From the IMG/VR virus record IMGVR_UViG_3300037424_001259, positions 1 to 56,843 of that record: a DNA stretch of 56,843 bases; one strand, written 5' to 3'. Position numbers and translations under genes: made by a program. Within the stretch, counting starts at the first letter, position 1, and each line of letters opens with the position of its first letter. The notes under the pieces were generated by a model, which had not been told where the DNA came from, made no database searches, and saw nothing but the letters and a program-made list of their open reading frames with translations. This document shows positions 1 to 56,843 of the stretch, piece after piece. The DNA is from a virus (lineage: Duplodnaviria; Caudoviricetes).

Positions 1-1
1 T

Positions 2-544
2 GGTCGTCCAAGAAACCCAGGCCATAACCCAGAAAAAACCCATGGGTTAATTTTGGCTAACCCAGGCCATAACCCAAACCATAACCCAAACGAAACCCTA
101 TCTTCTTCTTCTTCTTCTTCTTCTTCTCCTTCTTCTTCTCCTCCGCCACCTCCTACTCCAACTAAGAAACGAACAAAGGGGCTTCGCCCTGGGATAGAGT
201 ATGGCGAGAACTTCTTGAAGTTCTGGATAGCCTACCCGAAGAAGAGCAAGAAGCCAGATGCCTGGGAGGCGTGGGTTTACAACTCCTGCGATGAACTCCT
301 CGAGCAGATCCTTTCGTCACTGAAGTGGCAGTCGGTGTCTCACGACTGGACGAAGGAGGCCGGCCAGTTCATCCCGTTGCCGGCGTCGTACCTGAACGCG
401 AGGCGGTGGGAGGACGAGCAGGTGGTGCCGGTGGGGGCGGCGGGGATCCCGCTGGCGAAGCTCGGGAGGTTTGGGCAGGAGGCGATGGTGGCTGGGAACG
501 ACTGGCTCGAGAGCAGGAAGCGCAAGGAGGAGGCGGGTGAATGA
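2..544 (+). CDS. Phage replication initiator (lambda O/DnaD-like replisome organiser), 5' end truncated by the window
   Basis: Frame is open from base 2 (GRPRNPGHNP...). It has a Ser/Pro linker and a C-terminal motif F..FW.AYPKK..K..A..AW ... QFIPLPASYLNARRWEDE typical of phage initiators. Confidence 0.8.
   Translation, partial: GRPRNPGHNPEKTHGLILANPGHNPNHNPNETLSSSSSSSSSPSSSPPPPPTPTKKRTKGLRPGIEYGENFLKFWIAYPKKSKKPDAWEAWVYNSCDELLEQILSSLKWQSVSHDWTKEAGQFIPLPASYLNARRWEDEQVVPVGAAGIPLAKLGRFGQEAMVAGNDWLESRKRKEEAGE
14..140 (+). repeat. Iteron-like repeats inside the initiator gene (putative replication origin)
   Basis: AACCCAGGCCATAACCCA at 14-31 and 59-76, further CCATAACCCAAAC copies to 91, palindrome AACCCATGGGTT at 37-48, then a (TCT)n tract at 101-140. 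Confidence 0.6.
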
Positions 545-1619
545 AAGGCTCCATGTCGACCTCTTCTCAGGACTCGCAGGGTTTGCTTTGGCCGCTCGAG
601 CCAACGGACTCCGAACCGTGCAGTTCTGCGAGATCGACCCTAAGTGTCGAGCCTTCCTTGCCCGAGCGTGGCCCGGAGTGCCAATCCACGACGACATCCG
701 CACCTTCGGCGCAGATTGGGGCGTGGCCGACGGTTCTTGCGAGGGACGACGGGAAATCGCTGGAGGCGCATATGGCGATGAAGGCGAGGATGCCGGGCGG
801 GGCGCGAAAAACGATCACGAGTCTTCAGGTGATGCTAAAGGCGGGATCTATCTCCTCACGGGCGGTCCCCCTTGCCAGCCCGTGTCCGTCGCCGGCAAGC
901 AGCGAGGACGCGAGGATGACCGCTTCCTCTGGGACGAAACTATTGCCGCTATTGCCCGCGTCCGGCCCACTTGGTTCCTGCTTGAGAACCCTTCTGGAAT
1001 CCGAGTACACCTCGACGGAATTCTCGCTGCTCTGGAAAGCGCAGGCTACGAAGTCGGGACGGTTGACATTCCGGCTTGTGCCGTCAACTCGCCACACAGA
1101 AGAGCGAGATACTGGCTCATTGGACGCAGAACCATGGATAACCCCGACACAGGACTCCAGCGCCAGAAAGGAGAAGTACGCACAGGGCGGGCAGAGTCTC
1201 GGGTATCAGTTGAACAAGCAGAGTTCCTGGCCGACGCCTGCCAAGAGGGACGAGAAGGGCCAGACGCAACACCCCGAGCGGATGGACTATATCCCGAACA
1301 TCATGAAGGCAAACTGGCCCACACCGACGCGGCGGGATTGCGGGGAGAGCCGAACCAGCACAGAGGGGACAGCTTTAAAGAGATTCGCGCAAGGGAAGAG
1401 AAACCTCGACGACGGGCTGGCACTCAGTGGGACTCCTGTGTCTGGTTGTCTTGCGCGGACGGAAAGCTTCGTCGTGCGCCTGACGACTCTTTCGGCCTGG
1501 TTGATGGGCTACACCGCTCAGTACTTGGCGCTCTGGGAAACAGCATCGTCCCGCAAATCGCCGAGAAAATCATAGCGGCGATGATCGAAGCAGACAAGGA
1601 GTTACAAAATGCTGAATGA
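537..1619 (+). CDS. DNA (cytosine-5) methyltransferase, catalytic (alpha) polypeptide
   Basis: GTG start at 537 after AAGGAGG. Motifs I (DLFSGLAG), IV (GGPPCQ), VI (ENP), VIII (HRRARYW) and X (LGNSIVPQIA) are present; motif IX is absent from this frame. Confidence 0.9.
   Translation: MNERLHVDLFSGLAGFALAARANGLRTVQFCEIDPKCRAFLARAWPGVPIHDDIRTFGADWGVADGSCEGRREIAGGAYGDEGEDAGRGAKNDHESSGDAKGGIYLLTGGPPCQPVSVAGKQRGREDDRFLWDETIAAIARVRPTWFLLENPSGIRVHLDGILAALESAGYEVGTVDIPACAVNSPHRRARYWLIGRRTMDNPDTGLQRQKGEVRTGRAESRVSVEQAEFLADACQEGREGPDATPRADGLYPEHHEGKLAHTDAAGLRGEPNQHRGDSFKEIRAREEKPRRRAGTQWDSCVWLSCADGKLRRAPDDSFGLVDGLHRSVLGALGNSIVPQIAEKIIAAMIEADKELQNAE
541..1575 (+). CDS. Overlapping +1-frame methyltransferase beta polypeptide (TRD repeats plus motif IX)
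   Basis: 344-codon open frame, ATG coupled to the initiator stop (ATGA). Contains four W(P/I)T(P/V)..(R)D repeats and a C-terminal RLTTLSAWLMGY motif IX-like segment. Confidence 0.75.
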   Translation: MKGSMSTSSQDSQGLLWPLEPTDSEPCSSARSTLSVEPSLPERGPECQSTTTSAPSAQIGAWPTVLARDDGKSLEAHMAMKARMPGGARKTITSLQVMLKAGSISSRAVPLASPCPSPASSEDARMTASSGTKLLPLLPASGPLGSCLRTLLESEYTSTEFSLLWKAQATKSGRLTFRLVPSTRHTEERDTGSLDAEPWITPTQDSSARKEKYAQGGQSLGYQLNKQSSWPTPAKRDEKGQTQHPERMDYIPNIMKANWPTPTRRDCGESRTSTEGTALKRFAQGKRNLDDGLALSGTPVSGCLARTESFVVRLTTLSAWLMGYTAQYLALWETASSRKSPRKS

Positions 1620-2319
1620 GGAGAAGTTCGTCGAAGTGATCGCGATGTTCTGTGAATTCCTTGGCAGGCCGATGCTGTCGAAGATGTCCCTGGATTTCTA
1701 CTACGACTCGATCAAGGAGATGGAAACCGACGCCTTCACGAGGCGGGCGACGGAGATCTACCGCGGCCGCAAGTACAGCACACTCCCGACGGCCGCCGAC
1801 TTCCTGAACCTCCCAGACGACCAGGATGCCGGGATGTTGGCCGCCGAAACCGTGATCAGGCTCATGGAAGCGATCGGCGGCGATGCCGACCTGCAGCACG
1901 AGGATCCGGTGCTGATGCTCGCCGTGGACGCGATGGGCGGCTGGGTGGCTTGCTGTGAGGCCGTGAGCCAGTACGAGATTGACAAGCTGGGGATCTGGAA
2001 GCGGGACTTTGCCGCGGTCTACAAAGCGTCGGCCAGGCGGGACCAGGCCCGGGCGCCACAGGTTCTGTTCGGCCGCCACAGCCAGTCGAACATCACCCGC
2101 GGCTACCTGAACCCGTCGACTGGGGAGCTGAAGAACCTGATCGGCGAGACGATCGAGGTGAAGCCCTGGGGAGACAAGGCCCTCCCCGGCGGCCCGGTGG
2201 CTCTCCTTCAGGCGAAGACGGAACCCCTGCCGGCCGAGGAGCTGCAGTCGATGTTCCGGGGCCTGAGCGAGAAACTGGACGCGGAAAGGGCGGTGCCGGC
2301 GGAGATGATGAAGCCATGA
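1609..2319 (+). CDS. Replication-associated protein (DUF6475 / helicase-loader-inhibitor-like)
   Basis: Motifs LPTAADFL and DPVLMLAVDAMGGWVACC...RDFAAVYK; lies downstream of the initiator. Confidence 0.6.
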   Translation: MLNEEKFVEVIAMFCEFLGRPMLSKMSLDFYYDSIKEMETDAFTRRATEIYRGRKYSTLPTAADFLNLPDDQDAGMLAAETVIRLMEAIGGDADLQHEDPVLMLAVDAMGGWVACCEAVSQYEIDKLGIWKRDFAAVYKASARRDQARAPQVLFGRHSQSNITRGYLNPSTGELKNLIGETIEVKPWGDKALPGGPVALLQAKTEPLPAEELQSMFRGLSEKLDAERAVPAEMMKP

Positions 2320-2489
2320 CCTCCCCCTGGACCCCCGAACTCCACATCAAGCTGGCCCTCGGCCACCTGGAGGCGGCCGTGAAGCTCCTCAAGCTCGAGC
2401 ACACCGACGACGGCTACGGATCCAAGCCCCGGGCGCTGCGCTTTGCAGAGAACGCCCTGCTGGCGCTGAGTCAGGCGGCGGGGAAGTGA
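2316..2489 (+). CDS. Small hypothetical protein (57 aa)
   Basis: ATGA-coupled to the upstream stop; MTSPWTPELHIKLALGHLEAAVKLL... Confidence 0.55.
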   Translation: MTSPWTPELHIKLALGHLEAAVKLLKLEHTDDGYGSKPRALRFAENALLALSQAAGK

Positions 2490-2649
2490 GCATGAAATCC
2501 TCACTCCAGCGCCTCCTTGCCACCTTCCGCCGCATCAAGACGGTTAAGGTTTGCTGGGCCATTCAGAAAGAAAAGTCCAGAGGAAGACGCCTCCCTGACC
2601 CTCACAGAGCCATCACAGAGCATGCGGTTTTCTGCATATTGGTGTTGAT

Positions 2650-2943
2650 ATGACCCAGTTTGAGTCCTTCATCGTCGCCAACGGCAAGGAGCAGCGGGTC
2701 CCCGGCGAGCCTCTGACCAGAGACAACGTCCTCGAGTACCTACAGCAGTGCGCCGAAGAACTCACTGCCGCGGCGATCCCTTCGTGCGAGCGCTGGCTGT
2801 TCCTGCCCGCCTACTTCACAGACCCTCACCGCTCTCGCCGCGGCCGCAGGTCCAAAAAGCGAGTCCAGAAGAAGCTCGTGATCTGCCCGGCCTTTCTCAA
2901 GGGCACGCGCTGGTGGAGAGGAAAACTGGAGGAGGAGAAATGA
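2650..2943 (+). CDS. Hypothetical protein
   Basis: ORF in the coupled operon; stop overlaps the next start. Confidence 0.6.
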   Translation: MTQFESFIVANGKEQRVPGEPLTRDNVLEYLQQCAEELTAAAIPSCERWLFLPAYFTDPHRSRRGRRSKKRVQKKLVICPAFLKGTRWWRGKLEEEK

Positions 2944-3242
2944 AGCACGCCACCATCCTCAACCAAGGAGACGCAGTTTTCACAAAGTCCGAGCGCTGGG
3001 CGATGGTGCGTCGACTGGCCCTGGCGTTCCTCGTCCTGGCCATCGCATCGTTCTTGTTTGGTCAAAGCCGCGGCCACACCCAGGGGCTCGAGCAAGCCTC
3101 GATGTCGAACACGGCAAAGGTCGCCAGCCTGAACAAGCAGCTCGAGGCGTGCGACGAAATCAAGAAGGCGGCCCTGGCGCTCGAGCAAACGCCGAGCGGG
3201 AACAGGACCGTGGCGGGACAACTTTTGGCGAAGGGGGATTGA
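2940..3242 (+). CDS. Hypothetical membrane-anchored protein
   Basis: GGAGG SD, ATG at 2940, one hydrophobic helix (LALAFLVLAIASFLFG). Confidence 0.6.
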   Translation: MKHATILNQGDAVFTKSERWAMVRRLALAFLVLAIASFLFGQSRGHTQGLEQASMSNTAKVASLNKQLEACDEIKKAALALEQTPSGNRTVAGQLLAKGD

Positions 3243-3246
3243 AGGG

Positions 3247-3501
3247 ATGAGCGACGACATCATCGACTTCCTCATCAACGCAAAGGAGATGTATAAGAAG
3301 GAGGCCGGACGATACCCGACGACGATCACGATGACATCGGCGACGAAGCAGAGGATCCGTGCGGCGGCGGTTGCTACCGGTTGCAACGTGTTCAAAGACC
3401 CGAAACACTTCGGCGATTACATCCTGGGAATGAGGATTGAAGTCGACGATTCCGTGAAGGACGTGCAGTTAACGATCGACCCAAGCAAGGAGGAGTGCTG
3501 A
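3247..3501 (+). CDS. Hypothetical protein
   Basis: SD present and operon position. Confidence 0.6.
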   Translation: MSDDIIDFLINAKEMYKKEAGRYPTTITMTSATKQRIRAAAVATGCNVFKDPKHFGDYILGMRIEVDDSVKDVQLTIDPSKEEC

Positions 3502-3857
3502 TGGAAGCGCAGGATCAAGTATCTCTCACGACGTTGGCCCGGGGCGGAGCAATCGAGCGGTTCGATGACGAACTGCGGCGCGTGCTCGAGAACATCATGG
3601 ATCCGAATACCGGAATCGGAAAGCGCAGCGTGACCGTCACCGTTGTTCTCAAGCCGGCGGAAGACAAGCGCAGTGCGGTCGTCTCGATCGCCTGCACGAG
3701 CAAGGTCCAGGGCGCCGAGCCGACCAGCACGATGCTCTTCATCGGGCGGGCAAACGGCAAGGCCGCGGCGATGGAACACAACCCTGAACAGATGGCGATG
3801 GCGTTCAAAGACAAGACGGAGAAGATTCCCTTTCAGACCGCAGAAAGAGGCAGGTAA
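3501..3857 (+). CDS. Conserved phage protein (first of a common two-gene pair, often annotated replication-terminator-like)
   Basis: Motif LARGGAIERFDDELRRVLENIMDPNT...KRSVTVTVVLKP. Confidence 0.7.
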   Translation: MEAQDQVSLTTLARGGAIERFDDELRRVLENIMDPNTGIGKRSVTVTVVLKPAEDKRSAVVSIACTSKVQGAEPTSTMLFIGRANGKAAAMEHNPEQMAMAFKDKTEKIPFQTAERGR

Positions 3858-4582
3858 TGCTTAAAGCCCTGTTCGACGCTGTCCGCCAGAGCGCCACTCC
3901 GGTCCTCGTGGATGTTGATGATCGGACGTACTCGACCGAAATACTTCATCCGGTTCTTCTTCCGACCCCGAAGACGCTCGAGGTCTCGAATCTCTCGTCG
4001 CTCGTCGAGTATGTGAAGAGCGTTGGCCCGAGTGACACTGGTGGGGGTTCGTCGGACTTCATCGTCCATGTCCAGTCGCCAACACAGGCCGTCGTTATCT
4101 CCGAAACCTCTGGCGAGTTTGAAGACCGGGCGACCTTCCTCAAGGCCACCGAGTCCTGCTTATGGAAAAGCGCTGGTATGTGGATGACCCCCGAGGAGTT
4201 CATCGTCATGATCCAGTCGCAGTTCATCCAGGACGAGACGACGGACAAGATCCTCAAGGTCGTCGGCAACATTGAGGACGCGGCCGTGACACGTTTCAGC
4301 GACGATGGCGTGACGCAGCAGGTCACGGCATCCGTCGGCGTTGTCCGGCGTGAACAGGTGGCGCTTCCGCCGCGGGTAGCGCTCGCGCCGTTCCGGTCGT
4401 TCTCTGAGGCCGAGCAGGCTTTGTCCCCATTCATCCTACGCATGAAGTCTGGAAAGGGTGAAGCCCCGCCGGCGATCGCGCTCTTCGAGGCCGATGGCGG
4501 CGCGTGGAAGAACATGGCGATGCGGTACATCAAGGCCCACTTGATCGAGAAGCTCCCGGAAGGAGTTGTGGTTCTGGCATAA
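3857..4582 (+). CDS. Conserved phage protein (YfdQ/DUF2303-like partner)
   Basis: Motifs DDGVTQQVT, LAPFRSFSEAEQ and ALFEADGGAWK; TAATG coupling to the upstream gene. Confidence 0.7.
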   Translation: MLKALFDAVRQSATPVLVDVDDRTYSTEILHPVLLPTPKTLEVSNLSSLVEYVKSVGPSDTGGGSSDFIVHVQSPTQAVVISETSGEFEDRATFLKATESCLWKSAGMWMTPEEFIVMIQSQFIQDETTDKILKVVGNIEDAAVTRFSDDGVTQQVTASVGVVRREQVALPPRVALAPFRSFSEAEQALSPFILRMKSGKGEAPPAIALFEADGGAWKNMAMRYIKAHLIEKLPEGVVVLA

Positions 4583-4700
4583 ACTGTTTCGCCTGGGCCG
4601 TGCGAGTCACGAACGCCAGACAGAGCGGGCGCGTAGTGCGGCAAGAGCCATACGACGGCGGCCCGGGCGATTTAACTTCGCAAGAAACGGAGGAGCGGAC

Positions 4701-5180
4701 ATGACGAAGAGGAAGAGAGACTACGCGACCGAAAAAGCGAACCTGATTGCGAAAAAGACGAGCACCGCAAGGATCGCGAACAAGCCGCTGGTCAAGACCA
4801 AACCCTACATCTCCAAGGCCCCGGCCAAGACGAAGGATGCAGTAGAAAAGCAAACGAGTCCGCTGCACTTTCCGACAACAAGCGACGTGATGACTACCGA
4901 GAAGTACAAGACAGTATCTGAAGTTTTTGCCGTCGCCATGAAGTGCGACTATTGGAAGGCCAAGGCCCTTGGATACAAAGATGCCTTGCAGCAGCAACAG
5001 AAGGGCCTGTCGCGGATGAAGAAGAGGTTCGACCGGATAAACGCGATCGTCGCGAAGCGCGAGAAGGCCGCGGCTGCAGAACGGGCGATCGGCAAGGAGA
5101 TGGCCAAGCGCCTCGACGGCATCCGAATGTTCACGGATTCCGCGGTGAAGGTCGAGAAGGTCGAGAAAAAGGCGGAGTAG
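4701..5180 (+). CDS. Basic coiled-coil hypothetical protein
   Basis: GGAGGAG SD before ATG 4701. Confidence 0.6.
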   Translation: MTKRKRDYATEKANLIAKKTSTARIANKPLVKTKPYISKAPAKTKDAVEKQTSPLHFPTTSDVMTTEKYKTVSEVFAVAMKCDYWKAKALGYKDALQQQQKGLSRMKKRFDRINAIVAKREKAAAAERAIGKEMAKRLDGIRMFTDSAVKVEKVEKKAE

Positions 5181-5184
5181 GCTG

Positions 5185-5493
5185 ATGAAGCAGGCTGTGG
5201 TCTACACCCGGGTCAGCACTGCGAAGCAGGCTGATGACGGCGTCAGCCTGGACGCACAGCGCGAGCGGGCCCTTGCCTACTGTGCGTTCAACGGCTTCGA
5301 GGTGATCGCCACTCTCGAGGACTCCGGCATCTCAGGCTCGAAGATGCACACCAGGCCGTCCCTGCTCCGGGCTATCGAAGCGGTCTGCAAGGCAAAAGGG
5401 GTCTTGGTCGTCTACAGCCTCTCGCGCATGGCCCGGAGCACCCAGGACGCCATGACCATCCGGATCCTGATGCAGGAGGAGAAGAAGGGGTGA
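5185..5493 (+). CDS. Truncated serine recombinase (catalytic domain only)
   Basis: YTRVST catalytic motif, SLDAQ, SG..RP.L and LVVYSLSRMARS; stops at 102 aa before helix E and any DNA-binding domain. Confidence 0.8.
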   Translation: MKQAVVYTRVSTAKQADDGVSLDAQRERALAYCAFNGFEVIATLEDSGISGSKMHTRPSLLRAIEAVCKAKGVLVVYSLSRMARSTQDAMTIRILMQEEKKG

Positions 5494-5675
5494 AGCGCAC
5501 GGAAAGCGCCCCGTGGTGTGTAGCGAAGGTCATGTGCAACAAATGCGGCCACGTCATGGTTTCTGTGTACCCAGCGGGAGAAGACTTCGAGAAGCACGAA
5601 TGTACAAAATGTCACGCAAAGAGTAACACCTTTATCGAGGGGCTTGGCAAAACATTTGGAGGAGCGAAGCGATGA
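5490..5675 (+). CDS. Small zinc-ribbon protein
   Basis: CNKC ... CTKC; GTGA coupling. Confidence 0.6.
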   Translation: MKRTESAPWCVAKVMCNKCGHVMVSVYPAGEDFEKHECTKCHAKSNTFIEGLGKTFGGAKR

Positions 5676-6145
5676 GACTTTCAGCGAACGAGCGGTACGA
5701 AATAGAGGCGTCGGCATTTCGTATTATGACGGGGCACATGGCTCCGGGGAAGTCCGCTTCGCCGATGTCCTACCCCGCGCCACATGAGGAGCGGCGGGCA
5801 GCGTGGGAAGAGTGGATCGAGAAGCACGGGGAAGTGATCCGGGCGCTGATGCGCGGAATCGAGGATTTCTTCCCTGATTCTGATCAAACGGGTTTTTGCC
5901 CGGACCCGAACGACAAGAACGACGACCACGTTGACCACGCAGCGGCGGAAGAGAAGAGCGTCCCGCCACCCGAGCTTTCTGTCCCCGCCGTTGAACTGAC
6001 TCCCGACTGCGTTCCCGGTCAGTTCGTGACCTGGACTGACGTGCAGGGGTGGACATACACCGGGACACTCAAGGAGTGGGACAACGGGACGGCTATTATC
6101 GAGTGGCCGATGATTCAGACGCCGCTGATTGCGGTAAGAGGGTAG
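5672..6145 (+). CDS. Hypothetical protein
   Basis: ATGA-coupled ORF with SD. Confidence 0.6.
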   Translation: MRLSANERYEIEASAFRIMTGHMAPGKSASPMSYPAPHEERRAAWEEWIEKHGEVIRALMRGIEDFFPDSDQTGFCPDPNDKNDDHVDHAAAEEKSVPPPELSVPAVELTPDCVPGQFVTWTDVQGWTYTGTLKEWDNGTAIIEWPMIQTPLIAVRG

Positions 6146-6150
6146 AGAAC

Positions 6151-6249
6151 ATGAAGACGCTGAAAATGCTCGTCCTTGCCGCTCTGCTTTGCTCGTTGTT
6201 TCTGACCGTCGCCGGTTGCCGCCTGGAAGACTGGGTTTTGATAAAATGA
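6151..6249 (+). CDS. Very short lipoprotein-like peptide (possibly a truncated gene)
   Basis: MKTLKMLVLAALLCSLFLTVAGC resembles a lipoprotein signal with lipobox, followed by only 9 residues. Confidence 0.4.
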   Translation: MKTLKMLVLAALLCSLFLTVAGCRLEDWVLIK

Positions 6250-6545
6250 TCTGCATTGTTCGATCTAGGGCGTGGATCACATTGGAATTCAAGTTGCAAG
6301 ATGTGTGGCTCGGTGCTTTTTGGTGTCATAAGTCAGCGAATTACACCGCCATTGGGCATGGCCACTGTGTGCGAGAGCGAGGCATCCGGGGGATCATCGA
6401 GAAGCGCGAGAAGCAACTCGATTCCGACCACAAAGTCCGCATGGCGATGGCAGAGCGACTCGACGCCGTGCGTGCGTTCACGAACCCGGACGCGAAGGTG
6501 ATGCGGTTCAGCGAGACGGCGAAGATGCCGGAGTCCGCGGCGTGA
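6246..6545 (+). CDS. Hypothetical chimeric protein; C-terminus paralogous to 4701-5180
   Basis: IIEKREK...MAERLDAVRAFT aligns with IVAKREK...MAKRLDGIRMFT. Confidence 0.5.
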   Translation: MICIVRSRAWITLEFKLQDVWLGAFWCHKSANYTAIGHGHCVRERGIRGIIEKREKQLDSDHKVRMAMAERLDAVRAFTNPDAKVMRFSETAKMPESAA

Positions 6546-6751
6546 GTCGTCAAGAGGCGGACTCCGGCGTCGTCTGGCCGACACCAGAGGTCATCGACTC
6601 CGCTCCGCTCTGGCTGGTGCGCCAGTTCTGGAAAGATCTACCGAAGCGCCCAGAGAATGAAAAGCAGGAGCAAATTCTCGAGAGAATTGCTATAATTTGT
6701 GAAGCGCATGGGTTGGTTGACGCTGACGGAAACTTGAAGGAGATTGCATGA
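6542..6751 (+). CDS. Hypothetical protein
   Basis: Coupled on both sides. Confidence 0.55.
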   Translation: MSRQEADSGVVWPTPEVIDSAPLWLVRQFWKDLPKRPENEKQEQILERIAIICEAHGLVDADGNLKEIA

Positions 6752-7098
6752 AGCACAAGGACATCGCTCGCGTGGCCCATCAGGTGAACCGGGAATATTG
6801 CAAAGCCCTCGGAGACATGAGCCAGGTCCCCTGGGAGCGGGCGCCGCAGTGGCAGCGCGACTCGGCCATCATGGGCGTGAAGCTGCACGCCGACAACCCC
6901 AAGGCCGGCCCGGAGACTTCGCACAAGTCCTGGATGGCACAGAAGGCCGCAGAGGGGTGGGTCTACGGCCTCGAGAAGAATCCTGTCCTGAAGACACACC
7001 CCTGTATGCTGCCTTTTGACCAACTCCCCGTCGAACAGCAGGCGAAGGACTTCATCTTCCGCGCCATCGTCCATGCGCTGAATCGGCAGAGGCCATGA
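6748..7098 (+). CDS. RyR-domain protein
   Basis: SHKSWM..K..EGWVYG..KN...KTHPCMLPFDQLP.EQQAKD matches the phage RyR-domain signature. Confidence 0.85.
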   Translation: MKHKDIARVAHQVNREYCKALGDMSQVPWERAPQWQRDSAIMGVKLHADNPKAGPETSHKSWMAQKAAEGWVYGLEKNPVLKTHPCMLPFDQLPVEQQAKDFIFRAIVHALNRQRP

Positions 7099-7310
7099 TG
7101 AAAGGCGGATTTTACCTGGAAATAGAGCACGACAAGAAGAGCGGGTCCGTCGAGATCATGCAGAAAAAATACGACGCCCGCGGGGAATGGACGTGCTTCG
7201 GCAGCATCTCACTCCATCATCTCGAAGCGGCGTTTCTTTCGATTGCGCTGGAGAAACACCTGCAGGACAAGCGCAGAAAGACGATCTTCGTCGGCAAGGA
7301 TCGGAAATGA
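7095..7310 (+). CDS. Hypothetical protein
   Basis: ATGA coupling. Confidence 0.55.
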   Translation: MMKGGFYLEIEHDKKSGSVEIMQKKYDARGEWTCFGSISLHHLEAAFLSIALEKHLQDKRRKTIFVGKDRK

Positions 7311-7468
7311 AATACATCGTGCGTCCGCATATCCTGCACTGTGATTCCCCAGCGTGCTCGTTGCGCTCGCACCTGATTTTTCCGGGAAGAGATGCGTATC
7401 AGATGGATAACGGAAAACTGTTTTGTGAAGAGTGCGCGGCGGCGACTGGGCCTTTGCCGGCGAGGTAG
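7307..7468 (+). CDS. Small Cys-rich protein
   Basis: CDSPAC ... FCEEC; ATGA coupling. Confidence 0.5.
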   Translation: MKYIVRPHILHCDSPACSLRSHLIFPGRDAYQMDNGKLFCEECAAATGPLPAR

Positions 7469-7471
7469 GAC

Positions 7472-9385
7472 ATGGAAACCGAAGACGCCGTAGATCCTGC
7501 GATCGCGCTTGCTGAGGCGGAGGCTCTCGCTGCGGAACACGCGGCAAGGAAGCAAGCCTCGAGCGCGAAGTTCGAGCTATGGCGGGCGAAGTTTGAGGAG
7601 TACGCGCGGGACAACCTGAAGGTTGAAGACCCGGACCGTGGGCTCGTTTCGTTCGAGATAACAGATATTCAAAGAACATTTATCGAGATCATCAAAGACA
7701 TCAAGAAGCGCGGCCGGCGCGTTCGGGTGATGGTCGGCAAGGCGCGACGAGTAAGGATATCTACTCTCGTCGCAGGAAGATTCTTTTGGAAGACAACGCT
7801 GAATAAAAACAGACGCAGCCTCATCGTGACCCATGAACCATCCGCCACGGAAACGCTCTTCGACATGCACAAGAGGTTCTATCGTCATCTCCCAAAGAAC
7901 ATGACGCCGCAGCGAAGACTGAACAACAGAACTGTTCTTGACTTCAATAGGCCGGACGGGAGAAAGGGCGGACTCGACAGTTCTGTGCGCGTTGGGACTG
8001 CTGGTAAAGAGAATTTTGCATCGTCGACGCTTGTCCACTATTTGCACCTTTCTGAGGAAAGTAAGTGGCCGGAACATACTGCAGAGAAACTTTTGAACTC
8101 TCTTTTGCAGTGCGTCCCTGACGATCCGGATAGCGAGGTCATCGAAGAGTCAACGGCATTTGGCCCGGGCGGTGTGTTCTACAAAAGGTACAACGCGGCG
8201 CGGTACGTTTACAGAGTCTTCCTTGACGAGAACGGGGAAATAGCATTTCGCCAAGAAATCAACGAAAGCGCCGACCCGTCGAACATATATTCAAGAATGT
8301 TCTTCCCTTTCTTTGTGTTCAAGGACTACAGAATGCCGCTGGCTCAATGGGAGCGCGAAACTGGGACGCCATTTGTTCTGAACGAAAAAGAAGAGAACTT
8401 CATAAAAATCTACCTCAGTGGGTTGCGTCCTGAAATCGCCAAGCAAGTCATGGCGTGGCGGCGCTGGACGATCGAGCAGAAAATGAATCCGCAGGACGGG
8501 AAGACAAAGGAGCAGATGTTTTCTCAAGAATATCCTGAGTCAGAGGAGTCAATGTGGGTCGGTAGCGGATCTACGGCATTCGACAATCCGAAGATTCTGC
8601 TCCTCAACGCAGCAGCTCCGAAACCGATCGCGACCTACGAAATAAACGAACGAACAGGGCAGGCGCTTTACCATCCAGAAGGAAGACTGTGGGTTTGGGA
8701 TGAGCCAAAGCCGGGAGAGGCTTACGTAGTAGTCGGCGACCCTTCGGCGGGGAAAGAGAACGACGACGACGGGCCTGATGTTGAGAAAGGGTCTGACCCA
8801 AGTGCCATAGATGTGTTTCACCAACTATCAGGAATGCAGTGCGCTCAGTGGCTTGGGAGACTCGAGCCGGACTTATTTGGGATGCTGATGGTTGCGCTGG
8901 GGAACAGATATTGTGGCGCCTGGCTTTGTCCAGAATCAAATAATCACGGAAATACGGTCATTGCGCAAATACGCCGCATGGGATACCGCAAGCTATACAT
9001 GGAGAGATCAATTGATCATTTGAACAAACCAGTGAAAAGGTTTGGTTTCAATACAGGAGGGCACAGGACCGCCGACGGCAAGGTTGGTGGGTCCAGAGTC
9101 ATCTTGATCGACAACATCGCGGCCGCGCTGAGAGATAACCGCCTTGGAGTCCGAAGCACAAGAACGTACGATCAGATGTTGTCATTTTCAAAAGACTCAA
9201 AGGGTAGGTATTCTGCTGTTCACGGTAAGCACGACGAGACAATTTTTACGCTTGGAATTTTCTTGACAATACAGAAACTACTTCCGCTTCCTTCGTCACA
9301 GCCACAAAGAGAGTTGCCGATCACTGGAAACAGCAAGGGGCTTTCTGGCAACACTGGTTCTATCCGTGGCGGCTTTATTCTGTGA
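7472..9385 (+). CDS. terL: Terminase large subunit
   Basis: ATPase motifs GKARRVRIST and LHLSEESKW, coupling motif ESTA, F.QEYP, and RNase H-like nuclease motifs VVVGDP and PESNNHG; lies upstream of the portal. Confidence 0.9.
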   Translation: METEDAVDPAIALAEAEALAAEHAARKQASSAKFELWRAKFEEYARDNLKVEDPDRGLVSFEITDIQRTFIEIIKDIKKRGRRVRVMVGKARRVRISTLVAGRFFWKTTLNKNRRSLIVTHEPSATETLFDMHKRFYRHLPKNMTPQRRLNNRTVLDFNRPDGRKGGLDSSVRVGTAGKENFASSTLVHYLHLSEESKWPEHTAEKLLNSLLQCVPDDPDSEVIEESTAFGPGGVFYKRYNAARYVYRVFLDENGEIAFRQEINESADPSNIYSRMFFPFFVFKDYRMPLAQWERETGTPFVLNEKEENFIKIYLSGLRPEIAKQVMAWRRWTIEQKMNPQDGKTKEQMFSQEYPESEESMWVGSGSTAFDNPKILLLNAAAPKPIATYEINERTGQALYHPEGRLWVWDEPKPGEAYVVVGDPSAGKENDDDGPDVEKGSDPSAIDVFHQLSGMQCAQWLGRLEPDLFGMLMVALGNRYCGAWLCPESNNHGNTVIAQIRRMGYRKLYMERSIDHLNKPVKRFGFNTGGHRTADGKVGGSRVILIDNIAAALRDNRLGVRSTRTYDQMLSFSKDSKGRYSAVHGKHDETIFTLGIFLTIQKLLPLPSSQPQRELPITGNSKGLSGNTGSIRGGFIL

Positions 9386-9532
9386 CTTTTTCGTTTTCTT
9401 TCTAAAAGCCCCAGCGGCCCACTGGCTGTTTGTTATTTTTCTGTGGCATCCTTTGCATAGGGCCATTCCATTGCTAACATCAAACCTTAACTCTGGATGA
9501 TCGTGGTATGTTTTTACATGATGAGCCTCTAG
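9296..9532 (-). pseudogene. C-terminal half of an HNH endonuclease (no start codon)
   Basis: Minus frame reads LEAHHVKTYHDHPELRFDVSNGMALCKGCHRK...; not in the supplied ORF track. Confidence 0.7.
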
Positions 9533-9831
9533 GCGCGCCGAAAATCGTCGGTAATATAAGGTGTTAGATTGGCGGCAAGCAAGAAACGTGGCAATTGCGG
9601 CGCGCCGACAATTGGCGCTCCTCCTGTAGTGCGAGACAGTCCAACAGAAGCAAAAAGCGTGCGCTGTGAAATTACTCGGACTCCATCTTCAAGAACGGCG
9701 CAGTCTAAGACAGCAGCTCCGATCTTTAATTCTCCGGTATGTGTTGCTCGGGGAAGTACAGTCCTTTCCCCTCCGTCCTTATTCCATCTTGCCGCAGCCG
9801 CTAGGCTTGCCAGTGCAAGCATATTCTCCAA
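9529..9831 (-). pseudogene. Truncated P63C-type (antirepressor-like) protein N-terminal part
   Basis: AAAARW...LPRATHTGELKIG...DCAVLEDGVRVISQR...LPRFL.A.NL.PYI, then a premature stop. Confidence 0.7.
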
Positions 9832-9949
9832 TCGGATCTTGCAAAGCTTCTCTGGAAGAACTATATAAAGGAGTGATGAACAACACCCCCCTGCTTGCTA
9901 AAGAGCCGTTGAAGCACTTGGCGAGCAATAGCGACAAAGGAGACCAGAG

Positions 9950-10150
9950 ATGAACGTCGGTTCTTTTGTCCTTATTAATGACGGGAAGACTTACGGTGGA
10001 AAGTACGTTGCAACCAAGTCGTTCACCGACAAGGAGGTCGTGGCATCGGGCGACACTCCCGTGGCAGTGCGCGATAAAGCAGCAAGTCTAGGCTTCTCGT
10101 CTCCCGTGATCTTCTTTATTCCTCAGGCAGGGACGGTTAGCGTTTACTGA
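9950..10150 (+). CDS. DUF5678-like small protein
   Basis: YGGKYVA.....EVVASG.....V...A...G...PVIFFIP pattern. Confidence 0.7.
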   Translation: MNVGSFVLINDGKTYGGKYVATKSFTDKEVVASGDTPVAVRDKAASLGFSSPVIFFIPQAGTVSVY

Positions 10151-10572
10151 TGCCGCTTCTCGATATCCCGTTTGCTACTGTTAGGAACGGGCAAGCATAT
10201 CCCCTGCTGCCAATCCATATCGGAAACCCAGCCACTGGACAGTCGATTTCAACCTGGGGAATTATAGACACCGGCGCTGACGAATGCGCTGTTCCTGCTG
10301 GGTACGCACCGTTATTGGGGCACAACCTTCTCGCGGGACAAACAAAAGATATCACAACTGGAAATGGAGTTACGGCAGCCTACGCACACACATCAGTCAT
10401 TGAAATCATCCATCCCGCTACGGGAGTTGTCGCGTATACCGTTCCCCAAACACCGATCGACTTCCTGCCGAACCTGCATATAGTGCTGTTGGGAGTCAAA
10501 AGCTTCTTGAGCCAATTTCTCCTAAGGATAGATTATCCTCGACAGGTCTTTTCTATCAAGAAGCCGTCCTAA
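10150..10572 (+). CDS. Retropepsin-like (clan AA) aspartyl protease
   Basis: Catalytic IIDTGAD and C-terminal LLGVKSFL..F.LRIDY; TGATG coupling to the DUF5678 gene. Confidence 0.85.
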   Translation: MPLLDIPFATVRNGQAYPLLPIHIGNPATGQSISTWGIIDTGADECAVPAGYAPLLGHNLLAGQTKDITTGNGVTAAYAHTSVIEIIHPATGVVAYTVPQTPIDFLPNLHIVLLGVKSFLSQFLLRIDYPRQVFSIKKPS

Positions 10573-10817
10573 TCCCTAATAGAACTTGACCATCTTGCTT
10601 TCGCAGCTTTCTTTGCTATCTCGCTTCGCTTCTTGGCTGTCAGCTTTTCAGCCCTCGCCTTCCCGCCCTTTAGTCCCCCGAGCCTGCCAAGGGCTACGGC
10701 GGCTGGGTTCTTCTCTGGCTTGGTGGTAGTTGCAGTCTCTCCCGTCGCTCGTGCCACGATAGACGCAGCGATAAGGTTGATGTCGGCTATGTTTCTCTTG
10801 CTTGATCGCTTTAGCAT
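10569..10817 (-). CDS. Small basic KGG-motif protein typical of IS-associated passenger genes
   Basis: KNPAAVALGRLGGLKGGKARAEKLT..KRSEIAKKAAKARW. Confidence 0.8.
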   Translation of the reverse strand: MLKRSSKRNIADINLIAASIVARATGETATTTKPEKNPAAVALGRLGGLKGGKARAEKLTAKKRSEIAKKAAKARWSSSIRD

Positions 10818-10863
10818 GCCCTAACAATAGGGCGATGCGTCCCCGGCGTCAAGGGGCGGGCGA

Positions 10864-10882
10864 TTCAAACTGACCCACTACC
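10864..10882 (-). mobile_element. Probable terminal inverted repeat of an IS1-family element (solo end)
   Basis: Minus strand GGTAGTGGGTCAGTTTGAA resembles IS1-family ends (recalled, not searched). No transposase or matching second end was found. Confidence 0.45.
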
Positions 10883-10897
10883 CCAAAAACTATTCCC

Positions 10898-10926
10898 TTG
10901 ACAAACCCCTCGCCTTGCCCTATCCC
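10898..10926 (+). promoter_or_regulatory. Possible sigma70 promoter upstream of the portal
   Basis: Perfect TTGACA, 17 bp spacer, weak -10 (TATCCC). Confidence 0.3.
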
Positions 10927-10992
10927 TCATTTCAGGAATGTTACTTTAAGTAACATGGCTGGCCTGAATCAAAGAGGGAGGGCGCGTCTACT

Positions 10993-13119
10993 GTGGCAAC
11001 TGCACTCCAGCTTGAAGAGCCGCGGGTTGGGTATCAGCCGCCTCCCATCCCAGGATGGCCCGCCGGAGCGGACCCCGAAGCGCAGTCGATCGAAGCGCTA
11101 CCGAAACACATCCCCCTCCTAGCCGGACACATTCGTACGCTCTTCGAGACCTGGAAGACAGCCAGGGCGCTCCCAGAGCAGCGGATGCTCAGAAATATCC
11201 GCATGAAGAACTCCGAGTACGAGCCCGCCAAGTACGCCGCGATCGTCGAACTCATGGGTCCTATGGCGACCCCGCCCTTCATGAAAATCTGCGAAGCGAA
11301 GACCGATGCCGTCTACGGATGGCTCATTGATGCCATTCTCCCTCCGGGAGTCTTCCCTGCCAACATCGAGCCGACGCCGATGCCTGACCTCCCAGACTAC
11401 CTTGTGACCGAGATCGAGTCTGAGGTCATGAACGAGGTTGCCCGCCGCGTCGAGATGGCCTACGCGCAAGGGATGACCCTCAACGCCTCAACCGTCCGTG
11501 CCGCTCGCGACGAGATGATGAAGCAGGCGCGGAAGGAGATGAAGATCAAGATCCTTGAGCACGCCAAGGAGGCTGCCAAGGAGATGTTCCTCAAGATCCA
11601 GGACCAGTTCGCCGAGGGTGATTGGGAGAAAGCCTTCCGGGCCGCCCTGCACGACCTTGTGGATGTAGGGACCGCCATTATGTCAGGTCCGGTCCTGCGC
11701 ACGGTTGGGATGCACCGGCGCGAGCTGAACATGCTCGCCGGCCGCTGGGAAGAAAAGTGGGTCGAGGAGACGATCCCGCAGTTCGATCGCTACGTTCCGC
11801 TCCGCTTCTACCCAAGTTCAGACGCTACCCGCGACAGCTTGCCCGGAAGCATCTACATCGACGCGATGACGAGGATGAACCTCTCGGACCTCCTTGGCGT
11901 CGACGGTTACGACGAGGCCGCCATTCGGAAGGTATTGCGCGAGCACAAGCATGGCTTCAGAGAGAACACGCTCATCGAACAGCAGAAGGCCGAACTCGAG
12001 GAGAAATCGAACATCTACGATACCGAACTGATCGACTGCCTCCGCTTCAAAGGGTCCATTTCGGGGAGCCTGCTGATCGAGTACGGCGTCGACGACATGG
12101 GCGAGCTGGATCCCGAGCGCGAATACGAGTGCCTCATTTGGCAGATCGGAAGCGACATCATCAAGGCGCTGCTGAACCCCCAGACGGTCGGGCTAAACCA
12201 TATTTTCAGTGCGGCTTTTTCTGAGAGGCCCGATTCCTTCTGGGGAGTCGGCGTCCCCGAGAAGATGGAGCACTCCGTCAACATTGCCAACATGGCCGCA
12301 GTTCACATCGTCATGAACGCTGCGATGGGCTCAGGACCGATGGCTGAGTTCAACAGCGACCGCGTGGGCGGCCAGAACATGCAGATCCGGCCATGGGCTA
12401 CCTTCCCGGCGACGAACGCTCAGATGATGGAGTCTAAGGCAATTCAGTTCTACCAGACCCAGATGGTCACTGACAAGCTCACCGCCCTGTTCGAGTGGGC
12501 CATGAACCTCGCGGACCACGAGACGAACTTTCCGAGAATCCTTTATGCCGGGACAGCGTCGACGCCAACCGCCAGCGCGTCGGCCATGGCGGCTTCCCAG
12601 GCCAGTAAAGGCGCGATGTCCATCGTGAGGAATATTGACATCGGCCTCATCATCCCGAGCGTCCAAAAAATGTTCCGGTTCAACATGCAGTACGGTGACA
12701 ACCCAGACATCATCGGCGATTTGCGGATAGTTGCTCGAGCATCTGGCGCCCAGGTCGCGAAGGAACAGAAGATCATTCGTCTCAAGGAAACCCTCGTCGA
12801 ATCGAACAACCCGAACGACATCAACGTCATTACGATTCCGATCCGGGCGAAACTCTGGAAGATTCTGCTGACCGAAGAGGGTATCGACTCGTCGGTCATG
12901 GGGATGGACGACGAGATCGAACGGCGAGCCGAGCAGATACAAATGCAGATGCAAAATCAACAGATGATGATGCAGGCCGGCCCGACCGCGGCGATCGGTG
13001 CCGACGGTGGGGCTTCATTTCGCCAGCCGCCGGCCGCCAGGATGATGGATGACAGCGGGCAGCTTGTAGCCGGCCGTGACAGCCAGCTATTTCAGAGCGA
13101 AGCGGGGATGACGCCATGA
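10993..13119 (+). CDS. Portal protein
   Basis: 708 aa after terL; FWGVGVPE motif, T..TAS...M segment and Q/M-rich C-terminal barrel as in P22-like portals. Confidence 0.85.
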   Translation: MATALQLEEPRVGYQPPPIPGWPAGADPEAQSIEALPKHIPLLAGHIRTLFETWKTARALPEQRMLRNIRMKNSEYEPAKYAAIVELMGPMATPPFMKICEAKTDAVYGWLIDAILPPGVFPANIEPTPMPDLPDYLVTEIESEVMNEVARRVEMAYAQGMTLNASTVRAARDEMMKQARKEMKIKILEHAKEAAKEMFLKIQDQFAEGDWEKAFRAALHDLVDVGTAIMSGPVLRTVGMHRRELNMLAGRWEEKWVEETIPQFDRYVPLRFYPSSDATRDSLPGSIYIDAMTRMNLSDLLGVDGYDEAAIRKVLREHKHGFRENTLIEQQKAELEEKSNIYDTELIDCLRFKGSISGSLLIEYGVDDMGELDPEREYECLIWQIGSDIIKALLNPQTVGLNHIFSAAFSERPDSFWGVGVPEKMEHSVNIANMAAVHIVMNAAMGSGPMAEFNSDRVGGQNMQIRPWATFPATNAQMMESKAIQFYQTQMVTDKLTALFEWAMNLADHETNFPRILYAGTASTPTASASAMAASQASKGAMSIVRNIDIGLIIPSVQKMFRFNMQYGDNPDIIGDLRIVARASGAQVAKEQKIIRLKETLVESNNPNDINVITIPIRAKLWKILLTEEGIDSSVMGMDDEIERRAEQIQMQMQNQQMMMQAGPTAAIGADGGASFRQPPAARMMDDSGQLVAGRDSQLFQSEAGMTP

Positions 13120-13388
13120 GCCTGCCCCTCACGCCCACAAAAGAGATCCTCGAGGTCATGCTTTCGCTCGAGCATCACGGCGCTTTCATCAAGTTCCTGG
13201 ACTTTCTCAAGAAGCGTGCGGAGGGGATTGGCGTTGACTTCGCCCTCATCCGAGACGAAGCGGAGTTGCGCCAGGTGCAAGGTCAGGCGTTTGAAATCCA
13301 CGAGATCCTTCACCTGTTCCACAAGCGAAGCGAAGCATTCGCCCGGATCACCGCTGTCCACGAAGACAAGGGAAGGGTGGTCCTCTGA
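13116..13388 (+). CDS. Small post-portal head protein
   Basis: ELRQVQGQA motif; conserved position after the portal. Confidence 0.65.
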   Translation: MSLPLTPTKEILEVMLSLEHHGAFIKFLDFLKKRAEGIGVDFALIRDEAELRQVQGQAFEIHEILHLFHKRSEAFARITAVHEDKGRVVL

Positions 13389-13636
13389 TGACGCTTGAAG
13401 ACGACGAGAAGGTTGAAATTGAACGCCGTGCCGTAGAGCACGGTGAGGCGCGAGCGAAGTTCAAGCAACTCGAACTCGAGCACGTCGAAATCCTGAAGTT
13501 CGTGCGCGACTACCGGGTAGTCCTCGATAAGATTTATGCCAGCAAAATGACCGAGATCATTGTCAACACCGTACTCAAGGTCGTCCTGCTGGCGGTACTT
13601 GCCGGCGGGTTGGCGCTCGTGGTGAGGAAGCCATGA
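13388..13636 (+). CDS. Coiled-coil protein with C-terminal TM helix (holin-like)
   Basis: Hydrophobic C-terminus VVLLAVLAGGLALVV. Confidence 0.55.
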   Translation: MTLEDDEKVEIERRAVEHGEARAKFKQLELEHVEILKFVRDYRVVLDKIYASKMTEIIVNTVLKVVLLAVLAGGLALVVRKP

Positions 13637-14181
13637 ACGGCGATCGTCGCTGGCCTCTGTTTCCGGTGGCTGCGCTTTGCGTCATCGTCGCGGCAGGGTT
13701 GCTTTGTGGGTACTGGTGGTTTTTCCCAAAGCAGGTTGTCACCATTGTAAATCCAACGAGGATACAAACGCACAAAAAGACGTACGGCAGGGGCGAGCAG
13801 ATTGTATATATGGTCAACTACTGCAAAACCCGCGAAGTGGTCGGCAGGATGACACGTTCGCTTGTCAACGGAATCGAGATTCCTTTCGCGCCAATCGGCA
13901 TAGATTTACAGATCGGGTGTAAGAAGGTGCTTTTCTACGACCTTAAAGTCCCGGATTTCATGCCACCCGGGACGCATCATATCGCTGGAATATTGGAGTA
14001 CCCGGCGAATCCGCTTCAAAAAAGTCGCAGTGAATGGCGCACGGAAGACTTTGAGGTCGTGGATTCACCGACCGGGCCGAACGAGGAAATAAAGGACCTG
14101 CGCCGCGAGATTGAGATTAACCGCGCAGCGATCGAGAAGCACCACGCAGAGGATAAGGCGTGGCAGCGGAGGCATGAATGA
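13633..14181 (+). CDS. Membrane-anchored hypothetical protein
   Basis: N-terminal TM helix followed by a beta-rich domain with YCK. Confidence 0.6.
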   Translation: MNGDRRWPLFPVAALCVIVAAGLLCGYWWFFPKQVVTIVNPTRIQTHKKTYGRGEQIVYMVNYCKTREVVGRMTRSLVNGIEIPFAPIGIDLQIGCKKVLFYDLKVPDFMPPGTHHIAGILEYPANPLQKSRSEWRTEDFEVVDSPTGPNEEIKDLRREIEINRAAIEKHHAEDKAWQRRHE

Positions 14182-14307
14182 ACACGACCGAACCGCACAA
14201 GACACGCCTTGGCAGGGCATCTTGTGCGTTAAATATGCTGGAATCCTGGCGGCAGATCCAGCGCATCGCGAATCCGGCCATAGCGCCGATCGCACGAAGG
14301 AGATGTG

Positions 14308-15474
14308 ATGACGACCCAGATTGACACCAGAGTTCCGGAGCAGTTTCGCACGGCCCTCCTCGCTCGCGAGAAGGAAACTGCTGTGCCCGCAGAACCCCTC
14401 GCCACCGTGACGCCTGCATTGGATCCCAGCCAGGATTCTGCAGCGGCCGGATCGGCGCCGCCCGCAGCGGATGGGGCAGTTGCAGTCGGCTCCGAACCGG
14501 TCGAAGTAGAAGGCGCCGTTGCAGTTGCAGGAGAGCCCGCCACTGGCGCGGCACCTGCCCCTGCTACAGCAGCCATCGCTTCGCCCGACAATACGGACCC
14601 TGCGTGGGATCCGAAGTTCCTCGTCGATCCGGAGATGTCGAAAGAAAAGCGCTGGAAGGTTGTCTCGGGGATGGTCAGCAAGGAGGCCAGAAAGCGAATC
14701 GACGCCGAAAGCCGCGTTGCAGAACTCGAACGCCAGGTTGAAGAGCTTCGCACGTCTCGGCCGGCCGCCGCCCCTGTGGCTGCGACTGCCACGCCCGCCT
14801 CTGCCGGGCCAGAGAAAGCCGAGCGGATGCGTGTTCTTCAGGAAAAGCTCGCCGGCGGAGCCGGGGACTACCATAAGGACATTGTTGAACTCATCGAACT
14901 GATGGGCTTCGTCAAAACGTCCGACCTGGACCCCGTCCGTAAACAGGTTGAAACCATGGGTCAGGAGGTCGGGAAAGTTCAGAAGACGTTCCAGGCCACC
15001 ACCCGGGATGCATTCCTCGGCGACCTGAAGGACCTCGCTCCAGACTGGGAGGCGATCAATCTCACGCCAAAGTTCAAGGCTTTCCTGAAAACGCGGGTCC
15101 CCGGGACGCTCTTCACCTACGAAGAAGCGGCCTTGAGGGCCAACGACGCGGGGGATCCTCTTGCTCTGGCCGAGATTTTCAACATGGTCCCCCTCAACGA
15201 CGACTCTGCGGCACCAGTCACATCAAAGAAACCCCCGGCGAAATTTGCCTCTCCTCCGCGCACCTCGGCAGCGGCCCCGGTCGTGAAACCGGAAGCCGCG
15301 AAAGAGACCGTGAAGGAGAGCGACTACCTCAAGTTCACTGCCGACGTTCAGAGCGGGAAGTTCCAGAGCATGGACCCGGCCAAGAGTGCCGAGTTTCAAG
15401 CCAAAATGTTGAGCGAGAAGTCTCGGTTCCAGACCGCCCGTGCTGAAGGTCGGATGATTTTCAATCAGCCGTAA
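14308..15474 (+). CDS. Capsid scaffolding protein
   Basis: Ala/Pro-rich N-terminus, coiled coil, PDWEAIN..PKF..FL motif and C-terminal A.AEGR; lies directly before the capsid gene. Confidence 0.75.
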   Translation: MTTQIDTRVPEQFRTALLAREKETAVPAEPLATVTPALDPSQDSAAAGSAPPAADGAVAVGSEPVEVEGAVAVAGEPATGAAPAPATAAIASPDNTDPAWDPKFLVDPEMSKEKRWKVVSGMVSKEARKRIDAESRVAELERQVEELRTSRPAAAPVAATATPASAGPEKAERMRVLQEKLAGGAGDYHKDIVELIELMGFVKTSDLDPVRKQVETMGQEVGKVQKTFQATTRDAFLGDLKDLAPDWEAINLTPKFKAFLKTRVPGTLFTYEEAALRANDAGDPLALAEIFNMVPLNDDSAAPVTSKKPPAKFASPPRTSAAAPVVKPEAAKETVKESDYLKFTADVQSGKFQSMDPAKSAEFQAKMLSEKSRFQTARAEGRMIFNQP

Positions 15475-15492
15475 ACACAAGGAGATTTTCTC

Positions 15493-16434
15493 ATGGTATA
15501 CCCGGTTGCAGCGGGCCAGATCAACCTCGGAAGTGACGGCACCATTCAGTACAGTCCGGCAAGATACGCGCCGGATTTCGCTCTCGCGCTCTATCCGATG
15601 ATGTTCCTGTCGGAGATCGCGAACACGAATTTCCAGGGGACCCTGCGCGATTTTGGGGATAAGGTCATCATCCGCCGGCGTCCGACCGTCACGACCTTCC
15701 GTACCTCCAAGGGCATGAAGCTGCCCGTCCAAAAGCTCACCGGCCCCGCGGTTGTCGAGCTTTTGATCGACCAGGGCGTCGGCTTCAACGTCGCGCTCGA
15801 GAAGGTCGACGAGAAGCAGTCCGACCTGAACCTCTCTTCGGCGATCATGGAAGAGGCCGCGATCCAGACCAAGATCGACATCGAGACCGACTTCCTCGCG
15901 AACATCTACACCAGCGCCCACGCCGACAACATCGGCACGACCGCCGGCGCGAAGACCGGGAGCTACAACATCGGTGTCGCCGGTAATCCGGTTGCCGTGG
16001 ACCACACCAACGCCACGACCTACCTGCAGCGCTTCGCCGCCATCCTCTCGGAAGCGAACGTCAGCCCTATCGGCCGCTGGGCCGTGATCCCCAACTGGTA
16101 CGCCTACCTGCTCGGGCTCTCGGACCTCAAGAACGCCTCTCTTACCGGGGCCTCGGACAACGTGCTCCTGACCGGCCGCCTGCCGCAGAAGGTCGCGGGG
16201 TTCACGCTGTACGAGACCAACCTTTACACCCCCACGGACGACGGGCACCAGGCGTACCCGGTCACCTTCGGGCACAAGGACTTCATCACCTTCGCCAACC
16301 AGCTCAACGAGCTGGAGACCATTCCGAACCCGGAGAGCTTCGGGCGCCTGCTCCGCGGCCAGTCCATCTACGGCTACGAGGCGATCGTTCCCGAGGGCCT
16401 TGGCTACGGCTGGATGTACCAGAACGAGGCGTAA
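15493..16434 (+). CDS. Major capsid protein (HK97 fold, P22-coat-like)
   Basis: NTNFQG.L...GDKVII, LLIDQ, AGFTLYETN and FGRLLRGQSIYG motifs. Confidence 0.9.
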   Translation: MVYPVAAGQINLGSDGTIQYSPARYAPDFALALYPMMFLSEIANTNFQGTLRDFGDKVIIRRRPTVTTFRTSKGMKLPVQKLTGPAVVELLIDQGVGFNVALEKVDEKQSDLNLSSAIMEEAAIQTKIDIETDFLANIYTSAHADNIGTTAGAKTGSYNIGVAGNPVAVDHTNATTYLQRFAAILSEANVSPIGRWAVIPNWYAYLLGLSDLKNASLTGASDNVLLTGRLPQKVAGFTLYETNLYTPTDDGHQAYPVTFGHKDFITFANQLNELETIPNPESFGRLLRGQSIYGYEAIVPEGLGYGWMYQNEA

Positions 16435-16468
16435 GCCTCTCTATAACGAAAGGATGAGGTAACAGAAC

Positions 16469-16885
16469 ATGGCAACTGACCACACCACTTCTCAGAAGAA
16501 CGGCTCTTTCCTCGCCGGTCTTGTCCCTCTGGCAAACCGCGTCACGATCGCTGCTGGCGCAACCGGCACGTACCATCAGTTCCTCGATATCGTCAAGGGA
16601 GACACGGTCCTGGCGTTCGCCTGGAAGCTCATCCAGGGCGGGGACAAGGTCGCCACCATCCAGTTCGGCCTCGAGGGCGGGGATACCGACGGGTTCGCCG
16701 CCGACACGACCATCGCGCTGGCCGCGGAAGACGCGGTCACTCAGGGCGCTGGGGCGCTGCTCGGCACGGCGAACGTGGCGGCTGCGGCTGACACCATCGA
16801 CGGCCTGATCACGGTCGCCGCTGGCCCGATGACCGTTGATGTCATCATCGACGTTCAGGCCGTTGTCCTCCGCAACGAGATGTAA
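16469..16885 (+). CDS. Capsid decoration/cement-like protein
   Basis: Small beta-rich protein after the MCP with a GDTDGF motif. Confidence 0.6.
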   Translation: MATDHTTSQKNGSFLAGLVPLANRVTIAAGATGTYHQFLDIVKGDTVLAFAWKLIQGGDKVATIQFGLEGGDTDGFAADTTIALAAEDAVTQGAGALLGTANVAAAADTIDGLITVAAGPMTVDVIIDVQAVVLRNEM

Positions 16886-16896
16886 GGAGGAGGACC

Positions 16897-17391
16897 ATGG
16901 AAAGAATACTGATCGAAGCTGACGAAGTGAGGGCCAAGAAGTTCACCCTGCTTCAGCGGGACCAGGCTGCGGCCACGGAGGTTGTTCCTCTGTCCGGGGT
17001 CATCCTCAAGAGTCCGGTGCTGACTCTCGCTGTTGCGACCGGCACTGCCCAGAAGATGATCGACATCCCCGTCGGGATGAAGGTCACGAAGGTCATCCAT
17101 GTTCAGGGCACTGCTGCCAGCGACAAGGTCCACACCATGACCATCGGCGATCAGGCTGGGTCGACGACCGGGCCGACCGGAAGCACCGGTGACGTTGACG
17201 GATGGGACACATCGGTTGATGCCGCCGGTGCTGCCGGAACAGAAGTCGTTGGCGACGGGGCCTACGCCGCCAGCGCCGCGAACATCGGCCTGGCTTACAC
17301 CGTGGCGGGTTCAATCTACGCGGTTCACACCGTGACGGCTGGGCCGGCGACAACCGGCACGCACTACCTCGTGGTCCACGGGTACATGTAG
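16897..17391 (+). CDS. Second decoration-like virion protein
   Basis: Similar fold cues (IPVGMKV, GDVDGW); strong SD. Confidence 0.6.
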   Translation: MERILIEADEVRAKKFTLLQRDQAAATEVVPLSGVILKSPVLTLAVATGTAQKMIDIPVGMKVTKVIHVQGTAASDKVHTMTIGDQAGSTTGPTGSTGDVDGWDTSVDAAGAAGTEVVGDGAYAASAANIGLAYTVAGSIYAVHTVTAGPATTGTHYLVVHGYM

Positions 17392-17402
17392 AATACGGAA
17401 TC

Positions 17403-17440
17403 GGGCGGGGGCTTGCATTTGATGGACGCGGCCCCCGCCC
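17403..17440 (+). terminator. Strong hairpin after the capsid genes (terminator or mRNA stabiliser)
   Basis: GGGCGGGGGC...GCCCCCGCCC 10-bp stem; no U-tract. Confidence 0.4.
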
Positions 17441-17459
17441 ATCCACAACAGGAGGGATT

Positions 17460-17912
17460 ATGAGCGACGAGCACCTGGATTACGTTCCTGAAGCACCCCT
17501 GCCGCCGATCGAAAAGTGCGCCTACCTCATCAGGAAGGGCGAGAAGCCCCGGGCGGACCGCGGCAATATCTTCGCCTACCGTGAGAGCCTGGCGATGAAG
17601 CCCAACAAGTTTGAACCGTTCCGCGGGAAGCTGCCGGAACTGACAACGAAGGTCTTCGGGAAGAGTACCGTCGGCGCCCTGAAGCCTGATCCCCTGAAGA
17701 ACGTCAACACTGTCGAGCCGACCGAAGACGATCTGAAACAGGTCCTGCTCTTCACGGCGTTCGATAACCTCGAGCCTGCGGACATCGGGGGCAAGGGGTT
17801 CCCGCTGCTCGAGAGAGTCCGCGCCATCTCCGGCATCGATGATCTGAGCGCAGAAACTCTTCGCTCCTCGTGGGCGGAGTACAAGGAAGCAAACAAATCC
17901 GGAAGGGAGTAG
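17460..17912 (+). CDS. Hypothetical protein (head module)
   Basis: GGAGG SD and operon position. Confidence 0.65.
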   Translation: MSDEHLDYVPEAPLPPIEKCAYLIRKGEKPRADRGNIFAYRESLAMKPNKFEPFRGKLPELTTKVFGKSTVGALKPDPLKNVNTVEPTEDDLKQVLLFTAFDNLEPADIGGKGFPLLERVRAISGIDDLSAETLRSSWAEYKEANKSGRE

Positions 17913-17918
17913 TGTGAA

Positions 17919-18359
17919 ATGAAGAGGATCCTGGCAGTTCTTTTGACGGCAGTTCTGTGCGTTCTCCCGGCTGCTGCCTTCGCTGCCGGGACTTGCGCGG
18001 TCACGACCACATGGATCCCCGGCCAGAACGTAAAGCGCGTGCAGGTTGCGTGGACTTCCGCGACGGGCGGGGAAGTCTGGTGCGAACTCGGCGAGGCCGT
18101 TAACGGCAAGGTCTTCTCGGTCAAGACAGATCCGGCAGCAGGCGATGACGCGCCGACCGACAACTACGATGCGTATGTTAAGGACTACGATTCGTCATTC
18201 AACTACCTCTCGACGACGCTGGAAAATCGAGATACAGCGAGCGTTGAAATGATCGCGCCTGCAGACGTGCCGATGTATGAGTCCGTTGGTTTCAGCGTAT
18301 CGGCAGCGGGCGATTTGAACAAAGGCGACTGCTTCCTCTATATTGAGGTGCCCAAGTAA
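17919..18359 (+). CDS. Virion-module protein with a Sec signal peptide
   Basis: MKRILAVLLTAVLCVLPAAAFA signal with AxA cleavage site; APTDNYD motif. Confidence 0.7.
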   Translation: MKRILAVLLTAVLCVLPAAAFAAGTCAVTTTWIPGQNVKRVQVAWTSATGGEVWCELGEAVNGKVFSVKTDPAAGDDAPTDNYDAYVKDYDSSFNYLSTTLENRDTASVEMIAPADVPMYESVGFSVSAAGDLNKGDCFLYIEVPK

Positions 18360-18835
18360 TGGCCGAGCGAAAGCAGTACATCAAGGCTGGGCTCGCAACC
18401 GCTTCGGGCCTCATCTTGCTTGGTGTCCTCGCTTTCGAGACTGGCCTCTGGCGCACGCAGAAGGCACAGTCGCCCCATTACCGGGCGGATGCGTGCATGG
18501 TCTGCCACACAGCGGAGGATACCTCGACGCTCAAGGCCGACGAGCTTGCGCTCTGCACCTCGTGCCACGAGCGGGAGGGCGACGTCATCGTCCCCAACTC
18601 CGAGGGCGAGAGCATCACTGTCGATCTCGGCCTTTCTCACCCGTTTGGCGTTCCGGTGACTGCCAGCAATGCCCCGGCCACGCTGCCACTGAACAACGGA
18701 GCGATCACCTGCCAGACCTGTCACGATGTGCATCTGAGTAATGTCGAAAGCCATATGCTGCGCCTGTACGGGGCGCAAGCCAACGGGCTTCCTGACTGGA
18801 CGCCGCTTTGTCACGACTGTCATCCGGGATACTGA
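18359..18835 (+). CDS. Tetraheme c-type cytochrome (paired-CXXCH type), membrane-anchored
   Basis: Four CxxCH motifs (CMVCH, CTSCH, CQTCH, CHDCH), four extra His, and an N-terminal hydrophobic anchor. Confidence 0.9.
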   Translation: MAERKQYIKAGLATASGLILLGVLAFETGLWRTQKAQSPHYRADACMVCHTAEDTSTLKADELALCTSCHEREGDVIVPNSEGESITVDLGLSHPFGVPVTASNAPATLPLNNGAITCQTCHDVHLSNVESHMLRLYGAQANGLPDWTPLCHDCHPGY

Positions 18836-18839
18836 GACG

Positions 18840-19190
18840 ATGGCCATCACTTACTTTGCCATTACCAGCACTTCGAGCGAGGGCGGGCCAACGGAGAATC
18901 TCGACACGCCCGCTGCTGTGGCTGCGAAGGCATTCGGCATCGTGCATATCTGGACCGAGGGCACCCCGGCAACGCCGAGTGACAAGTGGGTAGTGGTGGG
19001 TGATGGCATCCTCACCGGGGACTCGGCGCGATTGCGTTCGATCCCGGTGCAGCTAAAGCAGAGAATGCTTGCGTCATTACAGGCGCAGATGGATGTCTCG
19101 CGGGCGCAGTTAGCCGACTACGGGCTGTCTCTGCGGCGCGGGTTCTGTGTTGACATCAAGCTATCTGCTGCCGACGTGGGTGCGCTATGA
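18840..19190 (+). CDS. Hypothetical protein
   Basis: ATG 4 nt after the cytochrome stop; coupled downstream. Confidence 0.55.
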   Translation: MAITYFAITSTSSEGGPTENLDTPAAVAAKAFGIVHIWTEGTPATPSDKWVVVGDGILTGDSARLRSIPVQLKQRMLASLQAQMDVSRAQLADYGLSLRRGFCVDIKLSAADVGAL

Positions 19191-19747
19191 GCATTTCACG
19201 CGAGGTACCGAACTCTGATTCCGGTAGTGGTTTATGGGAATTTTCTTCTGGCTCAACTGCGTGGAATTTACTGGACGAAGATCCACATGATAGTGACGGA
19301 ACGTATCTGTTTTGCTCATATGTCGGCCAAGTCGTTCTCTGTTACAAGCAAACAGACCAAGTGCCGGTTGGCGAGGCTATTAATAAAGTTTCCGTGGTCG
19401 TGGTGGGTAAGGTTGCATCCGGGACGGAATACTGGACTCCACGTATTCGGCTAGGGAACCCAAACAGCGACCGCTGGGGCGCGCAATATCAAATCGGCGC
19501 GTCCTATGCCGAGTACAAGACAGATTGGCTGACCAACCCTGCGACGGGTGCGGCGTGGACTTACGATGAAGTAGAAAAAGTCGGCGCGACGGCCAACACG
19601 CTCGACCTGATTGGGACTCAGAATGGCAGCAGTTATGAAGTAGCCCGGCTGACACAACTACTGCTTGAAATTAGTAGCGATACCCCGCCCGCCTTCACCC
19701 CCGCGTGGGCCGTGCGTCAGCAAAGCTCAATCATCGGAGGGCGATAA
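19187..19747 (+). CDS. Putative virion beta-sandwich protein
   Basis: W.TNPATGAAWT motif seen in phage structural and fibre modules. Confidence 0.6.
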   Translation: MSISREVPNSDSGSGLWEFSSGSTAWNLLDEDPHDSDGTYLFCSYVGQVVLCYKQTDQVPVGEAINKVSVVVVGKVASGTEYWTPRIRLGNPNSDRWGAQYQIGASYAEYKTDWLTNPATGAAWTYDEVEKVGATANTLDLIGTQNGSSYEVARLTQLLLEISSDTPPAFTPAWAVRQQSSIIGGR

Positions 19748-19750
19748 CTA

Positions 19751-22054
19751 ATGTACCCAAAAAACGCAGCGAGCCCTCCGCGCATCAGCGTCGGGGCGGT
19801 AGTGCAGATTTCCGATGGCGCCGTGCAGACCTCCGGCGTGAGCATCAAGGTGCGCCCCGAGGGCGGGACCGCCTCGGCAGGGAGTAACTCCCCGGTCTAC
19901 GAAGAGGGTATTGTGCTCTACACGCCGACGCAGGCCGAGACCAACTACACGGCGTTCGTGGTGCTGGCCTATAAGACCGGGTGCATTCCGGTGGCGCAGA
20001 CCATCGTGACTACGGCCAGCTCGACGGCGGGCAAGGTGGACGTCTCGCACGTTGGCGGCACGGCGCAGACGGCCGGGGACATTTGCGCGGCAATCATTAC
20101 CAACGCCGCAGGGACCGATATCGCCGCTGACATCATTGCGCTCAAGTCTGATACTGCGGCGATCTTGATGGACACCGGCACTGATGGCGTGGTCCTCCCA
20201 CAGGCGCAAGCCGATAAGGTGTGGGGCACTGCGGCTCGTACGCTCACGGCGTTCTCGTTCACCGTGGCTGCCGATCTCGTTTCGATCCTCGGCACCGCTC
20301 TCACCGAGACGGCGGGGTACCTTGCGGCAGCGTTCAAGAAGTTCTTCAACGTAAGCGAAACCGCCACCCCCGCCGCCTCTGCCGTTGCGCTCGAAGCAAC
20401 AAGTGGGAGCATCGTCTCTACGCTGGGGATAGCCGGCGACGGACTTACAGTCCTTGCCTCCAGCGCCCAGGCGCAGCAGATTGTCACGAATACCAACCTG
20501 CTGTATACGGCGATCCTGTCGAACATTGGCGTCTCGCCGCAGGGCTGGGACGGTTCGCAGGCCACACCCGTCGTAATTGAGTTCTCTGGCACGGCGAGCG
20601 GGTCGTTTTGCTTCTGCCTGTACAGCGGCGCTCCGCTGTTCTACTGGGACGCTGGAACCGGGGTAATCACCCCCGAGGCGTCTTTCACGGCTGGTCCGTG
20701 GGCTGACGACGGCATCCTGTCGCTGGACTACGGCACAGCCGCGACCATATCTGTGGGCGGCGCGCTGACGCTGACCGTCAAGGACTCGACCGGAACCGCC
20801 AAGACGTTCGAGTGGGTGCTCCCCGCCATCGCCAACGCCAGCGGCTGGTATCCAATCATCCTGACGCACGACGGACGCGGGTTTGCCTACAGCGCGAACG
20901 GCTGGGGCTATCTGACGCTCGCCGCTCCGCTGACTGCCGCGCAGACCCGCACGGCTCTCGGGCTGGCGAGCGCGAACCTCGATACGCAACTCGCGGCGCC
21001 AGTCACCCTCGCCAACGGCGCGCACGGCGGCGCGGCGGCGACCCTGGCACTCAAGTCCGTTGTCGTGAACAACAACAGCGGCGTGGGGGTGGATATTCAG
21101 GGCACGGTGCAAGGGTTAAAGGTAGTTGGGTCTGCGGGTGATGGGGCGGAGTTTTCCTCGTCCGCAGCCGATGGATTCGGGATTGTTGCCGTCGGCACTG
21201 GTGTTGGCGACGGCCTTTACGTACAAGGCGGCACAACTGGAAGTGGGCTTAATGCTGCAGGTGGGGTAGCCGGTGTGGGTGCCCTGTTTGAAGGCGGTGG
21301 GAGTAATAAAGAAGGTTTAAAGGTTCTTGGCAAAGGCACCGCATCAGGGGTCTACGTGCAGGGTGGTGCGACCAATGGCAATGGTCTTCTTGCGGAAGGT
21401 CAAGGCACCGGCAAGGACATCAACGCCCCTGATAGTGACATTAGCCTCACCTTGAAAAATGGTGTGACGCATGGTGGTGCTACTGCGGTGCTGCAACTCG
21501 AGCGTGTCATCGTAGCAAGTACGACCACCAATGAACCAGGGGTCAAGATAACTGGCAACGGCTACGGTGACGGTATTAGTACTGAGGGTGGTGCCGATAA
21601 TGGGTCTGGGCTTCGCGCCACCGGCGGCGGTGTTGTGGGAGTGGGCATTGAAGCTATAGGCGCCGTGGGTACGACCCCGAATGGCGGCAATGGTTTGGTC
21701 TGCGCAGGATACGGGGCAGGAAATGGGATTCACACTATGGTTACGGGGTCCGGCAGTGGTATTTTAGCGATAGGCGGGGAAACTAACGGCTCTGGGATAA
21801 TGGCGCGAGGGTTTGCTGTGGGGTCTGGACTTCATGTTACCGGCGGCAACGGTGGGGGCACTGGTGATGGCCTCTATGCCCGCAGTCAGGGCACCGGCAA
21901 GGACATCAACGCGCCGGACAGCGACATCGGTGTTACTGGCGGCGCCGGCCTCACCGCCCAGCAAACCCGTGATGCGCTGAAGCTGCCTCCGAGTGCGGGC
22001 GCGCCGGCCGCGGGGTCGATAGACAGCCTGCTCAACACGATCAAGGCGGAGTAG
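19751..22054 (+). CDS. Gly-rich fibre/spike-like structural protein
   Basis: 767 aa with GxG beta-helix-like repeats and a duplicated QGTGKDINAPDSDI. Confidence 0.65.
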   Translation: MYPKNAASPPRISVGAVVQISDGAVQTSGVSIKVRPEGGTASAGSNSPVYEEGIVLYTPTQAETNYTAFVVLAYKTGCIPVAQTIVTTASSTAGKVDVSHVGGTAQTAGDICAAIITNAAGTDIAADIIALKSDTAAILMDTGTDGVVLPQAQADKVWGTAARTLTAFSFTVAADLVSILGTALTETAGYLAAAFKKFFNVSETATPAASAVALEATSGSIVSTLGIAGDGLTVLASSAQAQQIVTNTNLLYTAILSNIGVSPQGWDGSQATPVVIEFSGTASGSFCFCLYSGAPLFYWDAGTGVITPEASFTAGPWADDGILSLDYGTAATISVGGALTLTVKDSTGTAKTFEWVLPAIANASGWYPIILTHDGRGFAYSANGWGYLTLAAPLTAAQTRTALGLASANLDTQLAAPVTLANGAHGGAAATLALKSVVVNNNSGVGVDIQGTVQGLKVVGSAGDGAEFSSSAADGFGIVAVGTGVGDGLYVQGGTTGSGLNAAGGVAGVGALFEGGGSNKEGLKVLGKGTASGVYVQGGATNGNGLLAEGQGTGKDINAPDSDISLTLKNGVTHGGATAVLQLERVIVASTTTNEPGVKITGNGYGDGISTEGGADNGSGLRATGGGVVGVGIEAIGAVGTTPNGGNGLVCAGYGAGNGIHTMVTGSGSGILAIGGETNGSGIMARGFAVGSGLHVTGGNGGGTGDGLYARSQGTGKDINAPDSDIGVTGGAGLTAQQTRDALKLPPSAGAPAAGSIDSLLNTIKAE

Positions 22055-22057
22055 ACG

Positions 22058-23068
22058 ATGAAAGCGCGACTTCAGTTTGAGCGTACCGACACCGCGATCA
22101 CGCTTGGCGCCCTGACGATCAACAAGCTGCGGCTCAAGAGCGACCCGACCACGGAGCACAGCGTCGACTTGATGGTCGGTGCGACGCTGGAGAATGCGGG
22201 ATACGGCGAATACTACCTCAACTGCCCGCTCGTCACATCCGAAGGAACGGTTGACGTTGAAGTCACCGGCTTCCCCGCACGTTTCGATACCGGGCAGTTC
22301 GAGTATTGGGCCAGCGGCTACGCCGGGGCGGCGGACACGGGCGGACCTGTGGCGGGGTCGTACACCCTGGGGCAGCTTGTCACCAAGTATCGCCGCAGGC
22401 TTGTTGACGAGATCGGCACGCCCCTCTGGTCGGATGATGAATTCACAGAATTCATCGACATGCTGCAGAAGATGATCTGCGCGGACTTCCGCATTCTGGA
22501 GGATCGAAGCACGACCTCCGTCTGCTCGGTTGATCTCGTGCAGGGCAGTGGTTTGGTATCTGTCAGCCCGCGGATCACGCACATCGTGCGCGGTCGGGTC
22601 GACGGGGAGACCGCCTTTCTGACGCTCAAAACCTCCGCTGAAATGGACGACGAATACGGCGCGGACTGGGAGTCCGCTTCCGTCACGCAGGATATGCCGA
22701 CGATTCTCGTGACCAAGGGCATGGGGCTGAACAAGGTCTACCTCTACCCGCCGTTGGATGTGGTGGCCGGGGGAACGTTGAAGCTCGCGGTTTACCGCCT
22801 CCCGCTGGTGGACCTGGACTACACCACTCACAACGCGCAGTACCTCGAGATCGATAAGTACGTACACCTGCTGTTCAACGGCGTCATGTGGCAGGCGTAC
22901 TTGAAGCAGGATGCCGACACGTATGATCCGAAGAAAGCCGAGCAGCACCGTGTGTTTTGGGAAGGGAAGGATGGAAGCGGCGGCGACAAGGACAAGATTC
23001 AGCGCATGGTGTTGCGGGAGCATGTTCGTGAAGGGCAGAGCGTTCCGCACTACGGGCTAGTGTGTTAG
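22058..23068 (+). CDS. Head-tail adaptor (tail tubular protein A-like) with N-terminal extension
   Basis: RRRLVD...LWSDDEF, LYPP, L.VYRLP and AYLKQDADTYDPKKA motifs. Confidence 0.75.
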   Translation: MKARLQFERTDTAITLGALTINKLRLKSDPTTEHSVDLMVGATLENAGYGEYYLNCPLVTSEGTVDVEVTGFPARFDTGQFEYWASGYAGAADTGGPVAGSYTLGQLVTKYRRRLVDEIGTPLWSDDEFTEFIDMLQKMICADFRILEDRSTTSVCSVDLVQGSGLVSVSPRITHIVRGRVDGETAFLTLKTSAEMDDEYGADWESASVTQDMPTILVTKGMGLNKVYLYPPLDVVAGGTLKLAVYRLPLVDLDYTTHNAQYLEIDKYVHLLFNGVMWQAYLKQDADTYDPKKAEQHRVFWEGKDGSGGDKDKIQRMVLREHVREGQSVPHYGLVC

Positions 23069-23084
23069 CGCAAAGGAGCGAGCA

Positions 23085-23702
23085 ATGAATGTCTACTTTT
23101 CGGTCCCGTCGAATTTTCGAGCAAATTTGCTGAACGCGAATTTGGACTTCGGCGTTGATACGTTCAAGGCGCTGTTGATGCGGGCTAGTTTTTCCTTTAG
23201 CTCTGTGAACCACGCCGCGCTCAAGAACGTCAAGACGAACACCGGCGCGATCGCGTACTACGTGACCGCGGCCACCAAGACCTTTACGCGAGCAAGCGGG
23301 AGCTTCGTCACGGATGGGTTCGTGGTCGGGAACTACATCTCCACGAACGGGACCAACGTCGGAGTCTACGTGGTGCGCGCAGTGACGGCGCTCACGATGC
23401 GGGTGGATCTCGTCGGTGCGGCGACGCTTGTCGATGAGGGGACTGTCGGAGCGCCTGTCACGTTCACCATCACCAGCGAAGATGAGTACGCCACGGCGGA
23501 TGGCTACACCAGGGGTGGCCTTACGGTGACATTCGCGCTGACCGGGTCTACGCTGACGCTTGTCACCTCGTCGTTCGACTGGGGCGACTTTGGTTCGGCA
23601 GCACTGCTGCTGTCGCCCGGAGTGATCATCTACGATGACACAAGCAGCGCGGACGATATTGTGGCCTACGCGAAGCTCTCGCCGTGGACAGTGTCGTTCT
23701 GA
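23085..23702 (+). CDS. Tail/virion protein
   Basis: DFGVDTFKALLM ... GYTRGG.T ... IIYDDT pattern. Confidence 0.6.
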   Translation: MNVYFSVPSNFRANLLNANLDFGVDTFKALLMRASFSFSSVNHAALKNVKTNTGAIAYYVTAATKTFTRASGSFVTDGFVVGNYISTNGTNVGVYVVRAVTALTMRVDLVGAATLVDEGTVGAPVTFTITSEDEYATADGYTRGGLTVTFALTGSTLTLVTSSFDWGDFGSAALLLSPGVIIYDDTSSADDIVAYAKLSPWTVSF

Positions 23703-23911
23703 TGGGCACTCTCGTAGTCGAGATTATCGAGCCGGACGTGCGGGAGAAGTTGCGTGGCGAGTTGCCGTTCTGCAAGAAATGCGGGTTCGAGATGCTGCCC
23801 ACGGACGACTGGGACAGGAAAGCGAAACCGCATCTCAAGTGCGTGGGAAAAGGCTGCGACGATCGGGGCAAAGTGATCGACGCGAAAGACTGGGAGAAGC
23901 GAAATGGGTAA
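23702..23911 (+). CDS. Small zinc-finger protein
   Basis: FCKKCG ... CVGKGC; TGATG coupling. Confidence 0.55.
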   Translation: MGTLVVEIIEPDVREKLRGELPFCKKCGFEMLPTDDWDRKAKPHLKCVGKGCDDRGKVIDAKDWEKRNG

Positions 23912-24137
23912 CTCCGGGGCTGGGATCAGCGGCAGAGTGGAGATCCACATGCCGGAAATCGAGGCGCGAACCCTTGAGGAGTGGTACGCACTTTTCCCGT
24001 GTTGTCCTGCGTGCGGGCAGAAGATGGCGCCGTGCAGGAAAAGCTGGAGGGGCGGCTGTAAGCCGCACAAGATCGGCTGCACCAACAAAGCATGCAAGGC
24101 GCGCTTCAAGGGAGGTCTGAAAGAAAATGAGTGGTAA
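23904..24137 (+). CDS. Small zinc-finger protein
   Basis: CPACG ... CTNKAC. Confidence 0.5.
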   Translation: MGNSGAGISGRVEIHMPEIEARTLEEWYALFPCCPACGQKMAPCRKSWRGGCKPHKIGCTNKACKARFKGGLKENEW

Positions 24138-24681
24138 CATCGGAATCCACGGGATAATCCACGTCGTAGCTACCGATCCCGAAACGGGCGACATTACATA
24201 CGACAGCGGGCTCGTCAAAAACACGGTCACTAAGGCTGGCGTACAGATGCTGCTGTACTCCCTTGCTGGGGGCGCGGCCAATGTGGATAGCATTACCGGC
24301 GGCGTCACTGGTATAACCGAGGCGGACTACGTGACGCGGATAGCTGTTGGAGAGGCGGACACAGGACTGGACACTGCTGCGGAGCGCTACGATTCAGTGG
24401 ACGTGTCCGCGCAGATGGCGGATGAAGAGGTTGTCAACGCCACGGACTACAAGACAACCATCACCATGGTCTCTACGTACGACCACGCCGACGGCTCATA
24501 CGTTCGGTTCAAGGCCAAGTTCACCGGCTTCACTACTGAGACCCTAGCGTGGGTGGCGTTGGAAGCCGGTTCTTTGGGCGCTGACCCGCTGGCCGTAAAT
24601 CTGATCACCCCATTCACCCCCGGCGCTGCGCAGGTTGACGTGACGTACACCATCTATATCACGCAGGACACCGAGGCCTAA
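24127..24681 (+). CDS. Tail fibre collar-like protein
   Basis: KNTVTKAG, IAVG and terminal VTYTI motifs. Confidence 0.6.
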   Translation: MSGNIGIHGIIHVVATDPETGDITYDSGLVKNTVTKAGVQMLLYSLAGGAANVDSITGGVTGITEADYVTRIAVGEADTGLDTAAERYDSVDVSAQMADEEVVNATDYKTTITMVSTYDHADGSYVRFKAKFTGFTTETLAWVALEAGSLGADPLAVNLITPFTPGAAQVDVTYTIYITQDTEA

Positions 24682-24683
24682 AA

Positions 24684-26252
24684 ATGGGGCGGAAGAGGCG
24701 TGTAGGCGACGACGTCTTCACGCTGGATTTGCTTACGGCACGGGGGGAGGCGCGGATCAGGTTCGCCAAGGCCATGGTGGCGTTTCCCGGGGCAAGCGAG
24801 TCCGACAAATTCTTCAGCGACCTTATTCGCAAGGCGCTCGTCTCGCGCGTGACGCGAAGTGCTGGTGGCGGCATTCTGAGAACCCGCGGCGAGGACATCT
24901 TTGCAGCGGCCCATCTTCCTGGCAAGGCGGAGCACATCGTTATCCCGCCCTTCGTGGATGTAGATATCCCGTCGTCGGAACCGCCGGAGGTTGTGACTGT
25001 GCAGGCCGTGATGTTCTACCCGATCTTCGTTAGTGATAAGCTCTTTGTTAGCTCCTCTGCGTCTAACATCCCCTTTGCGGCGATGAGTCGGTTGGGCATC
25101 CGCAGCGACGGCGTTGCCGCCATTCCCGTCCTGATTTCGAGTTCTCTCGTTTCGCGCTCCGCATCCGCGTACGCCAAAGCTGCGAGCGTCGCCGAACACC
25201 TGCGCGCTTGGAGTGCCGCGGGGTACGTGGATGTAACGCTGGTCTCCAGCAGAATTCGGGCTTCGTCAAACGGCCAGCCTACCGATATCGTGAACGTCTC
25301 CGACCGGCTGACGACCTCTACTGGGGACCCCGGGCTGCTCGAAATCCTTTACCTGACCCCGGATGACCACATCAAGGGCAAATCCGCAATTACTTACACG
25401 ACGAGCGGCGTAGTTCAACTGACCCCGCACGACCACATGGCGCGCGTCAAGTCGAGCGTCTACATAAAACCGACCATCAGCCTAACGCGGCTTGGGATGA
25501 ACGCATTTGAATACGGCGAAGTCCCGCAGTATTTCCGCTTCTCGCGGGTGGGCGATCTTGGTCCGCTGACTGTTCACTACGAGTTGATGAGCCAAGCCCG
25601 CGCCGTCGAATTATACGGCACCGGCCTCTACCAGTATTTCCACGCCACTCCCGGCACCGACTATGAAACGCTTTCACCATACGAGGTGGAGTTCGCGCAA
25701 GGCGAGACGTACGTCGATGTGGCCGTTACACCAAACAACGATTCCACTCTCGAGATCATAGAGTCGGTGTTCGTCGAATTGGTAGCTAACAGTGCCTACT
25801 ACATCCATCCGTCCAGCTACTACTCGCGGATCGGCATCATCAACAACCCGCCCTCGTCCGGGACCCTGGCGCTTAACTACAGCGCGGAGAGCGCGCTCGG
25901 GTACGAGTGGGGCGCGCGACATCTTTCGTCACTGACCAGGGTTGGCACGGACGGCGGAGTCACTCCGCACCATGGGAGTTACCAGATAAAGACAGTCGGC
26001 GACGACAGTACACCCACTGGGGGAAACTCAGCTACCTACCAAGCAGCTTTGAGTTGCGCCCAACTAGAACCCGGCAAGACATACAACATTTATATGTGGT
26101 ACAGCGTAGACGGCGGTGGGTGGGTTGATTCAGCGGTTTTAGAATTTACTCCCCCCGATTATGTTATTGTGACTTTTGGTGTCTACCACTCCAGTTTTAC
26201 GCAAAACAACCACACCGTGTACTACGATGAAGTAACGGTCGAGGAGGTATAG
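24684..26252 (+). CDS. Virion protein with a Calx-beta/Ig-like domain
   Basis: F.FSR.GD...LTVHY....ATPGTDY....V.FAQGET.VDV.VTP.ND...E..ESV.VEL. Confidence 0.65.
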   Translation: MGRKRRVGDDVFTLDLLTARGEARIRFAKAMVAFPGASESDKFFSDLIRKALVSRVTRSAGGGILRTRGEDIFAAAHLPGKAEHIVIPPFVDVDIPSSEPPEVVTVQAVMFYPIFVSDKLFVSSSASNIPFAAMSRLGIRSDGVAAIPVLISSSLVSRSASAYAKAASVAEHLRAWSAAGYVDVTLVSSRIRASSNGQPTDIVNVSDRLTTSTGDPGLLEILYLTPDDHIKGKSAITYTTSGVVQLTPHDHMARVKSSVYIKPTISLTRLGMNAFEYGEVPQYFRFSRVGDLGPLTVHYELMSQARAVELYGTGLYQYFHATPGTDYETLSPYEVEFAQGETYVDVAVTPNNDSTLEIIESVFVELVANSAYYIHPSSYYSRIGIINNPPSSGTLALNYSAESALGYEWGARHLSSLTRVGTDGGVTPHHGSYQIKTVGDDSTPTGGNSATYQAALSCAQLEPGKTYNIYMWYSVDGGGWVDSAVLEFTPPDYVIVTFGVYHSSFTQNNHTVYYDEVTVEEV

Positions 26253-26254
26253 CG

Positions 26255-27925
26255 ATGCCGACCATTAAAAACTTCACCGGCCTCAACAACGTCGCGACCG
26301 ACCCGGCGCTCGCCGGCCCCGGCGACCTGCAGAAGGCCGTCAACGTGGTGGTGACGGACAGCAAGATGCTGGCCAGCCGCACCGGGTTCGATCCAGTGTA
26401 CGCCAGTCAGGCGGCAGTGCATTCGCTCAACGGCGACACGGGTGGCCTGCTCTATGTTGAGGACGACGAACTGACGCTGCATGCGGTGCCGACGCCCACG
26501 GTGCTATTGGGCAGCCTGACTGCGGCGGCTACCATGGGCTACTACTGGTTGAACAACAAGCTCTACTTCGCCAACGGGCACGAGACGGGCGTCTACGCAG
26601 GCGGCGCCGTGCGATCCCTGGGGCTGGCGGCTCCACCCCGTCCCGCGGTTGCGGGCATTTCAGGCGGACTCACTCCCGGCGCGTATCAGGTGGCGGTGAC
26701 GTACGTGCGCAGCGATGGGCAGGAGAGCGCGCCCTCGGAGGTCGTGTACTGCGAAGCGCCCGCTGGGGGGCTTCAAGTCTCCGGCATCACCGCCTCGGGT
26801 GATACGAGCGTGATCGGCGTGACCGTCTACGTCTCCGGGGTAGGCGGCGAGGTGTTGTTCGACGGTGGCGGGCTTTTCCGCTACGCGGTTCTTCCGAACA
26901 GCGGATCCTCCACGATCAACGTGGTGAACTGGGGCAGCGTGGGAACTGGTGCGCCGTGCAACACAAACAACACCTATCCTCCTCCGACCAGCAGCACTGG
27001 GATGTTCTTCTACCGCGGGCGGATGTACTACATCGACGGCGCGGTCCTTCGCTGCTCGCTGCCGATGATGTTCGAGCACGTCTATCTGGACCGCGGCGCG
27101 TGGACCTTTTCGTCAAATATCAAGTTCGCGCTCCCGGTGGAGAATGGAATCTGGGTCGGGACCACGACCGAGTTCATGATGCTTCACGGGCGGGACCCAT
27201 TCTCCGATGGGGGCTTCGAGATTCGCTCGAGGAACACGCACGCCTGCCTGGTCGGCGGGCAGTTGGTCGAGGGCGACGCGATGAACCTTCGGGAGTTCGA
27301 CCCGCGCGGAATGCGCGCGATCATGCCCACGGCCGCGGGGATCTATGTGGGCGACGGGAATGGTTTCGCGGTCAACTACACCGGGAAGCGCTGGGCGCCG
27401 CCGTCCACCACCGGGGCGTTCGGGTTCATCGATGCCACCAATGGCCAAGCGCAGTACGTGTTTTCTTCGGGGGGCGTGGTCTACTCGATGAACCTCTCGA
27501 CCGGCGCAGTCTGCAAATCGGATCGAGTCTTCACCTCCATGGCCAGGGTGGGCACGGTGACGTACGGCAGCGCGGCGGCCGGGATCTACGCCGATGGGCA
27601 GCCAGATGATGCCGGAACAGCGGTCGCCGTTGAGATCGAGAAGCAGGGCATCGACTTCGGCGCCGGGCAAAAGAAGAGTGTTACGGAGATTTATCTTCAC
27701 GCGGCGACATCTGGTACCATGAGCGTCGTGGTCACCTCAGATGTCGGGACAGGCACGACGTCGACCGGCACCCCCGTCTCAAGCGCCATGCGCAACCACA
27801 AAGTCAAGCTCGCTCGCGGGGTAAATGGGCGGAACTTCACCTTCAATATCAAGAATGCGCTCGGCGCCGCCGTGAAACTTGCCGAGATCGAGGCTATGGT
27901 GGCTGTCTCAAGCCGCCGCGTGTAA
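26255..27925 (+). CDS. Tail nozzle (tail tubular protein B-like)
   Basis: FTGLNN, L..AVNV and R.GF N-terminal motifs, a beta-propeller-like body and the C-terminal DFG...KK and GRNFTF motifs. Confidence 0.75.
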   Translation: MPTIKNFTGLNNVATDPALAGPGDLQKAVNVVVTDSKMLASRTGFDPVYASQAAVHSLNGDTGGLLYVEDDELTLHAVPTPTVLLGSLTAAATMGYYWLNNKLYFANGHETGVYAGGAVRSLGLAAPPRPAVAGISGGLTPGAYQVAVTYVRSDGQESAPSEVVYCEAPAGGLQVSGITASGDTSVIGVTVYVSGVGGEVLFDGGGLFRYAVLPNSGSSTINVVNWGSVGTGAPCNTNNTYPPPTSSTGMFFYRGRMYYIDGAVLRCSLPMMFEHVYLDRGAWTFSSNIKFALPVENGIWVGTTTEFMMLHGRDPFSDGGFEIRSRNTHACLVGGQLVEGDAMNLREFDPRGMRAIMPTAAGIYVGDGNGFAVNYTGKRWAPPSTTGAFGFIDATNGQAQYVFSSGGVVYSMNLSTGAVCKSDRVFTSMARVGTVTYGSAAAGIYADGQPDDAGTAVAVEIEKQGIDFGAGQKKSVTEIYLHAATSGTMSVVVTSDVGTGTTSTGTPVSSAMRNHKVKLARGVNGRNFTFNIKNALGAAVKLAEIEAMVAVSSRRV

Positions 27926-27937
27926 AGGAGCAATGAC

Positions 27938-28810
27938 ATGGCGACTGTATCGGATGTAAGCGCACAGAGTTCATTTACCGCGGTAAAATCAGACTTCGAC
28001 AGTGTCGCGACTGCGGGGACAACTGGTGTTATAGATGTCTTGAAGGACATAGTTTCTGCCGCCATCACCGCGATCGGCAGCCAGGCGTATCTTCTCGACG
28101 CTGATTTCACTGCGGAGGATATCGCCCTCGTCTCACCGCTGATCGGTACCGCCGGAACGAACGTCCTGCACGATCGCGTAATCTCCGATATCGAAACTGG
28201 GCAATTCGGGATCGACCCGAACATCGAGGACCAGGTCTTCGAGCGCTCCCGCGAGCGCGAGGCGCGGCTGTTGGCGAGTGCGGTGGATGGGGCCAATCGG
28301 ATGTTCTCGTCCGGTGGATTCACCCAGCCGACGGGTGCCGCAAACGCCGCGATCGAGGCGCTGCGGGCTGAAGCTCGCGACAAGATCGTCAGCGCCAACC
28401 GTGAGCAGACTATCAAGCATGCGGACCTTTACCTCGCTGGGAAGAAGATCGCCATCGATGCTGGAGTGGCGATCGACCAGACGAACGCTACGGTGTTCAC
28501 CGCCGCGGTGGACAAGTTCTTCAAGGTGTTCTCCCTCAAGGTGGATCAGTTCAAGGCGCAGGTGCAGGCGCAGGCCGCGCTGGCTACCGCCGGAATGTCT
28601 GGGCTGAATGTGAATTTCGGCCTGTCGGTTGGTGCGACTGCTAATGTCGGCGGTTCTGAGACCGTCAGTGAGACCGAGGACAAGAGCGCCGGTGTCACTC
28701 GCCGTAGCGTTACCGAAAGCACTACCGAGGATCACAACTACGACGAGACGAAGGGCACAGACTCTGGGGAGACCACCAGCCACACTTACACTCACGTAGA
28801 AAGCCCATAG
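27938..28810 (+). CDS. Internal virion/ejection protein
   Basis: Helical protein with FSSGGF..PTGA motif; follows the nozzle gene. Confidence 0.6.
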   Translation: MATVSDVSAQSSFTAVKSDFDSVATAGTTGVIDVLKDIVSAAITAIGSQAYLLDADFTAEDIALVSPLIGTAGTNVLHDRVISDIETGQFGIDPNIEDQVFERSREREARLLASAVDGANRMFSSGGFTQPTGAANAAIEALRAEARDKIVSANREQTIKHADLYLAGKKIAIDAGVAIDQTNATVFTAAVDKFFKVFSLKVDQFKAQVQAQAALATAGMSGLNVNFGLSVGATANVGGSETVSETEDKSAGVTRRSVTESTTEDHNYDETKGTDSGETTSHTYTHVESP

Positions 28811-28816
28811 ATAGGA

Positions 28817-30580
28817 GTGAATGATATGGTTGATGAACTAAAGAAAAGACTTCTCGCGAAGATAGACAAAGACCTCTCCTACAATCCCGTCAAGGGGGCG
28901 CTGTCAGCCGCACGGGATGCCGCGGCTGTCGTCCGCGATGTTGTTGACGGAGCCATACAGCCAGGGGCAGGACTACCGACCATTGCGGCGCCATTGGTGG
29001 CGGCAGGCTTGCAAGGGCAGTCTCCTGCGCCTGTTCCTTCCATGGGCGCTCCTGCGCCAGCCGTCCCTGTCGGACTTCCTACCCAACTCGTAGCATCTCA
29101 CGAGCCAGCCGTCAAAATTCTCCCACCCGGGATCGTGGCTCCTGCTCCCGGAACGATTCAGACCGCCCCGGCCATAAGGGTCGCTGCCCCAGGAACGCCG
29201 TTAGGATCCGCGCCCCCCGCCGCTTCTCCGGCCGCCCCGGGAACGCCCGCTCCGACCCCGGCGCTGCAAGTTGGGCCACGCCTTACTCCAGGGGAACAAC
29301 TTTCCAACATCATAAACTCCGGCGGCCTGAACGCCGCGCTTCCTATCGGCGGAACTCCGGTTCCTGATTGGCGTGCGGTCACGAACGAAGCGTTTCGCAA
29401 GGCCCCCGACCAGACAAAGGTTCAGCAACTTCTTTCGATGAACAAAGAATTTGTCGCAGGATACAAGCCGCCTCCGGGGACGCCGATGAACTTTGGAGAG
29501 ACGCCCGGACTGCGCGATGTGTCGAAGACAAGCGTGGCCCTGGGCAATCTCGGAGTCCCGGTGGAGAAAAATATCCAGTTCGAGAGCGGGAAAGACCTTC
29601 AGCGGTTCGAGGGCGTTCCGGGAGTCAGCCCTGAAGGCGACACTGGCCGATGGTCCCCAGAGTATATGGCGATCATCAAGAAGGCGGACCCCGACGGCAA
29701 GTACGGCCTGCAGTTTCAAGAGAATCCGTTCCAGTTTCTTGCTCCCAATGGGACTCTGAGTGACAAGGGAATCGCCACGCTTCAGAAAGAAAACGACGCC
29801 GCTGAACTCAAGGAGAACAGAAAGAAAGCCGCTCTCGAACTGAACCGCGACATCGCCGGCTTTAAAGGCGGCCCCAAGACGCGGCAGGATGCGGCGAACG
29901 AACGGCAGGCGCAGTTCGACAAAACGTGGAATCCGACCGCGGAAGGGACCGCGGAGCGTGAATCAAAGATGGCACTTCAGGAGTCGGACCAGGTCTGGAA
30001 GGACGCGTCTCGCGAAGACATTCAGGCGCATGAAGTAGAGACGGCGAAGACGCTCGATATGTATAACAGGATCATTGAAGACGAAAAATCAACACATGCT
30101 GAACGCCTGGAAGCCACAAAACAGAGAGGGGAGCTAAAGAAACAGCGACTCATGGATCAGGCGGCGTGGAAGAGACTGGGGCTGACGACACAGAACGCCC
30201 TCGCCGTGACGGGGAAAGAGGTGGCGGGCCGGGCCGCTGATACTGCGACGAGGGCCGCGGGTGATCTCGCGGTTGCCAAAGAGAAAGCGACGGCTTCTGG
30301 CCTCATAAGCAGGGAAGACGCCTTCAAGATTGTTATGGCCGACGGCAAGGAATCAGGGGTACGAGGAGATGGATCGTATGGGCCGGTAACCAAAATTCCA
30401 GGGGCAACTCTCGAGGAGAAAATTGCCTACGTACAGCAAAGCGGCGTGGGGGCGGTCCCTGTCGGTGGTGCCAAAGTCGGTGGCACATTCCGCGGCAAAG
30501 TGGTAAAAGAAATAAGGGTAGACTCGAAAACAGGCAGAAGGGCGCTAAAGTTCACAGACGATTCCATCGCGTGGGAATAG
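28817..30580 (+). CDS. Internal virion/ejection protein
   Basis: Pro/Ala-rich N-terminus and coiled-coil C-terminus; module position. Confidence 0.6.
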   Translation: MNDMVDELKKRLLAKIDKDLSYNPVKGALSAARDAAAVVRDVVDGAIQPGAGLPTIAAPLVAAGLQGQSPAPVPSMGAPAPAVPVGLPTQLVASHEPAVKILPPGIVAPAPGTIQTAPAIRVAAPGTPLGSAPPAASPAAPGTPAPTPALQVGPRLTPGEQLSNIINSGGLNAALPIGGTPVPDWRAVTNEAFRKAPDQTKVQQLLSMNKEFVAGYKPPPGTPMNFGETPGLRDVSKTSVALGNLGVPVEKNIQFESGKDLQRFEGVPGVSPEGDTGRWSPEYMAIIKKADPDGKYGLQFQENPFQFLAPNGTLSDKGIATLQKENDAAELKENRKKAALELNRDIAGFKGGPKTRQDAANERQAQFDKTWNPTAEGTAERESKMALQESDQVWKDASREDIQAHEVETAKTLDMYNRIIEDEKSTHAERLEATKQRGELKKQRLMDQAAWKRLGLTTQNALAVTGKEVAGRAADTATRAAGDLAVAKEKATASGLISREDAFKIVMADGKESGVRGDGSYGPVTKIPGATLEEKIAYVQQSGVGAVPVGGAKVGGTFRGKVVKEIRVDSKTGRRALKFTDDSIAWE

Positions 30581-30589
30581 GCGGGCTGA

Positions 30590-33019
30590 ATGGCTGACAA
30601 GAGCGGCGCTGTTCTTGACTGGGACAAGCTCGATCCAGTTGATGATTCTGCCCCAGAGTGGGATAAGTTATCTCCAGTAGAAGATGCTCCTAGCGCTGAA
30701 TTGTTTGCCGATACTCCGGCACCAAAGCCCTCCTTCACCCCCGAGGGATACAAGCCGCAGGGATTCCTCGAGAAGACCGGGCGCAACGTCGTCGCTGCAA
30801 TCCCGCGGCTGGCCGAGGGCGTTGTCGCTCTGGGCGCCGAACTCCCCGCCTATCTCGGAACTCAGGCCGAGCAGGCAATCAAGGACTTGAGGGGCGATAC
30901 GTCTCCGACGCCAACCCCCGTATACGATGCCGCCCGCAAGGCCCGCGAATGGCTTGGCGAGAAAGCCGCCGCTGTCTCTGGCCCGACCCACGCGCTTCAG
31001 ATCGACGATGAACTCCCGTGGCGCGAGAAGATTGGCCAGACGTGGGAGGCAATCAAGAACGACCCGGCCGGCGCTGCGAACTTCATGTACGAGCAGGGAC
31101 TACAGAACGCTCTTCCGATGGGCGCTTCGATGAAGATGGCAAGCACCTCGCTCAAGGCGTCGAAACTGGCCGGCGTGTCAGCAGGAAGAGCAATGGGGAA
31201 AGCGGCAGTCAAGGGCGCGATCCCGATGTTCCCGCTCGAGTACGCCGGCGCAGCGCAGGAAATGGAGCGAGTCACCGGGCAGCCGCAACCGCTCTATGCC
31301 CTTGGGTATGCCGCCGTCTCTTCGCTCATTGAGCAGGGATGGGAAGTTCCGACCTTGGCGAGACAGATTCTGACTGGCGTTGTGAAGGATGCCGCGAAGA
31401 CGACCGCGGTCAAGGGCGCTGGAAAAGAGTTCGCCAAGTCATTCCTCTCTGGTATCGTCGGCGAGCCGACAGAGGAAGCGCTGCAGCAGGTGTCGCAGAA
31501 CTTCCTCACCGCGATGTCTGACCCGAAGGCATACCCGTTCACCCCGGATAACATGCTGCGCGGAGTTGGCGAGTCTGCTCTCGGGGCGCTTGGCATGGGT
31601 GGCGTGGCCGGCGGAGTCACAGGTGCCAGGGGAGCGCTGGAGTTGCGCCAAGGAAAGCCGCCTGCCGTGCACCAGGGCAACGACTTGTCCCTAAACGAAC
31701 AAGCGAGCAAGGACTTCACCCCGAAGACCGACATCCCGCCCGTCTCCAGCCAAGAGGACCAGGACCTCCTCGATCTCGCCGCGGCCACCATGGACGGCCT
31801 CGAGGGCCGGGACGTGTCTGAGTGGACGGAGGCCGACAAGGGCTTGCATGAGGTCCTGTCGTCCCTCCCAGAAGGAGACGCGGCCGCGGTCAGGTCTGCG
31901 CTCCCGGGGTACGTGGAGATCGTCAGGGCGGCTCGAGCGAAGGAGGCGGGGCAGCCCACAGAGGCTCCTCCGCCCGCCCCCAAGCCCGCCATCCCCGTCG
32001 ACAAGCCGGTGGACCTCACCGGGAAGACTCAGCCAGCCGCGATGACGCGAACGGGTGCGCCCGCCGTCGAGCCGGTAAGCGGGCCGGCTCCCATAGCGGC
32101 CCCGGCTGTCCAAACCAGCGAGTCGGGTGATTTCCTCGAAAGAAAACGTGACTTAATAAACAGTGCAGTTGAGGCCGGGAAGAAGGCATACGAGGAAGAA
32201 AAAGCTCGTGGGAGAGCGGCTCAGTCGGCACCCCCGGCTGTCCAGGCCGTCCCCATCCCCACGGATCGGCAGGTCGACCTCCTGCGGCCCGAGGCTTTGG
32301 CGCCGCCGCCCGCACCGGCACCACCAGCGGCCCCTGCAGTCCCGGCTCTGCCCCCGGAGCAGGCCCTTCCGCTGCGTCAACCGATCACACAGCCCCTCCC
32401 CGCACCGGCGCCCGCGGAGCCCGCCCTTGCCATTGCGCCCGCCCCCGTGGCGGCTCCTGTGTCGCAGAGCGCCATCCAAAACCTCGCGGATGGCAGTCCC
32501 GGTGCGAAGATCAACAAGATCACGATCAGCACGGGGAAGAACATGCTGCTAGAGGGGGATGTCGAGTCTCTCGAGGAGCATATCGTCGAGGGCGGAAAGC
32601 CTGCTGAAGCTGTTGTCGCTGGCTTGCGGCGAGCCATTGAACGGGCTGGGGCCGACGAAGCGGCAAAGATCGGAGCACATAAAGATTTGGCGTACGTGGA
32701 GCGCAGGCTTGCAGAGCGCGGACTTCTGCCTGCAGGACGGCAGGAGAAACGAGCAGAGATTGTCAGCGAGGGCGAGGCGGTCCAGCAAGAGCCGCGGCCC
32801 GAGAAGGGGGCGGTCAGCACGACGCCCCTAAACATTCGATCTGATTCCGCGGTCCAATTCGATATCTCGTCTATACCGGAAGATGCAAAAATAGACATCA
32901 AAGTCTACCGGAAAAAGACAGGTAAGGCCGCCACGATAAAAGCTAACGCAAGAGAAGCATATACGGAAACAATCTCCGACATTGGAAAGATATCAAAGGC
33001 ATTGGAGGACTGTTTATGA
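30590..33019 (+). CDS. Internal virion/ejection protein
   Basis: N-terminal WDKL.PV.D repeats, EPTEEALQQ motif, Gly-rich hydrophobic helices and a Pro-rich linker. Confidence 0.7.
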   Translation: MADKSGAVLDWDKLDPVDDSAPEWDKLSPVEDAPSAELFADTPAPKPSFTPEGYKPQGFLEKTGRNVVAAIPRLAEGVVALGAELPAYLGTQAEQAIKDLRGDTSPTPTPVYDAARKAREWLGEKAAAVSGPTHALQIDDELPWREKIGQTWEAIKNDPAGAANFMYEQGLQNALPMGASMKMASTSLKASKLAGVSAGRAMGKAAVKGAIPMFPLEYAGAAQEMERVTGQPQPLYALGYAAVSSLIEQGWEVPTLARQILTGVVKDAAKTTAVKGAGKEFAKSFLSGIVGEPTEEALQQVSQNFLTAMSDPKAYPFTPDNMLRGVGESALGALGMGGVAGGVTGARGALELRQGKPPAVHQGNDLSLNEQASKDFTPKTDIPPVSSQEDQDLLDLAAATMDGLEGRDVSEWTEADKGLHEVLSSLPEGDAAAVRSALPGYVEIVRAARAKEAGQPTEAPPPAPKPAIPVDKPVDLTGKTQPAAMTRTGAPAVEPVSGPAPIAAPAVQTSESGDFLERKRDLINSAVEAGKKAYEEEKARGRAAQSAPPAVQAVPIPTDRQVDLLRPEALAPPPAPAPPAAPAVPALPPEQALPLRQPITQPLPAPAPAEPALAIAPAPVAAPVSQSAIQNLADGSPGAKINKITISTGKNMLLEGDVESLEEHIVEGGKPAEAVVAGLRRAIERAGADEAAKIGAHKDLAYVERRLAERGLLPAGRQEKRAEIVSEGEAVQQEPRPEKGAVSTTPLNIRSDSAVQFDISSIPEDAKIDIKVYRKKTGKAATIKANAREAYTETISDIGKISKALEDCL

Positions 33020-33396
33020 AACAGATGGAAGAACACGACTTCATTGCTTTGATGAATACAGGCGATGCGAAACTGTTTCAGTCCCCCGACGATACTGACA
33101 ACGAGAGAGAAACAGAAGATAAGACCCGCGAGCGAACGGCTGTGGCGATGGAAAAGATTGCAGCAGTTTTAGGTTCTCTTTCTCAAAAACCACAGGAAAA
33201 AACTCCAGACAAGTCTGCCGAAATAATCAAAGGCCTGGCCGAACTCGTAAACAAATTATTGTCACAACTTCGGACGACGGATGCGAAGCCGTTGACGGTG
33301 GCTTATCCTGCCCCGGCGAAGTCGATAACAGTTGAAGTGACGGGATATAATTACGACGGCAGAATCAAAACGATGGTTTTGACGAGGAATCCGTAG
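33016..33396 (+). CDS. Hypothetical protein
   Basis: GGAGG SD and ATGA coupling. Confidence 0.6.
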   Translation: MKQMEEHDFIALMNTGDAKLFQSPDDTDNERETEDKTRERTAVAMEKIAAVLGSLSQKPQEKTPDKSAEIIKGLAELVNKLLSQLRTTDAKPLTVAYPAPAKSITVEVTGYNYDGRIKTMVLTRNP

Positions 33397-33398
33397 AA

Positions 33399-34985
33399 AT
33401 GACCGCGCCCGCTTACGAAACCGACCTCGCAGACATCAGCACCTGCGAAGCTATTGGCACTTGGACGGAACCGACAGGATTTACGGACGGCACTGTTCCG
33501 GTTGCCGAGACCGACTACTGGATTCAGAGTCCCGGTAGTGGCACGACCCACTGCATCTCTAAACCCATCGGCGCCAGCTCGTCAGCTACCGCAGGAATGA
33601 TTTTTGACTCTGCTTCAGGCAAAACAATACCGTCGCCGGGCGCATTCATGATGTGGATGCTTTTTGCCGCGCCCAACACTCTCGCCGCGCAGGCAAGCGG
33701 TGGGATGCAGATGTTCTGCGGGTCGTCAGGCGCGAACTTCCAGCAGTGGTATGTTCGCGGCGCGGACACCTACACGTATGGCGGGTGGGTCTGTGTGCCA
33801 GTTGACCCGGCTGTTTCTGAGGACACTCACACCGGAACACCATCAGGAACGAAACAGTGGTTCGGCGCGGGCGTCAAGCTCGGCGGGATTGCCGCGGTCT
33901 CCAAGGGGAATCCTTGGGGCGTCGATGTCGTGCGTTATGGCCGCTGCGAAGCGCGAGTGGCATACGGCAGCACTGCCGATGGGTACGCAACCATCAACGG
34001 TTTCGCTGCTGTCAATGACACGGAAGCAAATCGCTGGGGGCTGCTCCAGGCGGTGCAGGGCGGCTACCTGATGCAGGGCCTCGTGGTGCTCGGCTACGTC
34101 AACGCCTGCGATTTCCGGGACGCGAACAAGAGCGTCTTCATCGCCAACACCGAGAAGGTGATTTCTTCCTTCAACGCAATAGAAGTCCGGCAGTCGGGTA
34201 GCCGCGTGGACATGACGGCGATTTCGTTCACCGCGCTCGGCACGACGGCGCGAGGCAACTGGATCACGACCGACAACGCGACCATCAATATCACCGGCTG
34301 CACCTTCACCGACATGGGGACGTTTGGGTTCCTGGCCGCGAGCACGATCCTTAACACGACCTTCCGCCGCACCGACAAGATCACGACCGGCGGGGCGACC
34401 ATCACTGGCTGCACCATCGACAGCAGCCGAGCGACCACGGCCTTACTGGCGGCGACCCCTGCCGATGCCGCGTTGGTGTCAAACACCGCGTTCACCTCTG
34501 ACGGCACGGGTTACGGAATCGAGGTCACGGGCACGGCGGCGAACTTCGGGCTGACCGGCGTGACTTTCGACGGCTATGAGGCGTACCAGGCGGGCGGAAC
34601 CACCACCGGCAACGAGGCAATTTTCATCAATATCGCAAGCGGCGAGCTTACTATTTCAATCACGGGTGGCGACACCCCGTCCTACCGCACCGCCGGATGC
34701 ACAGTCACGATTTCATCTTCGGTCACGGTCACGCTGACGGGCCTGAAGAATCCTTCAGAGGTACGGGTGTTCAACGCTGGCACGACAACGGAAAGGAGCG
34801 GGACGGGGGCTGAGTCTGTAACTGACGGGGATCACGCTTTTTCAGTTCCCTCCGGCACTTCGGTTGACATCGTTATTCTGTCCCTCGGCTACCAGAATAT
34901 GCGAATACTCGCGTTCTCGACAACGAGCAGCACCTCAATCCCGGTTTCTCAGGTCATTGATCGGCAGTACTACAACCCGGCGTAA
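33399..34985 (+). CDS. Beta-helix structural/tailspike-like protein
   Basis: ITGCTF/TITGCTI-type repeats; Thr/Gly-rich. Confidence 0.65.
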   Translation: MTAPAYETDLADISTCEAIGTWTEPTGFTDGTVPVAETDYWIQSPGSGTTHCISKPIGASSSATAGMIFDSASGKTIPSPGAFMMWMLFAAPNTLAAQASGGMQMFCGSSGANFQQWYVRGADTYTYGGWVCVPVDPAVSEDTHTGTPSGTKQWFGAGVKLGGIAAVSKGNPWGVDVVRYGRCEARVAYGSTADGYATINGFAAVNDTEANRWGLLQAVQGGYLMQGLVVLGYVNACDFRDANKSVFIANTEKVISSFNAIEVRQSGSRVDMTAISFTALGTTARGNWITTDNATINITGCTFTDMGTFGFLAASTILNTTFRRTDKITTGGATITGCTIDSSRATTALLAATPADAALVSNTAFTSDGTGYGIEVTGTAANFGLTGVTFDGYEAYQAGGTTTGNEAIFINIASGELTISITGGDTPSYRTAGCTVTISSSVTVTLTGLKNPSEVRVFNAGTTTERSGTGAESVTDGDHAFSVPSGTSVDIVILSLGYQNMRILAFSTTSSTSIPVSQVIDRQYYNPA

Positions 34986-34997
34986 AGGAGCAAGAAG

Positions 34998-36683
34998 ATG
35001 GCGATTCAACTCGACCCCACAAACCTCGCGGACTCTGCGGCAGACGACGCTTCGCAGGAACTTTACATCAACACCGCTGCCAAGACGCTCAAGGTCGTGG
35101 CAGTCGGCGGCATCGTGGACACCGGACAGCAGTCGGAGAACGGCGTGGCGATCAAGTGCGTCTACTCGTTCCTCAAGGAGCAGTGGACTGCCGATCCGAA
35201 CACGAAAAACCTCGCCGCGTTCCCCTTCCCCATGGTGCCGATCACTGACGAGTTCTTCGAGCTTGTTGATGGTTGGACCTGGGCGAACACCACCACTGAG
35301 GGCCTGCTGCGAAACGGTGGCTGGTTGGTACGTAATACCGCGGGCAACGTCATTGAGCATTGGGCGGGGATCAAAACCACCGGCTCGACGGAAGCAGACG
35401 ATCAGCTCTACTACCAGCTTTCCGGCACCTCCGGCACAGCTGCTGCGGCTGACTTCCTGGATGTCGGCGCGGTCAACCAGGGCGTGCAGGTCATCGACGA
35501 TCCCAACGGCGACGCCAACTACGCTGACGGGTTCTCCTACTGCACGAACATCAAGGTCTTCAACCGCCAGTACAACCAGATTTACTCCGTCTCCTCGACC
35601 AGCGCCAACGGGGAAGCAAGCCTTACTGCACCGAAAATTTTCGGTCTCGACGCCAGCACCACCGCCGACTTGAACATCGAAGACGTTGACGGCAACATGA
35701 CCGCATCGCCGTACTCCGACATCAAGGTGCGCTACTTCGATCAGGTGTACTCGCGGGATGTGGACAGCGCCACGAACCGCAGCTTTGGCATCGTCGTGGA
35801 TGTCAAGACTCACTCGGGCGTGGACGGCTCCGCACCCGGCGGGGCGAGTGTACTGACGACTGCTGAGGCTGGCATGACCGTCAGCGCTTTCGCGGGTGGC
35901 ACGCTGGTGATTCATGAGGGGACCGACGAGGCGACGATTTTCCCAATCACGGATAACGCTGCAGGGACGGTCACCGTCACCGGCACCATTGCAGTCGGGT
36001 CGAATATGTCCTTTACGGCCTACCCGGCGACCGCCAGCATGGCCACTGCCGAGCAGATTTACACCAAGGTCCAGTACCTGCTGCGGCAGAACTCGGACAT
36101 CGACGCGACGGATGGGGCCGTCACAGGCAAGGTTGGGGATCAGATCCTCACCTTCGTCGGCTCCGATCTCAAGGCGGGTTCGCTGGCTCCGACCAACCCC
36201 AACGGCGGCGGGTCCGGCGTCTGCATTGAGGGCTTCAAGGCGTCAGACACGAACCGGATTACCTTCTACGATAACTCGGCTGTCACCCGCACGTTCCCCT
36301 ACGTCGCTTCTCTCACCATCAACTTCGGCGCGAACCTGCAAAATGATGCCAGCGCGGAATACTGGGTCTACTTCACTAACGACGATGCGGGCGACAACCT
36401 CGGCTACGACTGGGGCACGGCGAACGCGATCATCGTGGACGACAACTCCGGCGTTGACATGGCCGGGAGCGTGAGTGCCGCGGCCAGCGTCGAGAAGAGC
36501 TTCAACTACGACGGCAACGTGCAGCGCGGAGCTGCTTCTGCCGGGGACGATGCCCCGATCACGGTTATCGGCATCGGGTTGGCGACGGGGCAGTACGTCA
36601 AGACCACGGGTACGATTTCGCGCAGTACGAGCAACGTCGTGTCGCTCATAGCAGCTCTTGAGAGGAATTATAGCAATCCGTAA
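34998..36683 (+). CDS. Structural protein (appendage module)
   Basis: YSFLKEQW and FPFPM.PIT motifs; beta-rich. Confidence 0.65.
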   Translation: MAIQLDPTNLADSAADDASQELYINTAAKTLKVVAVGGIVDTGQQSENGVAIKCVYSFLKEQWTADPNTKNLAAFPFPMVPITDEFFELVDGWTWANTTTEGLLRNGGWLVRNTAGNVIEHWAGIKTTGSTEADDQLYYQLSGTSGTAAAADFLDVGAVNQGVQVIDDPNGDANYADGFSYCTNIKVFNRQYNQIYSVSSTSANGEASLTAPKIFGLDASTTADLNIEDVDGNMTASPYSDIKVRYFDQVYSRDVDSATNRSFGIVVDVKTHSGVDGSAPGGASVLTTAEAGMTVSAFAGGTLVIHEGTDEATIFPITDNAAGTVTVTGTIAVGSNMSFTAYPATASMATAEQIYTKVQYLLRQNSDIDATDGAVTGKVGDQILTFVGSDLKAGSLAPTNPNGGGSGVCIEGFKASDTNRITFYDNSAVTRTFPYVASLTINFGANLQNDASAEYWVYFTNDDAGDNLGYDWGTANAIIVDDNSGVDMAGSVSAAASVEKSFNYDGNVQRGAASAGDDAPITVIGIGLATGQYVKTTGTISRSTSNVVSLIAALERNYSNP

Positions 36684-36707
36684 ACCGTCGCGAGCGACGA
36701 GGAGACT

Positions 36708-38672
36708 ATGGCAGACGTTAGCTTCGACGGCGCAAACAAGATCATCCAGGTCACACTTGCGCCCGTCGATGGGGCGAACAGTATCGACGTGAAGATCGGC
36801 CTCTATTCCGATTGGAAGGAATGGATGCTCCTCACGGACAATACCAAGTACGAACAGGCAATGCGGGGAGTGGGCGGCGATCCGCTCCCCGGCTCCAAGG
36901 CCCTGGGGGACACGTACTTCCTGTTAAACGGCTGGAAGATTCGCCCTTACGAGGCGAGCCACACCATGACCGTCGAAGGCAACCTCTACTGCGAAGACGG
37001 CACGTCACCCTATGTCTCGACCGTCGGGACGTTCAATGTCATGGTAATCTCGGCGGTGTCGCAGTTGGTGTCGGCTACCGTGCAGCAGCTACCAGAGATC
37101 GAGTATGCCAGCTACGGCGGCGGCGTGACCATTGACGCTATCGGCGGCACAGTGGGGACAGCCTACCCCATCGGGACGGCAGCCTCCCCCGTCGATAATC
37201 TCCTCGACGCGCAGACCATCGCAGCAGCGCGGGGCTTCAGCAAGCTCTTCATCGTCGGCAATCTGACCATCGGCGCCGCCGAGGACATCTCAAGCTACGC
37301 CGTCGAGGGAGAAGACAAGGACAGCTCCACCCTGACCCTTACCGCTGGGGCGTTGAGCATTGCGGCCAATCTCCACAACCTGACCTTGACCGGGCGGTGC
37401 GGCGGCAGGATGAATATCCATCACTGCAACTTAGTGAATGTCGAGCACCTGTGCGCCACGGGCGGAGACGCGAACATCACTGACTGCAAACTGGCGGGAA
37501 CGATTGACCTGAATCAGCCAGCTAACCAGAATTACAACTTCACCAACTGCATCGGGAAGAGCGGGTTCATCCTCGATGTCAACGGCACTTCGGCAGGCAT
37601 CCACTTCACCGACTTCGCTGGAATCATCACGCTGCAAAACATCACCAGCGCAACGCAGAGCATTCAGATGGACATCGACTCTGCGCTGATAACGCTCGAG
37701 CCCTCCTGCACAGACGGGACGATCACCCTGCGCGGCATCGGCGTGCCGGTGGACAACAGCGCCGGAACGGTTGTGAACATCGACGGACTAGTCATTCTCT
37801 CGGACGTGCAGTATGCCAGCTTCGCTGGGGGTGCGACCATTGACGCGGTCAACGGCAACGACGCCAATCGCGGGAACGAGCAGTACCCGGTGCAGACGCT
37901 TCCAGTGGCTTTGGGTATTGCCGTTGCCAAGGGCTTCGACACGATTTTCGTCAAGGGCAATCTGACCATCGGCGCAACCGACATCATCAGCGGCTACACC
38001 CTCATCGGACAGGGGGCGAGTTTCAATGTGGCCAAGACGACAATCACGCTGACGGATGGGTGTACCACGGCGAACACCTTCTTCTCTGCTTGTAAGGTCG
38101 TGGGCCGACAGAATGGTGAGAGCATCTTCGACGACTGCGTGATCGGGGAGTTGACCAACAGCCACTGCCAGTTCAAGAACTGCGGGATGCTTGGCCCGGT
38201 CACGGTCACGAACAGCGGCTGGACAGCGAACCACGTTACCGATCTACTCAACTGTCATACCTCCCACGACTGGTATGTGCTGGACTACAACGCCTCACCG
38301 CTGCAGCAGGTCTACAGTAAGATGTCCGGGCGAGTTAAGATCACCAACTGCACGAACGCCCTGGCAAATATCATCATCGAGATGTCCGGCGGCGAAGTCT
38401 GGCTCGACTCTTCTTGTACGGCAGGAAGTATTACTATACGGGGCATGGGCAACTTGATTGACGAATCTGCCGGAGCGACGGTGGAGAACGACATTCTCGA
38501 CGGCTGCCACCTCCAGGATCTGCACGACGAGGCGTTCGGCAAGTGGACAATCAATCCAACCACAAAGAAGCTCACGATGTACAAGGCTGACGGGGTGACG
38601 GTGCTTAAAGAGTTCAATCTGACCGACACCACGGAATCCATCCCCGCCTACATCGCAAGGGTGCCGGTATGA
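36708..38672 (+). CDS. Beta-helix structural protein with an internal tandem duplication
   Basis: LYSDWKEW N-domain; duplicated YAS..GG.TIDA...GF...F..GNLTIGA units. Confidence 0.7.
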   Translation: MADVSFDGANKIIQVTLAPVDGANSIDVKIGLYSDWKEWMLLTDNTKYEQAMRGVGGDPLPGSKALGDTYFLLNGWKIRPYEASHTMTVEGNLYCEDGTSPYVSTVGTFNVMVISAVSQLVSATVQQLPEIEYASYGGGVTIDAIGGTVGTAYPIGTAASPVDNLLDAQTIAAARGFSKLFIVGNLTIGAAEDISSYAVEGEDKDSSTLTLTAGALSIAANLHNLTLTGRCGGRMNIHHCNLVNVEHLCATGGDANITDCKLAGTIDLNQPANQNYNFTNCIGKSGFILDVNGTSAGIHFTDFAGIITLQNITSATQSIQMDIDSALITLEPSCTDGTITLRGIGVPVDNSAGTVVNIDGLVILSDVQYASFAGGATIDAVNGNDANRGNEQYPVQTLPVALGIAVAKGFDTIFVKGNLTIGATDIISGYTLIGQGASFNVAKTTITLTDGCTTANTFFSACKVVGRQNGESIFDDCVIGELTNSHCQFKNCGMLGPVTVTNSGWTANHVTDLLNCHTSHDWYVLDYNASPLQQVYSKMSGRVKITNCTNALANIIIEMSGGEVWLDSSCTAGSITIRGMGNLIDESAGATVENDILDGCHLQDLHDEAFGKWTINPTTKKLTMYKADGVTVLKEFNLTDTTESIPAYIARVPV

Positions 38673-38893
38673 GTCTGGTAACCAAGGGTCTCGGCACTCG
38701 GCAGATGCTCCTTAAGGGGCTGGCTGTTGTCCTTGGCGCCATCTTGGAACAGAAGAAGGACACCGAGGCATTCATGCTATTCAACAAACGCAGACTTGCT
38801 AACCGGCGGGCGATAGAACTGGTACGATCAGATGAGCAAGACGTAATTGATATTTTTAATTGTCTGGCGGCGACCGAGGAGATATTCATATGA
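38669..38893 (+). CDS. Small hypothetical protein
   Basis: Coupled on both sides. Confidence 0.55.
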   Translation: MSLVTKGLGTRQMLLKGLAVVLGAILEQKKDTEAFMLFNKRRLANRRAIELVRSDEQDVIDIFNCLAATEEIFI

Positions 38894-41800
38894 GTGTCGG
38901 ATGCCTGAAGAAACACGGACTTGACCCCGGCACGATTGCCATTATTGAGAAGAAGGCGCTGAAGTACATCGCTGCCAAGGCAGAGATTCGTGACGCTTGG
39001 AGACAGGCGGCGCAGGAACATCTGCTTGATTTGGATGGGCAGAGGCAGAGGATTGAGGCTCTCGCGGCGCCGGCCGAGAGGAAGGCTGCTGCTGCCAAGG
39101 AAGAACGTCTTCCTGCCGCCATGCCGGCCCCTGCGGTCCCGGCGGAGAAGATCGCCGCGGTCGCCCCTCAGAAGAGCAACGCCGATCTCGCCATCGTCAA
39201 TGGGAACGCCGTGGCGAAGGACGAAGAGGCGCAGGTTCCTTTGATTCCAGAGAAGAAAGCGCGGCCGAGCATTCTCGAGGAGGCGCCGGCACCAAAGATC
39301 GGCGTGGATACTTCCTTCGATTTCGGGGCAAACGTCGCTCCCGCCCCCGCTCCAAAGCCCACGAACCCCGTCGCCGCGTACCAAGCGAAGATCAACGAAG
39401 AGTTCCCCCCAGGCGACACTCTTGTCCCCACCGAGCGGACAATTCATTCCAAAGGCGGCGTCATCGTTGATCGCCCTGCAAAGGACAAGCATCCTCGTGG
39501 TGGCGTCGTCATTCGTTTCGGATCGGGAAAGGAAAAGCATCTAACGCTTAAGGAAGCTCGCAAGTGGGAGGTCTTCAACGAACAAGACTTCCGCCTGATC
39601 GAGCAAGAGCGGTCCCGAAAAGAGATGAAAGGCAACGGAGAAGGCGCCTTCCTCATTGGCCTCATCAAGAAGTACGGGGGATTCGACCCAAGAATGGCCG
39701 GACTCCGCTCCGACTTTTTTCAGGACCTGAAGATTCCTCCAGGGATACTGAAAAAGGGGGCGCAGTCTGTCGACAAGCTGGCAAACGAACTCGGATACGA
39801 TGACTTTCACGACATGCTTGCCGATGTCAGGAGCGAACTCGAGACAGGGCGGCCTTCCTACAATGGTAAAAGAGATTTCCATGAAAACTTCCAACCAAGG
39901 GAGGTTCCCTATGGGCCTGTGCGTAGAGACACTGGAGAGAGAGAAGCTGGAACGCCATCCCGGCCAGCCAAGGAAACCAATGAGCCTGTGCGTTCCGGGA
40001 CCGGACGGAATGTGGATGATGCTACGGGACAACCCGTCGCCGGCCGCGAAGGATCTGGCGAGGGCGCTGATGCAGGAGGGAAGGGAGAACGCTATGGGGG
40101 GGATCTTGGGAACGCACGTCGTGTCCAAGGACGGGGAGATTCACATGACGTTGCGAGACAATCCGACGCCGGAGGCGCTGAGGTTCGCGAGGGAGTTGGC
40201 CTACGGGAAGTCTACGCCGTCAAGAGGCTACAAGAAAGTCTCCTCGAAAACAAAGAAATCAGCGAGGGCTTCAAGAAAAGAATCGCAGGAATAAAGCCCG
40301 CGCACCTTCCGCTCTCTCGCGCAGCAGAGGGCGAGTTGATGTCCGCTCTCTCAAAGTTCTTCGGGGTGTCGAAGAAGGTTATCATCGTCGACGCCAACGG
40401 TCTTTTCAACGGCGTCAAGGCGCTCGACAATTACATCTTCATCGACAAGGATGCCACGAATCTTCTCTCAAAGGTCTTCGTGCATGAGTTCGGCCACTTC
40501 AAAGGGAAAGAGCGCCAGGATCTCCACGACGTTCTCTGGCAACTTGTCGACCGCGAGAAGTTCAAGAAATGGCGAGCGGCCCGGGAAGCTACCCAAGAGC
40601 GCAGCGGCTATCCGTTTCTCTCTGAGGCCGCGGCGTTCGAGGAATTCACGAACGACATGATGGCCGAGGTCATCCACAACCCCGAGTTCTTTGAACGTCT
40701 CGCCGCCGAACACGTCGGCACTTTCCGCCGGATGATCATGTGGATCCGCGCCAAGATGATCGCGATGGGGATCAACCCGGAGGGGTTCGGGTACTACTTC
40801 TCTCGCCCTGGATCGTTCCCAGAAGCGGTGAAACAGATCGAGGACTTCGTTCGCAATCGGATCGAGAGCGTGCCGGGGGTGACGAAGGGCGATCTGGCGT
40901 TCTTCTCCCCCGCCAACGATCGTCAGTCCTGGGATCAATGGTCGACGAAAGAGAAGCAGGCCCGCCGTCTTGCCGCCGAAGCCAAGAAGGCCGGGGATGT
41001 CCAGACCGAGAACATGTGGACGGCCCGCGCAGATGAACTGAAAAGAAAGATCACCGCCGCTTCGTTGTCTGCAAACCCCGAGGATTTCTTCGGAAGAGCG
41101 ATGTTCTCGCCGCGGGACGACGCTCCGCCCGCCATGTCCGAAATGCTGACGGATTCCGTGTACAGAAAGAAAGTCAGCGACAATTACTTCAAGGACGAGA
41201 CGCTGTCTGCCAACAGCCGCCTAGTCCCGCAGGTTCCGCAGGGATTGAAACTCGGTATGTGGCGCTACGATGACTGGGGCAAAGGCGTTTACGGGCACGG
41301 GATGTCGCAGCTCAGACTCTTGGATCCAAGCACGCTCCTGCTCGGCGAAGACGTTGACCAGAATGGTCGACGCCCGGATGCCGACCGCTACGCTGAATGG
41401 TTCAAGGAAGGCAAGGCTGCCCCGCCGATCGAGGTCGTGGAGACGGACAAGGGCCTCATGCGCGTCTCAGACGGGCACCGCAGGGTAGCCTCTGCCAAGA
41501 AGAACGGTGTCCCGGTCCTGGCTTGGGTGTCGCCTTCGATGGACGTTCTCCCGGGCAAGGACGGCAAGTTGTCTCGGTACAATGGCGATCCGAAGATGCC
41601 TGTCATCAAGACCGGCCTGACCTACGAGGCATGGAAGGACGGCACTGGGAAGCGCACGACGCCGCTCGAGGGCGGATTCTCGGATCCGGGGCTTCCGGTG
41701 CCGCCGGACTTCCCGATGTTCTCCCCCCGCGCCCAAAAGCCCTACACCCCCGACTGGGCAGCGATCGCCGCCAGCCAGGATGTTGCCCATCAGGTGGCGC

Positions 41801-44661
41801 TGAGAAAGACCTGGGTGAACTCCGAGATCACAACCCTCGACAATGCCCTGCGCATCTGGCAGGACCGCAACGTCGACATGCTCCGAACGAAGCAGGACAT
41901 CGAGAAGCAAATCGGTGCGCTGAACGACGAGGTGAACTTCCGCCAGAAGGAAACCCTCGCGATCTCCAAGGTTGCGGATCGTCAAGGCGAACTCAAAAAG
42001 CGCTTCGAGAAACCCATTTCAGAATTGATCGCGCTGTACAACGAGACCATCGAGTCGGTCGGCGAATACCTGAGTATGCGCCACGCCGAGGAGTACAACG
42101 ATGTCATCGCCAAGCGCAACCCCGGTTTCGAGGGGCCGGGGTCCGGGATCGAGACTGAGGCCGCCCGGAAATACCTCGAGGGGCTCTCAAAGGAACGCCG
42201 CGAAGGACTCGAGGGAATCGAGGAACTCATCCGGGCTTACAGCGCCACCGTCGAGGACATGATGGTGGAGTACGGGCTTGAAACGCGGGAGACGATCGAC
42301 CTCTGGCGGGAAATGTACCCGCACTACGTTCCGTTCCAGCGCGAAGGGGCGGACGAGGGCGAGGGCATCGGCAACAGGACCGGCAAGGGCATGAACATCC
42401 GCGGCGGAGAGTCGAAGGTCGCGCACGGATCTTCCCTGCCGATCACGAACGTCCTGGCGAACATGTTCGAGAAGGGGCGCCGGACCATCATGCGCGGGGA
42501 GAAGAACCGCGTCGGCAACGCCACCTACGGCGCCGCGGTCAAGTACCAGAACAAGGACTTCTGGAAGGCGGTCAACCCCGAGCGCGTGAGCAAGAGACGG
42601 TTCGCCGCCCTCGAGGCCGAAGCCAAGGCCCTCCAGGAAGAAATCGACATGATCGCGCAGGGGGACTTCCTTGAGGATGAGAACGCCGGGAGGAACGCCG
42701 ACCTCGAGGCCAAATTGAAGAAGGTCGAGAAGGCCATCGACCGCTGGCACGTCGACCGGGCAGAACTCAACAGGGAAATGGCGCGGCTGGGAGTCCCTGC
42801 GGCCGACGTTGAAGCGATCTTCGACGAGCCAAAAGAGCGCTACCTCAACCCCTACACGAAGCAGACCGCGTGGCGCGTGAACTCTGCCGTGCGCGACAAG
42901 CCCTACGTCCTGGCGACTCGGTTCAAGGGGCAGGATCACTTCCTGTTCTTCAACAACCGCAACCCCCGCGCCCTCGAGATGGCGAAGGCGATGAAGAACA
43001 TGGACGTGGAGGATCTCCACTTCATGCTCGCGGCGATGTCGAAGTACACCCGCGTCTTCGCCTCGCTCTCGACGCAGTGGAACGTGTTCTTCGGCCCGGT
43101 CAACGCTGTCCGTGACGTGCAGGAGGCCATGCTGAACCTGACGAACACCCCACTGGCGGGTCGGCAGGACGACGTTGTGAAGATGGTGCCCAAGGCCATC
43201 CTAGGGATCTACAAGGACGTGCGGGGGCGCCGCGCTGGTATGGATCCTGACCTCACGGACCCGGTTGTGCTCGCGGCCAATGAGTACCGTGAGAATGGCG
43301 GGATGACAGGCTTCGTCACCATGCTTGCGGACGCACAGGAACGGGCGGAGTCGATCGAGAAGGAACTCAAGAAGATCACCGAAGGGAAATTCAGGGGCGC
43401 CGGCCGAGCAATCATCGACTGGGTCTCCGACTACAACGAGGCGCTCGAGAACGGGACCCGGCTGGCGGTCTTCATGACGGCTCGCGAGAACGGTCTGAGC
43501 CCCGAGCAGTCGGCCGCCATGGCGAAAGAGATCACGGTCAACTTCAACCGCAAGGGGCAGATCGCTTCTCAGGCCGGAGCGATGTACGCCTTCTTCAACG
43601 CCGCAGTTCAGGGTTCCGCTGTCATGGCGCGGACCTTGGCCGGGCCTGCAGGTAAGAGGATCCTAGCCGGTGGACTGGCCTTTGGGGCCATGCAGGCTCT
43701 CTTCTTGGCCGCCGCGGGCTACAAGGACGACGAGCCGCCGGACTTTGTGAAGCAAAGGAACATCATCATCCCCTGGTTCGACGAGGGCAAGAACTACACG
43801 ATGATCCCGCTGCCTCTTGGCTTCGCTATCCTCCCGAGCCTAGGCCGGATGGCTGCCGAGCAGATCATCGGCGAAGGCAAGCGGCCTGGGAAGCTGGCGA
43901 CGAACCTCCTAGGGCTCGTGGCCGACACCTTCATCCCCACCGGCGGCGGCGGGAACCCCAGTTCCCTATCGAAGTTCGCGGTCAACGCTGTCGCCCCGAC
44001 CGCGGGTCGGCCGATCGCAGCTCTGGCAATCAACGAGGACTACACCGGGCGCCCCGTCTTTCGGGACAACTTCTCCTTCCGCGAGCGCACTCCCGGATTC
44101 ACGCGCACCAAGGACTCAGCCTCCGCTCTCGGAAAGGCTGTCGCGGAGTTTTCCAACTGGGCCTCCGGGGGGACGCAGGACACGCCCGGATCGTTCTCTC
44201 CGACTGCAGACGAATTCGACTTCCTCGTTTCCCAGTACGCGGGAGGTGTTGGCCGGGAAGTAATGAAGACCGCAATAACCGCAAGCGCTGTTGCTCAGGG
44301 AAAAGAGATCCTCCCCTACAAAGTTCCTCTTGTCGGACGCTTCTGGGGGTCTGCTTCTGGATCCTATGCCGTCAAGAATCACTTCTACGAGAACCTCCGG
44401 CTGGCCTATGAGCACAAGAACGAGATCGAGGGCAGGGGAAAGCGCGGTGAAAACATCGAAGATTACATCAAGAAGAACCCGGAGGCTGGCGCGTTTAAGA
44501 TGGCGATGGCGTTCGAGGGGGATCTCGATAAACTCAAGGACGCCAAGACGAAAGCGAACGCACAGGGATTTCATGCTCACAACAGGTATTTCGATCAACA
44601 GGCTATCGGCATGATGGAAGAGTTCAACAAGCAGTTTGACAGGCTGAAGAAAAGGAAGTAG
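38890..44661 (+). CDS. Giant polyvalent ejection protein (HExxH peptidase-like, ParB/Srx-like and C-terminal LPD38-like domains)
   Basis: VFVHEFGH; PPIEV....G.MRVSDGHRRV; EITVNFNRKG, YAFFNAAVQG and IPLPLGF; ATG at 38890 coupled by ATGA. Confidence 0.8.
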   Translation: MSVGCLKKHGLDPGTIAIIEKKALKYIAAKAEIRDAWRQAAQEHLLDLDGQRQRIEALAAPAERKAAAAKEERLPAAMPAPAVPAEKIAAVAPQKSNADLAIVNGNAVAKDEEAQVPLIPEKKARPSILEEAPAPKIGVDTSFDFGANVAPAPAPKPTNPVAAYQAKINEEFPPGDTLVPTERTIHSKGGVIVDRPAKDKHPRGGVVIRFGSGKEKHLTLKEARKWEVFNEQDFRLIEQERSRKEMKGNGEGAFLIGLIKKYGGFDPRMAGLRSDFFQDLKIPPGILKKGAQSVDKLANELGYDDFHDMLADVRSELETGRPSYNGKRDFHENFQPREVPYGPVRRDTGEREAGTPSRPAKETNEPVRSGTGRNVDDATGQPVAGREGSGEGADAGGKGERYGGDLGNARRVQGRGDSHDVARQSDAGGAEVREGVGLREVYAVKRLQESLLENKEISEGFKKRIAGIKPAHLPLSRAAEGELMSALSKFFGVSKKVIIVDANGLFNGVKALDNYIFIDKDATNLLSKVFVHEFGHFKGKERQDLHDVLWQLVDREKFKKWRAAREATQERSGYPFLSEAAAFEEFTNDMMAEVIHNPEFFERLAAEHVGTFRRMIMWIRAKMIAMGINPEGFGYYFSRPGSFPEAVKQIEDFVRNRIESVPGVTKGDLAFFSPANDRQSWDQWSTKEKQARRLAAEAKKAGDVQTENMWTARADELKRKITAASLSANPEDFFGRAMFSPRDDAPPAMSEMLTDSVYRKKVSDNYFKDETLSANSRLVPQVPQGLKLGMWRYDDWGKGVYGHGMSQLRLLDPSTLLLGEDVDQNGRRPDADRYAEWFKEGKAAPPIEVVETDKGLMRVSDGHRRVASAKKNGVPVLAWVSPSMDVLPGKDGKLSRYNGDPKMPVIKTGLTYEAWKDGTGKRTTPLEGGFSDPGLPVPPDFPMFSPRAQKPYTPDWAAIAASQDVAHQVALRKTWVNSEITTLDNALRIWQDRNVDMLRTKQDIEKQIGALNDEVNFRQKETLAISKVADRQGELKKRFEKPISELIALYNETIESVGEYLSMRHAEEYNDVIAKRNPGFEGPGSGIETEAARKYLEGLSKERREGLEGIEELIRAYSATVEDMMVEYGLETRETIDLWREMYPHYVPFQREGADEGEGIGNRTGKGMNIRGGESKVAHGSSLPITNVLANMFEKGRRTIMRGEKNRVGNATYGAAVKYQNKDFWKAVNPERVSKRRFAALEAEAKALQEEIDMIAQGDFLEDENAGRNADLEAKLKKVEKAIDRWHVDRAELNREMARLGVPAADVEAIFDEPKERYLNPYTKQTAWRVNSAVRDKPYVLATRFKGQDHFLFFNNRNPRALEMAKAMKNMDVEDLHFMLAAMSKYTRVFASLSTQWNVFFGPVNAVRDVQEAMLNLTNTPLAGRQDDVVKMVPKAILGIYKDVRGRRAGMDPDLTDPVVLAANEYRENGGMTGFVTMLADAQERAESIEKELKKITEGKFRGAGRAIIDWVSDYNEALENGTRLAVFMTARENGLSPEQSAAMAKEITVNFNRKGQIASQAGAMYAFFNAAVQGSAVMARTLAGPAGKRILAGGLAFGAMQALFLAAAGYKDDEPPDFVKQRNIIIPWFDEGKNYTMIPLPLGFAILPSLGRMAAEQIIGEGKRPGKLATNLLGLVADTFIPTGGGGNPSSLSKFAVNAVAPTAGRPIAALAINEDYTGRPVFRDNFSFRERTPGFTRTKDSASALGKAVAEFSNWASGGTQDTPGSFSPTADEFDFLVSQYAGGVGREVMKTAITASAVAQGKEILPYKVPLVGRFWGSASGSYAVKNHFYENLRLAYEHKNEIEGRGKRGENIEDYIKKNPEAGAFKMAMAFEGDLDKLKDAKTKANAQGFHAHNRYFDQQAIGMMEEFNKQFDRLKKRK
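39911..40294 (+). CDS. Overprinted +1-frame gene nested in the giant protein
   Basis: GGAGG SD 6 nt before ATG 39911 (alternative ATGs at 39881 and 39980); internal repeat LRDNP.P.A...AR.L conserved only in this frame. Confidence 0.6.
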   Translation: MGLCVETLEREKLERHPGQPRKPMSLCVPGPDGMWMMLRDNPSPAAKDLARALMQEGRENAMGGILGTHVVSKDGEIHMTLRDNPTPEALRFARELAYGKSTPSRGYKKVSSKTKKSARASRKESQE

Positions 44662-44711
44662 AAAGGCGGGATCATGAACCGCATCAATCTGGTGGCGAAG
44701 AGGCTTATCCC

Positions 44712-45029
44712 ATGAGCGACTACACCGCGCAGCATCAGTTTTTCTTCGCGCTCTGCCGCTGGGGCCTGGCCGCGGAAGCACGGGGCTACCTCGTCACGGG
44801 CGGCGACTACTATCGCGACCCGCGTGCAACTTTCCCTTACTCGTCACCGCGCTCATACCATGCGCGACGGCTGGCCTTTGACCCGAACCTCTTTCGCGAC
44901 GGTGTTTACCTCACGACTGTCGAGCAGTGGCGGGAAATGGGTGAGCTGTGGGAATCGCTCGGCGGAACGTGGGGCGGGCGGTGGAGCAATGGTGACGCGA
45001 ACCACCTGTCGTGGGGAGAGGGCCGATGA
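44712..45029 (+). CDS. Endolysin, M15-family Zn peptidase
   Basis: SYH..RLAFD and WGGRW...DANH motifs. Confidence 0.85.
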   Translation: MSDYTAQHQFFFALCRWGLAAEARGYLVTGGDYYRDPRATFPYSSPRSYHARRLAFDPNLFRDGVYLTTVEQWREMGELWESLGGTWGGRWSNGDANHLSWGEGR

Positions 45030-45127
45030 GCGGCGGCGAGGTCATCGTCAACGCCCTGGCAGTGGTGGGCGCGATGGTGGTGCTCGCCGGACTTGTGATG
45101 GTGCTCTCGGCGTGGTGGGACAGATGA
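45026..45127 (+). CDS. Small single-TM peptide (33 aa)
   Basis: ATGA-coupled to the endolysin; hydrophobic. Confidence 0.5.
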   Translation: MSGGEVIVNALAVVGAMVVLAGLVMVLSAWWDR

Positions 45128-45247
45128 CCTGCCCCGACTGCGGGTTCGCGCATCCGCACGCCTTCGCCACCTGCCCGGCGTGCGGGTGGTGCCCGACGTG
45201 AAACGATTGACCGTGGCGCCCGGGTGGCGCGGAGGAGGAATGTAACC

Positions 45248-45886
45248 ATGAAAGCCTCGAGAACTGCGGCAATTCTCTTCCTGGCGCTCCTCGTCGCTCC
45301 CGGCTGCGCCGCCTGGTGCAACAAGCCGGATCCCGGGTACCTCAAACTGATCGCCTGCAGCGCGGTCATGCCGACGCCCCAGCCGCCGGCCGAGCCCGGG
45401 ACAGTCATCACCCCCGGCGTACAGGAGTGCGTCACGTCGAGCGTCCCGGCGTACCTTCAGCTCGAGATCCGCGGAAAGCAGCCGGGCAATGCCGAACGCG
45501 AAGAAGTGACGATGTGGGCCTTCGCCGAGGGCGGCGACTGGCGAGGGGGAAATCCTCTGCCGCCGACATTCGGGGTCCGCTGCAACGACTCCCGGCCGGA
45601 CTGGGCCAAACTCAAGGTCTACCGCGACGGCCACACCGGGGCAGCCGAGAAGGAGCAGCCGCTCGCCATGGCCTGGAATCCCGCCGAGACGTACCGCTTG
45701 AGGCTCGACGTTGCCCCAGGACTGGTCACCTGGACGGCGGGGAGGCTGAGCGACGGGGTGACGGTCAAGGCCCGGCAGGAGGCCGCTACGCCGAGCAGGG
45801 TCACGATCTGCTGGGGGGACCCGGGGACTCGCAAGGCGGCTATCGGGGCGACCGTGTGGAGGGTTGAGCGGGGGGTGACGCCGTGA
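45248..45886 (+). CDS. Secreted protein or lipoprotein in the lysis module
   Basis: GGAGGAGG SD; signal MKASRTAAILFLALLVAPGC. Confidence 0.6.
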   Translation: MKASRTAAILFLALLVAPGCAAWCNKPDPGYLKLIACSAVMPTPQPPAEPGTVITPGVQECVTSSVPAYLQLEIRGKQPGNAEREEVTMWAFAEGGDWRGGNPLPPTFGVRCNDSRPDWAKLKVYRDGHTGAAEKEQPLAMAWNPAETYRLRLDVAPGLVTWTAGRLSDGVTVKARQEAATPSRVTICWGDPGTRKAAIGATVWRVERGVTP

Positions 45887-46110
45887 CCCTCAACCGCCGC
45901 TACACCGCGCTTTGGATTCTTTGGCTCCTCGCGTTCGCCGTGCTGGAGGGGGCTGCCCTGCTCGACCCGGGAGCCGGGGACACGTTGACGGAGACTGTCA
46001 GGAAGTGGCTCGCCCTGTCGAGCCGAGAGCAGTGGGTGGGCCGGACTGCGCTGGCAATAGGGCTGGCCTGGTTGACACACCATTTCATGAAGCCAAAAAA
46101 GGAGAGGTGA
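45883..46110 (+). CDS. Two-TM membrane protein (holin candidate)
   Basis: Two hydrophobic helices; GDTLTE..RKW motif. Confidence 0.6.
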   Translation: MTLNRRYTALWILWLLAFAVLEGAALLDPGAGDTLTETVRKWLALSSREQWVGRTALAIGLAWLTHHFMKPKKER

Positions 46111-46114
46111 CACC

Positions 46115-46447
46115 ATGTCCGCAATTATCCTCGCACTCGTCAAGCAGCTCGCGCCCGTCGTGATCGGCCCGATGGTGACCAGCGCCGTGAAGTGGCTGAT
46201 GGCTCGGTTCGGCACGAAGCTCCCGGCGCTTGCAAAGGTCGCGGTGAGCGCAGCCGCCGGAGCCGTGACCGCCGCCACCACCGGCAACGTGACCGACCTG
46301 GCAGCAGCTACGGCCACGATGGTCGGGGGTGGCATTGCCGGAGCGGCTGGTAGCAAGGCCCGGGACGTGATCGTCGGCAAGCCGGAAGCGTGCGCCCCCG
46401 GCGAGTTCGTGCCGCCCTGGACGGACAAGAGCAACGGCGAGGGGTAA
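46115..46447 (+). CDS. Membrane protein (holin candidate)
   Basis: Hydrophobic Ala/Gly helices; last gene of the late operon. Confidence 0.55.
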   Translation: MSAIILALVKQLAPVVIGPMVTSAVKWLMARFGTKLPALAKVAVSAAAGAVTAATTGNVTDLAAATATMVGGGIAGAAGSKARDVIVGKPEACAPGEFVPPWTDKSNGEG

Positions 46448-46519
46448 CCCCTACCCGTCACCCCCCTGCGGCCTCCGGCACCCGGATCCTCCCCGGGATA
46501 ATCCTCATGGCGCTGGGGA

Positions 46520-46996
46520 TCACGGGGAATCCTCCCCAGGCCGCGCTGCGCCCTGAGAAGCATGAAACCTTACGTGGCAGCGGACACAAAGCCAGCGCAC
46601 GACGAGGGGCGCAGAATAATCGTCATGGTGCGCGTGAAGTCTGGATTTAATTTCTCCGCACTCCGAACACAACGAGGGCTTTTGTATTGATCCAGATCTC
46701 TTCCCGCGCCCTATTGCAACGTGCGCCTTTCGTTCTTTCGGATGCGATATCCTCCAGGTTCTTGTGCGTTGCTTCTTTGCCGCCTTCCTTGCGTCAGAAT
46801 AAAGAGAATATTTATCAGACGAAGGGTATTTGTGCCTCGACTCTTTTTGGCAATCTCGGCATTCGTACTGAAATCCTCGGGCATTAGCGGTGTGCCTTTT
46901 GTACTCTGATGCGGCCTTTATTGTTTTACAAGAACTACACCGAAGAAGCTGAGCTTCGGCCCTTGGCTCTTCTGGTAATGTTTCGTTCTCCTTCAT
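46520..46996 (-). CDS. HNH endonuclease with N-terminal zinc finger
   Basis: CSSC...CRDC, then CSECG...LHAHHDDYSAPLVVRWLCVRCH. Confidence 0.85.
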   Translation of the reverse strand: MKENETLPEEPRAEAQLLRCSSCKTIKAASEYKRHTANARGFQYECRDCQKESRHKYPSSDKYSLYSDARKAAKKQRTRTWRISHPKERKAHVAIGRGKRSGSIQKPSLCSECGEIKSRLHAHHDDYSAPLVVRWLCVRCHVRFHASQGAARPGEDSP

Positions 46997-47091
46997 CCCT
47001 CCTCCTTCCCCATCGCGGGGGTGATAAACCGCAGCGGCTTTGCACGTTCGGGACCGTACCGTGCTCAACGCGCAAAGCCGTTACCACCTAA

Positions 47092-47445
47092 TCACTCGGG
47101 AAAAAAGGTTAAAATAGCACGAGCCAGCGACCTTAGTTCTTCTGGCGTTGCGTCGTTTTTCATTGTGTTTGCTTTTCTGGAAATTACCCATACGTTGCCG
47201 GGGATATATCCGATTGAATTTACTTTTCGGTCAAGTGACGGGGAGTTGTCGTTCTTAGATGTTGAACCACGATAAAGTTTGATACCGAGAAGTGGGCATG
47301 TTTCTGGAACGATTATGTCATCCACCGTAATAGAAAACGGTATTGAGTCGCGCTTGCTTCTGTACTTTGCTACAGCAAGCATGTGCTCTTTGAGGTGAGC
47401 CAGGAAATAACGCTTTCGTGTCTCTGGCTTGCTTTTCCCGCTCAT
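47092..47445 (-). CDS. HNH-like endonuclease
   Basis: CPLLG...SPSLDR.....GY..GNV.VIS.KAN.MK.DAT.EEL. Confidence 0.85.
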   Translation of the reverse strand: MSGKSKPETRKRYFLAHLKEHMLAVAKYRSKRDSIPFSITVDDIIVPETCPLLGIKLYRGSTSKNDNSPSLDRKVNSIGYIPGNVWVISRKANTMKNDATPEELRSLARAILTFFPE

Positions 47446-47832
47446 TTAGACACCTCCCGGAATATACTCTTGGTTAGGCTGCAAAACTGCATCAGGAGTG
47501 TCGCGCTTCCGAGGGTACTTGTTTCGGCACTCCTCTGCCGAGGTTACACCAAGCGCCTTCCCGCACTCTGCAATCAACGAATGGTAAGAGATTGGCTTGT
47601 CTCTGAATTCCATCGCGTCCATGTACCAACGCGAAAGCAACCACTCAAGAAGACATATCCTATTTTGCCCCGACATCACATTTATCCGCGAAGCGTCCAA
47701 AGCACGTTCAAGGTTTTCTATCTTTGTGGCGGCTTCGCCCATCTGCTTATTGCATGTCTCGCGCTCAAACCGCTCCCCGTGAACTGCGTCCATGTTCACC
47801 GATGCGCGGAGCCTCCTTGCAATGTCGCTCAT
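47446..47832 (-). CDS. Cassette 1 hypothetical protein (3' end runs past the array boundary)
   Basis: ORF coupled to 47829-48107. Confidence 0.65.
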   Translation of the reverse strand: MSDIARRLRASVNMDAVHGERFERETCNKQMGEAATKIENLERALDASRINVMSGQNRICLLEWLLSRWYMDAMEFRDKPISYHSLIAECGKALGVTSAEECRNKYPRKRDTPDAVLQPNQEYIPGGV

Positions 47833-48107
47833 CCCGCAAGCCCTTTTTGTCTTCCGCAGACGCGAGAGATGGTTTCTCCAAATGCCACGAATTGCTCAAC
47901 CGTCCTCCGTGCCGCTGCCAACTCCTGTTCCTGTTTTGCGACGAGCGATTGCAGGTGTGAAGCGAAAACAGAAACTTTCGTTTGCTGCTCGCTGGCTGGG
48001 AGTTCTTCGATCATCACGCAGAGTTTGTGCATCCGTCCTGCGAGGTACGGAACGGTATTCTCGCCAAGAACCTCATCCACCAGCCTGTCGATATTCGCCA
48101 TCTCCAT
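47829..48107 (-). CDS. Cassette 1 hypothetical protein
   Basis: ORF with SD starting just inside attC1. Confidence 0.65.
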   Translation of the reverse strand: MEMANIDRLVDEVLGENTVPYLAGRMHKLCVMIEELPASEQQTKVSVFASHLQSLVAKQEQELAAARRTVEQFVAFGETISRVCGRQKGLAG

Positions 48108-48131
48108 TCCCTTTCTGCCGGATCAGGAGGA

Positions 48132-48190
48132 GCCTAACCCACGCATGGAGGAGACGCGGAAACCGCGCTCCTCATAACTTCATGTTAGGT
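48132..48190 (+). repeat. attC site 1 (59 bp)
   Basis: GCCTAAC CCACG CATgGAGG AGaC GCGG AAA CCGC GCT CCTCATA ACTTCAT GTTAGGT (lower case = unpaired bases). Confidence 0.9.
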
Positions 48191-48480
48191 GGTAAAAAGA
48201 TATCAATTTTGTCTCGCATGTCCCCGAGAGCCGCGTGGCCGTAGTTTTCAGACCAATCGTCGAAGAGTTGGCGGGACTCCCGGAGTAATTCAACCAATTT
48301 TGAAATTCGTTGTTCGGCTGAGAGGCATTCCTTGCCGCGCTTTGACCCTTTACCCTCCTCCCACCCTGGACCCTGCATCGAACATTCGATCCCCTCTTGA
48401 CAGAAAAATTCTTCGGGACACTGGCAGGGCTCGCAGAACTCGTCACCGGCATCAATCTCCATGGCTATCAGTCGTTTCAT
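48172..48480 (-). CDS. Cassette 2 Cys-rich hypothetical protein
   Basis: AGGAGG SD; stop lies inside attC1. Confidence 0.7.
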   Translation of the reverse strand: MKRLIAMEIDAGDEFCEPCQCPEEFFCQEGIECSMQGPGWEEGKGSKRGKECLSAEQRISKLVELLRESRQLFDDWSENYGHAALGDMRDKIDIFLPPNMKL

Positions 48481-48505
48481 AACATCCCTCCTGGTTATGA
48501 AGACC

Positions 48506-48563
48506 ACCTAACCAAGTGCTGTAGTTGACCGCGAGGCGCGGCAACTAAGCACCCATGTTAGAT
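48506..48563 (+). repeat. attC site 2 (58 bp)
   Basis: ACCTAAC CAAGT GCTgTAGT TGaC CGCG AGG CGCG GCA ACTAAGC ACCCAT GTTAGAT. Confidence 0.9.
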
Positions 48564-49000
48564 GCGGAACCGAAACACCGATGCCACATCACCAGCGACC
48601 CGGCCACCGCAACATTGTAGCTCTCCGTCCGCACGCTCTCCAGGCTCACGACGTGCTGACACTTCGCGAGGATCTCCTTCGGTAATCCATGGTCTTCTGC
48701 CCCGAGCAAATACACGGCCCGTTCCGGGTGCTTGAATTGCGCCAGCGGCGTTCCTCCCATTTCGACCGCTACTAATGGCGCATCATAGGGCCGGGACAAG
48801 AGGAACAGATCCCATGTCGCGTGCTCACGGAGCGGTACGTGCCGCCACGTTTTCAGCGTGTCGCTCGCCTGTTTCGGATAACGAGAACCAATTGTGAAAA
48901 TCCCCGTCGCCCCGAGTTGCGAAGCAGAGCGCCAGAGCGTGCCGAGGTTCATTGGCGTCTTGTGATGGTAAATCCCGATCTCGAAATACCCGCGCATCAC
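48545..49000 (-). CDS. Cassette 3: SpoU/TrmH-family (SPOUT) RNA 2'-O-methyltransferase
   Basis: NLGTLWRSA..LG (motif 1), LLGAEDHGL (motif 2) and ESYNVAVAG (motif 3). Confidence 0.9.
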   Translation of the reverse strand: MMRGYFEIGIYHHKTPMNLGTLWRSASQLGATGIFTIGSRYPKQASDTLKTWRHVPLREHATWDLFLLSRPYDAPLVAVEMGGTPLAQFKHPERAVYLLGAEDHGLPKEILAKCQHVVSLESVRTESYNVAVAGSLVMWHRCFGSASNMGA

Positions 49001-49018
49001 AACTCCTTTCGGAAGAGC

Positions 49019-49071
49019 ATCTAACCCAGCAGTGAACCGGACGCTACGCGCCGGTTACCGCACTGTTAGAC
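49019..49071 (+). repeat. attC site 3 (53 bp)
   Basis: ATCTAAC CCAGC AGTgAACC GGaC GC TAC GC GCC GGTTACC GCACT GTTAGAC. Confidence 0.9.
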
Positions 49072-49319
49072 CGCAAGAACTGCATACCAGCCTCGGTGAT
49101 CTCCCAACGCAACCACGGATAGCCCTCGGCTTTTGGCACGATGAATTTTCGCGTTTCGAGTTCAAGAACCAAAGAGCGCAGCCACTGCTTGTCCATGTCC
49201 CATATGCTGACTCGCGGAGAATTAGAAAGCACCGCGAGCGCATTTGCCGTGGTCCGCATCTTCGGCTTCAAGTCTGCGAGGTCTCCAGAAAAACTATCAA
49301 GAAAAATAACTCCCGGCAT
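49044..49319 (-). CDS. Cassette 4 small winged-helix-like protein
   Basis: AAGGAG SD; C-terminal WEITEAGMQFL wing motif; stop lies inside attC3. Confidence 0.7.
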   Translation of the reverse strand: MPGVIFLDSFSGDLADLKPKMRTTANALAVLSNSPRVSIWDMDKQWLRSLVLELETRKFIVPKAEGYPWLRWEITEAGMQFLRSNSAVTGA

Positions 49320-49345
49320 TTGTTCCAGTTCTCCTTTCCCGTGGG

Positions 49346-49404
49346 GTCTAACCCACGCATGGACCTGACCGCGAGACGCGGCAGGTCATGACTTCATGTT
49401 AGGT
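49346..49404 (+). repeat. attC site 4 (59 bp)
   Basis: GTCTAAC CCACG CATgGACC TGaC CGCG AGA CGCG GCA GGTCATG ACTTCAT GTTAGGT. Confidence 0.9.
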
Positions 49405-49656
49405 GGATAAACAGCCACGGGCCAAACTCGCAAGACAATTACATTCGGGAACCTCGCTATACTTTCTCGCTGGTGCTAAGTTCTCCGCGTCTATGCACGC
49501 CTGCAACCGCTGCGGATCTTCACCCTTGCCGAGCGACACGTTAAGCAGGATGCAATGCTTTCTTCCTCTTGCCGCCCGCTTCACGTATTGGCAAGACCCG
49601 CAAATGTGAACAGAGGGGCTACTGTCGATCTTGATTCGCAGGTATCGCGTTGCCAT
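49399..49656 (-). CDS. Cassette 5 gene 4, Cys-rich
   Basis: TAATG coupling; stop TAA lies in the attC4 core. Confidence 0.6.
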   Translation of the reverse strand: MATRYLRIKIDSSPSVHICGSCQYVKRAARGRKHCILLNVSLGKGEDPQRLQACIDAENLAPARKYSEVPECNCLASLARGCLST

Positions 49657-49838
49657 TACATAAACCCGCACTTTCTCATCATCGCCATCATGTCCTTGAA
49701 CCCGACAACAATCCATTCCTTCTTCTTGAGCGGAAGCGAAAAATGGAACTCCCCGGCGTTGGGGTTTAAAACATCGCCATCACGAAAGTATCGAATCAGG
49801 TTGTCATTCTCTTTGCAGGTGTACTTTACGGTCTTCAT
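49656..49838 (-). CDS. Cassette 5 gene 3
   Basis: GGAGG SD; coupled. Confidence 0.6.
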   Translation of the reverse strand: MKTVKYTCKENDNLIRYFRDGDVLNPNAGEFHFSLPLKKKEWIVVGFKDMMAMMRKCGFM

Positions 49839-49994
49839 TTATTCACCCTCCGTCAAACAACCTTCCGGCATCTCGTTTTCATACACGAGCTTGTGTTGCT
49901 CGTCCCGGCCTACTCCCCGCCCGCAGATCGGGCAAAAAAACACAATCCCCCGCTTCCCGTATGGCCGTATTTCGCATTCTGTTTTGCCGCCCAT
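49839..49994 (-). CDS. Cassette 5 gene 2 (51 aa, FCPICG)
   Basis: Read manually: MGGKTECEIRPYGKRGIVFFCPICG... Confidence 0.45.
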   Translation of the reverse strand: MGGKTECEIRPYGKRGIVFFCPICGRGVGRDEQHKLVYENEMPEGCLTEGE

Positions 49995-50011
49995 GTTCTC
50001 GTGGTAGAGGC

Positions 50012-50209
50012 TCACTTTCCATTTTCTCCTTTCATGTATTCCCTTATCCCATCACACATCAATTGCAACTTTCTGACGTATTCCCGAGCGGGGTGCGTAT
50101 TGCCGTGCCCGTCAAGCCAAACAACATCTTCCCACATCGTTACTCTATCGCACCGATCAAGAAGGAGAAGGAGAACCTTCTTGTAACCCTTATTACCTAG
50201 GCCACTCAT
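50012..50209 (-). CDS. Cassette 5 gene 1
   Basis: GGAGG SD before ATG 50209. Confidence 0.6.
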   Translation of the reverse strand: MSGLGNKGYKKVLLLLLDRCDRVTMWEDVVWLDGHGNTHPAREYVRKLQLMCDGIREYMKGENGK

Positions 50210-50236
50210 CACCCCTCCAATCAAAGCAAAATCACT

Positions 50237-50293
50237 TCCTAACCCGAGCATGAAGCTGACCGCTAGGAGCGGCAGCTTATGCTTTTGTTAGAT
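50237..50293 (+). repeat. attC site 5 (57 bp)
   Basis: TCCTAAC CCGAG CATgAAGC TGaC CGCT AGG AGCG GCA GCTTATG CTTTT GTTAGAT. Confidence 0.9.
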
Positions 50294-50878
50294 GGATAAC
50301 CGCAACTGACGCACCCACTCCGAACGCCCCGTTGCACGCTCGATCTCCTTGGCGTTCTCCTCCGCGTGATAGTTAATCCCGTGCTGTGCCTCAGACACCG
50401 CAGCAACGTAGTAGGCCAGTGCCGGTTTCGCGTTGGCAGACTTCAAGGACTCGCAGATGTAATCAATTCCGTTGCCACTGATCCCGATTTGCTGAAGCAT
50501 GAAATCTTTCAGCCCCTTGTGCTCTGGTGTCGGCGGTCGCCACGCCTTGACCTGCTCGGCCATCGCGGTCAGGCGTTCGTTCGCGGCTTGGTCCTTTGCC
50601 AGCCACTGTTCGGTGCGGGAAACATCAGCGGCCTTCTCGGACTGCCCAAACGCAAGGCGCTCATCGGTGGTCATGGCCTTCAGTCGCGCCAATTTCTCAC
50701 GGGACTCGACCAAACGCTTCGCGTGATAGTCCGAAGGCTCGAACTTGTCCGGAACGGGCGCGTCATTTGGATCGTCACGCATTTCGATCAACGCCCCGAA
50801 AGCGCGGGCGCATCCCATAATGAACTCCTGAAACGTCTGCCCATTGTCCATCAGCTTCGCGGTGTACCCTGTTGGCAT
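50288..50878 (-). CDS. Cassette 6 conserved phage hypothetical protein (MPTGYTA family)
   Basis: MPTGYTA...F..F...CARAFGA...MRD and W.PPT.EH..LK.FM.QQI motifs. Confidence 0.8.
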   Translation of the reverse strand: MPTGYTAKLMDNGQTFQEFIMGCARAFGALIEMRDDPNDAPVPDKFEPSDYHAKRLVESREKLARLKAMTTDERLAFGQSEKAADVSRTEQWLAKDQAANERLTAMAEQVKAWRPPTPEHKGLKDFMLQQIGISGNGIDYICESLKSANAKPALAYYVAAVSEAQHGINYHAEENAKEIERATGRSEWVRQLRLSI

Positions 50879-50911
50879 TTCGATCTCCTTTCAAGATTAA
50901 CTACAAAAACC

Positions 50912-50968
50912 ATCTAACCCAGCCGTTGTAGCCGACGCCTACGGCGCGGCTAAACGCTACTGTTAGAT
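50912..50968 (+). repeat. attC site 6 (57 bp)
   Basis: ATCTAAC CCAGCC GTTgTAGC CGaC GCC TAC GGC GCG GCTAAAC GCTACT GTTAGAT. Confidence 0.9.
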
Positions 50969-51237
50969 GGAAACTGAAAACCACAATACAGATTGTCTTC
51001 GGCAATCCGCTTGATACTCGCCAGCAGCCCGAGAAGCAAATCGTTCTGCGCTCCCGGAAGCGTCCCGGTGTGAGCGATGATCCTCCGCAGCGTGTCCTTG
51101 AACCGCTCCGACTCGTCGTCGTTGAGGCAGTCCCGGAACTCAACAGAAACGATTCTTCCGCCCTTCCATCCGTCGCCAGCGGTCACTCCGGGTTCGGTCC
51201 CGTCCGCAAACTCGAATACTGCCGTATACCGTTTCAT
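50950..51237 (-). CDS. Cassette 7 hypothetical protein
   Basis: GGAGGAG SD; stop lies inside attC6. Confidence 0.7.
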   Translation of the reverse strand: MKRYTAVFEFADGTEPGVTAGDGWKGGRIVSVEFRDCLNDDESERFKDTLRRIIAHTGTLPGAQNDLLLGLLASIKRIAEDNLYCGFQFPSNSSV

Positions 51238-51257
51238 GCTACTCCTCCGGTTGTGCC

Positions 51258-51313
51258 ATCTAACCCACGGTTGTAGCCGACGCCTACGGCGCGGCTAAAC
51301 GCTACTGTTAAAA
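51258..51313 (+). repeat. attC site 7 (56 bp)
   Basis: ATCTAAC CCACG GTTgTAGC CGaC GCC TAC GGC GCG GCTAAAC GCTACT GTTAAAA. Confidence 0.9.
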
Positions 51314-51769
51314 TCGCTCCTCGACCCAAACCCCGCCCTTGCGCTGGATCGCCACGAAGTTAAATTCTGGAAACAGGTCAGCAGCGACCTTGATGCGCAC
51401 CCGGGCGGCCTCTCTCCAGAAGCCCTTGACTTCGTGGAACTGGAACACGTCGCAGTCTTTGTCCTCGTTCCTTGCGACGACAAGGAAGTCTGGTTTGAAC
51501 CATGCTCTGTTGGCAAGCCGCAGGCGGATAGCCTCGAATTTCCACGACACAATCACTCTGGCATGGCGCAGGATCTCAAGGTGGTCGGCATACTTTGCTT
51601 CCGTTGGGTTCATTCCGCGAGGCGTAGGCTTGCTCTTGGCAACCGTCTCCTTTGCCACGATCGGTTGCTTCTGGCACACAACTTTATGTTGAGGGTTGAT
51701 CTGTAATAGCGCTTGCTCTCTGTGCGCGGGAGAGAGCATCGCGAGGTCGTCTTCGATTGTTCTAGCCAT
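51308..51769 (-). CDS. DUF1064-like PD-(D/E)XK endonuclease
   Basis: MNPTEAKYA..L, W.FEAI.LRLA....KPDF, HEVKGFW and RIKVAA motifs. Confidence 0.8.
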   Translation of the reverse strand: MARTIEDDLAMLSPAHREQALLQINPQHKVVCQKQPIVAKETVAKSKPTPRGMNPTEAKYADHLEILRHARVIVSWKFEAIRLRLANRAWFKPDFLVVARNEDKDCDVFQFHEVKGFWREAARVRIKVAADLFPEFNFVAIQRKGGVWVEERF

Positions 51770-51899
51770 GCTTGTTACTCATCACCACGTCGGGTCATCT
51801 TTAGGTTGTCTTTTCGGATTCGGATCATCTCTTTCGTCGCGGTACTCGGGCGACTCTCGGTACTCAGCGGCGATCTCGTCTTCGTATGAAACTGACATT

Positions 51900-52238
51900 T
51901 CAGTTCGCCCCTCCCGGGACGATAATCAGGGGTTTCGACGCGGCCACCCGCTTGCTCATGATGCCTGAGACTGCAGTGATGCCCCGCAGAACGAGTTGCG
52001 GATCGTGCCCGAGAAGGGCGACGAAAGAACTCGATGCAATGGCGACCGCCGGGTCTTGAGCAAGGCGGCCTCCTATAAAAAACACCGGCTTGCCGTCTCT
52101 GATCGCAGCGACGTAAAGGAATGTTGTGGCGGGGTCGCTGGCGAGGGCCGCAATGTCTTCTCGGCGGCCTGCAGGGATGCCGTTCTCTTCCGTCGTCGGT
52201 GAATCAGGCTGCGCATCCTTGACTTCCTCGTCGCTCAT
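51900..52238 (-). CDS. Hypothetical protein
   Basis: SD and ATGA coupling; IIVP C-terminus. Confidence 0.6.
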   Translation of the reverse strand: MSDEEVKDAQPDSPTTEENGIPAGRREDIAALASDPATTFLYVAAIRDGKPVFFIGGRLAQDPAVAIASSSFVALLGHDPQLVLRGITAVSGIMSKRVAASKPLIIVPGGAN

Positions 52239-52417
52239 TTCTCGATCCTCCTAACCGCTCCGTGCTCGTCGTACTGGTAGAGCTGCCCGTCCTGCGTCTT
52301 GATCGTGACGCCGGCTTTCATGCGAGAAGGGAGAAGCCCGCGGTGCTCGCTCTTTGCATGTTGTGCGGCCTTGTAGTCGTCGCCTTTGCTGCGGCCCGGG
52401 TGCTTGTGGTCGCTCAT
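52235..52417 (-). CDS. Hypothetical protein
   Basis: Strong GGAGGAGG SD. Confidence 0.6.
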   Translation of the reverse strand: MSDHKHPGRSKGDDYKAAQHAKSEHRGLLPSRMKAGVTIKTQDGQLYQYDEHGAVRRIEK

Positions 52418-52526
52418 CTAGCCCTCCTCCTCGCCCCTTACTCCGAAACCACGATGGCTGTCCACAACACGGTAGAGCGTGCTGAACCATCGGCCATTTC
52501 AGGGGCGCCTCCCGTTTTTTGTTGGA

Positions 52527-53666
52527 CTACTTCTTGGCGGTTGCTTTGTTCAATTCATTCCAGCTTGCCAAGAGAGACTTCAGCGCCGGCAGCCCCTTCG
52601 CCTGCGCTGTGTCGATCTTGGCGTCCATGGCGGCGGCTTGGTATCCGAGTTCGGCGCCGACGTTGTAGAGGGCGTCGATGATGGCTTGCTCTTCGTCGGT
52701 AACGGTGGTGGCGGCAGAAGCCTCGGAAGGGGCCTCAGCGGTCTTCTCGGCGGGGGCGGACTTGCCCTTGATCTTGTCGCTTATCCTTTTGCCCTGGTCC
52801 TTGCCGACATCAGACCCGTCTCCCTCGGCCTCCTTGCCCTTGATCTCGTCCATGATCGCTTTCCAGGTGGTCTCACCGTCGGCGATGGCGCGGTGCAGGG
52901 CTCGGAGCGTGTCGAGTTCGGCTGGCACGAGCTGGGCGACCGGATGCCCAAGGTAGGCCGCGAGGTCGACCGACCGCACTCCGATCGCCGCGAAGGCGTC
53001 GATGACACGCTTGCGGGCAGCCTGGGGATCCTCGGCGTCCTTCTTCGCCAGGGTCTCGCGGGCAACCTCGAGCGCCTCGTCGGTGATGTCGGCGGGGATC
53101 AGGCGCAGTCCCTCGTTGCGGACGACCTTGGAGACGGCCTTCGATTCCTCGTTCTGCATCTCGTCGTCGGTGGCGCGGACGATGTAGACCGTCTCGTTGT
53201 AGGAGTTCTGCCTCGAGGAGATCACGTCGCGGTCCTTGGCGTTCTTGCGTTCGACGGTCTTCTTGACCTGGATGTCGCGGCTGAATGTGGAGTTCGTCTG
53301 CAGGTCGATGCACCGGACGTTCACCCGGCGGATGTCCCTGTCCTCGTAGACCACGGAGGTCTCAACCATCAGATTCCCCCACTCCCGGACTGCCAGTTCG
53401 GCGAACCGGATGGACGGACCCTTGATGGCCTTGCCGCCAGTGGGCTTGGCGTACTCCACCCGGGCAGCGAACATCGGGCGCCGGCACGCCTCGAGGATGC
53501 GCAACCGGGCCTCGTCGATGTCCCGGGGCTTTCGCAGGGCAACGGAGTAGGCCGACTCGATGCGGGCGCGGGATGCTTCCGCCGCGGCGATCGCGGATGG
53601 GTCGGAGATAGCGAGCGCGGTTCCGGGGTTCTGCTGGACTTTGGCCACTGCGGTGTTCTCTGCCAT
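52527..53666 (-). CDS. Putative ssDNA-annealing recombinase (partner of YqaJ)
   Basis: A...PRD...A, Y.KP.GG..I.GPSIRFAE...R.WGN and DLQTN motifs; adjacent to the exonuclease. Confidence 0.65.
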   Translation of the reverse strand: MAENTAVAKVQQNPGTALAISDPSAIAAAEASRARIESAYSVALRKPRDIDEARLRILEACRRPMFAARVEYAKPTGGKAIKGPSIRFAELAVREWGNLMVETSVVYEDRDIRRVNVRCIDLQTNSTFSRDIQVKKTVERKNAKDRDVISSRQNSYNETVYIVRATDDEMQNEESKAVSKVVRNEGLRLIPADITDEALEVARETLAKKDAEDPQAARKRVIDAFAAIGVRSVDLAAYLGHPVAQLVPAELDTLRALHRAIADGETTWKAIMDEIKGKEAEGDGSDVGKDQGKRISDKIKGKSAPAEKTAEAPSEASAATTVTDEEQAIIDALYNVGAELGYQAAAMDAKIDTAQAKGLPALKSLLASWNELNKATAKK

Positions 53667-53667
53667 G

Positions 53668-54654
53668 TTATTTCTCCTTGGGTTTGTAGAATTTGCGAAT
53701 CCCGTCGACCTTCTTCGTGTGCTTGGCAACGATCGCTTCGTAGTCAACCTTGGAAATCATGCCAGAGATGTGCTTGGCGATCGCCTCGTAGTCAACCTTT
53801 TCCCCGTCCTTGGTGCGCGACCATTTCGCCCTCGAGCCGTCCCCGAACACGATCCCTTCGTCGCCGGCGATGATCTCCTCCAGTTGGTTGATCGCAAGGT
53901 TTTGCTGGACCTTTGCGACATCCAGCATCTCGCCGGCCCGGAGGAGTTCCTGTTTGATCTGCTCGGCCTCGTCTGTCGCCGGCAGGAGCTGCTTCGTATT
54001 CCTGGGGAACTGGCGGGCCAGCCACGCTGCGGCTTCTTCGCTGGCGTCCACCGGCGGCGCCTTGTCGGTCATGACGTAGTCCATCCAGAAGCGCTCTGCC
54101 TCTTCGCGGAGTTGCGCCTCGAGGTCCAGGTTGCGGCCGCGGACGATGGGATAGACGCGGAAGTTCGGGCCAGGGAGAAGCACGGCGATGTCGGCAACGT
54201 CCTGCTGAAGTACCATGCCCTGCCAGATGACTTGAATGAAGTACATATCGGGCACGGCATTCTCCGTTCCGATCTCGCCCCACTTCAGCGACGACGAACG
54301 GCCAAGGATCGCCTTCGCTTCGACCACCCTCTTGTCCTCTTTTCCGACGCCGTCCGGAGTCGCCGCGGCCAAGCGGAATTCAGGACTGATGATGATCTCG
54401 GTATCCCCGCAGTGCCGGACCGGGACATTCTCCTCGATCTCGTACCGGTTAAGAACGGTCGACTGCAGGTTCCGGCCAAGCCACATGGCGAGATTGTCCT
54501 CGAGCGGCTCGGCTCTCCCGGTCTTCTCGAGCCACACCCCGAGCTTCGACTTCCACGGGTTCATGCCGACGATCGCGCCGATGTCGGTCGCGGTGACGTG
54601 CGACTGCCTCAATTTTAGCCATTTTTCTCGAGATAACACCTCGACTTCACTCAT
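53668..54654 (-). CDS. YqaJ-like viral recombinase exonuclease
   Basis: WLKLR...TATD...I.G.NPW.S, ATPDG, VEAK and VPDMY.IQV motifs. Confidence 0.9.
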   Translation of the reverse strand: MSEVEVLSREKWLKLRQSHVTATDIGAIVGMNPWKSKLGVWLEKTGRAEPLEDNLAMWLGRNLQSTVLNRYEIEENVPVRHCGDTEIIISPEFRLAAATPDGVGKEDKRVVEAKAILGRSSSLKWGEIGTENAVPDMYFIQVIWQGMVLQQDVADIAVLLPGPNFRVYPIVRGRNLDLEAQLREEAERFWMDYVMTDKAPPVDASEEAAAWLARQFPRNTKQLLPATDEAEQIKQELLRAGEMLDVAKVQQNLAINQLEEIIAGDEGIVFGDGSRAKWSRTKDGEKVDYEAIAKHISGMISKVDYEAIVAKHTKKVDGIRKFYKPKEK

Positions 54655-54863
54655 CTCTGCGCCCTCCGCACCACAACAAGCGCCGCCGCCAAATCCAACG
54701 ACGCCCTCTTCACGGCGCCCATCTCACGGGTTTTGTAGAACGCCCCGATGGTTTGCTTCCCGTCCCGCGCAAGAGCCCTGTCTGCGGCCAGCATGAACCG
54801 CGCACACTCAACCGTTGCGTTATGGACGGCCTCGCGTTGGGCGGCGGACATGATTCCTTTCAC
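54651..54863 (-). CDS. Hypothetical protein
   Basis: GAVKRASLDL motif; coupled. Confidence 0.6.
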   Translation of the reverse strand: MKGIMSAAQREAVHNATVECARFMLAADRALARDGKQTIGAFYKTREMGAVKRASLDLAAALVVVRRAQR

Positions 54864-55132
54864 GCCCCCTCCTCCTCCGCCGCCGCGCCCTCACCAAACA
54901 GCGCCGGCTGCGCCGTGTTCACGTCGACATCCCCATCGCCGTCCACTGGAGACACCCGCTGGCTGACGAGCAAAGACGCCTTGAACCCGAGTTCGCAGGC
55001 GGCAAGGCACAGCCGGTGCGCGTCACGAATACTCGCCGCGGGCTTCGCGATCTCTTCCTCTTGTCCTTCCGGAACGTAGGTCACAAAGTAGCTTCTCTCC
55101 CCGTTTTTCCACGCTTGCCGCTTCCCCTTCAT
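54860..55132 (-). CDS. Hypothetical protein
   Basis: GGAGG SD before ATG 55132. Confidence 0.55.
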   Translation of the reverse strand: MKGKRQAWKNGERSYFVTYVPEGQEEEIAKPAASIRDAHRLCLAACELGFKASLLVSQRVSPVDGDGDVDVNTAQPALFGEGAAAEEEGA

Positions 55133-55314
55133 TTCGCTTCCCTCCCTGTGAGTTTCTTGAAATCCCAGTTCATCCCGGTCCCATCGCACATATTGAAGTG
55201 CCCGTTTGTCGCCCCTGTCGTCAGGTCCATCGGTTTGGCGTCCATCGCCCGCTCCCGCCGCGCCCACCAGAGCAGCAGCGCGACGATTCCTAGGGCGGCG
55301 AGGGCGGCGATCAT
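55129..55314 (-). CDS. Small membrane protein
   Basis: MIAALAALGIVALLLWW N-terminal TM helix. Confidence 0.5.
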   Translation of the reverse strand: MIAALAALGIVALLLWWARRERAMDAKPMDLTTGATNGHFNMCDGTGMNWDFKKLTGREAK

Positions 55315-55487
55315 GGGCGGGACTCCTCGTCGCGGATCAGCGCATCGATTTCCGCGATAACTTCTTTGCGCCACAGCAGGCCCGCTCCGGGGTCAAACAC
55401 TCCCACCATCTCCCGCGTGCGGCTGCGAAGCCAGAGACTCGACGGTGTGCGCTGACTTGTGATGGACCCAGATTTCATTCGGCGCGG

Positions 55488-56180
55488 TCACGACTTGCCT
55501 TCCTCCAGCGCAGCGTCTACGGCGGCGAGGACTTCTCTGGCGTACTTGACGCACGCCTCCGTGTTAGGCCACGACTCCCCGGCGGGGAGGTTAATCAGCG
55601 CCGCCGTCATCTCCAGCAACTCCCGCCGCCGCTCGGCTCGGGTGGGGACGGCGCACTTGGTGTTCTCGGCGCGGAGAGCATCGTTCTCCTGCTTGTACTC
55701 ATTCATGGCGTTGTAGCGCGACACTATTTCTGCGTTCAGCCGCTCGATCTCCTCGCCACGTCGATCAAACTCGGCGCACGCGCACGGTCCCGAAGTCAGC
55801 GGCAACTCGGGGGCGACCGGGTCGGGAGGGATGCCGGCGATGATGTCACGAACGGCAGATCGCAACTCTGCCTCGTCCCACTTGGCCCTTTCGCTGTCGA
55901 ACCATTTCGTCCATGCCTTTGCCAACTCGCGGCACCGGCAAGCGGGCGCGACGGGGGGCTGCTTGACGGGCTTGACGATGTCGAGCGCCTTCTTCGCACT
56001 GAGCACGTTGCTCATGGTGACGCCGAAGTGCAACTCCTCCGCCGCCTTGACCGCGATTCTCTGCGCGGTGGTTACGGAAGCCCACGCGCGGGACTCGTCG
56101 ATCCAGGCGTACAGGCGTGTAATCTGCGTTGCCGTGAGGTTGTTCGACTGCCGGGAGCCTTCGCCCTTCTTGTGGCTCAT
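55488..56180 (-). CDS. Hypothetical protein
   Basis: ATG 56180 coupled to the upstream stop. Confidence 0.6.
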   Translation of the reverse strand: MSHKKGEGSRQSNNLTATQITRLYAWIDESRAWASVTTAQRIAVKAAEELHFGVTMSNVLSAKKALDIVKPVKQPPVAPACRCRELAKAWTKWFDSERAKWDEAELRSAVRDIIAGIPPDPVAPELPLTSGPCACAEFDRRGEEIERLNAEIVSRYNAMNEYKQENDALRAENTKCAVPTRAERRRELLEMTAALINLPAGESWPNTEACVKYAREVLAAVDAALEEGKS

Positions 56181-56371
56181 TTCGTCACCATGTAAAGCAG
56201 GCCGACGACGATGAAGATCAGAGTGACGAATGCAAACCCGATCAGTACTGGCGACCACACCCACCACCACGACCAGTCGATTTTTCCGAGGAGCTTCAGG
56301 GTGATGAAAACGATGGTTAAAAGTCCGGCGAACCCGATGCCGCCGCTACTGCTGGAACTGGTTCCGCTCAT
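56177..56371 (-). CDS. Conserved two-TM phage membrane protein
   Basis: GIGF.GLLTIVFI.LKL.G.I.WSWWWV.SP motif. Confidence 0.8.
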   Translation of the reverse strand: MSGTSSSSSGGIGFAGLLTIVFITLKLLGKIDWSWWWVWSPVLIGFAFVTLIFIVVGLLYMVTK

Positions 56372-56575
56372 TCCTTTCCTTCCTCCCTTGCCGGTGCTAT
56401 CGTCCGACTGTTACGGTTTGCGCTTTGGGCTCGTCGGGATTGCAGTCCTGGCGAGCCCGCCTTCATTTTCAATCCTTCGGGTTCCCTCGTGCGGATCACC
56501 CCGATCCGTGCGAGGTTTATAAAATCTCCGACCCCGCCGCTGGTCCCCGCGTGGCGGTTGGCACCTTCATCTTCC

Positions 56576-56843
56576 CTATCTCCCCGCCAGGATTTTGTCG
56601 GCCCTTATCAGTCCAGCGTCGGCCTTCGCCTTGTCCCGTCGCTTGTTTAACTCGGCAAGTTCAATCACCCAGATCCGTCGAAGCTCCTCCTTGATCTGCT
56701 TATTTTCCAAGATGATCTTCAAGATCGCCTTCTCCTGGCTCTTGATTCCTTGCGTCGACTTGTACGCCTTCAAGGCATTGGCGAGACGGCACGCGTGATC
56801 ATTTGGCAGCACCACGTGAACGTCAACGGTTTCCTTTTCTTTC
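56576..56843 (-). CDS. Hypothetical protein, start probably beyond the window
   Basis: Frame is open to the window edge. Confidence 0.5.
   Translation of the reverse strand, partial: KEKETVDVHVVLPNDHACRLANALKAYKSTQGIKSQEKAILKIILENKQIKEELRRIWVIELAELNKRRDKAKADAGLIRADKILAGR

Follow-up and report, generated by a model that had tools for sequence, protein, structure and literature searches.

A probable integrase-less integron cassette array with reversed cargo behind a stop codon in a phage operon

Integrons are viewed as a bacterial system in which a promoter on the platform drives expression of the cassettes. In the phage genome TJE1, as described in PMC9892861, a run of cassettes is bounded by attC sites, has GTTRRRY at its boundaries and lacks an integrase, and methyltransferase-type cargo is reported there too. 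The account of TJE1 in that paper explains such boundaries by recombination that was off-target or illegitimate, and does not reconstruct an insertion site. Runs of this kind belong to the CALIN class, which IntegronFinder defines by the presence, on a single strand, of at least two attC sites separated by less than 4 kb, in a neighbourhood without an integron integrase. A second relevant system is that of Loot et al. (bioRxiv 10.1101/2022.09.11.507474), who describe, in E. coli with IntI1, IntI2 and IntI3, the insertion of cassettes at genomic 5'-GWT-3' sites named attG, and propose this route as the origin of SALINs and small CALINs.

The locus described here lies in a phage record of 56,843 bases, the whole of which we call the window, and comprises seven sites, well above the two-site CALIN minimum stated in PMC9892861. 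It resembles the attG insertions, as presented by Loot et al., in that cassettes are found outside attI and attC at a 5'-GWT-3' sequence and would be expressible from a neighbouring promoter, but it differs from them in having a phage operon as its target, a stop codon as its site, seven cassettes and no right-hand CRGM motif. The aadA1 attC of R100 (In2, NC_002134) shares with the window sites the end boxes, the length, the short loop, two unpaired bases 6 nt apart and part of the central stem sequence, although the second unpaired bottom-strand base is C in the window and G in aadA1. The aadA1 cassette has its gene on the top strand and its attC after the gene, whereas the cassette genes of the window occupy the bottom strand and are preceded by the attC, and unlike the class 1 integron of R100 the window has no recognisable intI, attI or Pc. 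TJE1 is likewise classical, our site model matching at 1012-1079 (plus) at the end of orf2, on the same strand as the annotated genes; the window has the opposite arrangement. We judge it reasonably probable that this locus is an integrase-less integron cassette array (CALIN) inside a phage early operon, which arose through an integrase supplied in trans at a stop-codon site.

Array anatomy and the two junctions

As read from the sequence, seven predicted attC hairpin sites between 48132 and 51313 delimit seven cassettes in this uncultured sediment phage. The features, in the direction of the minus-strand operon, are as follows.

51308..51769, minus: DUF1064-like gene (153 aa) of nuclease or Holliday-junction-resolvase-like type; the TTA within the hybrid R' box supplies its TAA stop (51308-51310); phrog_190 E 1.4e-10; homologues with PF06356
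51258..51313, plus: attC7, complete, with hybrid R' box GTTAAAA at 51307-51313; 68.7 bits; right end of the array
50963..51307, minus: cassette 7, ORF 50950-51237 (95 aa) and attC7; phrog_3876 E 5e-6; Shine-Dalgarno GGAGGAG
50912..50968, plus: attC6; 74.7 bits; 98.4% identity over 63 nt to contig L141, 3516-3578
50288..50962, minus: cassette 6, ORF 50288-50878 (196 aa); phrog_8905 E 3.8e-27; its stop is the TTA right after the G of the attC5 R' box
50237..50293, plus: attC5; 68.2 bits; 96% identity over 79 nt to contig L134
49399..50287, minus: cassette 5, four small ORFs (50012-50251, 49839-50015, 49656-49838, 49399-49716); no family match
49346..49404, plus: attC4; 76.2 bits
49066..49398, minus: cassette 4, ORF 49044-49319 (91 aa), extending 7 codons into attC3
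49019..49071, plus: attC3; 49.6 bits
48558..49065, minus: cassette 3, SpoU-family RNA 2'-O-methyltransferase, ORF 48545-49000 (151 aa); PF00588 E 4.2e-21; recurs in contig L180
48506..48563, plus: attC2; 71.6 bits
48185..48557, minus: cassette 2, ORF 48172-48507, about 102 aa from its likely start
48132..48190, plus: attC1; 74.1 bits
47474..48184, minus: cassette 1, ORFs 47829-48107 (92 aa) and 47446-47832 (128 aa), the latter running on for 9 codons in the phage flank; no family match
47473..47479, plus: single R' box GTTAGGC, left end of the array, crossover G47473|T47474, with no attC to its left
47092..47445, minus: HNH-like endonuclease gene, 117 aa; phrog_3322 E 3.3e-30, phrog_3118 E 3.4e-7; Shine-Dalgarno at 47453-47458
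46520..47068, minus: second endonuclease gene, 182 aa, last of the minus-strand operon; phrog_2340 E 7.7e-25

The gene names of the initial annotation hold in part. DUF1064 stands by way of phrog_190 and of PF06356 in homologues, the gene itself having no direct Pfam match, and the name HNH is partly supported, phrog_3322 being an 'endonuclease' and phrog_3118 an 'HNH endonuclease' family.

The two ends of the array are unlike each other. The left end is a single GTTAGGC box opened by G47473|TT47474. By itself this box counts for little, as roughly one GTTRRRY heptamer per kb is expected on each strand. At the right end stands a full attC7 whose final, hybrid box enters the stop codon of the DUF1064-like gene, where G51307|TTA51308-51310 is both the closing box of attC7 and the TAA of ORF 51308-51769. 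This topology, with only an R' box at one end and, at the other, a complete attC whose R' is hybrid, is as expected for an IntI-type crossover between attC and a non-att GTT, in agreement with the earlier proposal that the first cassette entered a secondary GTT site without harm to any gene.

Deletion of 47474-51307 in silico leaves the stop codon, a 28-nt spacer (47446-47473), a Shine-Dalgarno sequence and the HNH-like start at 47445 (minus), the GGGAGG being the complement of 47453-47458 and lying 7 nt upstream of the start. Each element of the junction that the annotation had obtained by joining G47473 to TT51308, with the removal of all cassettes, was thereby confirmed. The array interrupts no gene, and the distal cassette ORF 47446-47832 (minus) crosses the junction by nine codons to end at a TAA that abuts the HNH-like ATG. 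The joined bases G47473 and TT51308 make GTT, which matches the 5'-GWT-3' crossover sequence of attG-type insertion as given by Loot et al.; the right-hand CRGM motif (positions 6-9), which was defined for IntI1 hotspots only, is missing at the target, with ATCG in its place. A covariance model built from the seven sites, run with filters off and E up to 10, found no attC remnant left of 47473 or between the DUF1064 start and the next gene.

Site identity, cargo polarity and shared cassettes

An attC site is an imperfect palindrome of about 55-140 nt with inverted core boxes RYYYAAC ... GTTRRRY. Such boxes end all seven window sites (that of attC7 being hybrid at its final end), and the hairpins are 55-61 nt long. 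Two bases are unpaired on the 5' arm of the plus strand, giving a predicted minus-strand hairpin with an extrahelical T and C, 6 nt apart, which in 7/7 minus-strand folds sit on the 3' arm opposite AAC; in the description of Nivina 2016, the extrahelical bases of the reactive attC bottom strand belong to the arm that faces the AAC triplet. Compensatory double changes occur at 8 of the 16 predicted pairs, indicating that the structure co-varies among the seven sites. The covariance model separates the strands clearly (49.6-76.2 bits on plus, at most 14.9 bits on minus) and recovers the aadA1 attC of R100 (32 bits, E 4e-4) as its sole match outside the window in 1.25 Mb. As this match is on the aadA1 sense strand, the plus strand of the window corresponds to the classical top strand; and because a model from these sequences alone finds a known attC, the seven predicted hairpins are, on comparative grounds, integron-type attC-like sites.

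They are also confined to the array. A regular expression run over all 56,843 bases placed attC-like sites at 48134-51311 only, a degenerate pattern matched 5 times, the expectation from 100 shuffles being 0.00, and the covariance model, again with filters off, detected no eighth site in 44000-56843. Two candidate features were rejected: the C in place of G at the second extrahelical base is no mark of reversed cassettes, being shared by the classical-looking arrays of L147 and L132, and the motif AGCGGGTGAG, seen near boxes in L141 and G001, is not enriched in the window.

The most unusual feature of the locus is the reversal of its cassettes relative to classical ones. All cargo genes are on the attC bottom strand, the minus strand of the window, with the attC in front of the gene, and this minus-strand assignment is supported by PF00588, phrog_8905, phrog_3876 and strong Shine-Dalgarno sequences. 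None of the homology-backed genes has the classical arrangement, with the gene on the attC top strand and the attC downstream, while the R100 and TJE1 controls both do. Our literature search found no account of systematic cargo reversal, a question on which the supplementary tables of Qi 2023 may bear. What we regard as new is this all-bottom-strand cargo, with a polarity that the target would impose, together with the sharing of the SpoU cassette with an unrelated phage-like contig.

That cassette recurs at 649-1176 of L180, where it is the terminal cassette, with 97.3% amino acid identity over 148 aa and 86.4% nucleotide identity over 531 nt. The blastn similarity sets in 1 base ahead of the GTTAGAT box, at most one base from the G|TT crossover; to the left of the box lies an attC in the window and a non-attC flank in L180, and the protein tail diverges after ...SASN. 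The attC7 stretch 51260-51310 is identical (51/51 nt) to L151 906-956, which runs on as GTTAGGC, and L141 and L151 are likewise identical from the R' box on and unrelated before it. Near-identical hairpins flank unrelated genes in other contigs, and a G|TTA abutment that doubles as the stop of the upstream gene is found also in G001 and L129. In genome contigs a strict attC pattern gave no match and a looser one six loci. The cassettes are mobile units, common to other phage-like contigs and with phage-type cargo such as the RNA methyltransferase. The cargo of related arrays includes a DNA methylase and an RNA-ligase-like gene.

Integrase, relatives and the origin of the array

The record, which is 84% complete, has no tyrosine recombinase matching TIGR02249 or PF00589, and no intI with adjacent attI and Pc was found in it. 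It holds seven sites on one strand with a start-to-start spacing of 327-891 nt and no integron integrase, which places the locus in the CALIN class. The secondary GTT site of the initial annotation fits the attG consensus in the form given by Loot et al., in a record without an integrase and with no attC remnant left of 47473.

We propose that an integron integrase acted in trans, most likely that of the host, and that through its action an attC, in the form of its folded bottom strand, would have recombined with a secondary site in double-stranded phage DNA. The target would be the AAC triplet made up of the TAA stop of the DUF1064-like gene and the following C. A cut at AA|C would keep both the stop codon and the downstream Shine-Dalgarno sequence, so that no gene would be harmed. 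Since this AAC is on the sense strand of the operon, the attC bottom strand would become the sense strand, and the phage transcript would then read only cassettes with genes on the bottom strand, as all seven have. The target would impose polarity at this locus, since the sole AAC triplet available there is the one that the TAA stop and the next C form on the sense strand. Transcription would presumably come from the operon promoter; a promoter and terminator scan of 45500-56843 gave counts no higher than in shuffles. As to the further suggestion of the annotation, that the array grew through attC recombination, insertion of a single multi-cassette circle fits as well as stepwise growth would.

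The ancestral junction was sought among relatives. An exact 16-mer of the empty site matched 20 times in viral contigs, none of the 20 having flank similarity by blastn or tblastx, and these matches were put down to chance. Among the best 80 of 578 relatives from a DUF1064 profile search (28 proteins), no locus had an attC of the same family, an HNH relative or another early window gene, and of 26 loci with HNH relatives none had an attC and none another window protein, a DUF1064 relative included. The empty junction could be reconstructed from the sequence, but the implied DUF1064-HNH adjacency found no support in these 80 and 26 loci. A single-protein search with the DUF1064-like protein gave no close relative, a YqaJ exonuclease search gave three loci, all distant, and blastn against a phages collection gave no match. 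The closest DUF1064 relatives, at 82% and 67% identity, differ at the C-terminus; their contigs measure 594 and 1148 nt. Contigs of two public runs with the whole or part of the stretch showed no junction from which the array or one of its cassettes was missing, although contigs drop rare variants and absence is not implied; in a second run a different contig contains a stretch like attC5, with 1 difference in 68. As no relative with the empty site was found, the ancestral junction is one that we infer.

It is conceivable, if unlikely, that an integron integrase made the junctions but in another arrangement, the array or its left end having been inherited or moved by mosaic recombination between phages, or the endonuclease genes having homed in later, in which case the DUF1064-HNH junction never existed. 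L141, which has the lysis module in common with the window (75.8% nucleotide identity over 538 nt), carries a cassette directly against a different left flank and has no HNH genes, so the present left neighbour in the window may be secondary. The arrays of L141, L180 and the window all stand at the distal end of a minus-strand operon, HNH relatives occur in many unrelated phages, and the DUF1064 C-terminus is mosaic. However, both junctions are clean, with a hybrid R' box at the DUF1064 stop codon on the right and an R' box on the left that lies 28 nt from the HNH start, and later homing would need to have landed exactly at the box.

We think it improbable that a phage recombinase other than IntI, encoded in the missing 16% or so of the genome, builds and shuffles the array. 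The incompleteness of the record leaves room for such an enzyme, but PF00589 is unmatched in 56.8 kb, the complete phage G001 bears one cassette of this family and has no match to the IntI profile TIGR02249, the sites are near enough to the aadA1 attC for a seven-sequence model to find it, and sites of the same family stand beside a true IntI (501.6 bits, cut-off 265) in the proteobacterial MAG G004. It is very improbable that the hairpins are permanent features between ordinary phage genes, whether terminators, RNA stabilisers or REP-like repeats, with no insertion at all: attC sites are described as possible weak terminators in Qi 2023, some cargo matches phage families and a SpoU relative of 70% identity occurs in another phage without attC, but terminator-like sites are not in excess (16 against 13.1 +/- 4.2 in shuffles), the unpaired bases are asymmetric and the AAC/GTT ends of attC type, and both the cassette found in two unrelated contexts from its R' box on and the near-identical hairpins beside unrelated genes speak against it.

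Consequences for phage gene exchange

In the favoured reading, insertion by an integrase in trans, the phage uses integron recombination sites without a platform of its own. The array would have been placed right behind a stop codon, at no cost, and its opposite-strand cargo would let the phage operon read the cassettes. More tentatively, TAA+C stops may be scarless docking triplets for integron integrases in packed phage operons, with docking there making the attC bottom strand the sense strand and phages keeping a mirror-image pool of cassettes in which the attC precedes the gene. An ordinary phage gene could then be turned into a new cassette of this pool if it were excised between an attC upstream of it and the AAC at its own stop. 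If true, this would account for the several cassette genes whose ends coincide with the crossover.

The presence of the same cassette in an unrelated phage context indicates that these units move, and the locus offers a concrete route by which phages may gain or swap accessory genes, here an RNA methyltransferase. A simple rule follows from the proposed insertion, namely that the strand of the AAC triplet predicts the orientation of the cargo, and the locus illustrates how phages can borrow a bacterial gene-swapping system.

Layout of the array and identity of its attC sites

The record, which the window covers in full, is a linear IMG/VR virus sequence with 56,843 bases and a completeness of 84% (CheckV), and its genes fall into two blocks:

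up to ~45 kb, plus strand: structural genes
right end of the record down to 46,520, minus strand: early operon

The early operon encodes a YqaJ-type exonuclease (PF09588) and contains the array, which is bounded by the genes for a DUF1064-like nuclease (51308-51769) and an HNH-like endonuclease (47092-47445). The array contains seven repeats, each 53-59 nt long, that start with ..CTAAC and end with GTTAG.. on the plus strand, and no further sites of this kind were found in the 56,843-base window. Based on the co-orientation of the genes, and on promoter and terminator matches that are not in excess, the array is putatively transcribed from the operon promoter. Cassette 5 (49399-50287) holds four co-oriented small ORFs (79, 58, 60 and up to 105 aa), which is unusually many for one cassette, and none of the four has a family match.

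All seven sites fold as single-stranded DNA hairpins with two unpaired bases in the plus-strand 5' arm. Because of these, the minus-strand hairpin has two extrahelical bases 6 nt apart, a T and a C, on the arm that faces the 5' AAC, a geometry described as that of the recombinogenic bottom strand (Nivina et al. 2016). Compensatory double changes occur across the seven sites in 8 of 16 consensus pairs. A covariance model was built from these sites alone and searched against 1.25 Mb, made up of the window together with 83 viral loci and 50 kb of R100 plasmid sequence. It scored its own sites at 49.6-76.2 bits; the sole other match was in R100, to the attC of aadA1 in integron In2 (32 bits, E 4e-4), on the strand from which aadA1 is read, and the model separated the strands by tens of bits. 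From the aadA1 match and this strand separation, the window sites are, judged by their sequence, integron-type attC, and the plus strand of the window corresponds to the classical top strand.

Array ends and the proposed insertion event

The initial annotation had reconstructed an empty insertion site by joining the two ends of the array, and every detail of that junction is present in the sequence. A lone GTTAGGC box opens at G47473|TT, and G51307|TTA ends attC7 as GTTAAAA, where the same TTA is, read on the minus strand, the TAA that terminates the DUF1064-like gene. Removal of 47474-51307 (3,834 nt) leaves this stop, 28 nt with GGGAGG placed 7 nt before an ATG, and the start of the HNH-like gene. 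ORF 47446-47832, the last of the cassette ORFs, extends 9 codons into the 28-nt spacer, and its TAA touches the HNH-like ATG.

Read on the plus strand, the window runs from the flank to G|TTAGGC, then cassette and attC in repetition, and ends with attC7, G|TTAAAA and the second flank; the R100 top strand, for comparison, reads attI, G|TT, gene, attC. When the attC of a circle recombines with a non-att GTT, the product should have a lone R' box (the GTTRRRY-type crossover box) at one of its ends and, at the opposite end, a complete attC whose R' box is hybrid; the window shows this expected topology. The hybrid nature of the last box of attC7 is confirmed, at the level of sequence, by the metagenome contig L151, in which an attC is identical to window 51260-51310 (51 nt); L151 then continues with GTTAGGC and the window with the DUF1064-like gene.

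The DUF1064-like gene is mosaic directly beside the array. The two homologs closest to its product (82% and 67% identity) align with it along most of their length but diverge over the last ~25 residues, at the C-terminus (51308-51400); there the window protein has a tail like that of homolog P0005, which is 46% identical.

The earlier interpretation, that a first cassette entered a secondary GTT site between these genes, is partly supported: the topology fits, but the empty junction was present in no relative found, and the empty site itself should be read as a reconstruction. Relatives of the DUF1064 and HNH genes are adjacent in no other locus examined, and a contig sharing lysis genes with the window (L141; 75.8% over 538 nt) has a cassette without adjoining HNH genes, suggesting a variable left neighbour; the HNH genes may therefore have arrived after the array. 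The array may have grown stepwise or entered as one multi-cassette circle. In L151 the cassette that comes after the attC identical to the attC7 core starts with homology to cassette 1, an adjacency that would be that of a single multi-cassette circle. Because both modules are common, we take this as no more than a hint.

Reversed cargo and the proposed role of the stop codon

All cargo genes of the window lie on the minus strand, i.e., the attC bottom strand. Those with a family match are:

minus strand: SpoU-family methyltransferase (PF00588, E 4e-21)
minus strand: further cargo matching phrog_8905 and phrog_3876

Each remaining cargo ORF is preceded by a strong Shine-Dalgarno sequence and starts at a distance of 9-30 nt from an attC. 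Since the genes lie opposite the model strand here, whereas the model matches the gene strand in both controls, R100 and the published CALIN of Tetrasphaera phage TJE1, the window cassettes are reversed, with each attC in front of its gene.

In the recombination rule as described (Nivina 2016), the partner strand that is cut is the one with 5'-AAC-3', and it ends up joined to the attC bottom strand; the window minus strand at attC7 reads as this rule requires. No other AAC or GTT is present in the 28-nt spacer, so the sole usable triplet is that formed by TAA+C on the sense strand. Insertion at this point would leave the stop codon intact, along with the ribosome-binding site that lies downstream, and would necessarily make the attC bottom strand the sense strand. 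The polarity of the cargo is dictated here by the target.

The same abutment is found at the complete-attC array end of the complete phage G001 and of locus L129, where G|TTA likewise coincides with the stop codon (TAA) of the gene upstream; the corresponding box of L151 is read through as Ser-Asn. Two window cassette genes also stop exactly at the crossover TTA, one being 50288-50878 and the other the final ORF of cassette 5.

How common reversal is was estimated with a crude heuristic, which called a site reversed when an ORF of 50 aa or more with a Shine-Dalgarno-like motif lay opposite the model strand and started within 70 nt of R''. By this measure 16 of 21 non-window sites scoring at least 46 bits are reversed, as against 3 of 29 below 46 bits; owing to how the model was built, high scores go to the sites that most resemble those of the window. 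The other five high-scoring sites comprise one at a contig end that is unjudgeable, one with a 39-aa ORF only and three without such an ORF. Homology supports reversal for a C5 DNA methylase and an RHH protein (L151), an RNA-ligase-like domain (G001) and SpoU (contig L180), and supports the classical orientation for PIN-type genes in loci L132 and L147.

Just inside the crossover, ~20 nt are alike in unrelated cassettes (GTTAGGC/GAC followed by ..GCAA.AACTGCAT), so that different proteins end in ...AVLQPN, ...FLRSN or ...VLKSN. This stretch is conserved at the DNA level, and pairing with the other attC end does not explain it. It occurs at:

window, 47474-47493 and 49066-49085
L180, 1161-1180
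L151, 953-975

A further motif, GCGAGCGGGTGAGTT in L141 and AGCGGGTGAGCT in G001, is intergenic and lies near the lone R' boxes of these two other phage contigs, with no enrichment in the window:

L141, 2497-2511 and 2848-2862
L127, 3458-3470

Shared cassettes, candidate enzymes and significance

No close relative of the window phage was found by searches for relatives. The attC family gave 16 pattern matches in viral contigs, with convincing model matches in 2; 25 matches and 44 model matches (E <= 0.1) in JGI and ENA metagenome contigs; and 6 matches and 14 model matches in species-representative genomes. Several outside sites are 93-100% identical to those of the window but stand next to other genes.

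The SpoU cassette (protein 97.3% identity over 148 aa; nucleotides 86.4% over 531 nt) is also present in L180, a 37.7-kb contig from a MAG labelled Anaeromyxobacter, with four attCs and every gene on the opposite strand. It is the terminal cassette there, and the blastn match starts one base before a GTTAGAT box; to its left lies attC2 in the window versus unrelated sequence beside a convergent plus-strand module in L180, and the protein ends ...SASNMGA in the window versus ...SASNN. Similarly, L141 and L151 share identical sequence starting at the GTTAGAT box, preceded by an attC in L151 versus an unrelated flank in L141. These two comparisons, together with that of attC7 and L151, put natural breakpoints at the R' box.

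The L180 array (1-5692), a second reversed one, also carries two methyltransferase-like genes and lies downstream of N6/N4-type DNA methylase-like and SNF2-like helicase genes, named by reading translations rather than by family search; a membrane-protein gene starting MTQSRRH stands one ORF upstream of the array in both L180 and L141. A SpoU relative of 70% identity in a viral contig (L194, 3001-3417) has no neighbouring attC, so cargo of this kind occurs among ordinary phage genes as well. In a second sediment metagenome (run X2, another study), a stretch resembling attC5 (window 50228-50295; 1 difference in 68) sits in the middle of a 975-nt contig otherwise unlike the window, and a deeper contig ends within an attC6-like site.

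Neither IntI (TIGR02249) nor a general tyrosine recombinase (PF00589) was matched in the 84%-complete record, both profiles matching control genomes, and G001 likewise gave no match to TIGR02249. A soil proteobacterial MAG, G004, encodes a true IntI (501.6 bits versus a cut-off of 265), adjoined by sites of the window's broad attC family on the opposite strand, the usual integron layout:

G004:C4:1242595-1244516 (L186) and L181: integron integrase and attC sites

Because this IntI sits beside such sites, enzymes for this attC family exist in soil bacteria, and it is a candidate enzyme type for the phage sites.

Phage CALINs, i.e., integrase-less cassette arrays, have been described (Qi et al. 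2023, PMC9892861), and cassette insertion at GWT genome sites has been demonstrated experimentally and proposed as one source of small CALINs (Loot et al., bioRxiv 10.1101/2022.09.11.507474). In the article listings and passages covered, we found no account of systematic cargo reversal or of stop codons as docking sites. The window array is a phage CALIN probably formed by attG-type insertion, i.e., at a non-att genomic site, and it extends the known CALIN and attG cases by the polarity rule and by a SpoU cassette shared with another contig.

Follow-up and report, generated by a model that had tools for sequence, protein, structure and literature searches.

Clusters of integron attC sites in phages were first described in 2023. 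According to Qi et al. (2023; PMC9892861), 10,705 phage genomes contained 17 CALINs and three complete integrons, and IntI1 recombined five of the six phage attC sites that were tested. In the Fig. 2 legend and the Table S1 rows consulted, the published phage CALINs have two to three predicted attC sites, whereas the phage described here has seven. Tetrasphaera phage TJE1 resembles our phage in that attC sites bound small accessory genes, including methyltransferases, in the absence of an integrase (PMC9892861). A preprint (bioRxiv 10.1101/2022.09.11.507474) describes attG sites with the consensus 5'-GWT-3' and no strand bias, and proposes attG insertion as an origin of CALINs. As phage CALINs have already been published (Qi et al., 2023), the attC-array phage system is therefore not new in kind, and the phage-side cassette system suggested in the initial annotation has a precedent.

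The window, that is, the whole stretch of DNA analysed here (56,843 nt), is the contig of a tailed phage, in which profile matches to terminase, adaptor, major head protein and RecE-like exonuclease genes were found. The phage comes from sediment. No match to TIGR02249 or PF00589, and hence no tyrosine recombinase or integron integrase, was found in the phage contig, and the array is therefore a CALIN, an attC cluster lacking an integrase, as the initial annotation had predicted. The same annotation had placed the array in a phage early operon; its surroundings are an arm of minus-strand genes for DNA metabolism and accessory functions, and the wording "early operon" goes further than these data. 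Here, we show that seven attC sites form a CALIN in this minus-strand accessory-gene arm. We are confident, though short of certain, of the reading as a whole, namely genuine attC sites in a CALIN of attG-type origin with movable cassettes and gene-antisense polarity.

Position, sequence and fold of the seven attC sites

The seven elements are 53-59 nt long, lie within positions 48132-51313 and all have their attC top strand on the plus strand: e1 (48132..48190), e2 (48506..48563), e3 (49019..49071), e4 (49346..49404), e5 (50237..50293), e6 (50912..50968) and e7 (51258..51313), which forms the right array end. They are placed between minus-strand ORFs or at ORF ends, and the coordinates given in the initial annotation were correct to the base. 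On the plus strand, the 5' cores of the type RYYYAAC read GCCTAAC, ACCTAAC, ATCTAAC and GTCTAAC in e1-e4, TCCTAAC in e5 and ATCTAAC in e6 and e7; the 3' core is GTTRRRY in six of the seven elements and GTTAAAA in e7. From a lone GTTAGGC at 47473, the G-to-G distances between successive R' cores are 711, 373, 508, 333, 889, 675 and 345 bp, an exact match to the cassette lengths proposed earlier, measured from G|TT to G|TT. A strict motif, which does not cover e3, had six matches in the window and none in 100 shuffles.

All seven elements fold in the same way: the R box measures 5-7 bp and is separated by an internal loop from the L stem, in which one base bulges out; a further bulge (A on the plus strand or T on the minus strand) comes next, and the structure ends in a short stem capped by a triloop. 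Folded as single-stranded DNA, the minus strand, which is the attC bottom strand, gave z values of -3.7 to -6.4 for six elements (e1, -4.1; e2, -6.4; e3, -4.7; e4, -3.7; e5, -5.7; e6, -6.2), with none of 200 shuffles as good; e7, with its disrupted R box, folds less well (z = -2.3). The stems covary, as 89% of cells were paired compared to 30-44% with the partners slid, both sides changed in nine of 19 pairs and the observed covariation score was reached by none of 500 shuffles. The proposed attC anatomy, with its cores, R box, spacer, doubly bulged L stem, triloop and covarying stems, was thereby recovered. Elements e1 and e4 are 74% identical over 69 nt, and e6 and e7 have 41 identical nt in common. 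Next to the R box, the bulged base on the bottom strand is a C, whereas class 1 and TJE1 sites have a G, which counts against our reading.

Two covariance models were used, both of them ad hoc and with rough E-values. R1, which was built from the seven elements themselves, scored e1-e7 with 74.7, 71.3, 48.4, 76.8, 68.4, 72.3 and 66.3 bits, respectively, and with filters off it found no eighth copy in the 56.8 kb. The training set of R2 comprised only two attC sites of class 1 and three of TJE1; two of the latter were assayed by Qi et al. (PMC9892861). The model's top seven matches in the window are the seven elements, all on the plus strand, with 34.7 (e6), 32.3 (e7), 25.8 (e2), 25.5 (e5), 24.4 (e4), 19.9 (e3) and 16.1 bits (e1), and this independent ranking bears out the attC identity claimed in the initial annotation; against it counts the weakest element, e1, whose score is barely above the best background of 15.0 bits. 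In a class 1 integron, R1 recovered the two intact attC sites, each on its top strand (20.5 and 17.6 bits); it scored the TJE1 sites with 27.3, 13.8 and 8.0 bits, and e6 has a 26-nt BLAST match to a class 1 integron attC. R1-type arrays are also present in bacterial genomes; one is located approximately 0.7 kb from a frameshifted intI (G006/L118), and one bacterial genome with such an array encodes an intact IntI (486 bits) on a separate contig. Sequence, fold and the independent model R2 all identify the seven elements as genuine integron attC sites.

Cassette cargo and gene polarity

The array is flanked by two minus-strand phage genes, one coding for an endonuclease (endonuclease VII / HNH-like; 47092..47445; phrog_3322, E 3.3e-30) on the left and one for a protein with a Holliday-junction-resolvase-like C-terminus (51308..51769; phrog_190, E 1.4e-10; phrog_18669, E 4.1e-11) on the right. 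The cassette cargo is likewise on the minus strand. Cassette 1 carries two ORFs of 128 and 92 aa (47446-47832 and 47829-48107) with positive codon-usage scores, whereas all overlapping plus-strand ORFs score negative; the former ORF extends 27 nt beyond the G|TT junction. The small ORF of cassette 2 (48172..48507, up to 111 aa) probably starts at an ATG near 48482, after a GGAGGG ribosome-binding site. A SpoU-family RNA 2'-O-methyltransferase of 151 aa is encoded in cassette 3 (48545..49000; Pfam PF00588, E 4.2e-21), with weak NCBIfam matches to RlmB and TrmL under their cut-offs. Cassette 4 contains a 91-aa ORF (49044..49319) with a positive codon-usage score, and cassette 5 three or four small ORFs (49399..50251), as judged from codon usage: 49656-49838, 49839-50015 and 50012-50251 score positive, while 49399-49716 is doubtful due to its negative score. 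No Pfam, PHROG or NCBIfam match was obtained for the ORFs of cassettes 1, 2, 4 and 5. The 196-aa protein of cassette 6 (50288..50878) belongs to a phage-only family (phrog_8905, E 3.8e-27); its nearest Atlas clusters are 75-100% viral, a viral contig (L188) encodes a 71% identical homologue, and the TAA stop codon of its gene is contained in the R' core of e5. Cassette 7 holds a 95-aa ORF (50950..51237) with a positive codon-usage score, residues 1-40 of which match phrog_3876 (E 5e-6). In five of the seven cassettes the last ORF overruns its own G|TT boundary by 13-27 nt, which counts against our reading.

All cassette ORFs are located on the attC bottom strand, opposite to the arrangement in canonical integron cassettes, and each gene therefore travels with an attC site upstream of its start codon. 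Three of the minus-strand cassette ORFs have a family match, whereas the 10 plus-strand ORFs that were tested lack a Pfam match; every scored plus-strand ORF has a negative codon-usage score and the minus-strand ORFs, with the exception of 49399-49716, a positive one. The array is thus antisense to the normal integron polarity and co-directional with the surrounding phage genes. In two further unrelated phages, the genes are likewise on the attC bottom strand, whereas bacterial arrays of the same attC subfamily have the canonical polarity: of 19 decisive intervals, 17 have their genes along the attC top strand (10 further intervals were ambiguous, and the phage contig L084 was excluded from this count). 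The opposite polarity of attC sites and genes had been missed in the initial annotation.

Array ends, shared cassettes and alternative explanations

The junction anatomy shows that both array ends are G|TT joins to ordinary phage DNA. The left end is a lone R'-type core, GTTAGGC, with a 13-nt extension (47473..47492, plus strand; junction 47473|47474), and these 20 nt are 100% identical to positions 5416-5435 of L084, where they follow an attC R'. On its left side, positions 47410-47480 show no fold (z +1.0 to +1.3); this is phage intergenic DNA with the ribosome-binding site and start of gene 47092-47445. At the right end, the R' of e7 is a hybrid, G|TTAAAA, in which TTA is the stop codon of gene 51308-51769. 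We propose that the array was inserted into a former 27-nt gap between the resolvase-like and the endonuclease gene, and that the G|TT ends are the signature of an insertion by an integron integrase at a non-att "attG" site (5'-GWT-3'). As the phage has no tyrosine recombinase, the integrase would have to be supplied in trans by a host cell. A cassette unit would extend from the TT after one R' core up to the G of the next, and recombination of attC with attC, or of attC with attG, could carry cassettes from one genome to another, the recombining form presumably being the folded attC bottom strand, here the minus strand of the window.

One cassette, SpoU, is common to unrelated phages. It recurs in L084 (4909-5352) with 86% nucleotide and approximately 97% amino acid identity, and this contig derives from a different phage with its own TerL, portal and major capsid protein and one other weak protein match to the window. 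The homology begins exactly at the e2 R' G|TT (48557|48558), starting with TG|TTAGATGCGG, and continues through the ORF, leader and R''; in e3, the attC site of the SpoU cassette, R'' and leader are conserved with L084 and the centre has diverged. The initial proposal that the elements delimit cassette-sized units is supported. Similarly, e5 is 93.7% identical to an L084 attC site at 6622-6684, both e5 and, from e1, the leader plus R'' recur in L084 next to different genes, and a copy of e5 in run X2 from a second sediment study is identical at 67 of 68 positions with both flanks differing. Several observations count against our reading or narrow it. The left flank of L084 is not plain DNA but a divergent hairpin bracketed by ATCTGAC...GTTAGAT, which was not detected by R1. 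The MAG holding L084 has no integron integrase (best match 82 bits), and none is known for the host of our phage. R1-type attC sites are absent at 13 other SpoU homologues (48-73% identity), and such genes therefore mostly live outside cassettes. We infer that IntI catalysed the cassette events and that these still occur today. The present-day acquisition, excision and reordering put forward in the initial annotation did not find direct support: our search found no close relative of the phage, and hence no empty-site or alternative-array comparison, and the assembled contigs of two runs contained neither deletion junctions nor the circular cassette junctions suggested as a check.

It is possible, if doubtful, that the array is a dead relic, with real attC sites as the fossil of one or a few captures, which no longer recombine as the phage seldom if ever encounters an integron integrase, and with hairpins kept as neutral or mildly useful intergenic spacers. 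The absence of an integrase from the phage and from the MAG holding L084, the lack of junction variants in the contigs, the diverged attC centre next to a SpoU gene that is 86% conserved and the broken R box of e7 would fit a relic. On the other hand, in six of the seven sites the R box is complete, the two bulges are kept and the stems are compensated, pointing to ongoing selection on the fold, and the identity between e6 and e7 together with copies of e5 elsewhere that are 94-99% identical suggests recent exchange. We regard it as rather unlikely that the attC-like repeats are short homology patches used by a RecE/YqaJ-type system of the phage instead of IntI, even though a RecE-like exonuclease and neighbouring recombination genes are encoded, identical stretches of 20-41 nt are common to the repeats, and homologous or illegitimate recombination at GTTRRRY motifs is raised by Qi et al. 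(PMC9892861). The left-end R' core joins homology-free, unstructured DNA exactly at G|TT, the right end is also a G|TT join, at a stop codon, and the homology with the L084 SpoU cassette begins at G|TT and not inside a shared repeat.

Two further explanations bear on the nature of the elements themselves. Phage regulatory hairpins merely resembling attC, i.e. RNA processing sites, terminators/attenuators or translational couplers, would account for elements that are intergenic and, on the coding strand, precede ribosome-binding sites, and Qi et al. (PMC9892861) mention weak terminators within attC sites. However, no Rfam family was found for the elements, none of 10 terminator-like matches coincides with one, they are confined to a 3.8 kb stretch of the phage, models built on true attC sites detect them with a marked bias to one strand, and the same attC subfamily forms arrays beside intI in bacteria, making this explanation very improbable. 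Even less credible is an assembly artefact, in which a cassette array from a bacterium was wrongly joined to a viral contig. The array has a GC content of 54.3% compared to 59.1% for the contig, and in the Logan contigs from the run that is the likely source, breaks occur at e6 and e7 and the bin 49932-50105 is without cover; yet one independent Logan contig of 49,770 nt links the phage body to e1-e4, phage genes are present on both flanks, the cargo families are phage-type and the same arrangement is seen in two other phage contigs.

Comparison with known attC arrays

Class 1 arrays such as that of plasmid NZ_MK933279 (intI1, aadA16, aac(6')-IIa, a reverse-ORF cassette and qacEdelta1) share with the phage array the attC anatomy, including both bulge positions, the L-box sequence ...AGCCGAC...GCGGCT..., the G|TT boundaries and the cassette sizes. 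Unlike these, the phage array has no intI, attI or Pc, its cargo is phage-type instead of resistance genes, its polarity is reversed and it has the C in place of the G in the bulge mentioned above. Sedentary chromosomal arrays in Acidobacteriota, Isosphaeraceae, Desulfonema and Desulfobacteraceae MAGs consist of tandem attC sites of the same subfamily (R1 24-45 bits); one of them adjoins a degraded intI. Their genes run mostly along the attC top strand, not the bottom strand as in the phage. The ends of the phage array match the attG consensus, as G|TT joins to non-att DNA, but whereas attG insertion has been demonstrated experimentally in the E. coli chromosome (bioRxiv 10.1101/2022.09.11.507474), in the phage it is deduced from the anatomy of the junctions. 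In TJE1, genes and attC top strand coincide in the canonical manner, whereas every cassette gene of our phage lies on the bottom strand; the main text of Qi et al. (PMC9892861) contains none of the words "opposite", "antisense" and "reverse". Compared to these systems, the phage array is unusual in its seven sites, in having all genes on the attC bottom strand and in its phage-type cargo.

Fold and sequence of the seven elements

The single strand of an attC site, an imperfect palindrome, folds into an R box and an L box with an unpaired central spacer between them, and ends in a terminal structure that varies. The seven elements reported in the initial annotation (e1-e7, + strand) were recovered exactly at positions 48132, 48506, 49019, 49346, 50237, 50912 and 51258 with lengths of 53-59 nt, and the seven cassette lengths were reproduced when measured from G to G, with a lone GTTAGGC (47473) as the first point. 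In the predicted fold, which all seven elements share, an R box of 5-7 bp is followed by an internal loop, a stem in which one base is bulged, another bulged base (A) and a short terminal stem closed by a triloop, and for six of the elements the ssDNA fold had a z-score of -3.7 to -6.4 compared to shuffled sequences. Covariation agrees with this fold: 89% of the cells were paired versus 30-44% with slid partners, and compensatory changes on both sides were found in 9 of the 19 stem pairs. A strict attC motif had six matches in the window and none in 100 shuffles. In attC, the bases that stay extrahelical on the R''-L'' arm identify the bottom strand as the recombinogenic one. Two single-base bulges are present in each element, and their positions and arm are the same as in the sites of class 1 integrons and of the Tetrasphaera phage TJE1; one of them differs in base, being G top/C bottom in the window and C top/G bottom in the class 1 and TJE1 references. 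attC sites carry the inverse core sequences R'' (RYYYAAC) and R' (GTTRRRY) at their two ends, as given in two studies (PMC9892861; bioRxiv 10.1101/2022.09.11.507474). Read on the + strand, R'' fits this consensus in all seven elements and R' in six; the R' of e7 is GTTAAAA, which is consistent with a hybrid end site. Elements e6 and e7 are identical over 41 nt (50925-50965 and 51270-51310), and independent assemblies break there. This identity suggests a recent duplication or exchange and is a likely source of assembly ambiguity.

Membership in the attC family was assessed in both directions, with a covariance model built from the seven window elements (R1) run against known sites, and a model of known sites (R2) run against the window. 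R2 was trained on five attC sites independent of the window, two from a class 1 integron and three from TJE1, and served as a proxy for the attC model of IntegronFinder. In this proxy version of the check proposed initially, the seven elements were the top seven hits in the window, all on the + strand; with filters off, they scored 16.1-34.7 bits (above 20 bits for five of the seven) and the best other hit 15.0 bits. R1, also with filters off, found no copy in the window beyond the seven elements. The three published TJE1 sites were matched by R1 with 27.3, 13.8 and 8.0 bits. A blastn search of e6 against plasmids yielded short matches only, with E-values of 0.4 or worse, three of which pointed to a class 1 attC site. 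The class 1 integron reached in this way (NZ_MK933279) codes for intI1, aadA16, aac(6')-IIa, a cassette with a reverse ORF and qacEdelta1; both of its intact attC sites were matched by R1 on the top strand (20.5 and 17.6 bits) and have the same anatomy as the window elements, including both bulge positions. The cassette located just before qacEdelta1 (3686-4036) has its ORF on the attC bottom strand, and the ORF matches, over its full length, a family of phage proteins without a known function (phrog_13613, E 4.5e-26). The attC site of the same cassette is the best plasmid BLAST match to e6. Going by this single anecdote, cassettes with a reverse ORF may carry phage-type genes.

When bacterial genomes were scanned with a pattern and the hits scored with R1, further tandem arrays belonging to this subfamily came to light in Acidobacteriota, Isosphaeraceae, Desulfonema, Desulfobacteraceae and others. 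One bacterial array (L118, genome G006) starts approximately 0.7 kb from a frameshifted intI gene, the sole case for which we claim adjacency, and the Desulfonema genome codes for an intact IntI protein (486 bits) on a contig other than that of the array. The placement of an IntI fragment of another genome (G004) inside the array L113 was rejected, as R1 found no site in the locus around the fragment. Based on the cores, the fold, the bulges and the covariance models, we conclude that the seven window elements are attC sites, in agreement with the identity first assigned to them.

Gene orientation and class of the array

R1 scored the seven elements with 48-77 bits on the + strand versus 9-17 bits on the - strand, and R2 likewise favoured the + strand. 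This top-strand polarity was calibrated on the class 1 integron, in which cassette genes and R1 hits are on the same (+) strand, on TJE1, whose genes are on the + strand and match the attC top strand, and on bacterial arrays. In the latter, leaving out the phage contig L084, the longer open frame follows the top strand in 17 of the 19 intervals that gave a decision (10 more were ambiguous); counting L084, it does so in 18 of 21 (11 ambiguous). The array cargo with family matches is encoded on the minus strand and comprises SpoU (Pfam E 4e-21), phrog_8905 (E 4e-27) and phrog_3876, and a Pfam search of 10 + strand ORFs in the array gave no match. A codon-usage score trained on the long genes of the phage was negative for every + ORF in the array and positive for its minus-strand ORFs, except for one doubtful ORF and one call in an alternative frame. 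Given these family matches and codon scores together with the calibrated + polarity of the sites, every cassette gene in the window lies on the attC bottom strand. A distance of 15-35 nt separates the start codon and ribosome binding site from R'' in the attC site of the same cassette. In cassettes 5 and 6, the stop codon of the last ORF is the TAA within the adjacent R' core; in cassettes 1, 2, 3, 4 and 7, the last ORF extends 13-27 nt beyond the G|TT boundary. A search of the cargo against NCBIfam added only sub-threshold SpoU-family matches, and in the Atlas the 196-aa cassette protein has only viral relatives without a known function. The cargo is phage-type and possibly involved in counter-defence, with functions deduced from family names only.

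The term CALIN covers two or more closely spaced attC sites on the same strand that lack a neighbouring intI gene. The window contains seven sites on one strand within 3.2 kb, and no match to TIGR02249 or PF00589 was found in the whole 56.8 kb record, which has an estimated completeness of 84%. As this phage record is without any tyrosine recombinase, the array is classed as a CALIN, which is what had been predicted from the sequence. A complete integron is made up of intI, an adjacent attI site and a Pc promoter, and this class does not apply to the window, which lacks a tyrosine recombinase and has a bare G|TT junction where attI would sit. In a canonical gene cassette, the ORF coincides with the attC top strand and the attC site of the cassette comes after it, which is at odds with the bottom-strand location of all cassette ORFs in the window. 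Intrinsic terminators have a GC-rich hairpin with a run of T behind it; between 46500 and 52500 there are 10 terminator-like hits, of which none overlaps an element, and no Rfam family reached its gathering score in the window. The array is a real, unusually large and clean phage CALIN.

Ends of the array and cassettes shared with other contigs

The window is one entire IMG/VR virus record, linear with 56,843 bp and a CheckV completeness estimate of 84%. Virion and packaging genes, coding for a terminase-like protein, head-tail adaptor, major head and head closure proteins and a giant protein of 1,933 aa, are located on the + strand between 0.5 and 44.7 kb. The ORF for the 1,933-aa protein (38860-44661) gave a match to giant proteins of phages that have no known function (phrog_14770, E 9e-152). 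DNA-metabolism and small accessory genes, including a RecE/YqaJ exonuclease, two endonuclease VII/HNH-like proteins and a resolvase-like protein, occupy the minus strand from 44.9 kb to the end, and the attC array sits within this arm. Of the early operon proposed initially, the part that stands is a minus-strand arm of DNA-metabolism and accessory genes. The terminase (TerL) and major capsid protein have 27-34% identity to those of the nearest isolated tailed phages, and in a blastn search with 47000-52000 none of 50,697 phage records was matched. The GC content is 54.3% in the array (47473-51313) versus 59.1% in the whole contig, and array genes score below core genes on the phage-trained codon-usage measure. 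Relatives of the left-flank endonuclease (47092-47445) were found at 26 viral loci with 37-55% identity, none of them syntenic or with R1 hits, and none of the 26 viral contigs shares another gene of the minus-strand arm; the endonuclease looks like an independently mobile gene of the homing type. The search for phage relatives returned no locus for the right-flank 153-aa protein, and for a 406-aa core protein one distant viral locus and no metagenome contig.

At the left end of the array, the 20 nt starting at 47473 are identical to the sequence following an attC site in L084 and adjoin unstructured DNA with the ribosome binding site and start of the endonuclease gene. At the right end, e7 is complete up to its G, and the TTA behind it serves as stop codon for the resolvase-like gene. 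From this anatomy, both array ends are G|TT junctions with ordinary phage DNA, and without the array the intergenic gap would be 27 nt. Integron integrases insert cassettes at 5'-GWT-3' attG sites without strand bias, which has been proposed as the origin of CALINs (bioRxiv 10.1101/2022.09.11.507474), and the two end junctions of the window match this motif. The junctions fit an integrase insertion at non-att sites. As no relative with an empty insertion site was found, attG insertion of the array is something that we infer from the sequence of the junctions.

Sequences shared with other contigs provide evidence of cassette movement. The SpoU cassette (cassette 3, attC e3) recurs in L084 with 86% nucleotide and approximately 97% amino acid identity. 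L084 is a phage contig coding for a large terminase (E 5e-98), a portal protein, a major head protein and an adaptor; it was binned in an Anaeromyxobacter MAG and has, besides SpoU, only one other weak protein match to the window. Its array (5367-7179) has four attC sites, the cassettes code for SpoU, two DNA methyltransferases and small ORFs, and the annotated genes are on the bottom strand. The homology between the two SpoU cassettes begins exactly at TG|TTAGATGCGG, which is the G|TT of the R' of e2, extends over the gene and its leader up to and including R'', and fades inside the attC site. To the left of this breakpoint, the window has e2 and L084 an unrelated, R1-negative hairpin bracketed by ATCTGAC...GTTAGAT. 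An interpretation of this left junction as non-attC DNA was rejected, as a wider refold shows a divergent attC-like hairpin. On the right, the neighbours of the SpoU cassette also differ, those in L084 being the two DNA methyltransferases (phrog_757 and phrog_954) on the bottom strand. Two results run counter to a simple view of cassette movement, namely that 13 other SpoU homologues (2 viral and 11 metagenome loci, 48-73% identity) had no R1-type attC site and that a homologue of the 196-aa cassette gene in L188 (see below) has only divergent hairpins around it.

Further contigs contain related sequences. A terminally redundant 60 kb phage (G001), which is unrelated to the window and L084 phages, has two sites of the same subfamily (59431-60105, corresponding to 891-1565 of L054), between which lies a bottom-strand gene for an RNA ligase (phrog_14301, E 5e-70). 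Element e5 was found, with 67 of 68 nt identical, in a contig from a second sediment study, in which both flanks differ. A stretch of 32 nt covering leader and R'' is 97% identical between the window (48110-48141) and L084 (7098-7129), and the genes downstream are unrelated. As this stretch is kept beside unrelated genes, attC appears to move together with a conserved leader that precedes the ribosome binding site. An extended R' (GTTAGGCTGCAAAAC...), longer than the 7-nt core, opens several cassettes (window 47473-47492; L084 5416-5435 and 7169-7188). A 15-nt motif of this extended R' was found at 26 loci in viral contigs with no R2 hit, so that the exact 15-mer matches in these 26 other viral contigs are considered unrelated. 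In the viral contig L188, a 71% homologue of the 196-aa cassette gene (4900-5650) is flanked solely by CTAAC...GTTAG hairpins too divergent for R1 or R2, and its stop codon is inside ATCTAAC; these hairpins may represent a different attC lineage or decayed sites. The assembled contigs of two runs, contigs being the only data covered, contained no joints, deletions or circles, and one bin was without cover.

Inverse polarity and comparison with known phage arrays

Integrons are usually attributed to bacteria, and recent work has described the chromosomal ones as stores of genes for anti-phage defence. Of most interest here is the inverse polarity, which is uniform in three unrelated phages with phage-type and possibly counter-defence cargo, the window phage, L084 and G001, versus the canonical bacterial arrays with the same attC subfamily. 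One might speculate, and we hold this to be a rather doubtful possibility, that phages keep their own pool of inverse-polarity integron cassettes, which are swapped between unrelated phages by host integrases acting in trans. On this view, host integrases would insert attC sites at GWT in phage operons and trap the genes in between, that is, phage accessory and counter-defence genes such as an RNA ligase, the SpoU RNA methylase, DNA methylases and phage-only proteins of unknown function. The resulting units would carry the attC site upstream of the gene, antisense to the normal integron polarity, and such reversed cassettes would be silent in a bacterial array and expressed when co-directional in a phage operon. 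If true, integrons would be a market on which not only bacteria but also phages exchange genes. A polarity reversal that proves general would point to a phage-specific cassette population and to a route by which phages trade counter-defence genes via host integrases.

The kind of cluster described here has a precedent, the first report on phages being from 2023 with small arrays of two to three sites. In 10,705 NCBI phage genomes, Qi et al. (2023) found three complete integrons, one In0 element and 17 CALINs, five methyltransferases were among the phage cassettes, and IntI1 recombined five of six tested attC sites of virulent phages (PMC9892861, available text). Because of that study, the attC cluster in a phage is already a published kind, and the phage-side cassette system suggested initially is not new in kind. 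The available text of this article, the one directly relevant paper found, contains no discussion of an inverse polarity of phage arrays, and full-text literature searches returned no virome-scale survey and no account of a reversed polarity in phage arrays, although a lack of hits in these searches does not prove that the literature has none. A temperate Vibrio prophage has 16 sites, which are a fragment of the chromosomal integron of its host, and TJE1 has three attC sites (PMC9892861). The phage CALINs among the Table S1 entries shown have two to three sites, in contrast to the seven of the window (PMC9892861). With seven well-preserved sites, integrase-type junctions and a cassette shared at G|TT with an unrelated phage, the window array is a much clearer phage case.

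What the first reader, a model, noticed from the sequence alone, without database searches (positions are those of the whole stretch)
47473..51264. Core sites pair cassette by cassette, the footprint of real site-specific insertion
Seen: the GTT core opening each cassette is the reverse complement of the R'' core closing the same cassette. The pairs are GTTAGGCT/AGCCTAAC (8 bp), GTTAGGTGGT/ACCACCTAAC (10), GTTAGATGC/GCATCTAAC (9), GTTAGACC/GGTCTAAC (8), GTTAGG/CCTAAC (6), GTTAGATGG/CCATCTAAC (9) and GTTAGATGG/CCATCTAAC (9). Pairing within a single linear attC is usually shorter; site 6 is the exception because both its neighbours share a core. Known: this pattern is expected when circular cassettes are opened between G and TT. 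Terminators or REP-like palindromes would not produce it.
Basis: partly seen in the sequence, partly recalled or inferred. Interest (0 to 1): 0.85.

Follow-up and report, generated by a model that had tools for sequence, protein, structure and literature searches.

The report
Integron-type cassette array in a phage
A 57-kb phage contig carries seven small gene cassettes separated by integron-type attC hairpins. The two ends of each cassette match each other as expected after site-specific insertion, but the genes all lie on the unexpected strand.

Summary
All seven core pairs are present as listed (8, 10, 9, 8, 6, 9, 9 bp). Only 2 of 5040 re-pairings match them, both by core length and by folding energy of the circularised sites.

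The seven hairpins are genuine integron attC sites. They have RYYYAAC/GTTRRRY cores, an unpaired spacer, two bulged bases 6 bp apart, a 3-nt loop and covarying stems. A model built from them also matches class 1 integron attCs, the phage TJE1 array region and many bacterial arrays.

The window is a whole viral record with no tyrosine recombinase, so this is an integrase-less attC cluster (CALIN). Such clusters in phages were described in 2023.

The array sits between a resolvase-like and an endonuclease VII-like gene. Its left end is a bare GTT and its right end a hybrid site, as expected for insertion at a secondary GWT site.

One cassette (SpoU methylase) recurs at 86% identity in an unrelated phage-like contig.

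The unusual point is polarity. By bulge position and by homology the + strand is the attC top strand, yet every cassette gene is on the − strand. Two other phage-like contigs show the same. Bacterial arrays with this attC type are canonical (27 of 34).

Which end of the hairpin is actually cut is not settled.

The parts
47473..47480 (+). Left junction: bare core GTTAGGCT with no hairpin to its left. The inferred crossover is between G47473 and T47474.
   Evidence: Sequence. The covariance model R1 finds no site left of 48127 with filters off.
47474..48184 (+). Cassette 1 (711 bp), ending with attC S1 (R'' 48131-48138, G of R' at 48184). Cargo ORFs on the - strand: 47446-47832 (128 aa, runs 27 nt past the left junction) and 47829-48107 (92 aa).
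   Evidence: Codon log-odds +6.1 and +13.0 for the - ORFs against -67.5 and -64.3 for the + ORFs.
48185..48557 (+). Cassette 2 (373 bp), ending with attC S2 (R'' 48503-48512, G at 48557). The - strand ORF 48172-48507 as listed has a likely ATG at 48480 behind AGGAGGG.
   Evidence: +1.7 against -45.6.
48558..49065 (+). Cassette 3 (508 bp), ending with attC S3 (R'' 49017-49025, G at 49065). Cargo is a SpoU/TrmH-family methyltransferase, 48545-49000 on the - strand.
   Evidence: Pfam PF00588, E 4.2e-21. Weak NCBIfam hits to RlmB/TrmL. The same cassette occurs at 86.4% identity in C33.
49066..49398 (+). Cassette 4 (333 bp), ending with attC S4 (R'' 49345-49352, G at 49398). Cargo ORF 49044-49319 on the - strand, 91 aa.
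   Evidence: +11.7 against -20.3 and -14.3.
49399..50287 (+). Cassette 5 (889 bp), ending with attC S5 (R'' 50238-50243, G at 50287). It has four small - strand ORFs (49399-49716, 49656-49838, 49839-50015, 50012-50251). Core pairing is only 6 bp.
   Evidence: three of the four - ORFs score positive; all three + ORFs score negative. The S5 body is 98% identical to a C33 site.
50288..50962 (+). Cassette 6 (675 bp), ending with attC S6 (R'' 50910-50918, G at 50962). Cargo ORF 50288-50878 on the - strand, 196 aa, phage family phrog_8905.
   Evidence: PHROGs E 3.8e-27. Codon log-odds +62.9 against -29.2. A 71% identical homologue occurs in viral locus L083.
50963..51307 (+). Cassette 7 (345 bp), ending with attC S7 (R'' 51256-51264, G at 51307). 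Its R' is a hybrid, GTTAAAA, that pairs with its own R'' over 4 bp only. Cargo ORF 50950-51237 on the - strand, 95 aa.
   Evidence: Weak hit to phrog_3876.
51308..51769 (-). Right flank gene, Holliday-junction-resolvase-like, 153 aa. Its TAA stop is the TTA that follows G51307 of the right junction.
   Evidence: phrog_190, E 1.4e-10.
47092..47445 (-). Left flank gene, endonuclease VII-like, 117 aa. Its ribosome-binding site and ATG lie in the 27 nt left of the left junction.
   Evidence: phrog_3322, E 3.3e-30.

Best explanation
The stretch is a cluster of seven integron-type attC sites without an integrase (a CALIN). The sites bound seven gene cassettes in the early, leftward-transcribed region of an uncultured tailed phage.

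Each cassette once existed as a circle with one complete attC. An integron integrase (IntI) supplied in trans, most likely by the host, recombined the folded bottom strand. That strand is here the window's - strand, with both bulged bases on the arm opposite the AAC. The cut lies at AA|C, which is G|TT on the + strand. As a result the TTAG-tail of each site travels with the next cassette and pairs with that cassette's own R''.

The first insertion went into an ordinary GTT of the phage. That GTT overlaps the TAA stop of the resolvase-like gene, so it is a secondary 'attG'-type GWT site. This left a bare junction at 47473 and a hybrid attC at 51307. Later cassettes entered at resident attC sites.

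Shown: the pairing; the attC structure, covariation and strand-specific homology to canonical attCs; the absence of a tyrosine recombinase; the coding strand; and recurrence of one cassette elsewhere.

Inferred: the enzyme, the cut position (about 0.65 for G|TT on + against CTAA|C on +) and the order of events.

Unusual: all cargo genes lie on the attC bottom strand and run with the phage operon, which presumably transcribes them.
For: Pairing and circularisation tests: 2 of 5040 permutations are as good as the true pairing in each test.

Structure: all 7 sites fold into an R box, an unpaired spacer, a stem with two bulges 6 bp apart and a 3-nt loop. The bulges are on the 5' arm of the + strand and the 3' arm of the - strand. 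8 of 16 consensus pairs carry compensatory changes.

Strand specificity: model R1 scores the 7 sites at 51-78 bits on + and at most 14 bits on -, and finds nothing else in the window at E<=1 with filters off; the only further hit is a 9.2-bit partial match at 9592-9614 (E 4.9).

Polarity controls: in a class 1 integron R1 matches both attCs on the cassette-coding strand (20.2 and 19.5 bits against 8.4 and 7.9). In phage TJE1 it matches at the 3' ends of orf1 and orf2 on their coding strand. Nivina 2016 (passages read) places the bulged bases opposite the AAC arm on the bottom strand, with 6-bp spacing.

Same attC type in bacteria: 62 loci were found and gave 91 R1 matches. 3 of 5 genomes tested have an IntI above the curated cut-off.

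No PF00589 in the window, which is a whole viral record of 84% estimated completeness.

Array ends: there is a bare GTT on the left and a full hairpin with a hybrid R' on the right, both in the window and in the independent array of C33. The two flanks together give a stop codon, a 25-nt spacer with a ribosome-binding site, and the ATG of the next gene.

Mobility: window 48556-49085 equals C33 32649-33176 at 86.4%, starting at G|TTAGATGC. The linked hairpin bodies are reciprocal best matches at 0.77.

Insertion at GWT sites outside integrons is documented (Loot et al. preprint, passages read).
Against: No integrase is present and no circles or deletion joints were seen.

Against the chosen cut position: under it, 5 of 7 cassettes have a last ORF whose stop lies beyond the cassette boundary. 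Four stop 12-21 nt inside the neighbour's hairpin and one stops 27 nt into the backbone. With the cut at the other core, 6 of 7 would end inside their own attC, as in ordinary cassettes.

The similarity blocks shared with C33 break off at the R'' core. A 32-nt leader plus R'' is 96.9% identical, followed by unrelated hairpin bodies. The S5 body is 98% identical to a C33 body, with unrelated DNA to its left.

The first bulged base on the inferred bottom strand is C, where G is usual.

The strand composition test was inconclusive: GC skew -0.075 but AT skew +0.107 on the + strand.

In viral locus L003 the leftmost site does have a hairpin body.

R1 was built from the window's own sites.

Public contigs break inside cassette 5 and at the near-identical S6 and S7. 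The order and number of cassettes 6-7 therefore rest on short contigs.
Confidence: 0.8

Rival explanations
1. Same integron-type array, but with the opposite polarity. Cargo and attC are arranged as in ordinary cassettes (gene first, own attC behind it, read on the - strand). The crossover lies at CTAA|C of the + strand, so the + strand would be the recombined strand.
For: All cargo genes are on the - strand with ribosome-binding sites just behind each GTTAG of that strand. 6 of 7 last ORFs stop in or at the hairpin that would then be their own. The similarity blocks shared with C33 break off at the R'' core. The similarity around the SpoU cassette continues through S3 and 20 nt beyond it as one block. 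In L003 the last site in - orientation has a body followed by backbone.
Against: [quoted passage not shown] That is the top-strand geometry, which integron integrases disfavour. R1 aligns the + strand to the coding (top) strand of class 1 attCs, the TJE1 array region and 27 of 34 bacterial cassettes. This polarity needs two precise ad hoc events in each of two independent arrays, the window and C33: loss of the last hairpin body leaving the core intact, and a resident attC at the other end. In run X2, contigs share the S5 and S6 bodies together with 11 and 18 nt to their left.
Confidence: 0.17
2. The hairpins are phage intergenic elements (terminators, RNA-processing sites or REP-like repeats) that merely resemble attC. 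Genes are exchanged at them by homologous recombination, for instance through the phage's own YqaJ-type exonuclease pathway.
For: A YqaJ-like exonuclease is encoded at 53668-54654. Near-identical hairpins sit between unrelated cargo: 98% identity between G001 and C33, and 95% between S6 and S7. Mosaic break points occur at both cores. The - strand of 4 of 7 sites closes all three reading frames within 29 nt.
Against: Homologous exchange at a shared repeat does not make the two ends of each cassette complementary beyond the shared core (2 of 5040). The sites have the full attC architecture, including two bulges 6 bp apart, and belong to a type found in arrays of IntI-bearing bacteria.
Confidence: 0.02
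3. Assembly artefact: a piece of a bacterial integron array was joined to a phage contig.
For: Public contigs of the best-holding run break inside cassette 5 and at S6/S7. Contig depths differ: 13 on the left, 7-9 on the right.
Against: One 49,770-nt contig of run X1 runs from far inside the phage through cassettes 1-4 into cassette 5 without a difference. Another runs from S7 into the right flank. That run may be the window's own source, so this is not independent support. The cargo includes phage protein families. The flanks fit together as a normal phage intergenic region. Two other viral contigs and C33 show the same arrangement.
Confidence: 0.01

Closest known systems
attC clusters without integrase (CALINs) in phage genomes (Qi et al. 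2023, PMC9892861; section 3.4, tables and legends read)
   Same: Arrays of attC sites with small ORFs in phages that have no integron integrase. That study found 17 CALINs among 10,705 phage genomes. Five of six tested attC sites from virulent phages were recombined into attI1 by IntI1. Methyltransferases are among the cargo.
   Different: This array has seven sites, whereas the TJE1 example has three. In TJE1 the genes lie on the attC top strand; here all lie on the bottom strand. The passages of that paper I read do not compare gene strand with attC polarity. Its supplementary tables could not be seen.
Canonical integron cassettes and short mobile-integron attC sites such as attCaadA7 (Nivina et al. 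2016, PMC5027507, passages read)
   Same: RYYYAAC/GTTRRRY cores, an unpaired central spacer, two extrahelical bases separated by a 6-bp stem, a short terminal loop, crossover inside one core, and cassette-specific R''/R' complementarity.
   Different: No intI, attI or Pc is nearby. The bulge next to the spacer is C on the inferred bottom strand, where G is usual. The cargo is antisense to the attC top strand.
Cassette insertion at genomic secondary sites ('attG', GWT consensus; SALIN/CALIN) (Loot et al. preprint 10.1101/2022.09.11.507474, passages read)
   Same: A bare G|TT junction on one side and a full attC with a hybrid R' on the other. The target GTT is outside any integron.
   Different: The target here is a phage genome and the insert is, or became, a seven-cassette array. 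The insertion event itself is inferred from the junctions only.
Opposite-oriented cassettes in chromosomal integrons, e.g. toxin-antitoxin cassettes with their own promoter (passage in 10.1101/2023.11.21.568050 read; otherwise recalled)
   Same: Cargo read against the direction of the array.
   Different: Those are scattered exceptions within canonical arrays. Among bacterial arrays of this attC type I counted 2 of 34. Here the count is 7 of 7, plus 4 of 4 and 1 of 1 in two other phage-like contigs, with no sign of toxin-antitoxin pairs.

Membership tests
Integron attC site | Inverse core RYYYAAC (R'') and core GTTRRRY (R') at the two ends | tested here: met
   6 of 7 R'' fit RYYYAAC (S5 has TCCTAAC). 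6 of 7 R' fit GTTRRRY (S7 has the hybrid GTTAAAA).
Integron attC site | Imperfect hairpin with an unpaired central spacer, 2-3 extrahelical bases on one arm about 6 bp apart, and a variable terminal loop | tested here: met
   DNA folds of both strands of all 7 sites. 8 of 16 consensus pairs have compensatory changes. Criteria taken from Nivina 2016.
Integron attC site | Usual identity of the extrahelical bases on the bottom strand (G next to the spacer, conserved T nearer the loop) | tested here: inconclusive
   The T is present in 7 of 7. The other bulged base is C, not G, in 7 of 7. Nivina 2016 reports that no single extrahelical base is decisive.
Integron attC site | Sequence and structure homology to accepted attC sites | tested here: met
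   R1 matches two class 1 integron attCs (20.2 and 19.5 bits, E about 1e-3). It matches phage TJE1 at 1011-1080 (23.1 bits); I did not verify that this is one of the sites assayed by Qi et al. It gives 91 matches in 62 bacterial loci. No curated attC model was available, and R1 is built from the window's own sites.
Integron attC site | Recombined by an integron integrase as a folded bottom strand, cut at AA|C | not testable with these tools
   Only indirect evidence: cassette-wise core pairing and one cassette recurring with its boundary at G|TT.
Complete integron | intI gene with adjacent attI and promoter Pc | tested here: not met
   No PF00589 match in the 56,843-base record. None either in G001, which is estimated 100% complete. 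The record is estimated 84% complete, so a gene in the missing part is not excluded.
CALIN (cluster of attC sites lacking an integron integrase) | Two or more attC sites close together, in the same orientation, with no integron integrase nearby | tested here: met
   Seven sites, all on the + strand, spaced 333-889 bp apart, with no integrase.
Canonical gene cassette | Promoterless ORF on the attC top strand, with the attC behind it | tested here: not met
   The best-scoring ORF is on the - strand in 7 of 7 cassettes. 11 of 12 - ORFs score at or above 0 and 12 of 12 + ORFs score below 0. The Pfam and PHROG hits are on the - strand. The + strand is the top strand by R1 and by bulge position.
attC x attG secondary-site insertion | GWT target, a bare junction on the 5' side and attC with a hybrid R' on the 3' side in top-strand orientation | tested here: met
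   G|TT at 47473/47474 without a hairpin. S7 has a full body followed by G|TTAAAA. The consensus is from Loot et al.. No empty-site relative was found to confirm it.

The most novel reading that the evidence does not exclude
Unrelated, integrase-less phages share a pool of 'reverse-coded' integron cassettes. The cargo consists of phage-type genes written on the attC bottom strand, so that the phage's own operon, not an integron promoter, reads them. These phages borrow the host's integron integrase to shuffle accessory genes among themselves. Supporting observations: the same SpoU cassette occurs in two unrelated contigs, 98%-identical attC sites occur in unrelated phages, and all 12 cassettes in three contigs are reversed, against 2 of 34 in bacterial arrays with the same attC type.
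Probability: 0.35. Interest if true: 0.75.

Novelty: new variant of a known kind. Interest (0 to 1): 0.58.

Why it matters
Integron cassettes are usually regarded as a bacterial gene-capture system, and phage-borne attC clusters were reported only in 2023. This array is larger than the published example I could check. It shows clean junctions of a secondary-site insertion and shares a cassette and near-identical attC sites with unrelated phage-like contigs. That supports real traffic of cassettes through phage genomes.

The consistent placement of cargo on the attC bottom strand would make these cassettes silent in an ordinary integron but expressed in the phage. If it holds up, it points to a phage-adapted cassette pool. 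It also gives a testable case for how strand choice, transcription direction and cassette origin are linked.

Tried and rejected
An empty-site relative was sought so that the uninterrupted junction could be seen. The right-flank protein was searched in viral contigs (none) and in metagenome contigs (one 33%-identical hit on a 1.2-kb contig, uninformative). The 406-aa neighbour was searched in viral contigs (none). An 8-kb blastn against cultured phages found no match.

The hairpin at 47027-47082 was considered as an eighth, decayed attC. It was rejected because R1 does not match it and it lacks the cores.

A blastn of site S6 against plasmids gave only short matches. One of them led to the class 1 integron used as a control.

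Homologues of the SpoU and 196-aa cargo in three viral loci have no R1 match. L083 has other hairpins whose polarity I could not settle from the folds. L081 shows no attC.

The cargo of G001 and of C33 cassette b, which lie next to 98%-identical attCs, is unrelated, so that pair says nothing about which hairpin travels with which gene.

Purine skew of the sites as a strand criterion was inconclusive.

The longest-ORF heuristic is ambiguous for the window itself (2 bottom, 1 top, 3 ambiguous of 6). A codon log-odds score was therefore used for the window, C33 and G001. The bacterial counts and the phage counts thus rest on different measures.

Public runs: two runs, both held as contigs. They show no joints, and depth is absent in some bins of run X2 and in one bin of X1. 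This says nothing about excision.

Pfam, PHROGs and NCBIfam give no function for 5 of 7 cassettes.

Literature: three searches. From the listings and the passages I read, I found no report of phage arrays with cargo on the attC bottom strand.

Full report
WHAT THE WINDOW IS. The window is one whole viral record of 56,843 bases, linear, with estimated completeness of 84%. The + strand from about 7 to 45 kb carries head and tail genes: a terminase-like gene at 7472-9385, a portal/adaptor-like gene at 10993-13119 and a major head protein at 15493-16434. From about 45.6 kb to the end the genes run leftward on the - strand. They include a YqaJ-type exonuclease at 53668-54654. No tyrosine recombinase domain (PF00589) is found anywhere in the record, while the same search matches in all 14 control genomes.

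THE OBSERVATION. The seven core pairs are present exactly as listed, and the finding's coordinates run from the first G (47473) to the end of the last R'' (51264). Same-cassette pairing is 8, 10, 9, 8, 6, 9, 9 bp (sum 59). The two cores of each linear hairpin pair over 6, 5, 6, 5, 5, 9, 4 bp (sum 40). Of the 5040 possible re-pairings, 2 reach 59: the true one and the swap of cassettes 6 and 7, whose cores are identical.

Each cassette was circularised at G|TT and the bottom strand folded with DNA parameters. The true partners sum to -138.9 kcal/mol, the linear sites to -115.6, and permutations average -121.2. Again 2 of 5040 permutations are as good. Cassette 5 is the weak member: it pairs over 6 bp only, and its start would pair over 9 bp with the R'' of site 2.

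WHAT THE HAIRPINS ARE. All seven sites share one layout:
- CTAAC, a 3-7 nt unpaired spacer and a stem;
- two single-base bulges separated by 6 bp;
- a 3-nt loop, the return arm, and GTTAG (GTTAA in S7).

The bulges, G and A, lie on the 5' arm of the + strand. On the - strand they are therefore T (near the loop) and C, on the 3' arm. RNAalifold finds 16 consensus pairs, 8 of them with compensatory changes.

A covariance model (R1) built from the + strand of the seven sites scores them at 51-78 bits on + and at most 14 bits on -. With filters off it finds nothing else in the window at E<=1; its only further hit is a 9.2-bit partial match at 9592-9614 (E 4.9).

The features match the published definition of attC sites. 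These are the RYYYAAC/GTTRRRY cores, the unpaired central spacer, extrahelical bases 6 bp apart on the arm opposite the AAC triplet of the bottom strand, and a terminal loop (Nivina et al. 2016, passages read).

WHICH STRAND IS WHICH. I used three controls.
- A class 1 integron from a plasmid has intI1 on one strand and aadA16, aac(6')-IIa and qacEdelta1 on the other. R1 matches both of its attCs on the cassette-coding strand, at 20.2 and 19.5 bits against 8.4 and 7.9 on the other strand.
- In phage TJE1, where Qi et al. 2023 describe a three-site attC array and showed that two of its sites recombine with attI1 (section 3.4 and tables read), R1 matches at the 3' ends of orf1 and orf2 on their coding strand. 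I did not check whether these two matches are the assayed sites.
- A pattern scan of one genome per species found 62 loci, and R1 gave 91 matches in them. For cassettes lying between two same-strand sites I compared the longest ORF on each strand. Outside locus L022, 27 of 34 cassettes have the longer ORF on the R1 + strand, 2 on the - strand, and 5 are ambiguous.

Of five such genomes tested, three have an integron integrase above the curated cut-off. One has a copy cut off by a contig end at 263.8 bits against a cut-off of 265, and one has none.

So the window's + strand is the canonical top strand and the - strand is the bottom strand that integron integrases recombine. One detail is atypical: the bulge next to the spacer is C on that bottom strand, where G is usual.

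WHERE THE GENES ARE. They are all on the - strand. A codon log-odds score trained on 17 long structural genes is zero or positive for 11 of 12 - strand ORFs in the cassettes. It is negative for all 12 + strand ORFs. The best ORF is on the - strand in each of the seven cassettes. The only family hits are on the - strand:
- SpoU methylase, E 4.2e-21, with weak RlmB/TrmL hits;
- phrog_8905, E 3.8e-27;
- phrog_3876, E 5.1e-6.

GGAGG-type ribosome-binding sites precede the - strand starts. The cargo is therefore antisense to the attC top strand in 7 of 7 cassettes.

THE ENDS OF THE ARRAY. On the left there is a bare GTTAGGCT with no hairpin. On the right, S7 has a full hairpin body but a hybrid R' (GTTAAAA) that pairs with its own R'' over 4 bp only. 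In top-strand orientation this is the product expected when an attC recombines with a plain GWT site outside an integron (Loot et al. preprint, passages read).

The TTA after G51307 is the TAA stop of the right-hand gene, which is Holliday-junction-resolvase-like (phrog_190). The 27 nt left of 47473 hold the ribosome-binding site and ATG of the left-hand gene, which is endonuclease VII-like (phrog_3322). Without the array the two flanks make an ordinary intergenic region. I could not confirm this with an empty-site relative.

RELATED ARRAYS.
- G001 is an unrelated viral contig of 60,450 bases with estimated completeness of 100% and no tyrosine recombinase. It has one GC-rich cassette in an AT-richer backbone, flanked by two sites of this type. 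The cores are GTTAGATGC and GCATCTAAC, and the gene is on the R1 - strand.
- Contig C33 belongs to a metagenome-assembled genome. It is phage-like: a DNA methylase, a helicase and DUF7220 lie on one side and a large BNR-repeat protein on the other. No integron integrase is above the cut-off in that genome. It has four sites on one strand, a bare left junction directly behind a terminator, and a full site at the right end. Its cargo is on the R1 - strand, with the best-scoring ORF on - in 4 of 4 cassettes, one of them weakly.

The first cassette of C33 is the window's SpoU cassette. Window 48556-49085 equals C33 32649-33176 at 86.4% identity, and the similarity starts at G|TTAGATGC.

The S5 body is 98% identical to a C33 site, and the G001 site is 98% identical to another C33 site. 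In both cases the cargo is unrelated.

Homologues of two cargo genes, at 70% and 71% protein identity, occur in other viral contigs without R1-type sites. PHROG membership also points to phage-type cargo.

WHERE THE CUT LIES. The pairing test cannot decide this, because a cassette's two ends are complementary whichever core is cut.

For a cut at G|TT of the + strand:
- the bulge geometry and the homology to canonical sites;
- the bare-left, full-right end structure in two independent arrays;
- the SpoU-linked hairpin bodies being reciprocal best matches at 0.77;
- contigs of run X2 that share the S5 and S6 bodies together with 11 and 18 nt to their left.

Against it:
- five of seven last ORFs stop beyond that boundary, four in the neighbour's hairpin and one in the backbone;
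- the similarity blocks shared with C33 break off at the R'' core;
- the similarity around the SpoU cassette continues 20 nt past S3.

I put about 0.65 on G|TT of the + strand within an overall 0.8 for an integron-type cassette array.

COMPARISON WITH WHAT IS KNOWN. attC clusters in phages are known. Qi et al. 2023 report 3 complete integrons, one lone integron-integrase gene (In0) and 17 CALINs in 10,705 phage genomes. Cassette-specific core pairing is a textbook property of integron cassettes (recalled). The finding is therefore a new and rather large member of a known kind.

What I did not find in the listings and passages read is an array whose cargo lies wholly on the attC bottom strand, shared among unrelated phages. 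[quoted passage not shown]

CAVEATS.
- R1 comes from the window's own sites.
- The bacterial and phage strand counts use different measures.
- Public contigs break inside cassette 5 and at the near-identical S6 and S7, so the right third of the array is less secure.
- The best-holding run may be the window's own source.
- Supplementary files of the papers were closed.

Noticed in passing
window 47027-47115: A strong hairpin at 47027-47082 (about 14 bp stem) that R1 does not match. It is followed by ACCACCTAAT, which resembles the R'' of site 2, and 16 nt later by GGTTAAAAT. That is the window's only other copy of the right-junction octamer GTTAAAAT (2 copies against 0.41 expected; 6 of 100 shuffles have 2 or more). 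It may be the remnant of an older site, or chance.
   Followed up: partly
window 47473-47492; L076 13157-13171 and 14910-14924: The tail GTTAGGCTGCAAAAC occurs at the window's left junction, at the start of C33 cassette b and at the right end of the C33 array. A similar GCAAGAACTGCAT follows S3, and GCAGAACTGCAT follows an S5-type site in run X2. This is a conserved cassette-end motif of unknown role.
   Followed up: partly
window 48110-48141; L076 14839-14870: A 32-nt leader plus R'' is 96.9% identical between window cassette 1 and C33 cassette d, although both the ORFs behind it and the hairpin bodies beside it differ.
   Followed up: partly
L011 3433-4105 (G001): A GC-rich single cassette lies in an AT-richer, integrase-less phage estimated 100% complete. 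Its attC is 98% identical to one in C33, while the cargo is unrelated.
   Followed up: yes
L083 3895-4650: The homologue (71% identity) of the 196-aa cargo protein lies between two other hairpins that R1 does not match. The hairpins carry 9-bp complementary cores, GTATCTAAC and GTTAGATAC. This may be a second attC type in phages.
   Followed up: partly
window 48134-51311, - strand: On the - strand 4 of 7 sites close all three reading frames within 29 nt of the core. On the + strand only 1 of 7 does so. The hairpins thus act as stop modules for the leftward genes.
   Followed up: partly
window 47000-51800: In the best-holding public run, the contig carrying the left flank and cassettes 1-5 has depth 13, while the contigs for cassettes 5-7 and the right flank have depths of 7-9. 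Breaks lie at 49879-50168 and at S6/S7. This could reflect array variants in the population or only assembly at repeats.
   Followed up: no
window 38860-44661: A 1933-aa ORF at the end of the structural module, presumably a tail or fibre protein. It was not examined.
   Followed up: no

Follow-up and report, generated by a model that had tools for sequence, protein, structure and literature searches.

The window, that is, the whole stretch of DNA analysed (a 56.8 kb contig of a sediment phage), very probably carries a true integron-type CALIN that has ordinary recombination polarity but in which all of the genes are reversed, and which lies in the early/recombination gene block of the phage.

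A seven-cassette array in a phage early gene block

The original prediction gave the extent of the array as 47446-51237. An array is indeed present there, but the array proper runs from 47474 to 51307 (3,834 bp, seven cassettes with 11 ORFs inside) and, with the last attC site ending at 51313, goes past 51237. Its setting is the early/recombination gene block, which is on the - strand. The features that delimit it are as follows (a slash within a motif marks the junction in the text below).

47092-47445, - strand: flanking phage gene, endonuclease (phrog_3322), with weaker matches to the endonuclease VII and HNH endonuclease families
47473-47479, + strand: left array junction; cassette 1 opens with TTAGGC, six bases that are all complementary to R'' of attC1 (GCCTAAC)
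51308-51769, - strand: neighbouring phage gene that resembles a Holliday junction resolvase (phrog_190); it ends in a TAA (51308-51310) that coincides with the TTA of attC7's hybrid R'

The cassettes and their attC sites are:

Cassette 1, 47474-48184, + strand: two - strand ORFs, 47829-48107 (92 aa) and 47446-47832 (128 aa); attC1, 48132-48190, + strand, RYYYAAC...GTTRRRY hairpin
Cassette 2, 48185-48557, + strand: - strand ORF 48172-48480 (102 aa), its last residues and stop encoded in attC1; attC2, 48506-48563, + strand, RYYYAAC...GTTRRRY hairpin
Cassette 3, 48558-49065, + strand: - strand SpoU-family methyltransferase 48545-48997 (150 aa), its tail MGA* from attC2; attC3, 49019-49071, + strand, RYYYAAC...GTTRRRY hairpin
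Cassette 4, 49066-49398, + strand: - strand ORF 49044-49319 (91 aa), stop inside attC3; attC4, 49346-49404, + strand, RYYYAAC...GTTRRRY hairpin
Cassette 5, 49399-50287, + strand: - strand ORFs 50012-50209, 49839-50015, 49656-49838 and 49399-49716, the last of uncertain start and with the core TAA of attC4 R' as its stop; attC5, 50237-50293, + strand, RYYYAAC...GTTRRRY hairpin
Cassette 6, 50288-50962, + strand: - strand ORF 50288-50878 (196 aa, phrog_8905), its stop the core TAA of attC5 R'; attC6, 50912-50968, + strand, RYYYAAC...GTTRRRY hairpin
Cassette 7, 50963-51307, + strand: - strand ORF 50950-51237 (95 aa, weak phrog_3876 match), stop inside attC6; attC7, 51258-51313, + strand, hairpin with a hybrid last R', GTTAAAA

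The left junction falls between G47473 and T47474 and is a lone half core (G/TTAGGC), to the left of which there is no hairpin and no match to the covariance model described below. The ribosome-binding site and ATG of the flanking endonuclease gene lie 28 nt beyond it. The right end of the array is a full attC site, attC7, with its hybrid R' at 51307-51313. The array has a flanking G/TT at either end, at a site other than an attI. As the resolvase-like gene shares its TAA stop with the hybrid R', where it reads TTA, insertion of the array would have been at a G/TT overlapping that stop. We infer the empty site, since no close phage relative lacking the array was found.

The whole record gave no match to integron integrase (TIGR02249) or to tyrosine recombinase (PF00589); as the record is estimated to be 84% complete, an integrase could be missing from the data. 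The intI, attI and Pc that adjoin the array of a complete integron are likewise lacking. A CALIN is defined as at least two attC sites sharing a strand within 4 kb, with no integrase nearby (PMC4889954). Here the + strand has seven sites in 3.2 kb (48132-51313) and, as no integrase is present, we class the array as a CALIN.

Sequence and fold of the attC sites

Pairing of R'' (RYYYAAC) with R' (GTTRRRY) was found at all seven sites, the hybrid last R' being what is expected at the end of an array. The motif CTAAC-N35-60-GTTA had 15 matches where 1.58 were expected, and none of 100 shuffles reached 15. A small custom covariance model (R1), built from eight canonical attC sites in coding orientation and distinct from that of IntegronFinder, matched the seven sites with 20.1-41.2 bits (E 1e-8 to 2e-3, over 7 kb). 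An attC site is recognized by an imperfect L box whose first and last extrahelical bases have 6 bp of stem between them, by a central spacer that is unpaired and by a terminal loop, and the 6-bp separation and 3-nt loops have been described for attC sites of mobile integrons (PMC5027507). In the window every site shows a pair of bulged bases separated by 6 bp, a 3-nt loop and spacers of roughly 5-8 nt. Bottom strands of attC sites carry an extrahelical base in L'' that is "usually a G" and, at the far position, a conserved T (PMC5027507). The far bulged base is T at 7/7 sites, and the base beside the L box on the - strand is C, not G, at 7/7, which is a deviation rather than grounds for exclusion because the source says "usually".

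The cores also bear the signature of cassettes. Each R'' was compared with the R' of the preceding site, giving one mismatch in seven pairs, versus nine mismatches when compared with its own R'; only 12 of 5040 permutations were as good as this shifted complementarity. Nearly identical attC bodies turn up in unrelated settings, both in two sequencing runs and in another contig (L132), and bodies like those of attC5, attC3 and attC6 are also present in other contexts. None of the sites is followed by a T tract, and no terminator-like call coincides with an attC. Judged from sequence and predicted fold, the seven sites are very probably genuine attC sites, which would presumably be recombined by an integron integrase as the folded bottom strand.

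The genes lie opposite the attC top strand

The original prediction that the genes are inverted relative to attC depends on which strand is top, and four lines of evidence assign this role to the + strand: the bulges, the covariance model, the array ends and the boundary of a shared cassette. The bulged bases are on the 5' arm of the + strand (G...A) at 7/7 sites, equivalent to T...C on the 3' arm of the - strand, and so lie on the 3' arm of the coding strand throughout; in the canonical controls (aadA1 of R100, eight further class 1 cassette sites and one site of the phage TJE1) they lie on the 5' arm of the coding strand. The model scored the + strand higher at all seven sites (+/- bits 41.2/13.9, 34.0/9.3, 28.9/19.9, 27.9/7.0, 23.9/6.1, 22.2/12.0 and 20.1/13.0), and placed the canonical sites that had been kept out of its training (those of cmlA1, dfrA27 and arr-3, plus two from TJE1) on their coding strand in 5/5 cases. 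A lone half core at the left and a full attC with hybrid R' at the right agree with + as top. So does the SpoU cassette shared with L132 (positions 649-1180 against window 48556-49088, 86% nucleotide identity), where homology opens exactly at the boundary, T-G/TTAGAT, and continues through R'' of attC3 and its spacer.

Because these four independent tests make + the canonical attC top strand, the genes are truly inverted. The outcome that the original prediction had named as fatal, that + is the recombined strand, was examined and the evidence went against it. Genes lie on the top strand in none of the seven cassettes (0/11 ORFs), versus 11/11 for class 1 cassettes, with aadA1 entering the count a single time, and 3/3 TJE1 sites. 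Strand composition was mixed: the GC skew of the + strand (-0.08) is top-like, and its AT skew (+0.14) and loops that are purine-only on + at 4/7 sites are bottom-like. The - strand fold was the more stable at only 6/7 sites, by 0.1-1.3 kcal/mol.

Cassette genes and their borrowed C-termini

All 11 ORFs are on the - strand, as predicted. Matches on that strand comprise Pfam SpoU_methylase (4e-21) and two PHROG matches, and none of six + strand ORFs matched Pfam or PHROGs. The first ORFs were said to start close to R'', and do so at 24, 25, 21, 26, 27, 33 and 20 nt for cassettes 1-7, each with an ATG and a Shine-Dalgarno-like motif upstream; the probable starts in cassettes 2, 3 and 5 (48480, 48997 and 50209) give ORFs shorter than the longest-ORF starts. 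A homologue of the cassette 6 gene, 71% identical, lies in another contig (L127) flanked by attC-like sites.

The predicted stop codons were found where expected. Cassettes 2, 3, 4 and 7 stop in the neighbouring attC (PNMKL*, SNMGA*, SNSAVTGA* and SNSSV*), and the stops of cassettes 5 and 6 coincide with the TTA within GTTAGGT (49399-49401) and GTTAGAT (50288-50290). The second ORF of cassette 1 crosses the left junction to a stop in flanking DNA at 47446-47448, 26-28 nt past the junction and directly preceding the ATG of the phage endonuclease gene. That four of the seven cassettes do not bring their own stop codon is unusual for something that moves as a unit.

It had also been proposed that shuffling would alter protein C-termini, and the SpoU cassette bears this out. 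The window and L132 SpoU genes encode the same residue in 143 of 147 codons, with 53 synonymous and 4 non-synonymous codon differences. In public data the 90% identity cluster of the SpoU protein has four members, and these near-identical proteins part exactly after ...GSASN, at the crossover, to end in MGA, N, K or a 16-residue tail. As the SpoU relatives diverge right at the crossover, reshuffling changes C-termini. The SpoU cassette is a discrete unit with G/TT bounds and four different neighbours and, given those neighbours, at least this cassette moves as a cassette.

Reversed arrays in other contigs

The survey of ORF versus attC orientation that had been suggested gave the reversed layout in six further contigs (five IMG/VR viral contigs and one in a MAG) and the canonical layout in TJE1 and the 11 class 1 cassette sites. 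In each of the six the genes lie opposite the top strand assigned by the model; gene calls in the first G001 array, L047 and L079 were partly by manual reading of ORFs and ribosome-binding sites.

G001: two arrays, one of 11 sites that comes after Sak, NinB and phrog_4019 and another of 5 sites
L093: 4 sites, preceded by a Mu Gam-like gene
L047: 3 sites, the strand call being ambiguous for one of them
L079: 2 sites
L127: 3 sites
L132: 3 sites, with Methyltransf_11 inside the array and N6_N4_Mtase beside it

In most cases the arrays come after phage genes of the early or recombination class, and in G001 and L093 the reversed layout goes together with coding-strand bulges of the ordinary T...G type. 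Recurrence in other phage contigs argues that the layout is a class, as the original prediction held, rather than an accident of one array. All of the contigs were found with queries derived from the window, a sample biased to one attC lineage, and hence the reversed arrays may be a single lineage.

Proposed expression and mechanism

The array genes are co-oriented with the - strand early gene block, and promoter-like sites were not above chance (2 versus 3.6 expected). This co-orientation and the ribosome-binding sites would suit expression from the phage early promoter; translation would most likely be from phage transcripts that read through into the array. In a bacterial integron the genes would be antisense to Pc, as follows from the geometry.

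We propose that recombination has ordinary polarity, with crossover at the G/TT of R' on the + (top) strand, which would correspond to AA/C of the - (bottom) strand in its folded form, and that the recombinase is presumably a host integron integrase. Insertion outside attI at GWT sites is documented (10.1101/2022.09.11.507474). Because the cassette genes are all on the bottom strand, the coding strand reads attC, ribosome-binding site, gene or genes and RYYYAA, the usual order being gene then attC, and the recombinogenic strand would be the non-template strand. A gene ends on the core TAA or continues into the neighbouring attC, so that its last residues differ with each new neighbour, as seen for the SpoU cassette.

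Alternative explanations

Could the genes be canonical after all? The + strand would then be the recombined strand of an unusual mirror-type attC with crossovers on the left side, each gene owning its downstream attC. The coding strand does have a textbook look, with starts 20-33 nt after GTTRRRY and stops in or just inside the next RYYYAAC, and the bulged G on the + strand, the loops purine-only on + at four sites and the positive AT skew all fit. However, the + strand bulges share an arm with AAC, which is top-strand geometry (PMC5027507), and the canonical model favours + as top at 7/7 sites. An attC body would be required at the left array end, where there is none, and a phage gene would be left carrying attC7. 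In the shared SpoU cassette homology ceases exactly at G/TTAGAT, leaving attC2 outside, but extends over the attC3 side, and G001 and L093 show the same layout with ordinary coding-strand bulges. We thus regard canonical genes as quite improbable. More doubtful still is that the hairpins are other intergenic palindromes, such as REP-like repeats, terminators or RNA-processing sites, with only a likeness to attC. Their placement between genes of one operon and the lack of a nearby integrase would suit such elements, but model matches of up to 41 bits with 6-bp bulge spacing, the lack of T tracts and of coinciding terminator-like calls, the shifted core complementarity, the precise G/TT boundary of the shared cassette and the recurrence of near-identical attC bodies in unrelated contexts (two sequencing runs and L132) make this very improbable.

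Alternatively, these may be resident phage genes at whose TAA/C stops attC elements were inserted singly, the trapped genes becoming secondarily mobile, a birth of cassettes within the phage. The insertion point of the array is itself a TAA/C stop, the core TAA ends two of the seven cassettes here and also several genes in L079, L047, L127 and G001, two cassette genes belong to PHROG families, the arrays are located in mosaic early regions, and GWT insertion by integron integrase is on record (10.1101/2022.09.11.507474). Against this, the complementarity of each R'' with the preceding R' shows that a gene region plus one attC is already a closed unit, and the SpoU unit, with its four neighbours, moves as a cassette. 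As an account of the present state we consider it unlikely; it explains the origin of the class and is not an alternative to what the array now is, a CALIN with reversed genes. A wider reading, which we offer tentatively and as a whole, is that phages hold their own pool of reverse-polarity, attC-first cassettes, born at TAA/C stops of phage genes, swapped between phages by host integron integrases induced during infection, expressed from phage operons and silent or antisense behind Pc. Phage transcription would then favour site folding and cassette exchange because the recombinogenic strand would be the non-template strand, and the C-for-G bulge might mark a distinct integrase specificity.

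Comparison with known systems

Phage early operons have mosaic accessory regions, such as the lambdoid nin-type region and the Mu-like semi-essential early region, the exchange of which is attributed to homologous or illegitimate recombination. As in these regions, small genes of unknown function in the reversed arrays adjoin recombination genes (RusA-like in the window, Sak and NinB in G001, Gam-like in L093), but the units of the window are delimited by site-specific recombination sites.

The attC sites resemble the aadA-type sites of class 1 integrons in length (53-59 nt), 3-nt loop and two bulges 6 bp apart, and attC6 and attC7 have stems with a base-for-base resemblance to that of the aadA1 site. 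They differ in having C rather than G bulged beside the L box on the bottom strand, in having the gene on the other strand and in lacking attI, Pc and intI. Single reverse cassettes of sedentary chromosomal integrons, for example toxin-antitoxin cassettes, likewise have gene and transcription against the array direction. To our knowledge, toxin-antitoxin cassettes are generally inverted. Those cassettes are isolated in an otherwise canonical array and have their own promoters, whereas in the window the whole array is reversed and aligned with an operon of the host element, and its genes have no promoter of their own above chance.

Insertion at attG (consensus GWT; 10.1101/2022.09.11.507474) likewise yields a flanking G/TT on both sides at a non-attI site. 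That route was shown experimentally in the chromosomes of E. coli and V. cholerae, whereas in the window the target is a phage stop codon and seven cassettes have accumulated. Closest in setting are the phage CALINs reported in Front Microbiol 2023 (PMC9892861), which also have integrase-less attC sites and short ORFs inside a phage, methyltransferase cargo (SpoU here; Methyltransf_11 and N6_N4_Mtase in L132) and half cores at the array boundary. The main text of that paper describes divergent sites in one phage and, within that text, no reversed-polarity arrays. In TJE1, the published phage CALIN that we checked, 3/3 attC sites are co-oriented with the annotated genes, in contrast to 0/7 in the window. 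Phage CALINs and single inverted cassettes are therefore already known, but entire arrays of reversed genes, recurring in phages, are apparently new, and hint at a phage-adapted pool of mobile gene cassettes.

attC sites and cassette boundaries

The array is divided by seven RYYYAAC...GTTRRRY hairpins, numbered from left to right on the + strand.

48132-48190, + strand, attC1
48506-48563, + strand, attC2
49019-49071, + strand, attC3
49346-49404, + strand, attC4
50237-50293, + strand, attC5
50912-50968, + strand, attC6
51258-51313, + strand, attC7

A simple attC motif gave 15 matches versus 1.58 expected, a number reached in none of 100 shuffles. The hairpin is imperfect at every site: its loop measures 3 nt, and a 6-bp spacing separates two bulged bases, which read G and A in the + strand 5' arm or, equivalently, T and C in the - strand 3' arm. 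Over 7 pairs, the variable positions of R'' (the inverse core) show 1 mismatch to R' (the core) of the site before, versus 9 mismatches to R' of their own hairpin, and only 12 of 5040 permutations were as good. This shifted agreement is the footprint of units that were formerly circles closed across the core, and the sites are real cassette boundaries. The body of attC5 was found with 98% identity over 54 nt in L132 (a contig of a metagenome-assembled genome), with different DNA on both sides, and bodies resembling attC3, attC5 and attC6 were present in other contexts in the two sediment sequencing runs, which were searched as contigs and yielded no junctions of excised units. BLAST of attC6 against plasmids returned only three 26-nt matches (E = 0.4), which carry no information on polarity.

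Unrelated cassettes have in common some 20 nt located just within the cassette start (window 47473-47492 and 49065-49085; L132 1157-1176 and 2910-2924). This stretch extends from the R' core into ...GCAA(G)AACTGCAT and is translated as ...AVLQPN in two proteins and as ...MQFLRSN in another. As it is read in different frames, the stretch is conserved as DNA rather than as protein, and either an extended recognition element or common ancestry of cassette ends may account for it. In addition, the 22-nt leader, which contains a ribosome-binding site, is together with R'' 97% identical between window cassette 1 (48110-48141) and an L132 cassette (2839-2870). The proteins behind these leaders are unrelated, hence it appears that leaders and sites undergo mosaic shuffling.

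Coding strand and stop codons

All 11 ORFs between the attC sites are on the - strand. In each of the seven units the first ORF opens with an ATG located 20-33 nt from the left core, and a Shine-Dalgarno-like motif accompanies it. Four units stop past the core, 4-8 codons into the next hairpin, two stop on the TAA of the core, and the leftmost runs out into flanking DNA, where its stop directly precedes the start codon (ATG) of the next phage gene; the gene strand and stop positions claimed in the original prediction are thereby confirmed. The - strand is taken to be coding because it carries a Pfam SpoU_methylase match (4e-21) and two PHROG matches, because none of the six long + strand ORFs matches Pfam or PHROGs, and because the SpoU gene and its copy in another contig differ synonymously at 53 codons and non-synonymously at 4.

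Polarity of the attC sites

As the site is nearly palindromic, the question of which strand is the top strand is decisive for polarity, which we judged from four independent lines: bulge geometry, a covariance model, the array ends and a shared cassette. One published definition of the bottom strand places the extrahelical bases on the arm that lies opposite to the AAC triplet, a 6-bp stem separating the first of them from the last (PMC5027507). Our canonical controls were the plasmid R100 aadA1 site, eight other sites from class 1 cassettes and one site of TJE1, a phage with a published CALIN (an attC cluster without an integrase). The bulges are on the coding-strand 5' arm in all controls and on the coding-strand 3' arm at all seven window sites. 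In a blind test the covariance model, built from 8 canonical sites of the control set in coding orientation, scored the + strand above the - strand at 7/7 window sites, with margins of 7 to 27 bits (for example, 41.2 vs 13.9 and 20.1 vs 13.0). When given held-out canonical sites (cmlA1, dfrA27, arr-3 and two from TJE1), it called the coding strand in five of five.

At its left end the array has, on the + strand, a bare G|TTAGGC (47473-47479), to the left of which no hairpin was found. The right end is a complete attC7 having the hybrid R' GTTAAAA, the TTA of which serves the flanking resolvase-like gene as stop codon. Such ends are those expected from cassette insertion at G|TT and argue that + is the top strand. 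If + were the bottom strand, a hairpin would be required at the left end and absent from the right end, the opposite of the arrangement found. Composition gave a mixed picture. According to published criteria the bottom strand is purine-enriched and more stable (PMC5027507); the - strand is slightly more stable at six of the seven sites and the GC skew of the + strand is top-like, but AT skew and four of the seven loops point against + as the top strand. Owing to this mixed outcome skew and loop composition were given little weight. We conclude that + is the top strand by geometry, model, array ends and shared cassette, and hence that the genes are inverted relative to attC, as originally proposed.

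The SpoU cassette has changed neighbors

The shared cassette is that of the SpoU-family methyltransferase gene.

48545-48997, - strand, SpoU gene of cassette 3, between attC2 and attC3

L132, from a genome labelled Anaeromyxobacter, was the only locus of the genome collection that matched the attC2/4/5-type pattern. No viral contig locus matched this pattern, and the attC1/attC4-type pattern gave no locus in genome or viral contigs. The L132 SpoU gene has 86% nucleotide identity over window 48556-49088. The homology starts exactly at T-G|TTAGAT of the attC2 R', with unrelated sequences to the left, and continues rightward through the 5' leader and the R'' and spacer of attC3. These limits indicate that the SpoU gene moves with the attC located upstream on the coding strand and that crossover is at the + strand G|TT. 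L132 has three attC sites on + and all genes on -, and its array has a lone G|TTAGAT at the start and a full attC at the end, as in the window. The L132 array plus flank (1136-4243) is rich in methyltransferases (SpoU type, Methyltransf_11 and N6_N4_Mtase) and is adjoined by a helicase-like gene. L132 looks phage-like, and thus the Anaeromyxobacter bin may not show the host.

The four members of the SpoU 90% identity cluster are identical in register to ...CFGSASN, after which the tails are MGA (window), N (L132 type, five contigs), K and a 16-residue tail. The sequences part at the AA|C crossover, which lies within the codon for N. Four tails following one crossover mean that the cassette has stood next to at least four neighbors and that its C-terminus changed each time, which bears out the idea that shuffling alters protein C-termini. 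This result comes from the 90% identity cluster: homologues of 66-76% identity had many different tails and no clear ...SN pattern, and the clusters of other cassette proteins were singletons or uninformative on tails.

Reversed arrays in other contigs

A loose attC motif scan of viral contigs gave 118 loci, mostly chance matches. Five of these had covariance model matches at E <= 0.05, with at least two sites in L032 (part of G001), L047, L079 and L093 and one site in L088. The genes of all four multi-site loci are opposite to the top strand called by the model. Three other candidates, L016, L038 and L082, were dropped since their hairpins passed the regular-expression screen but gave no model match.

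Reversed arrays in IMG/VR viral contigs
G001 (IMGVR_UViG_3300049483_000041), first array: 11 sites on -, after Sak-type annealing protein, NinB and phrog_4019 genes on +
G001, second array: 5 sites on +, ORFs on - by our own ORF reading
L047: 3 sites, two clearly on + and one of ambiguous strand call, beside a phrog_9369 gene on -
L079: 2 sites on +, next to a - strand small terminase gene; the - strand ORFs have the core TAA as their stop
L093: 4 sites on -, after Mu Gam-like, phrog_646 and phrog_286 genes on +
L127: 3 sites opposite to a homologue of the cassette 6 protein, found via that 71% identical protein

In L127 the site downstream of the cassette 6 homologue has an ambiguous fold and did not reach a model E <= 1. 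G001 and L093 have ordinary T...G bulges, hence reversal does not depend on the unusual C bulge of the window. Phage TJE1 showed canonical orientation at 3/3 sites, and Polaribacter phage P12002L, which has a published CALIN, gave no model match at E <= 5. The proposed distinct class of reverse cassettes is supported by the same layout in G001, L047, L079, L093, L127 and L132, which, all having been found with window-derived queries, represent one attC lineage and not a census.

The two G001 arrays (L125/L126; contig positions 20167-22595 and 29080-33360) are oppositely oriented and separated by about 6.5 kb. The first array has hairpins of about 100 nt, within which the start codon and ribosome-binding site of small paralogous proteins with a common ...PADAGPVER... 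motif seem to lie. In L093, a Mu-like phage contig, ARAGORN reported a tRNA-like gene with a four-base anticodon (cgag) inside a cassette (11054-11131).

Phage setting and possible origin of the array

The record is a linear IMG/VR virus contig of 56,843 bp, estimated to be 84% complete. Terminase, portal-type and major head genes are on the + strand in the first 45 kb, and a - strand gene block, within which the array sits, extends leftward from about 56 kb to 45.6 kb.

In the - strand block, a RecE-like exonuclease gene
51308-51769, - strand, Holliday-junction-resolvase-like gene
47092-47445 and 46520-47068, - strand, two endonuclease genes (PHROG endonuclease, endonuclease VII and HNH families)
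55955-56049, + strand, tRNA-Arg (anticodon tct) inside the - strand early gene block
38860-44661, + strand, 1,933-aa ORF at the end of the structural module

Both endonuclease genes (46520-47445) are directly downstream of the array; endonuclease genes of such families are typical of mosaic hot spots in phage genomes. Within the cassette 6 gene, 40 nt (50550-50589) match unrelated contigs in both runs with 5 differences, probably owing to a protein segment conserved in other organisms.

The window sites are attC-like, the crossovers are canonical, the units are discrete and have had different neighbors, and the genes are on the bottom strand, running with the phage early gene block. The array is likely an integrase-less set of reversed attC cassettes within the early/recombination block of the phage. 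It would have entered at the G|TT that overlaps the TAA stop of the resolvase-like gene, an entry that fits the GWT insertion route of integron integrases (10.1101/2022.09.11.507474). The flanking resolvase-like protein had no match in viral contigs and a single fragment, 33% identical, in metagenome contigs; 51308-56000 had no DNA match in isolated phages, and the relatives of the RecE-like protein are only 27-33% identical. As these searches found no close relative, we infer the empty insertion site. The integron-integrase model had no match in the window or in G001, and the best score in G002 was 82 bits versus a 265-bit cut-off, with none above. Given that the 84% complete window record has no integrase, the recombinase would presumably be a host integron integrase. 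Read-through phage transcripts are probably what the array genes are translated from, and the phage early promoter of the original prediction would be a candidate source of these transcripts: the genes have ribosome-binding sites, promoter signal was not above chance, and none of the terminator-like calls in the window coincides with an attC site.

As to how the class arose, a plausible hypothesis is that attC sites landed on TAA|C stop codons and so would have turned resident phage genes into cassettes. Such landing would explain why the polarity is reversed, why stops fall on the core TAA and why the gene families are of phage type.

Discussion

Whole phage arrays break the gene-then-attC rule yet keep ordinary crossover chemistry, and do so recurrently. 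If this is general, phages would trade their own accessory genes through integron-type recombination sites, methyltransferases with plausible counter-defence roles among them. Gene flow between phage arrays and bacterial integrons would then be asymmetric, since reversed cassettes would be antisense behind Pc, the integron cassette promoter. Each new neighbor would supply a new C-terminal tail, as seen in the four natural variants, and pipelines that assign cassette genes by attC strand would mis-handle virome data. The birth of new integron cassettes is a long-standing open question, and reversed arrays offer a concrete, testable route to it. The surprise for specialists should be a recurrent reversed class, the units of which demonstrably change neighbors, as a handle on cassette genesis.

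In the standard integron cassette a promoterless gene is followed by its attC and is read from Pc. CALINs in temperate and virulent phages were reported in 2023, carrying methyltransferases as cargo and having sites that were active in IntI1 assays (PMC9892861). The supplementary tables of that paper, which give 17 phage CALINs with their boundaries, may bear on precedent; these tables aside, the portions of the literature searched contain no description of whole reversed cassette arrays aligned with a phage operon. Chromosomal integrons are described as having single cassettes transcribed against the array, such as parD/E3 (10.1101/2023.11.21.568050). In integrons with inverted integrase, as described in PMC4889954, it is intI and not the cassette genes that is flipped relative to attC. 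Set beside these systems the window array is a CALIN, the attC sites of which pass the structural tests but depart from canonical gene orientation and from the usual G bulge.
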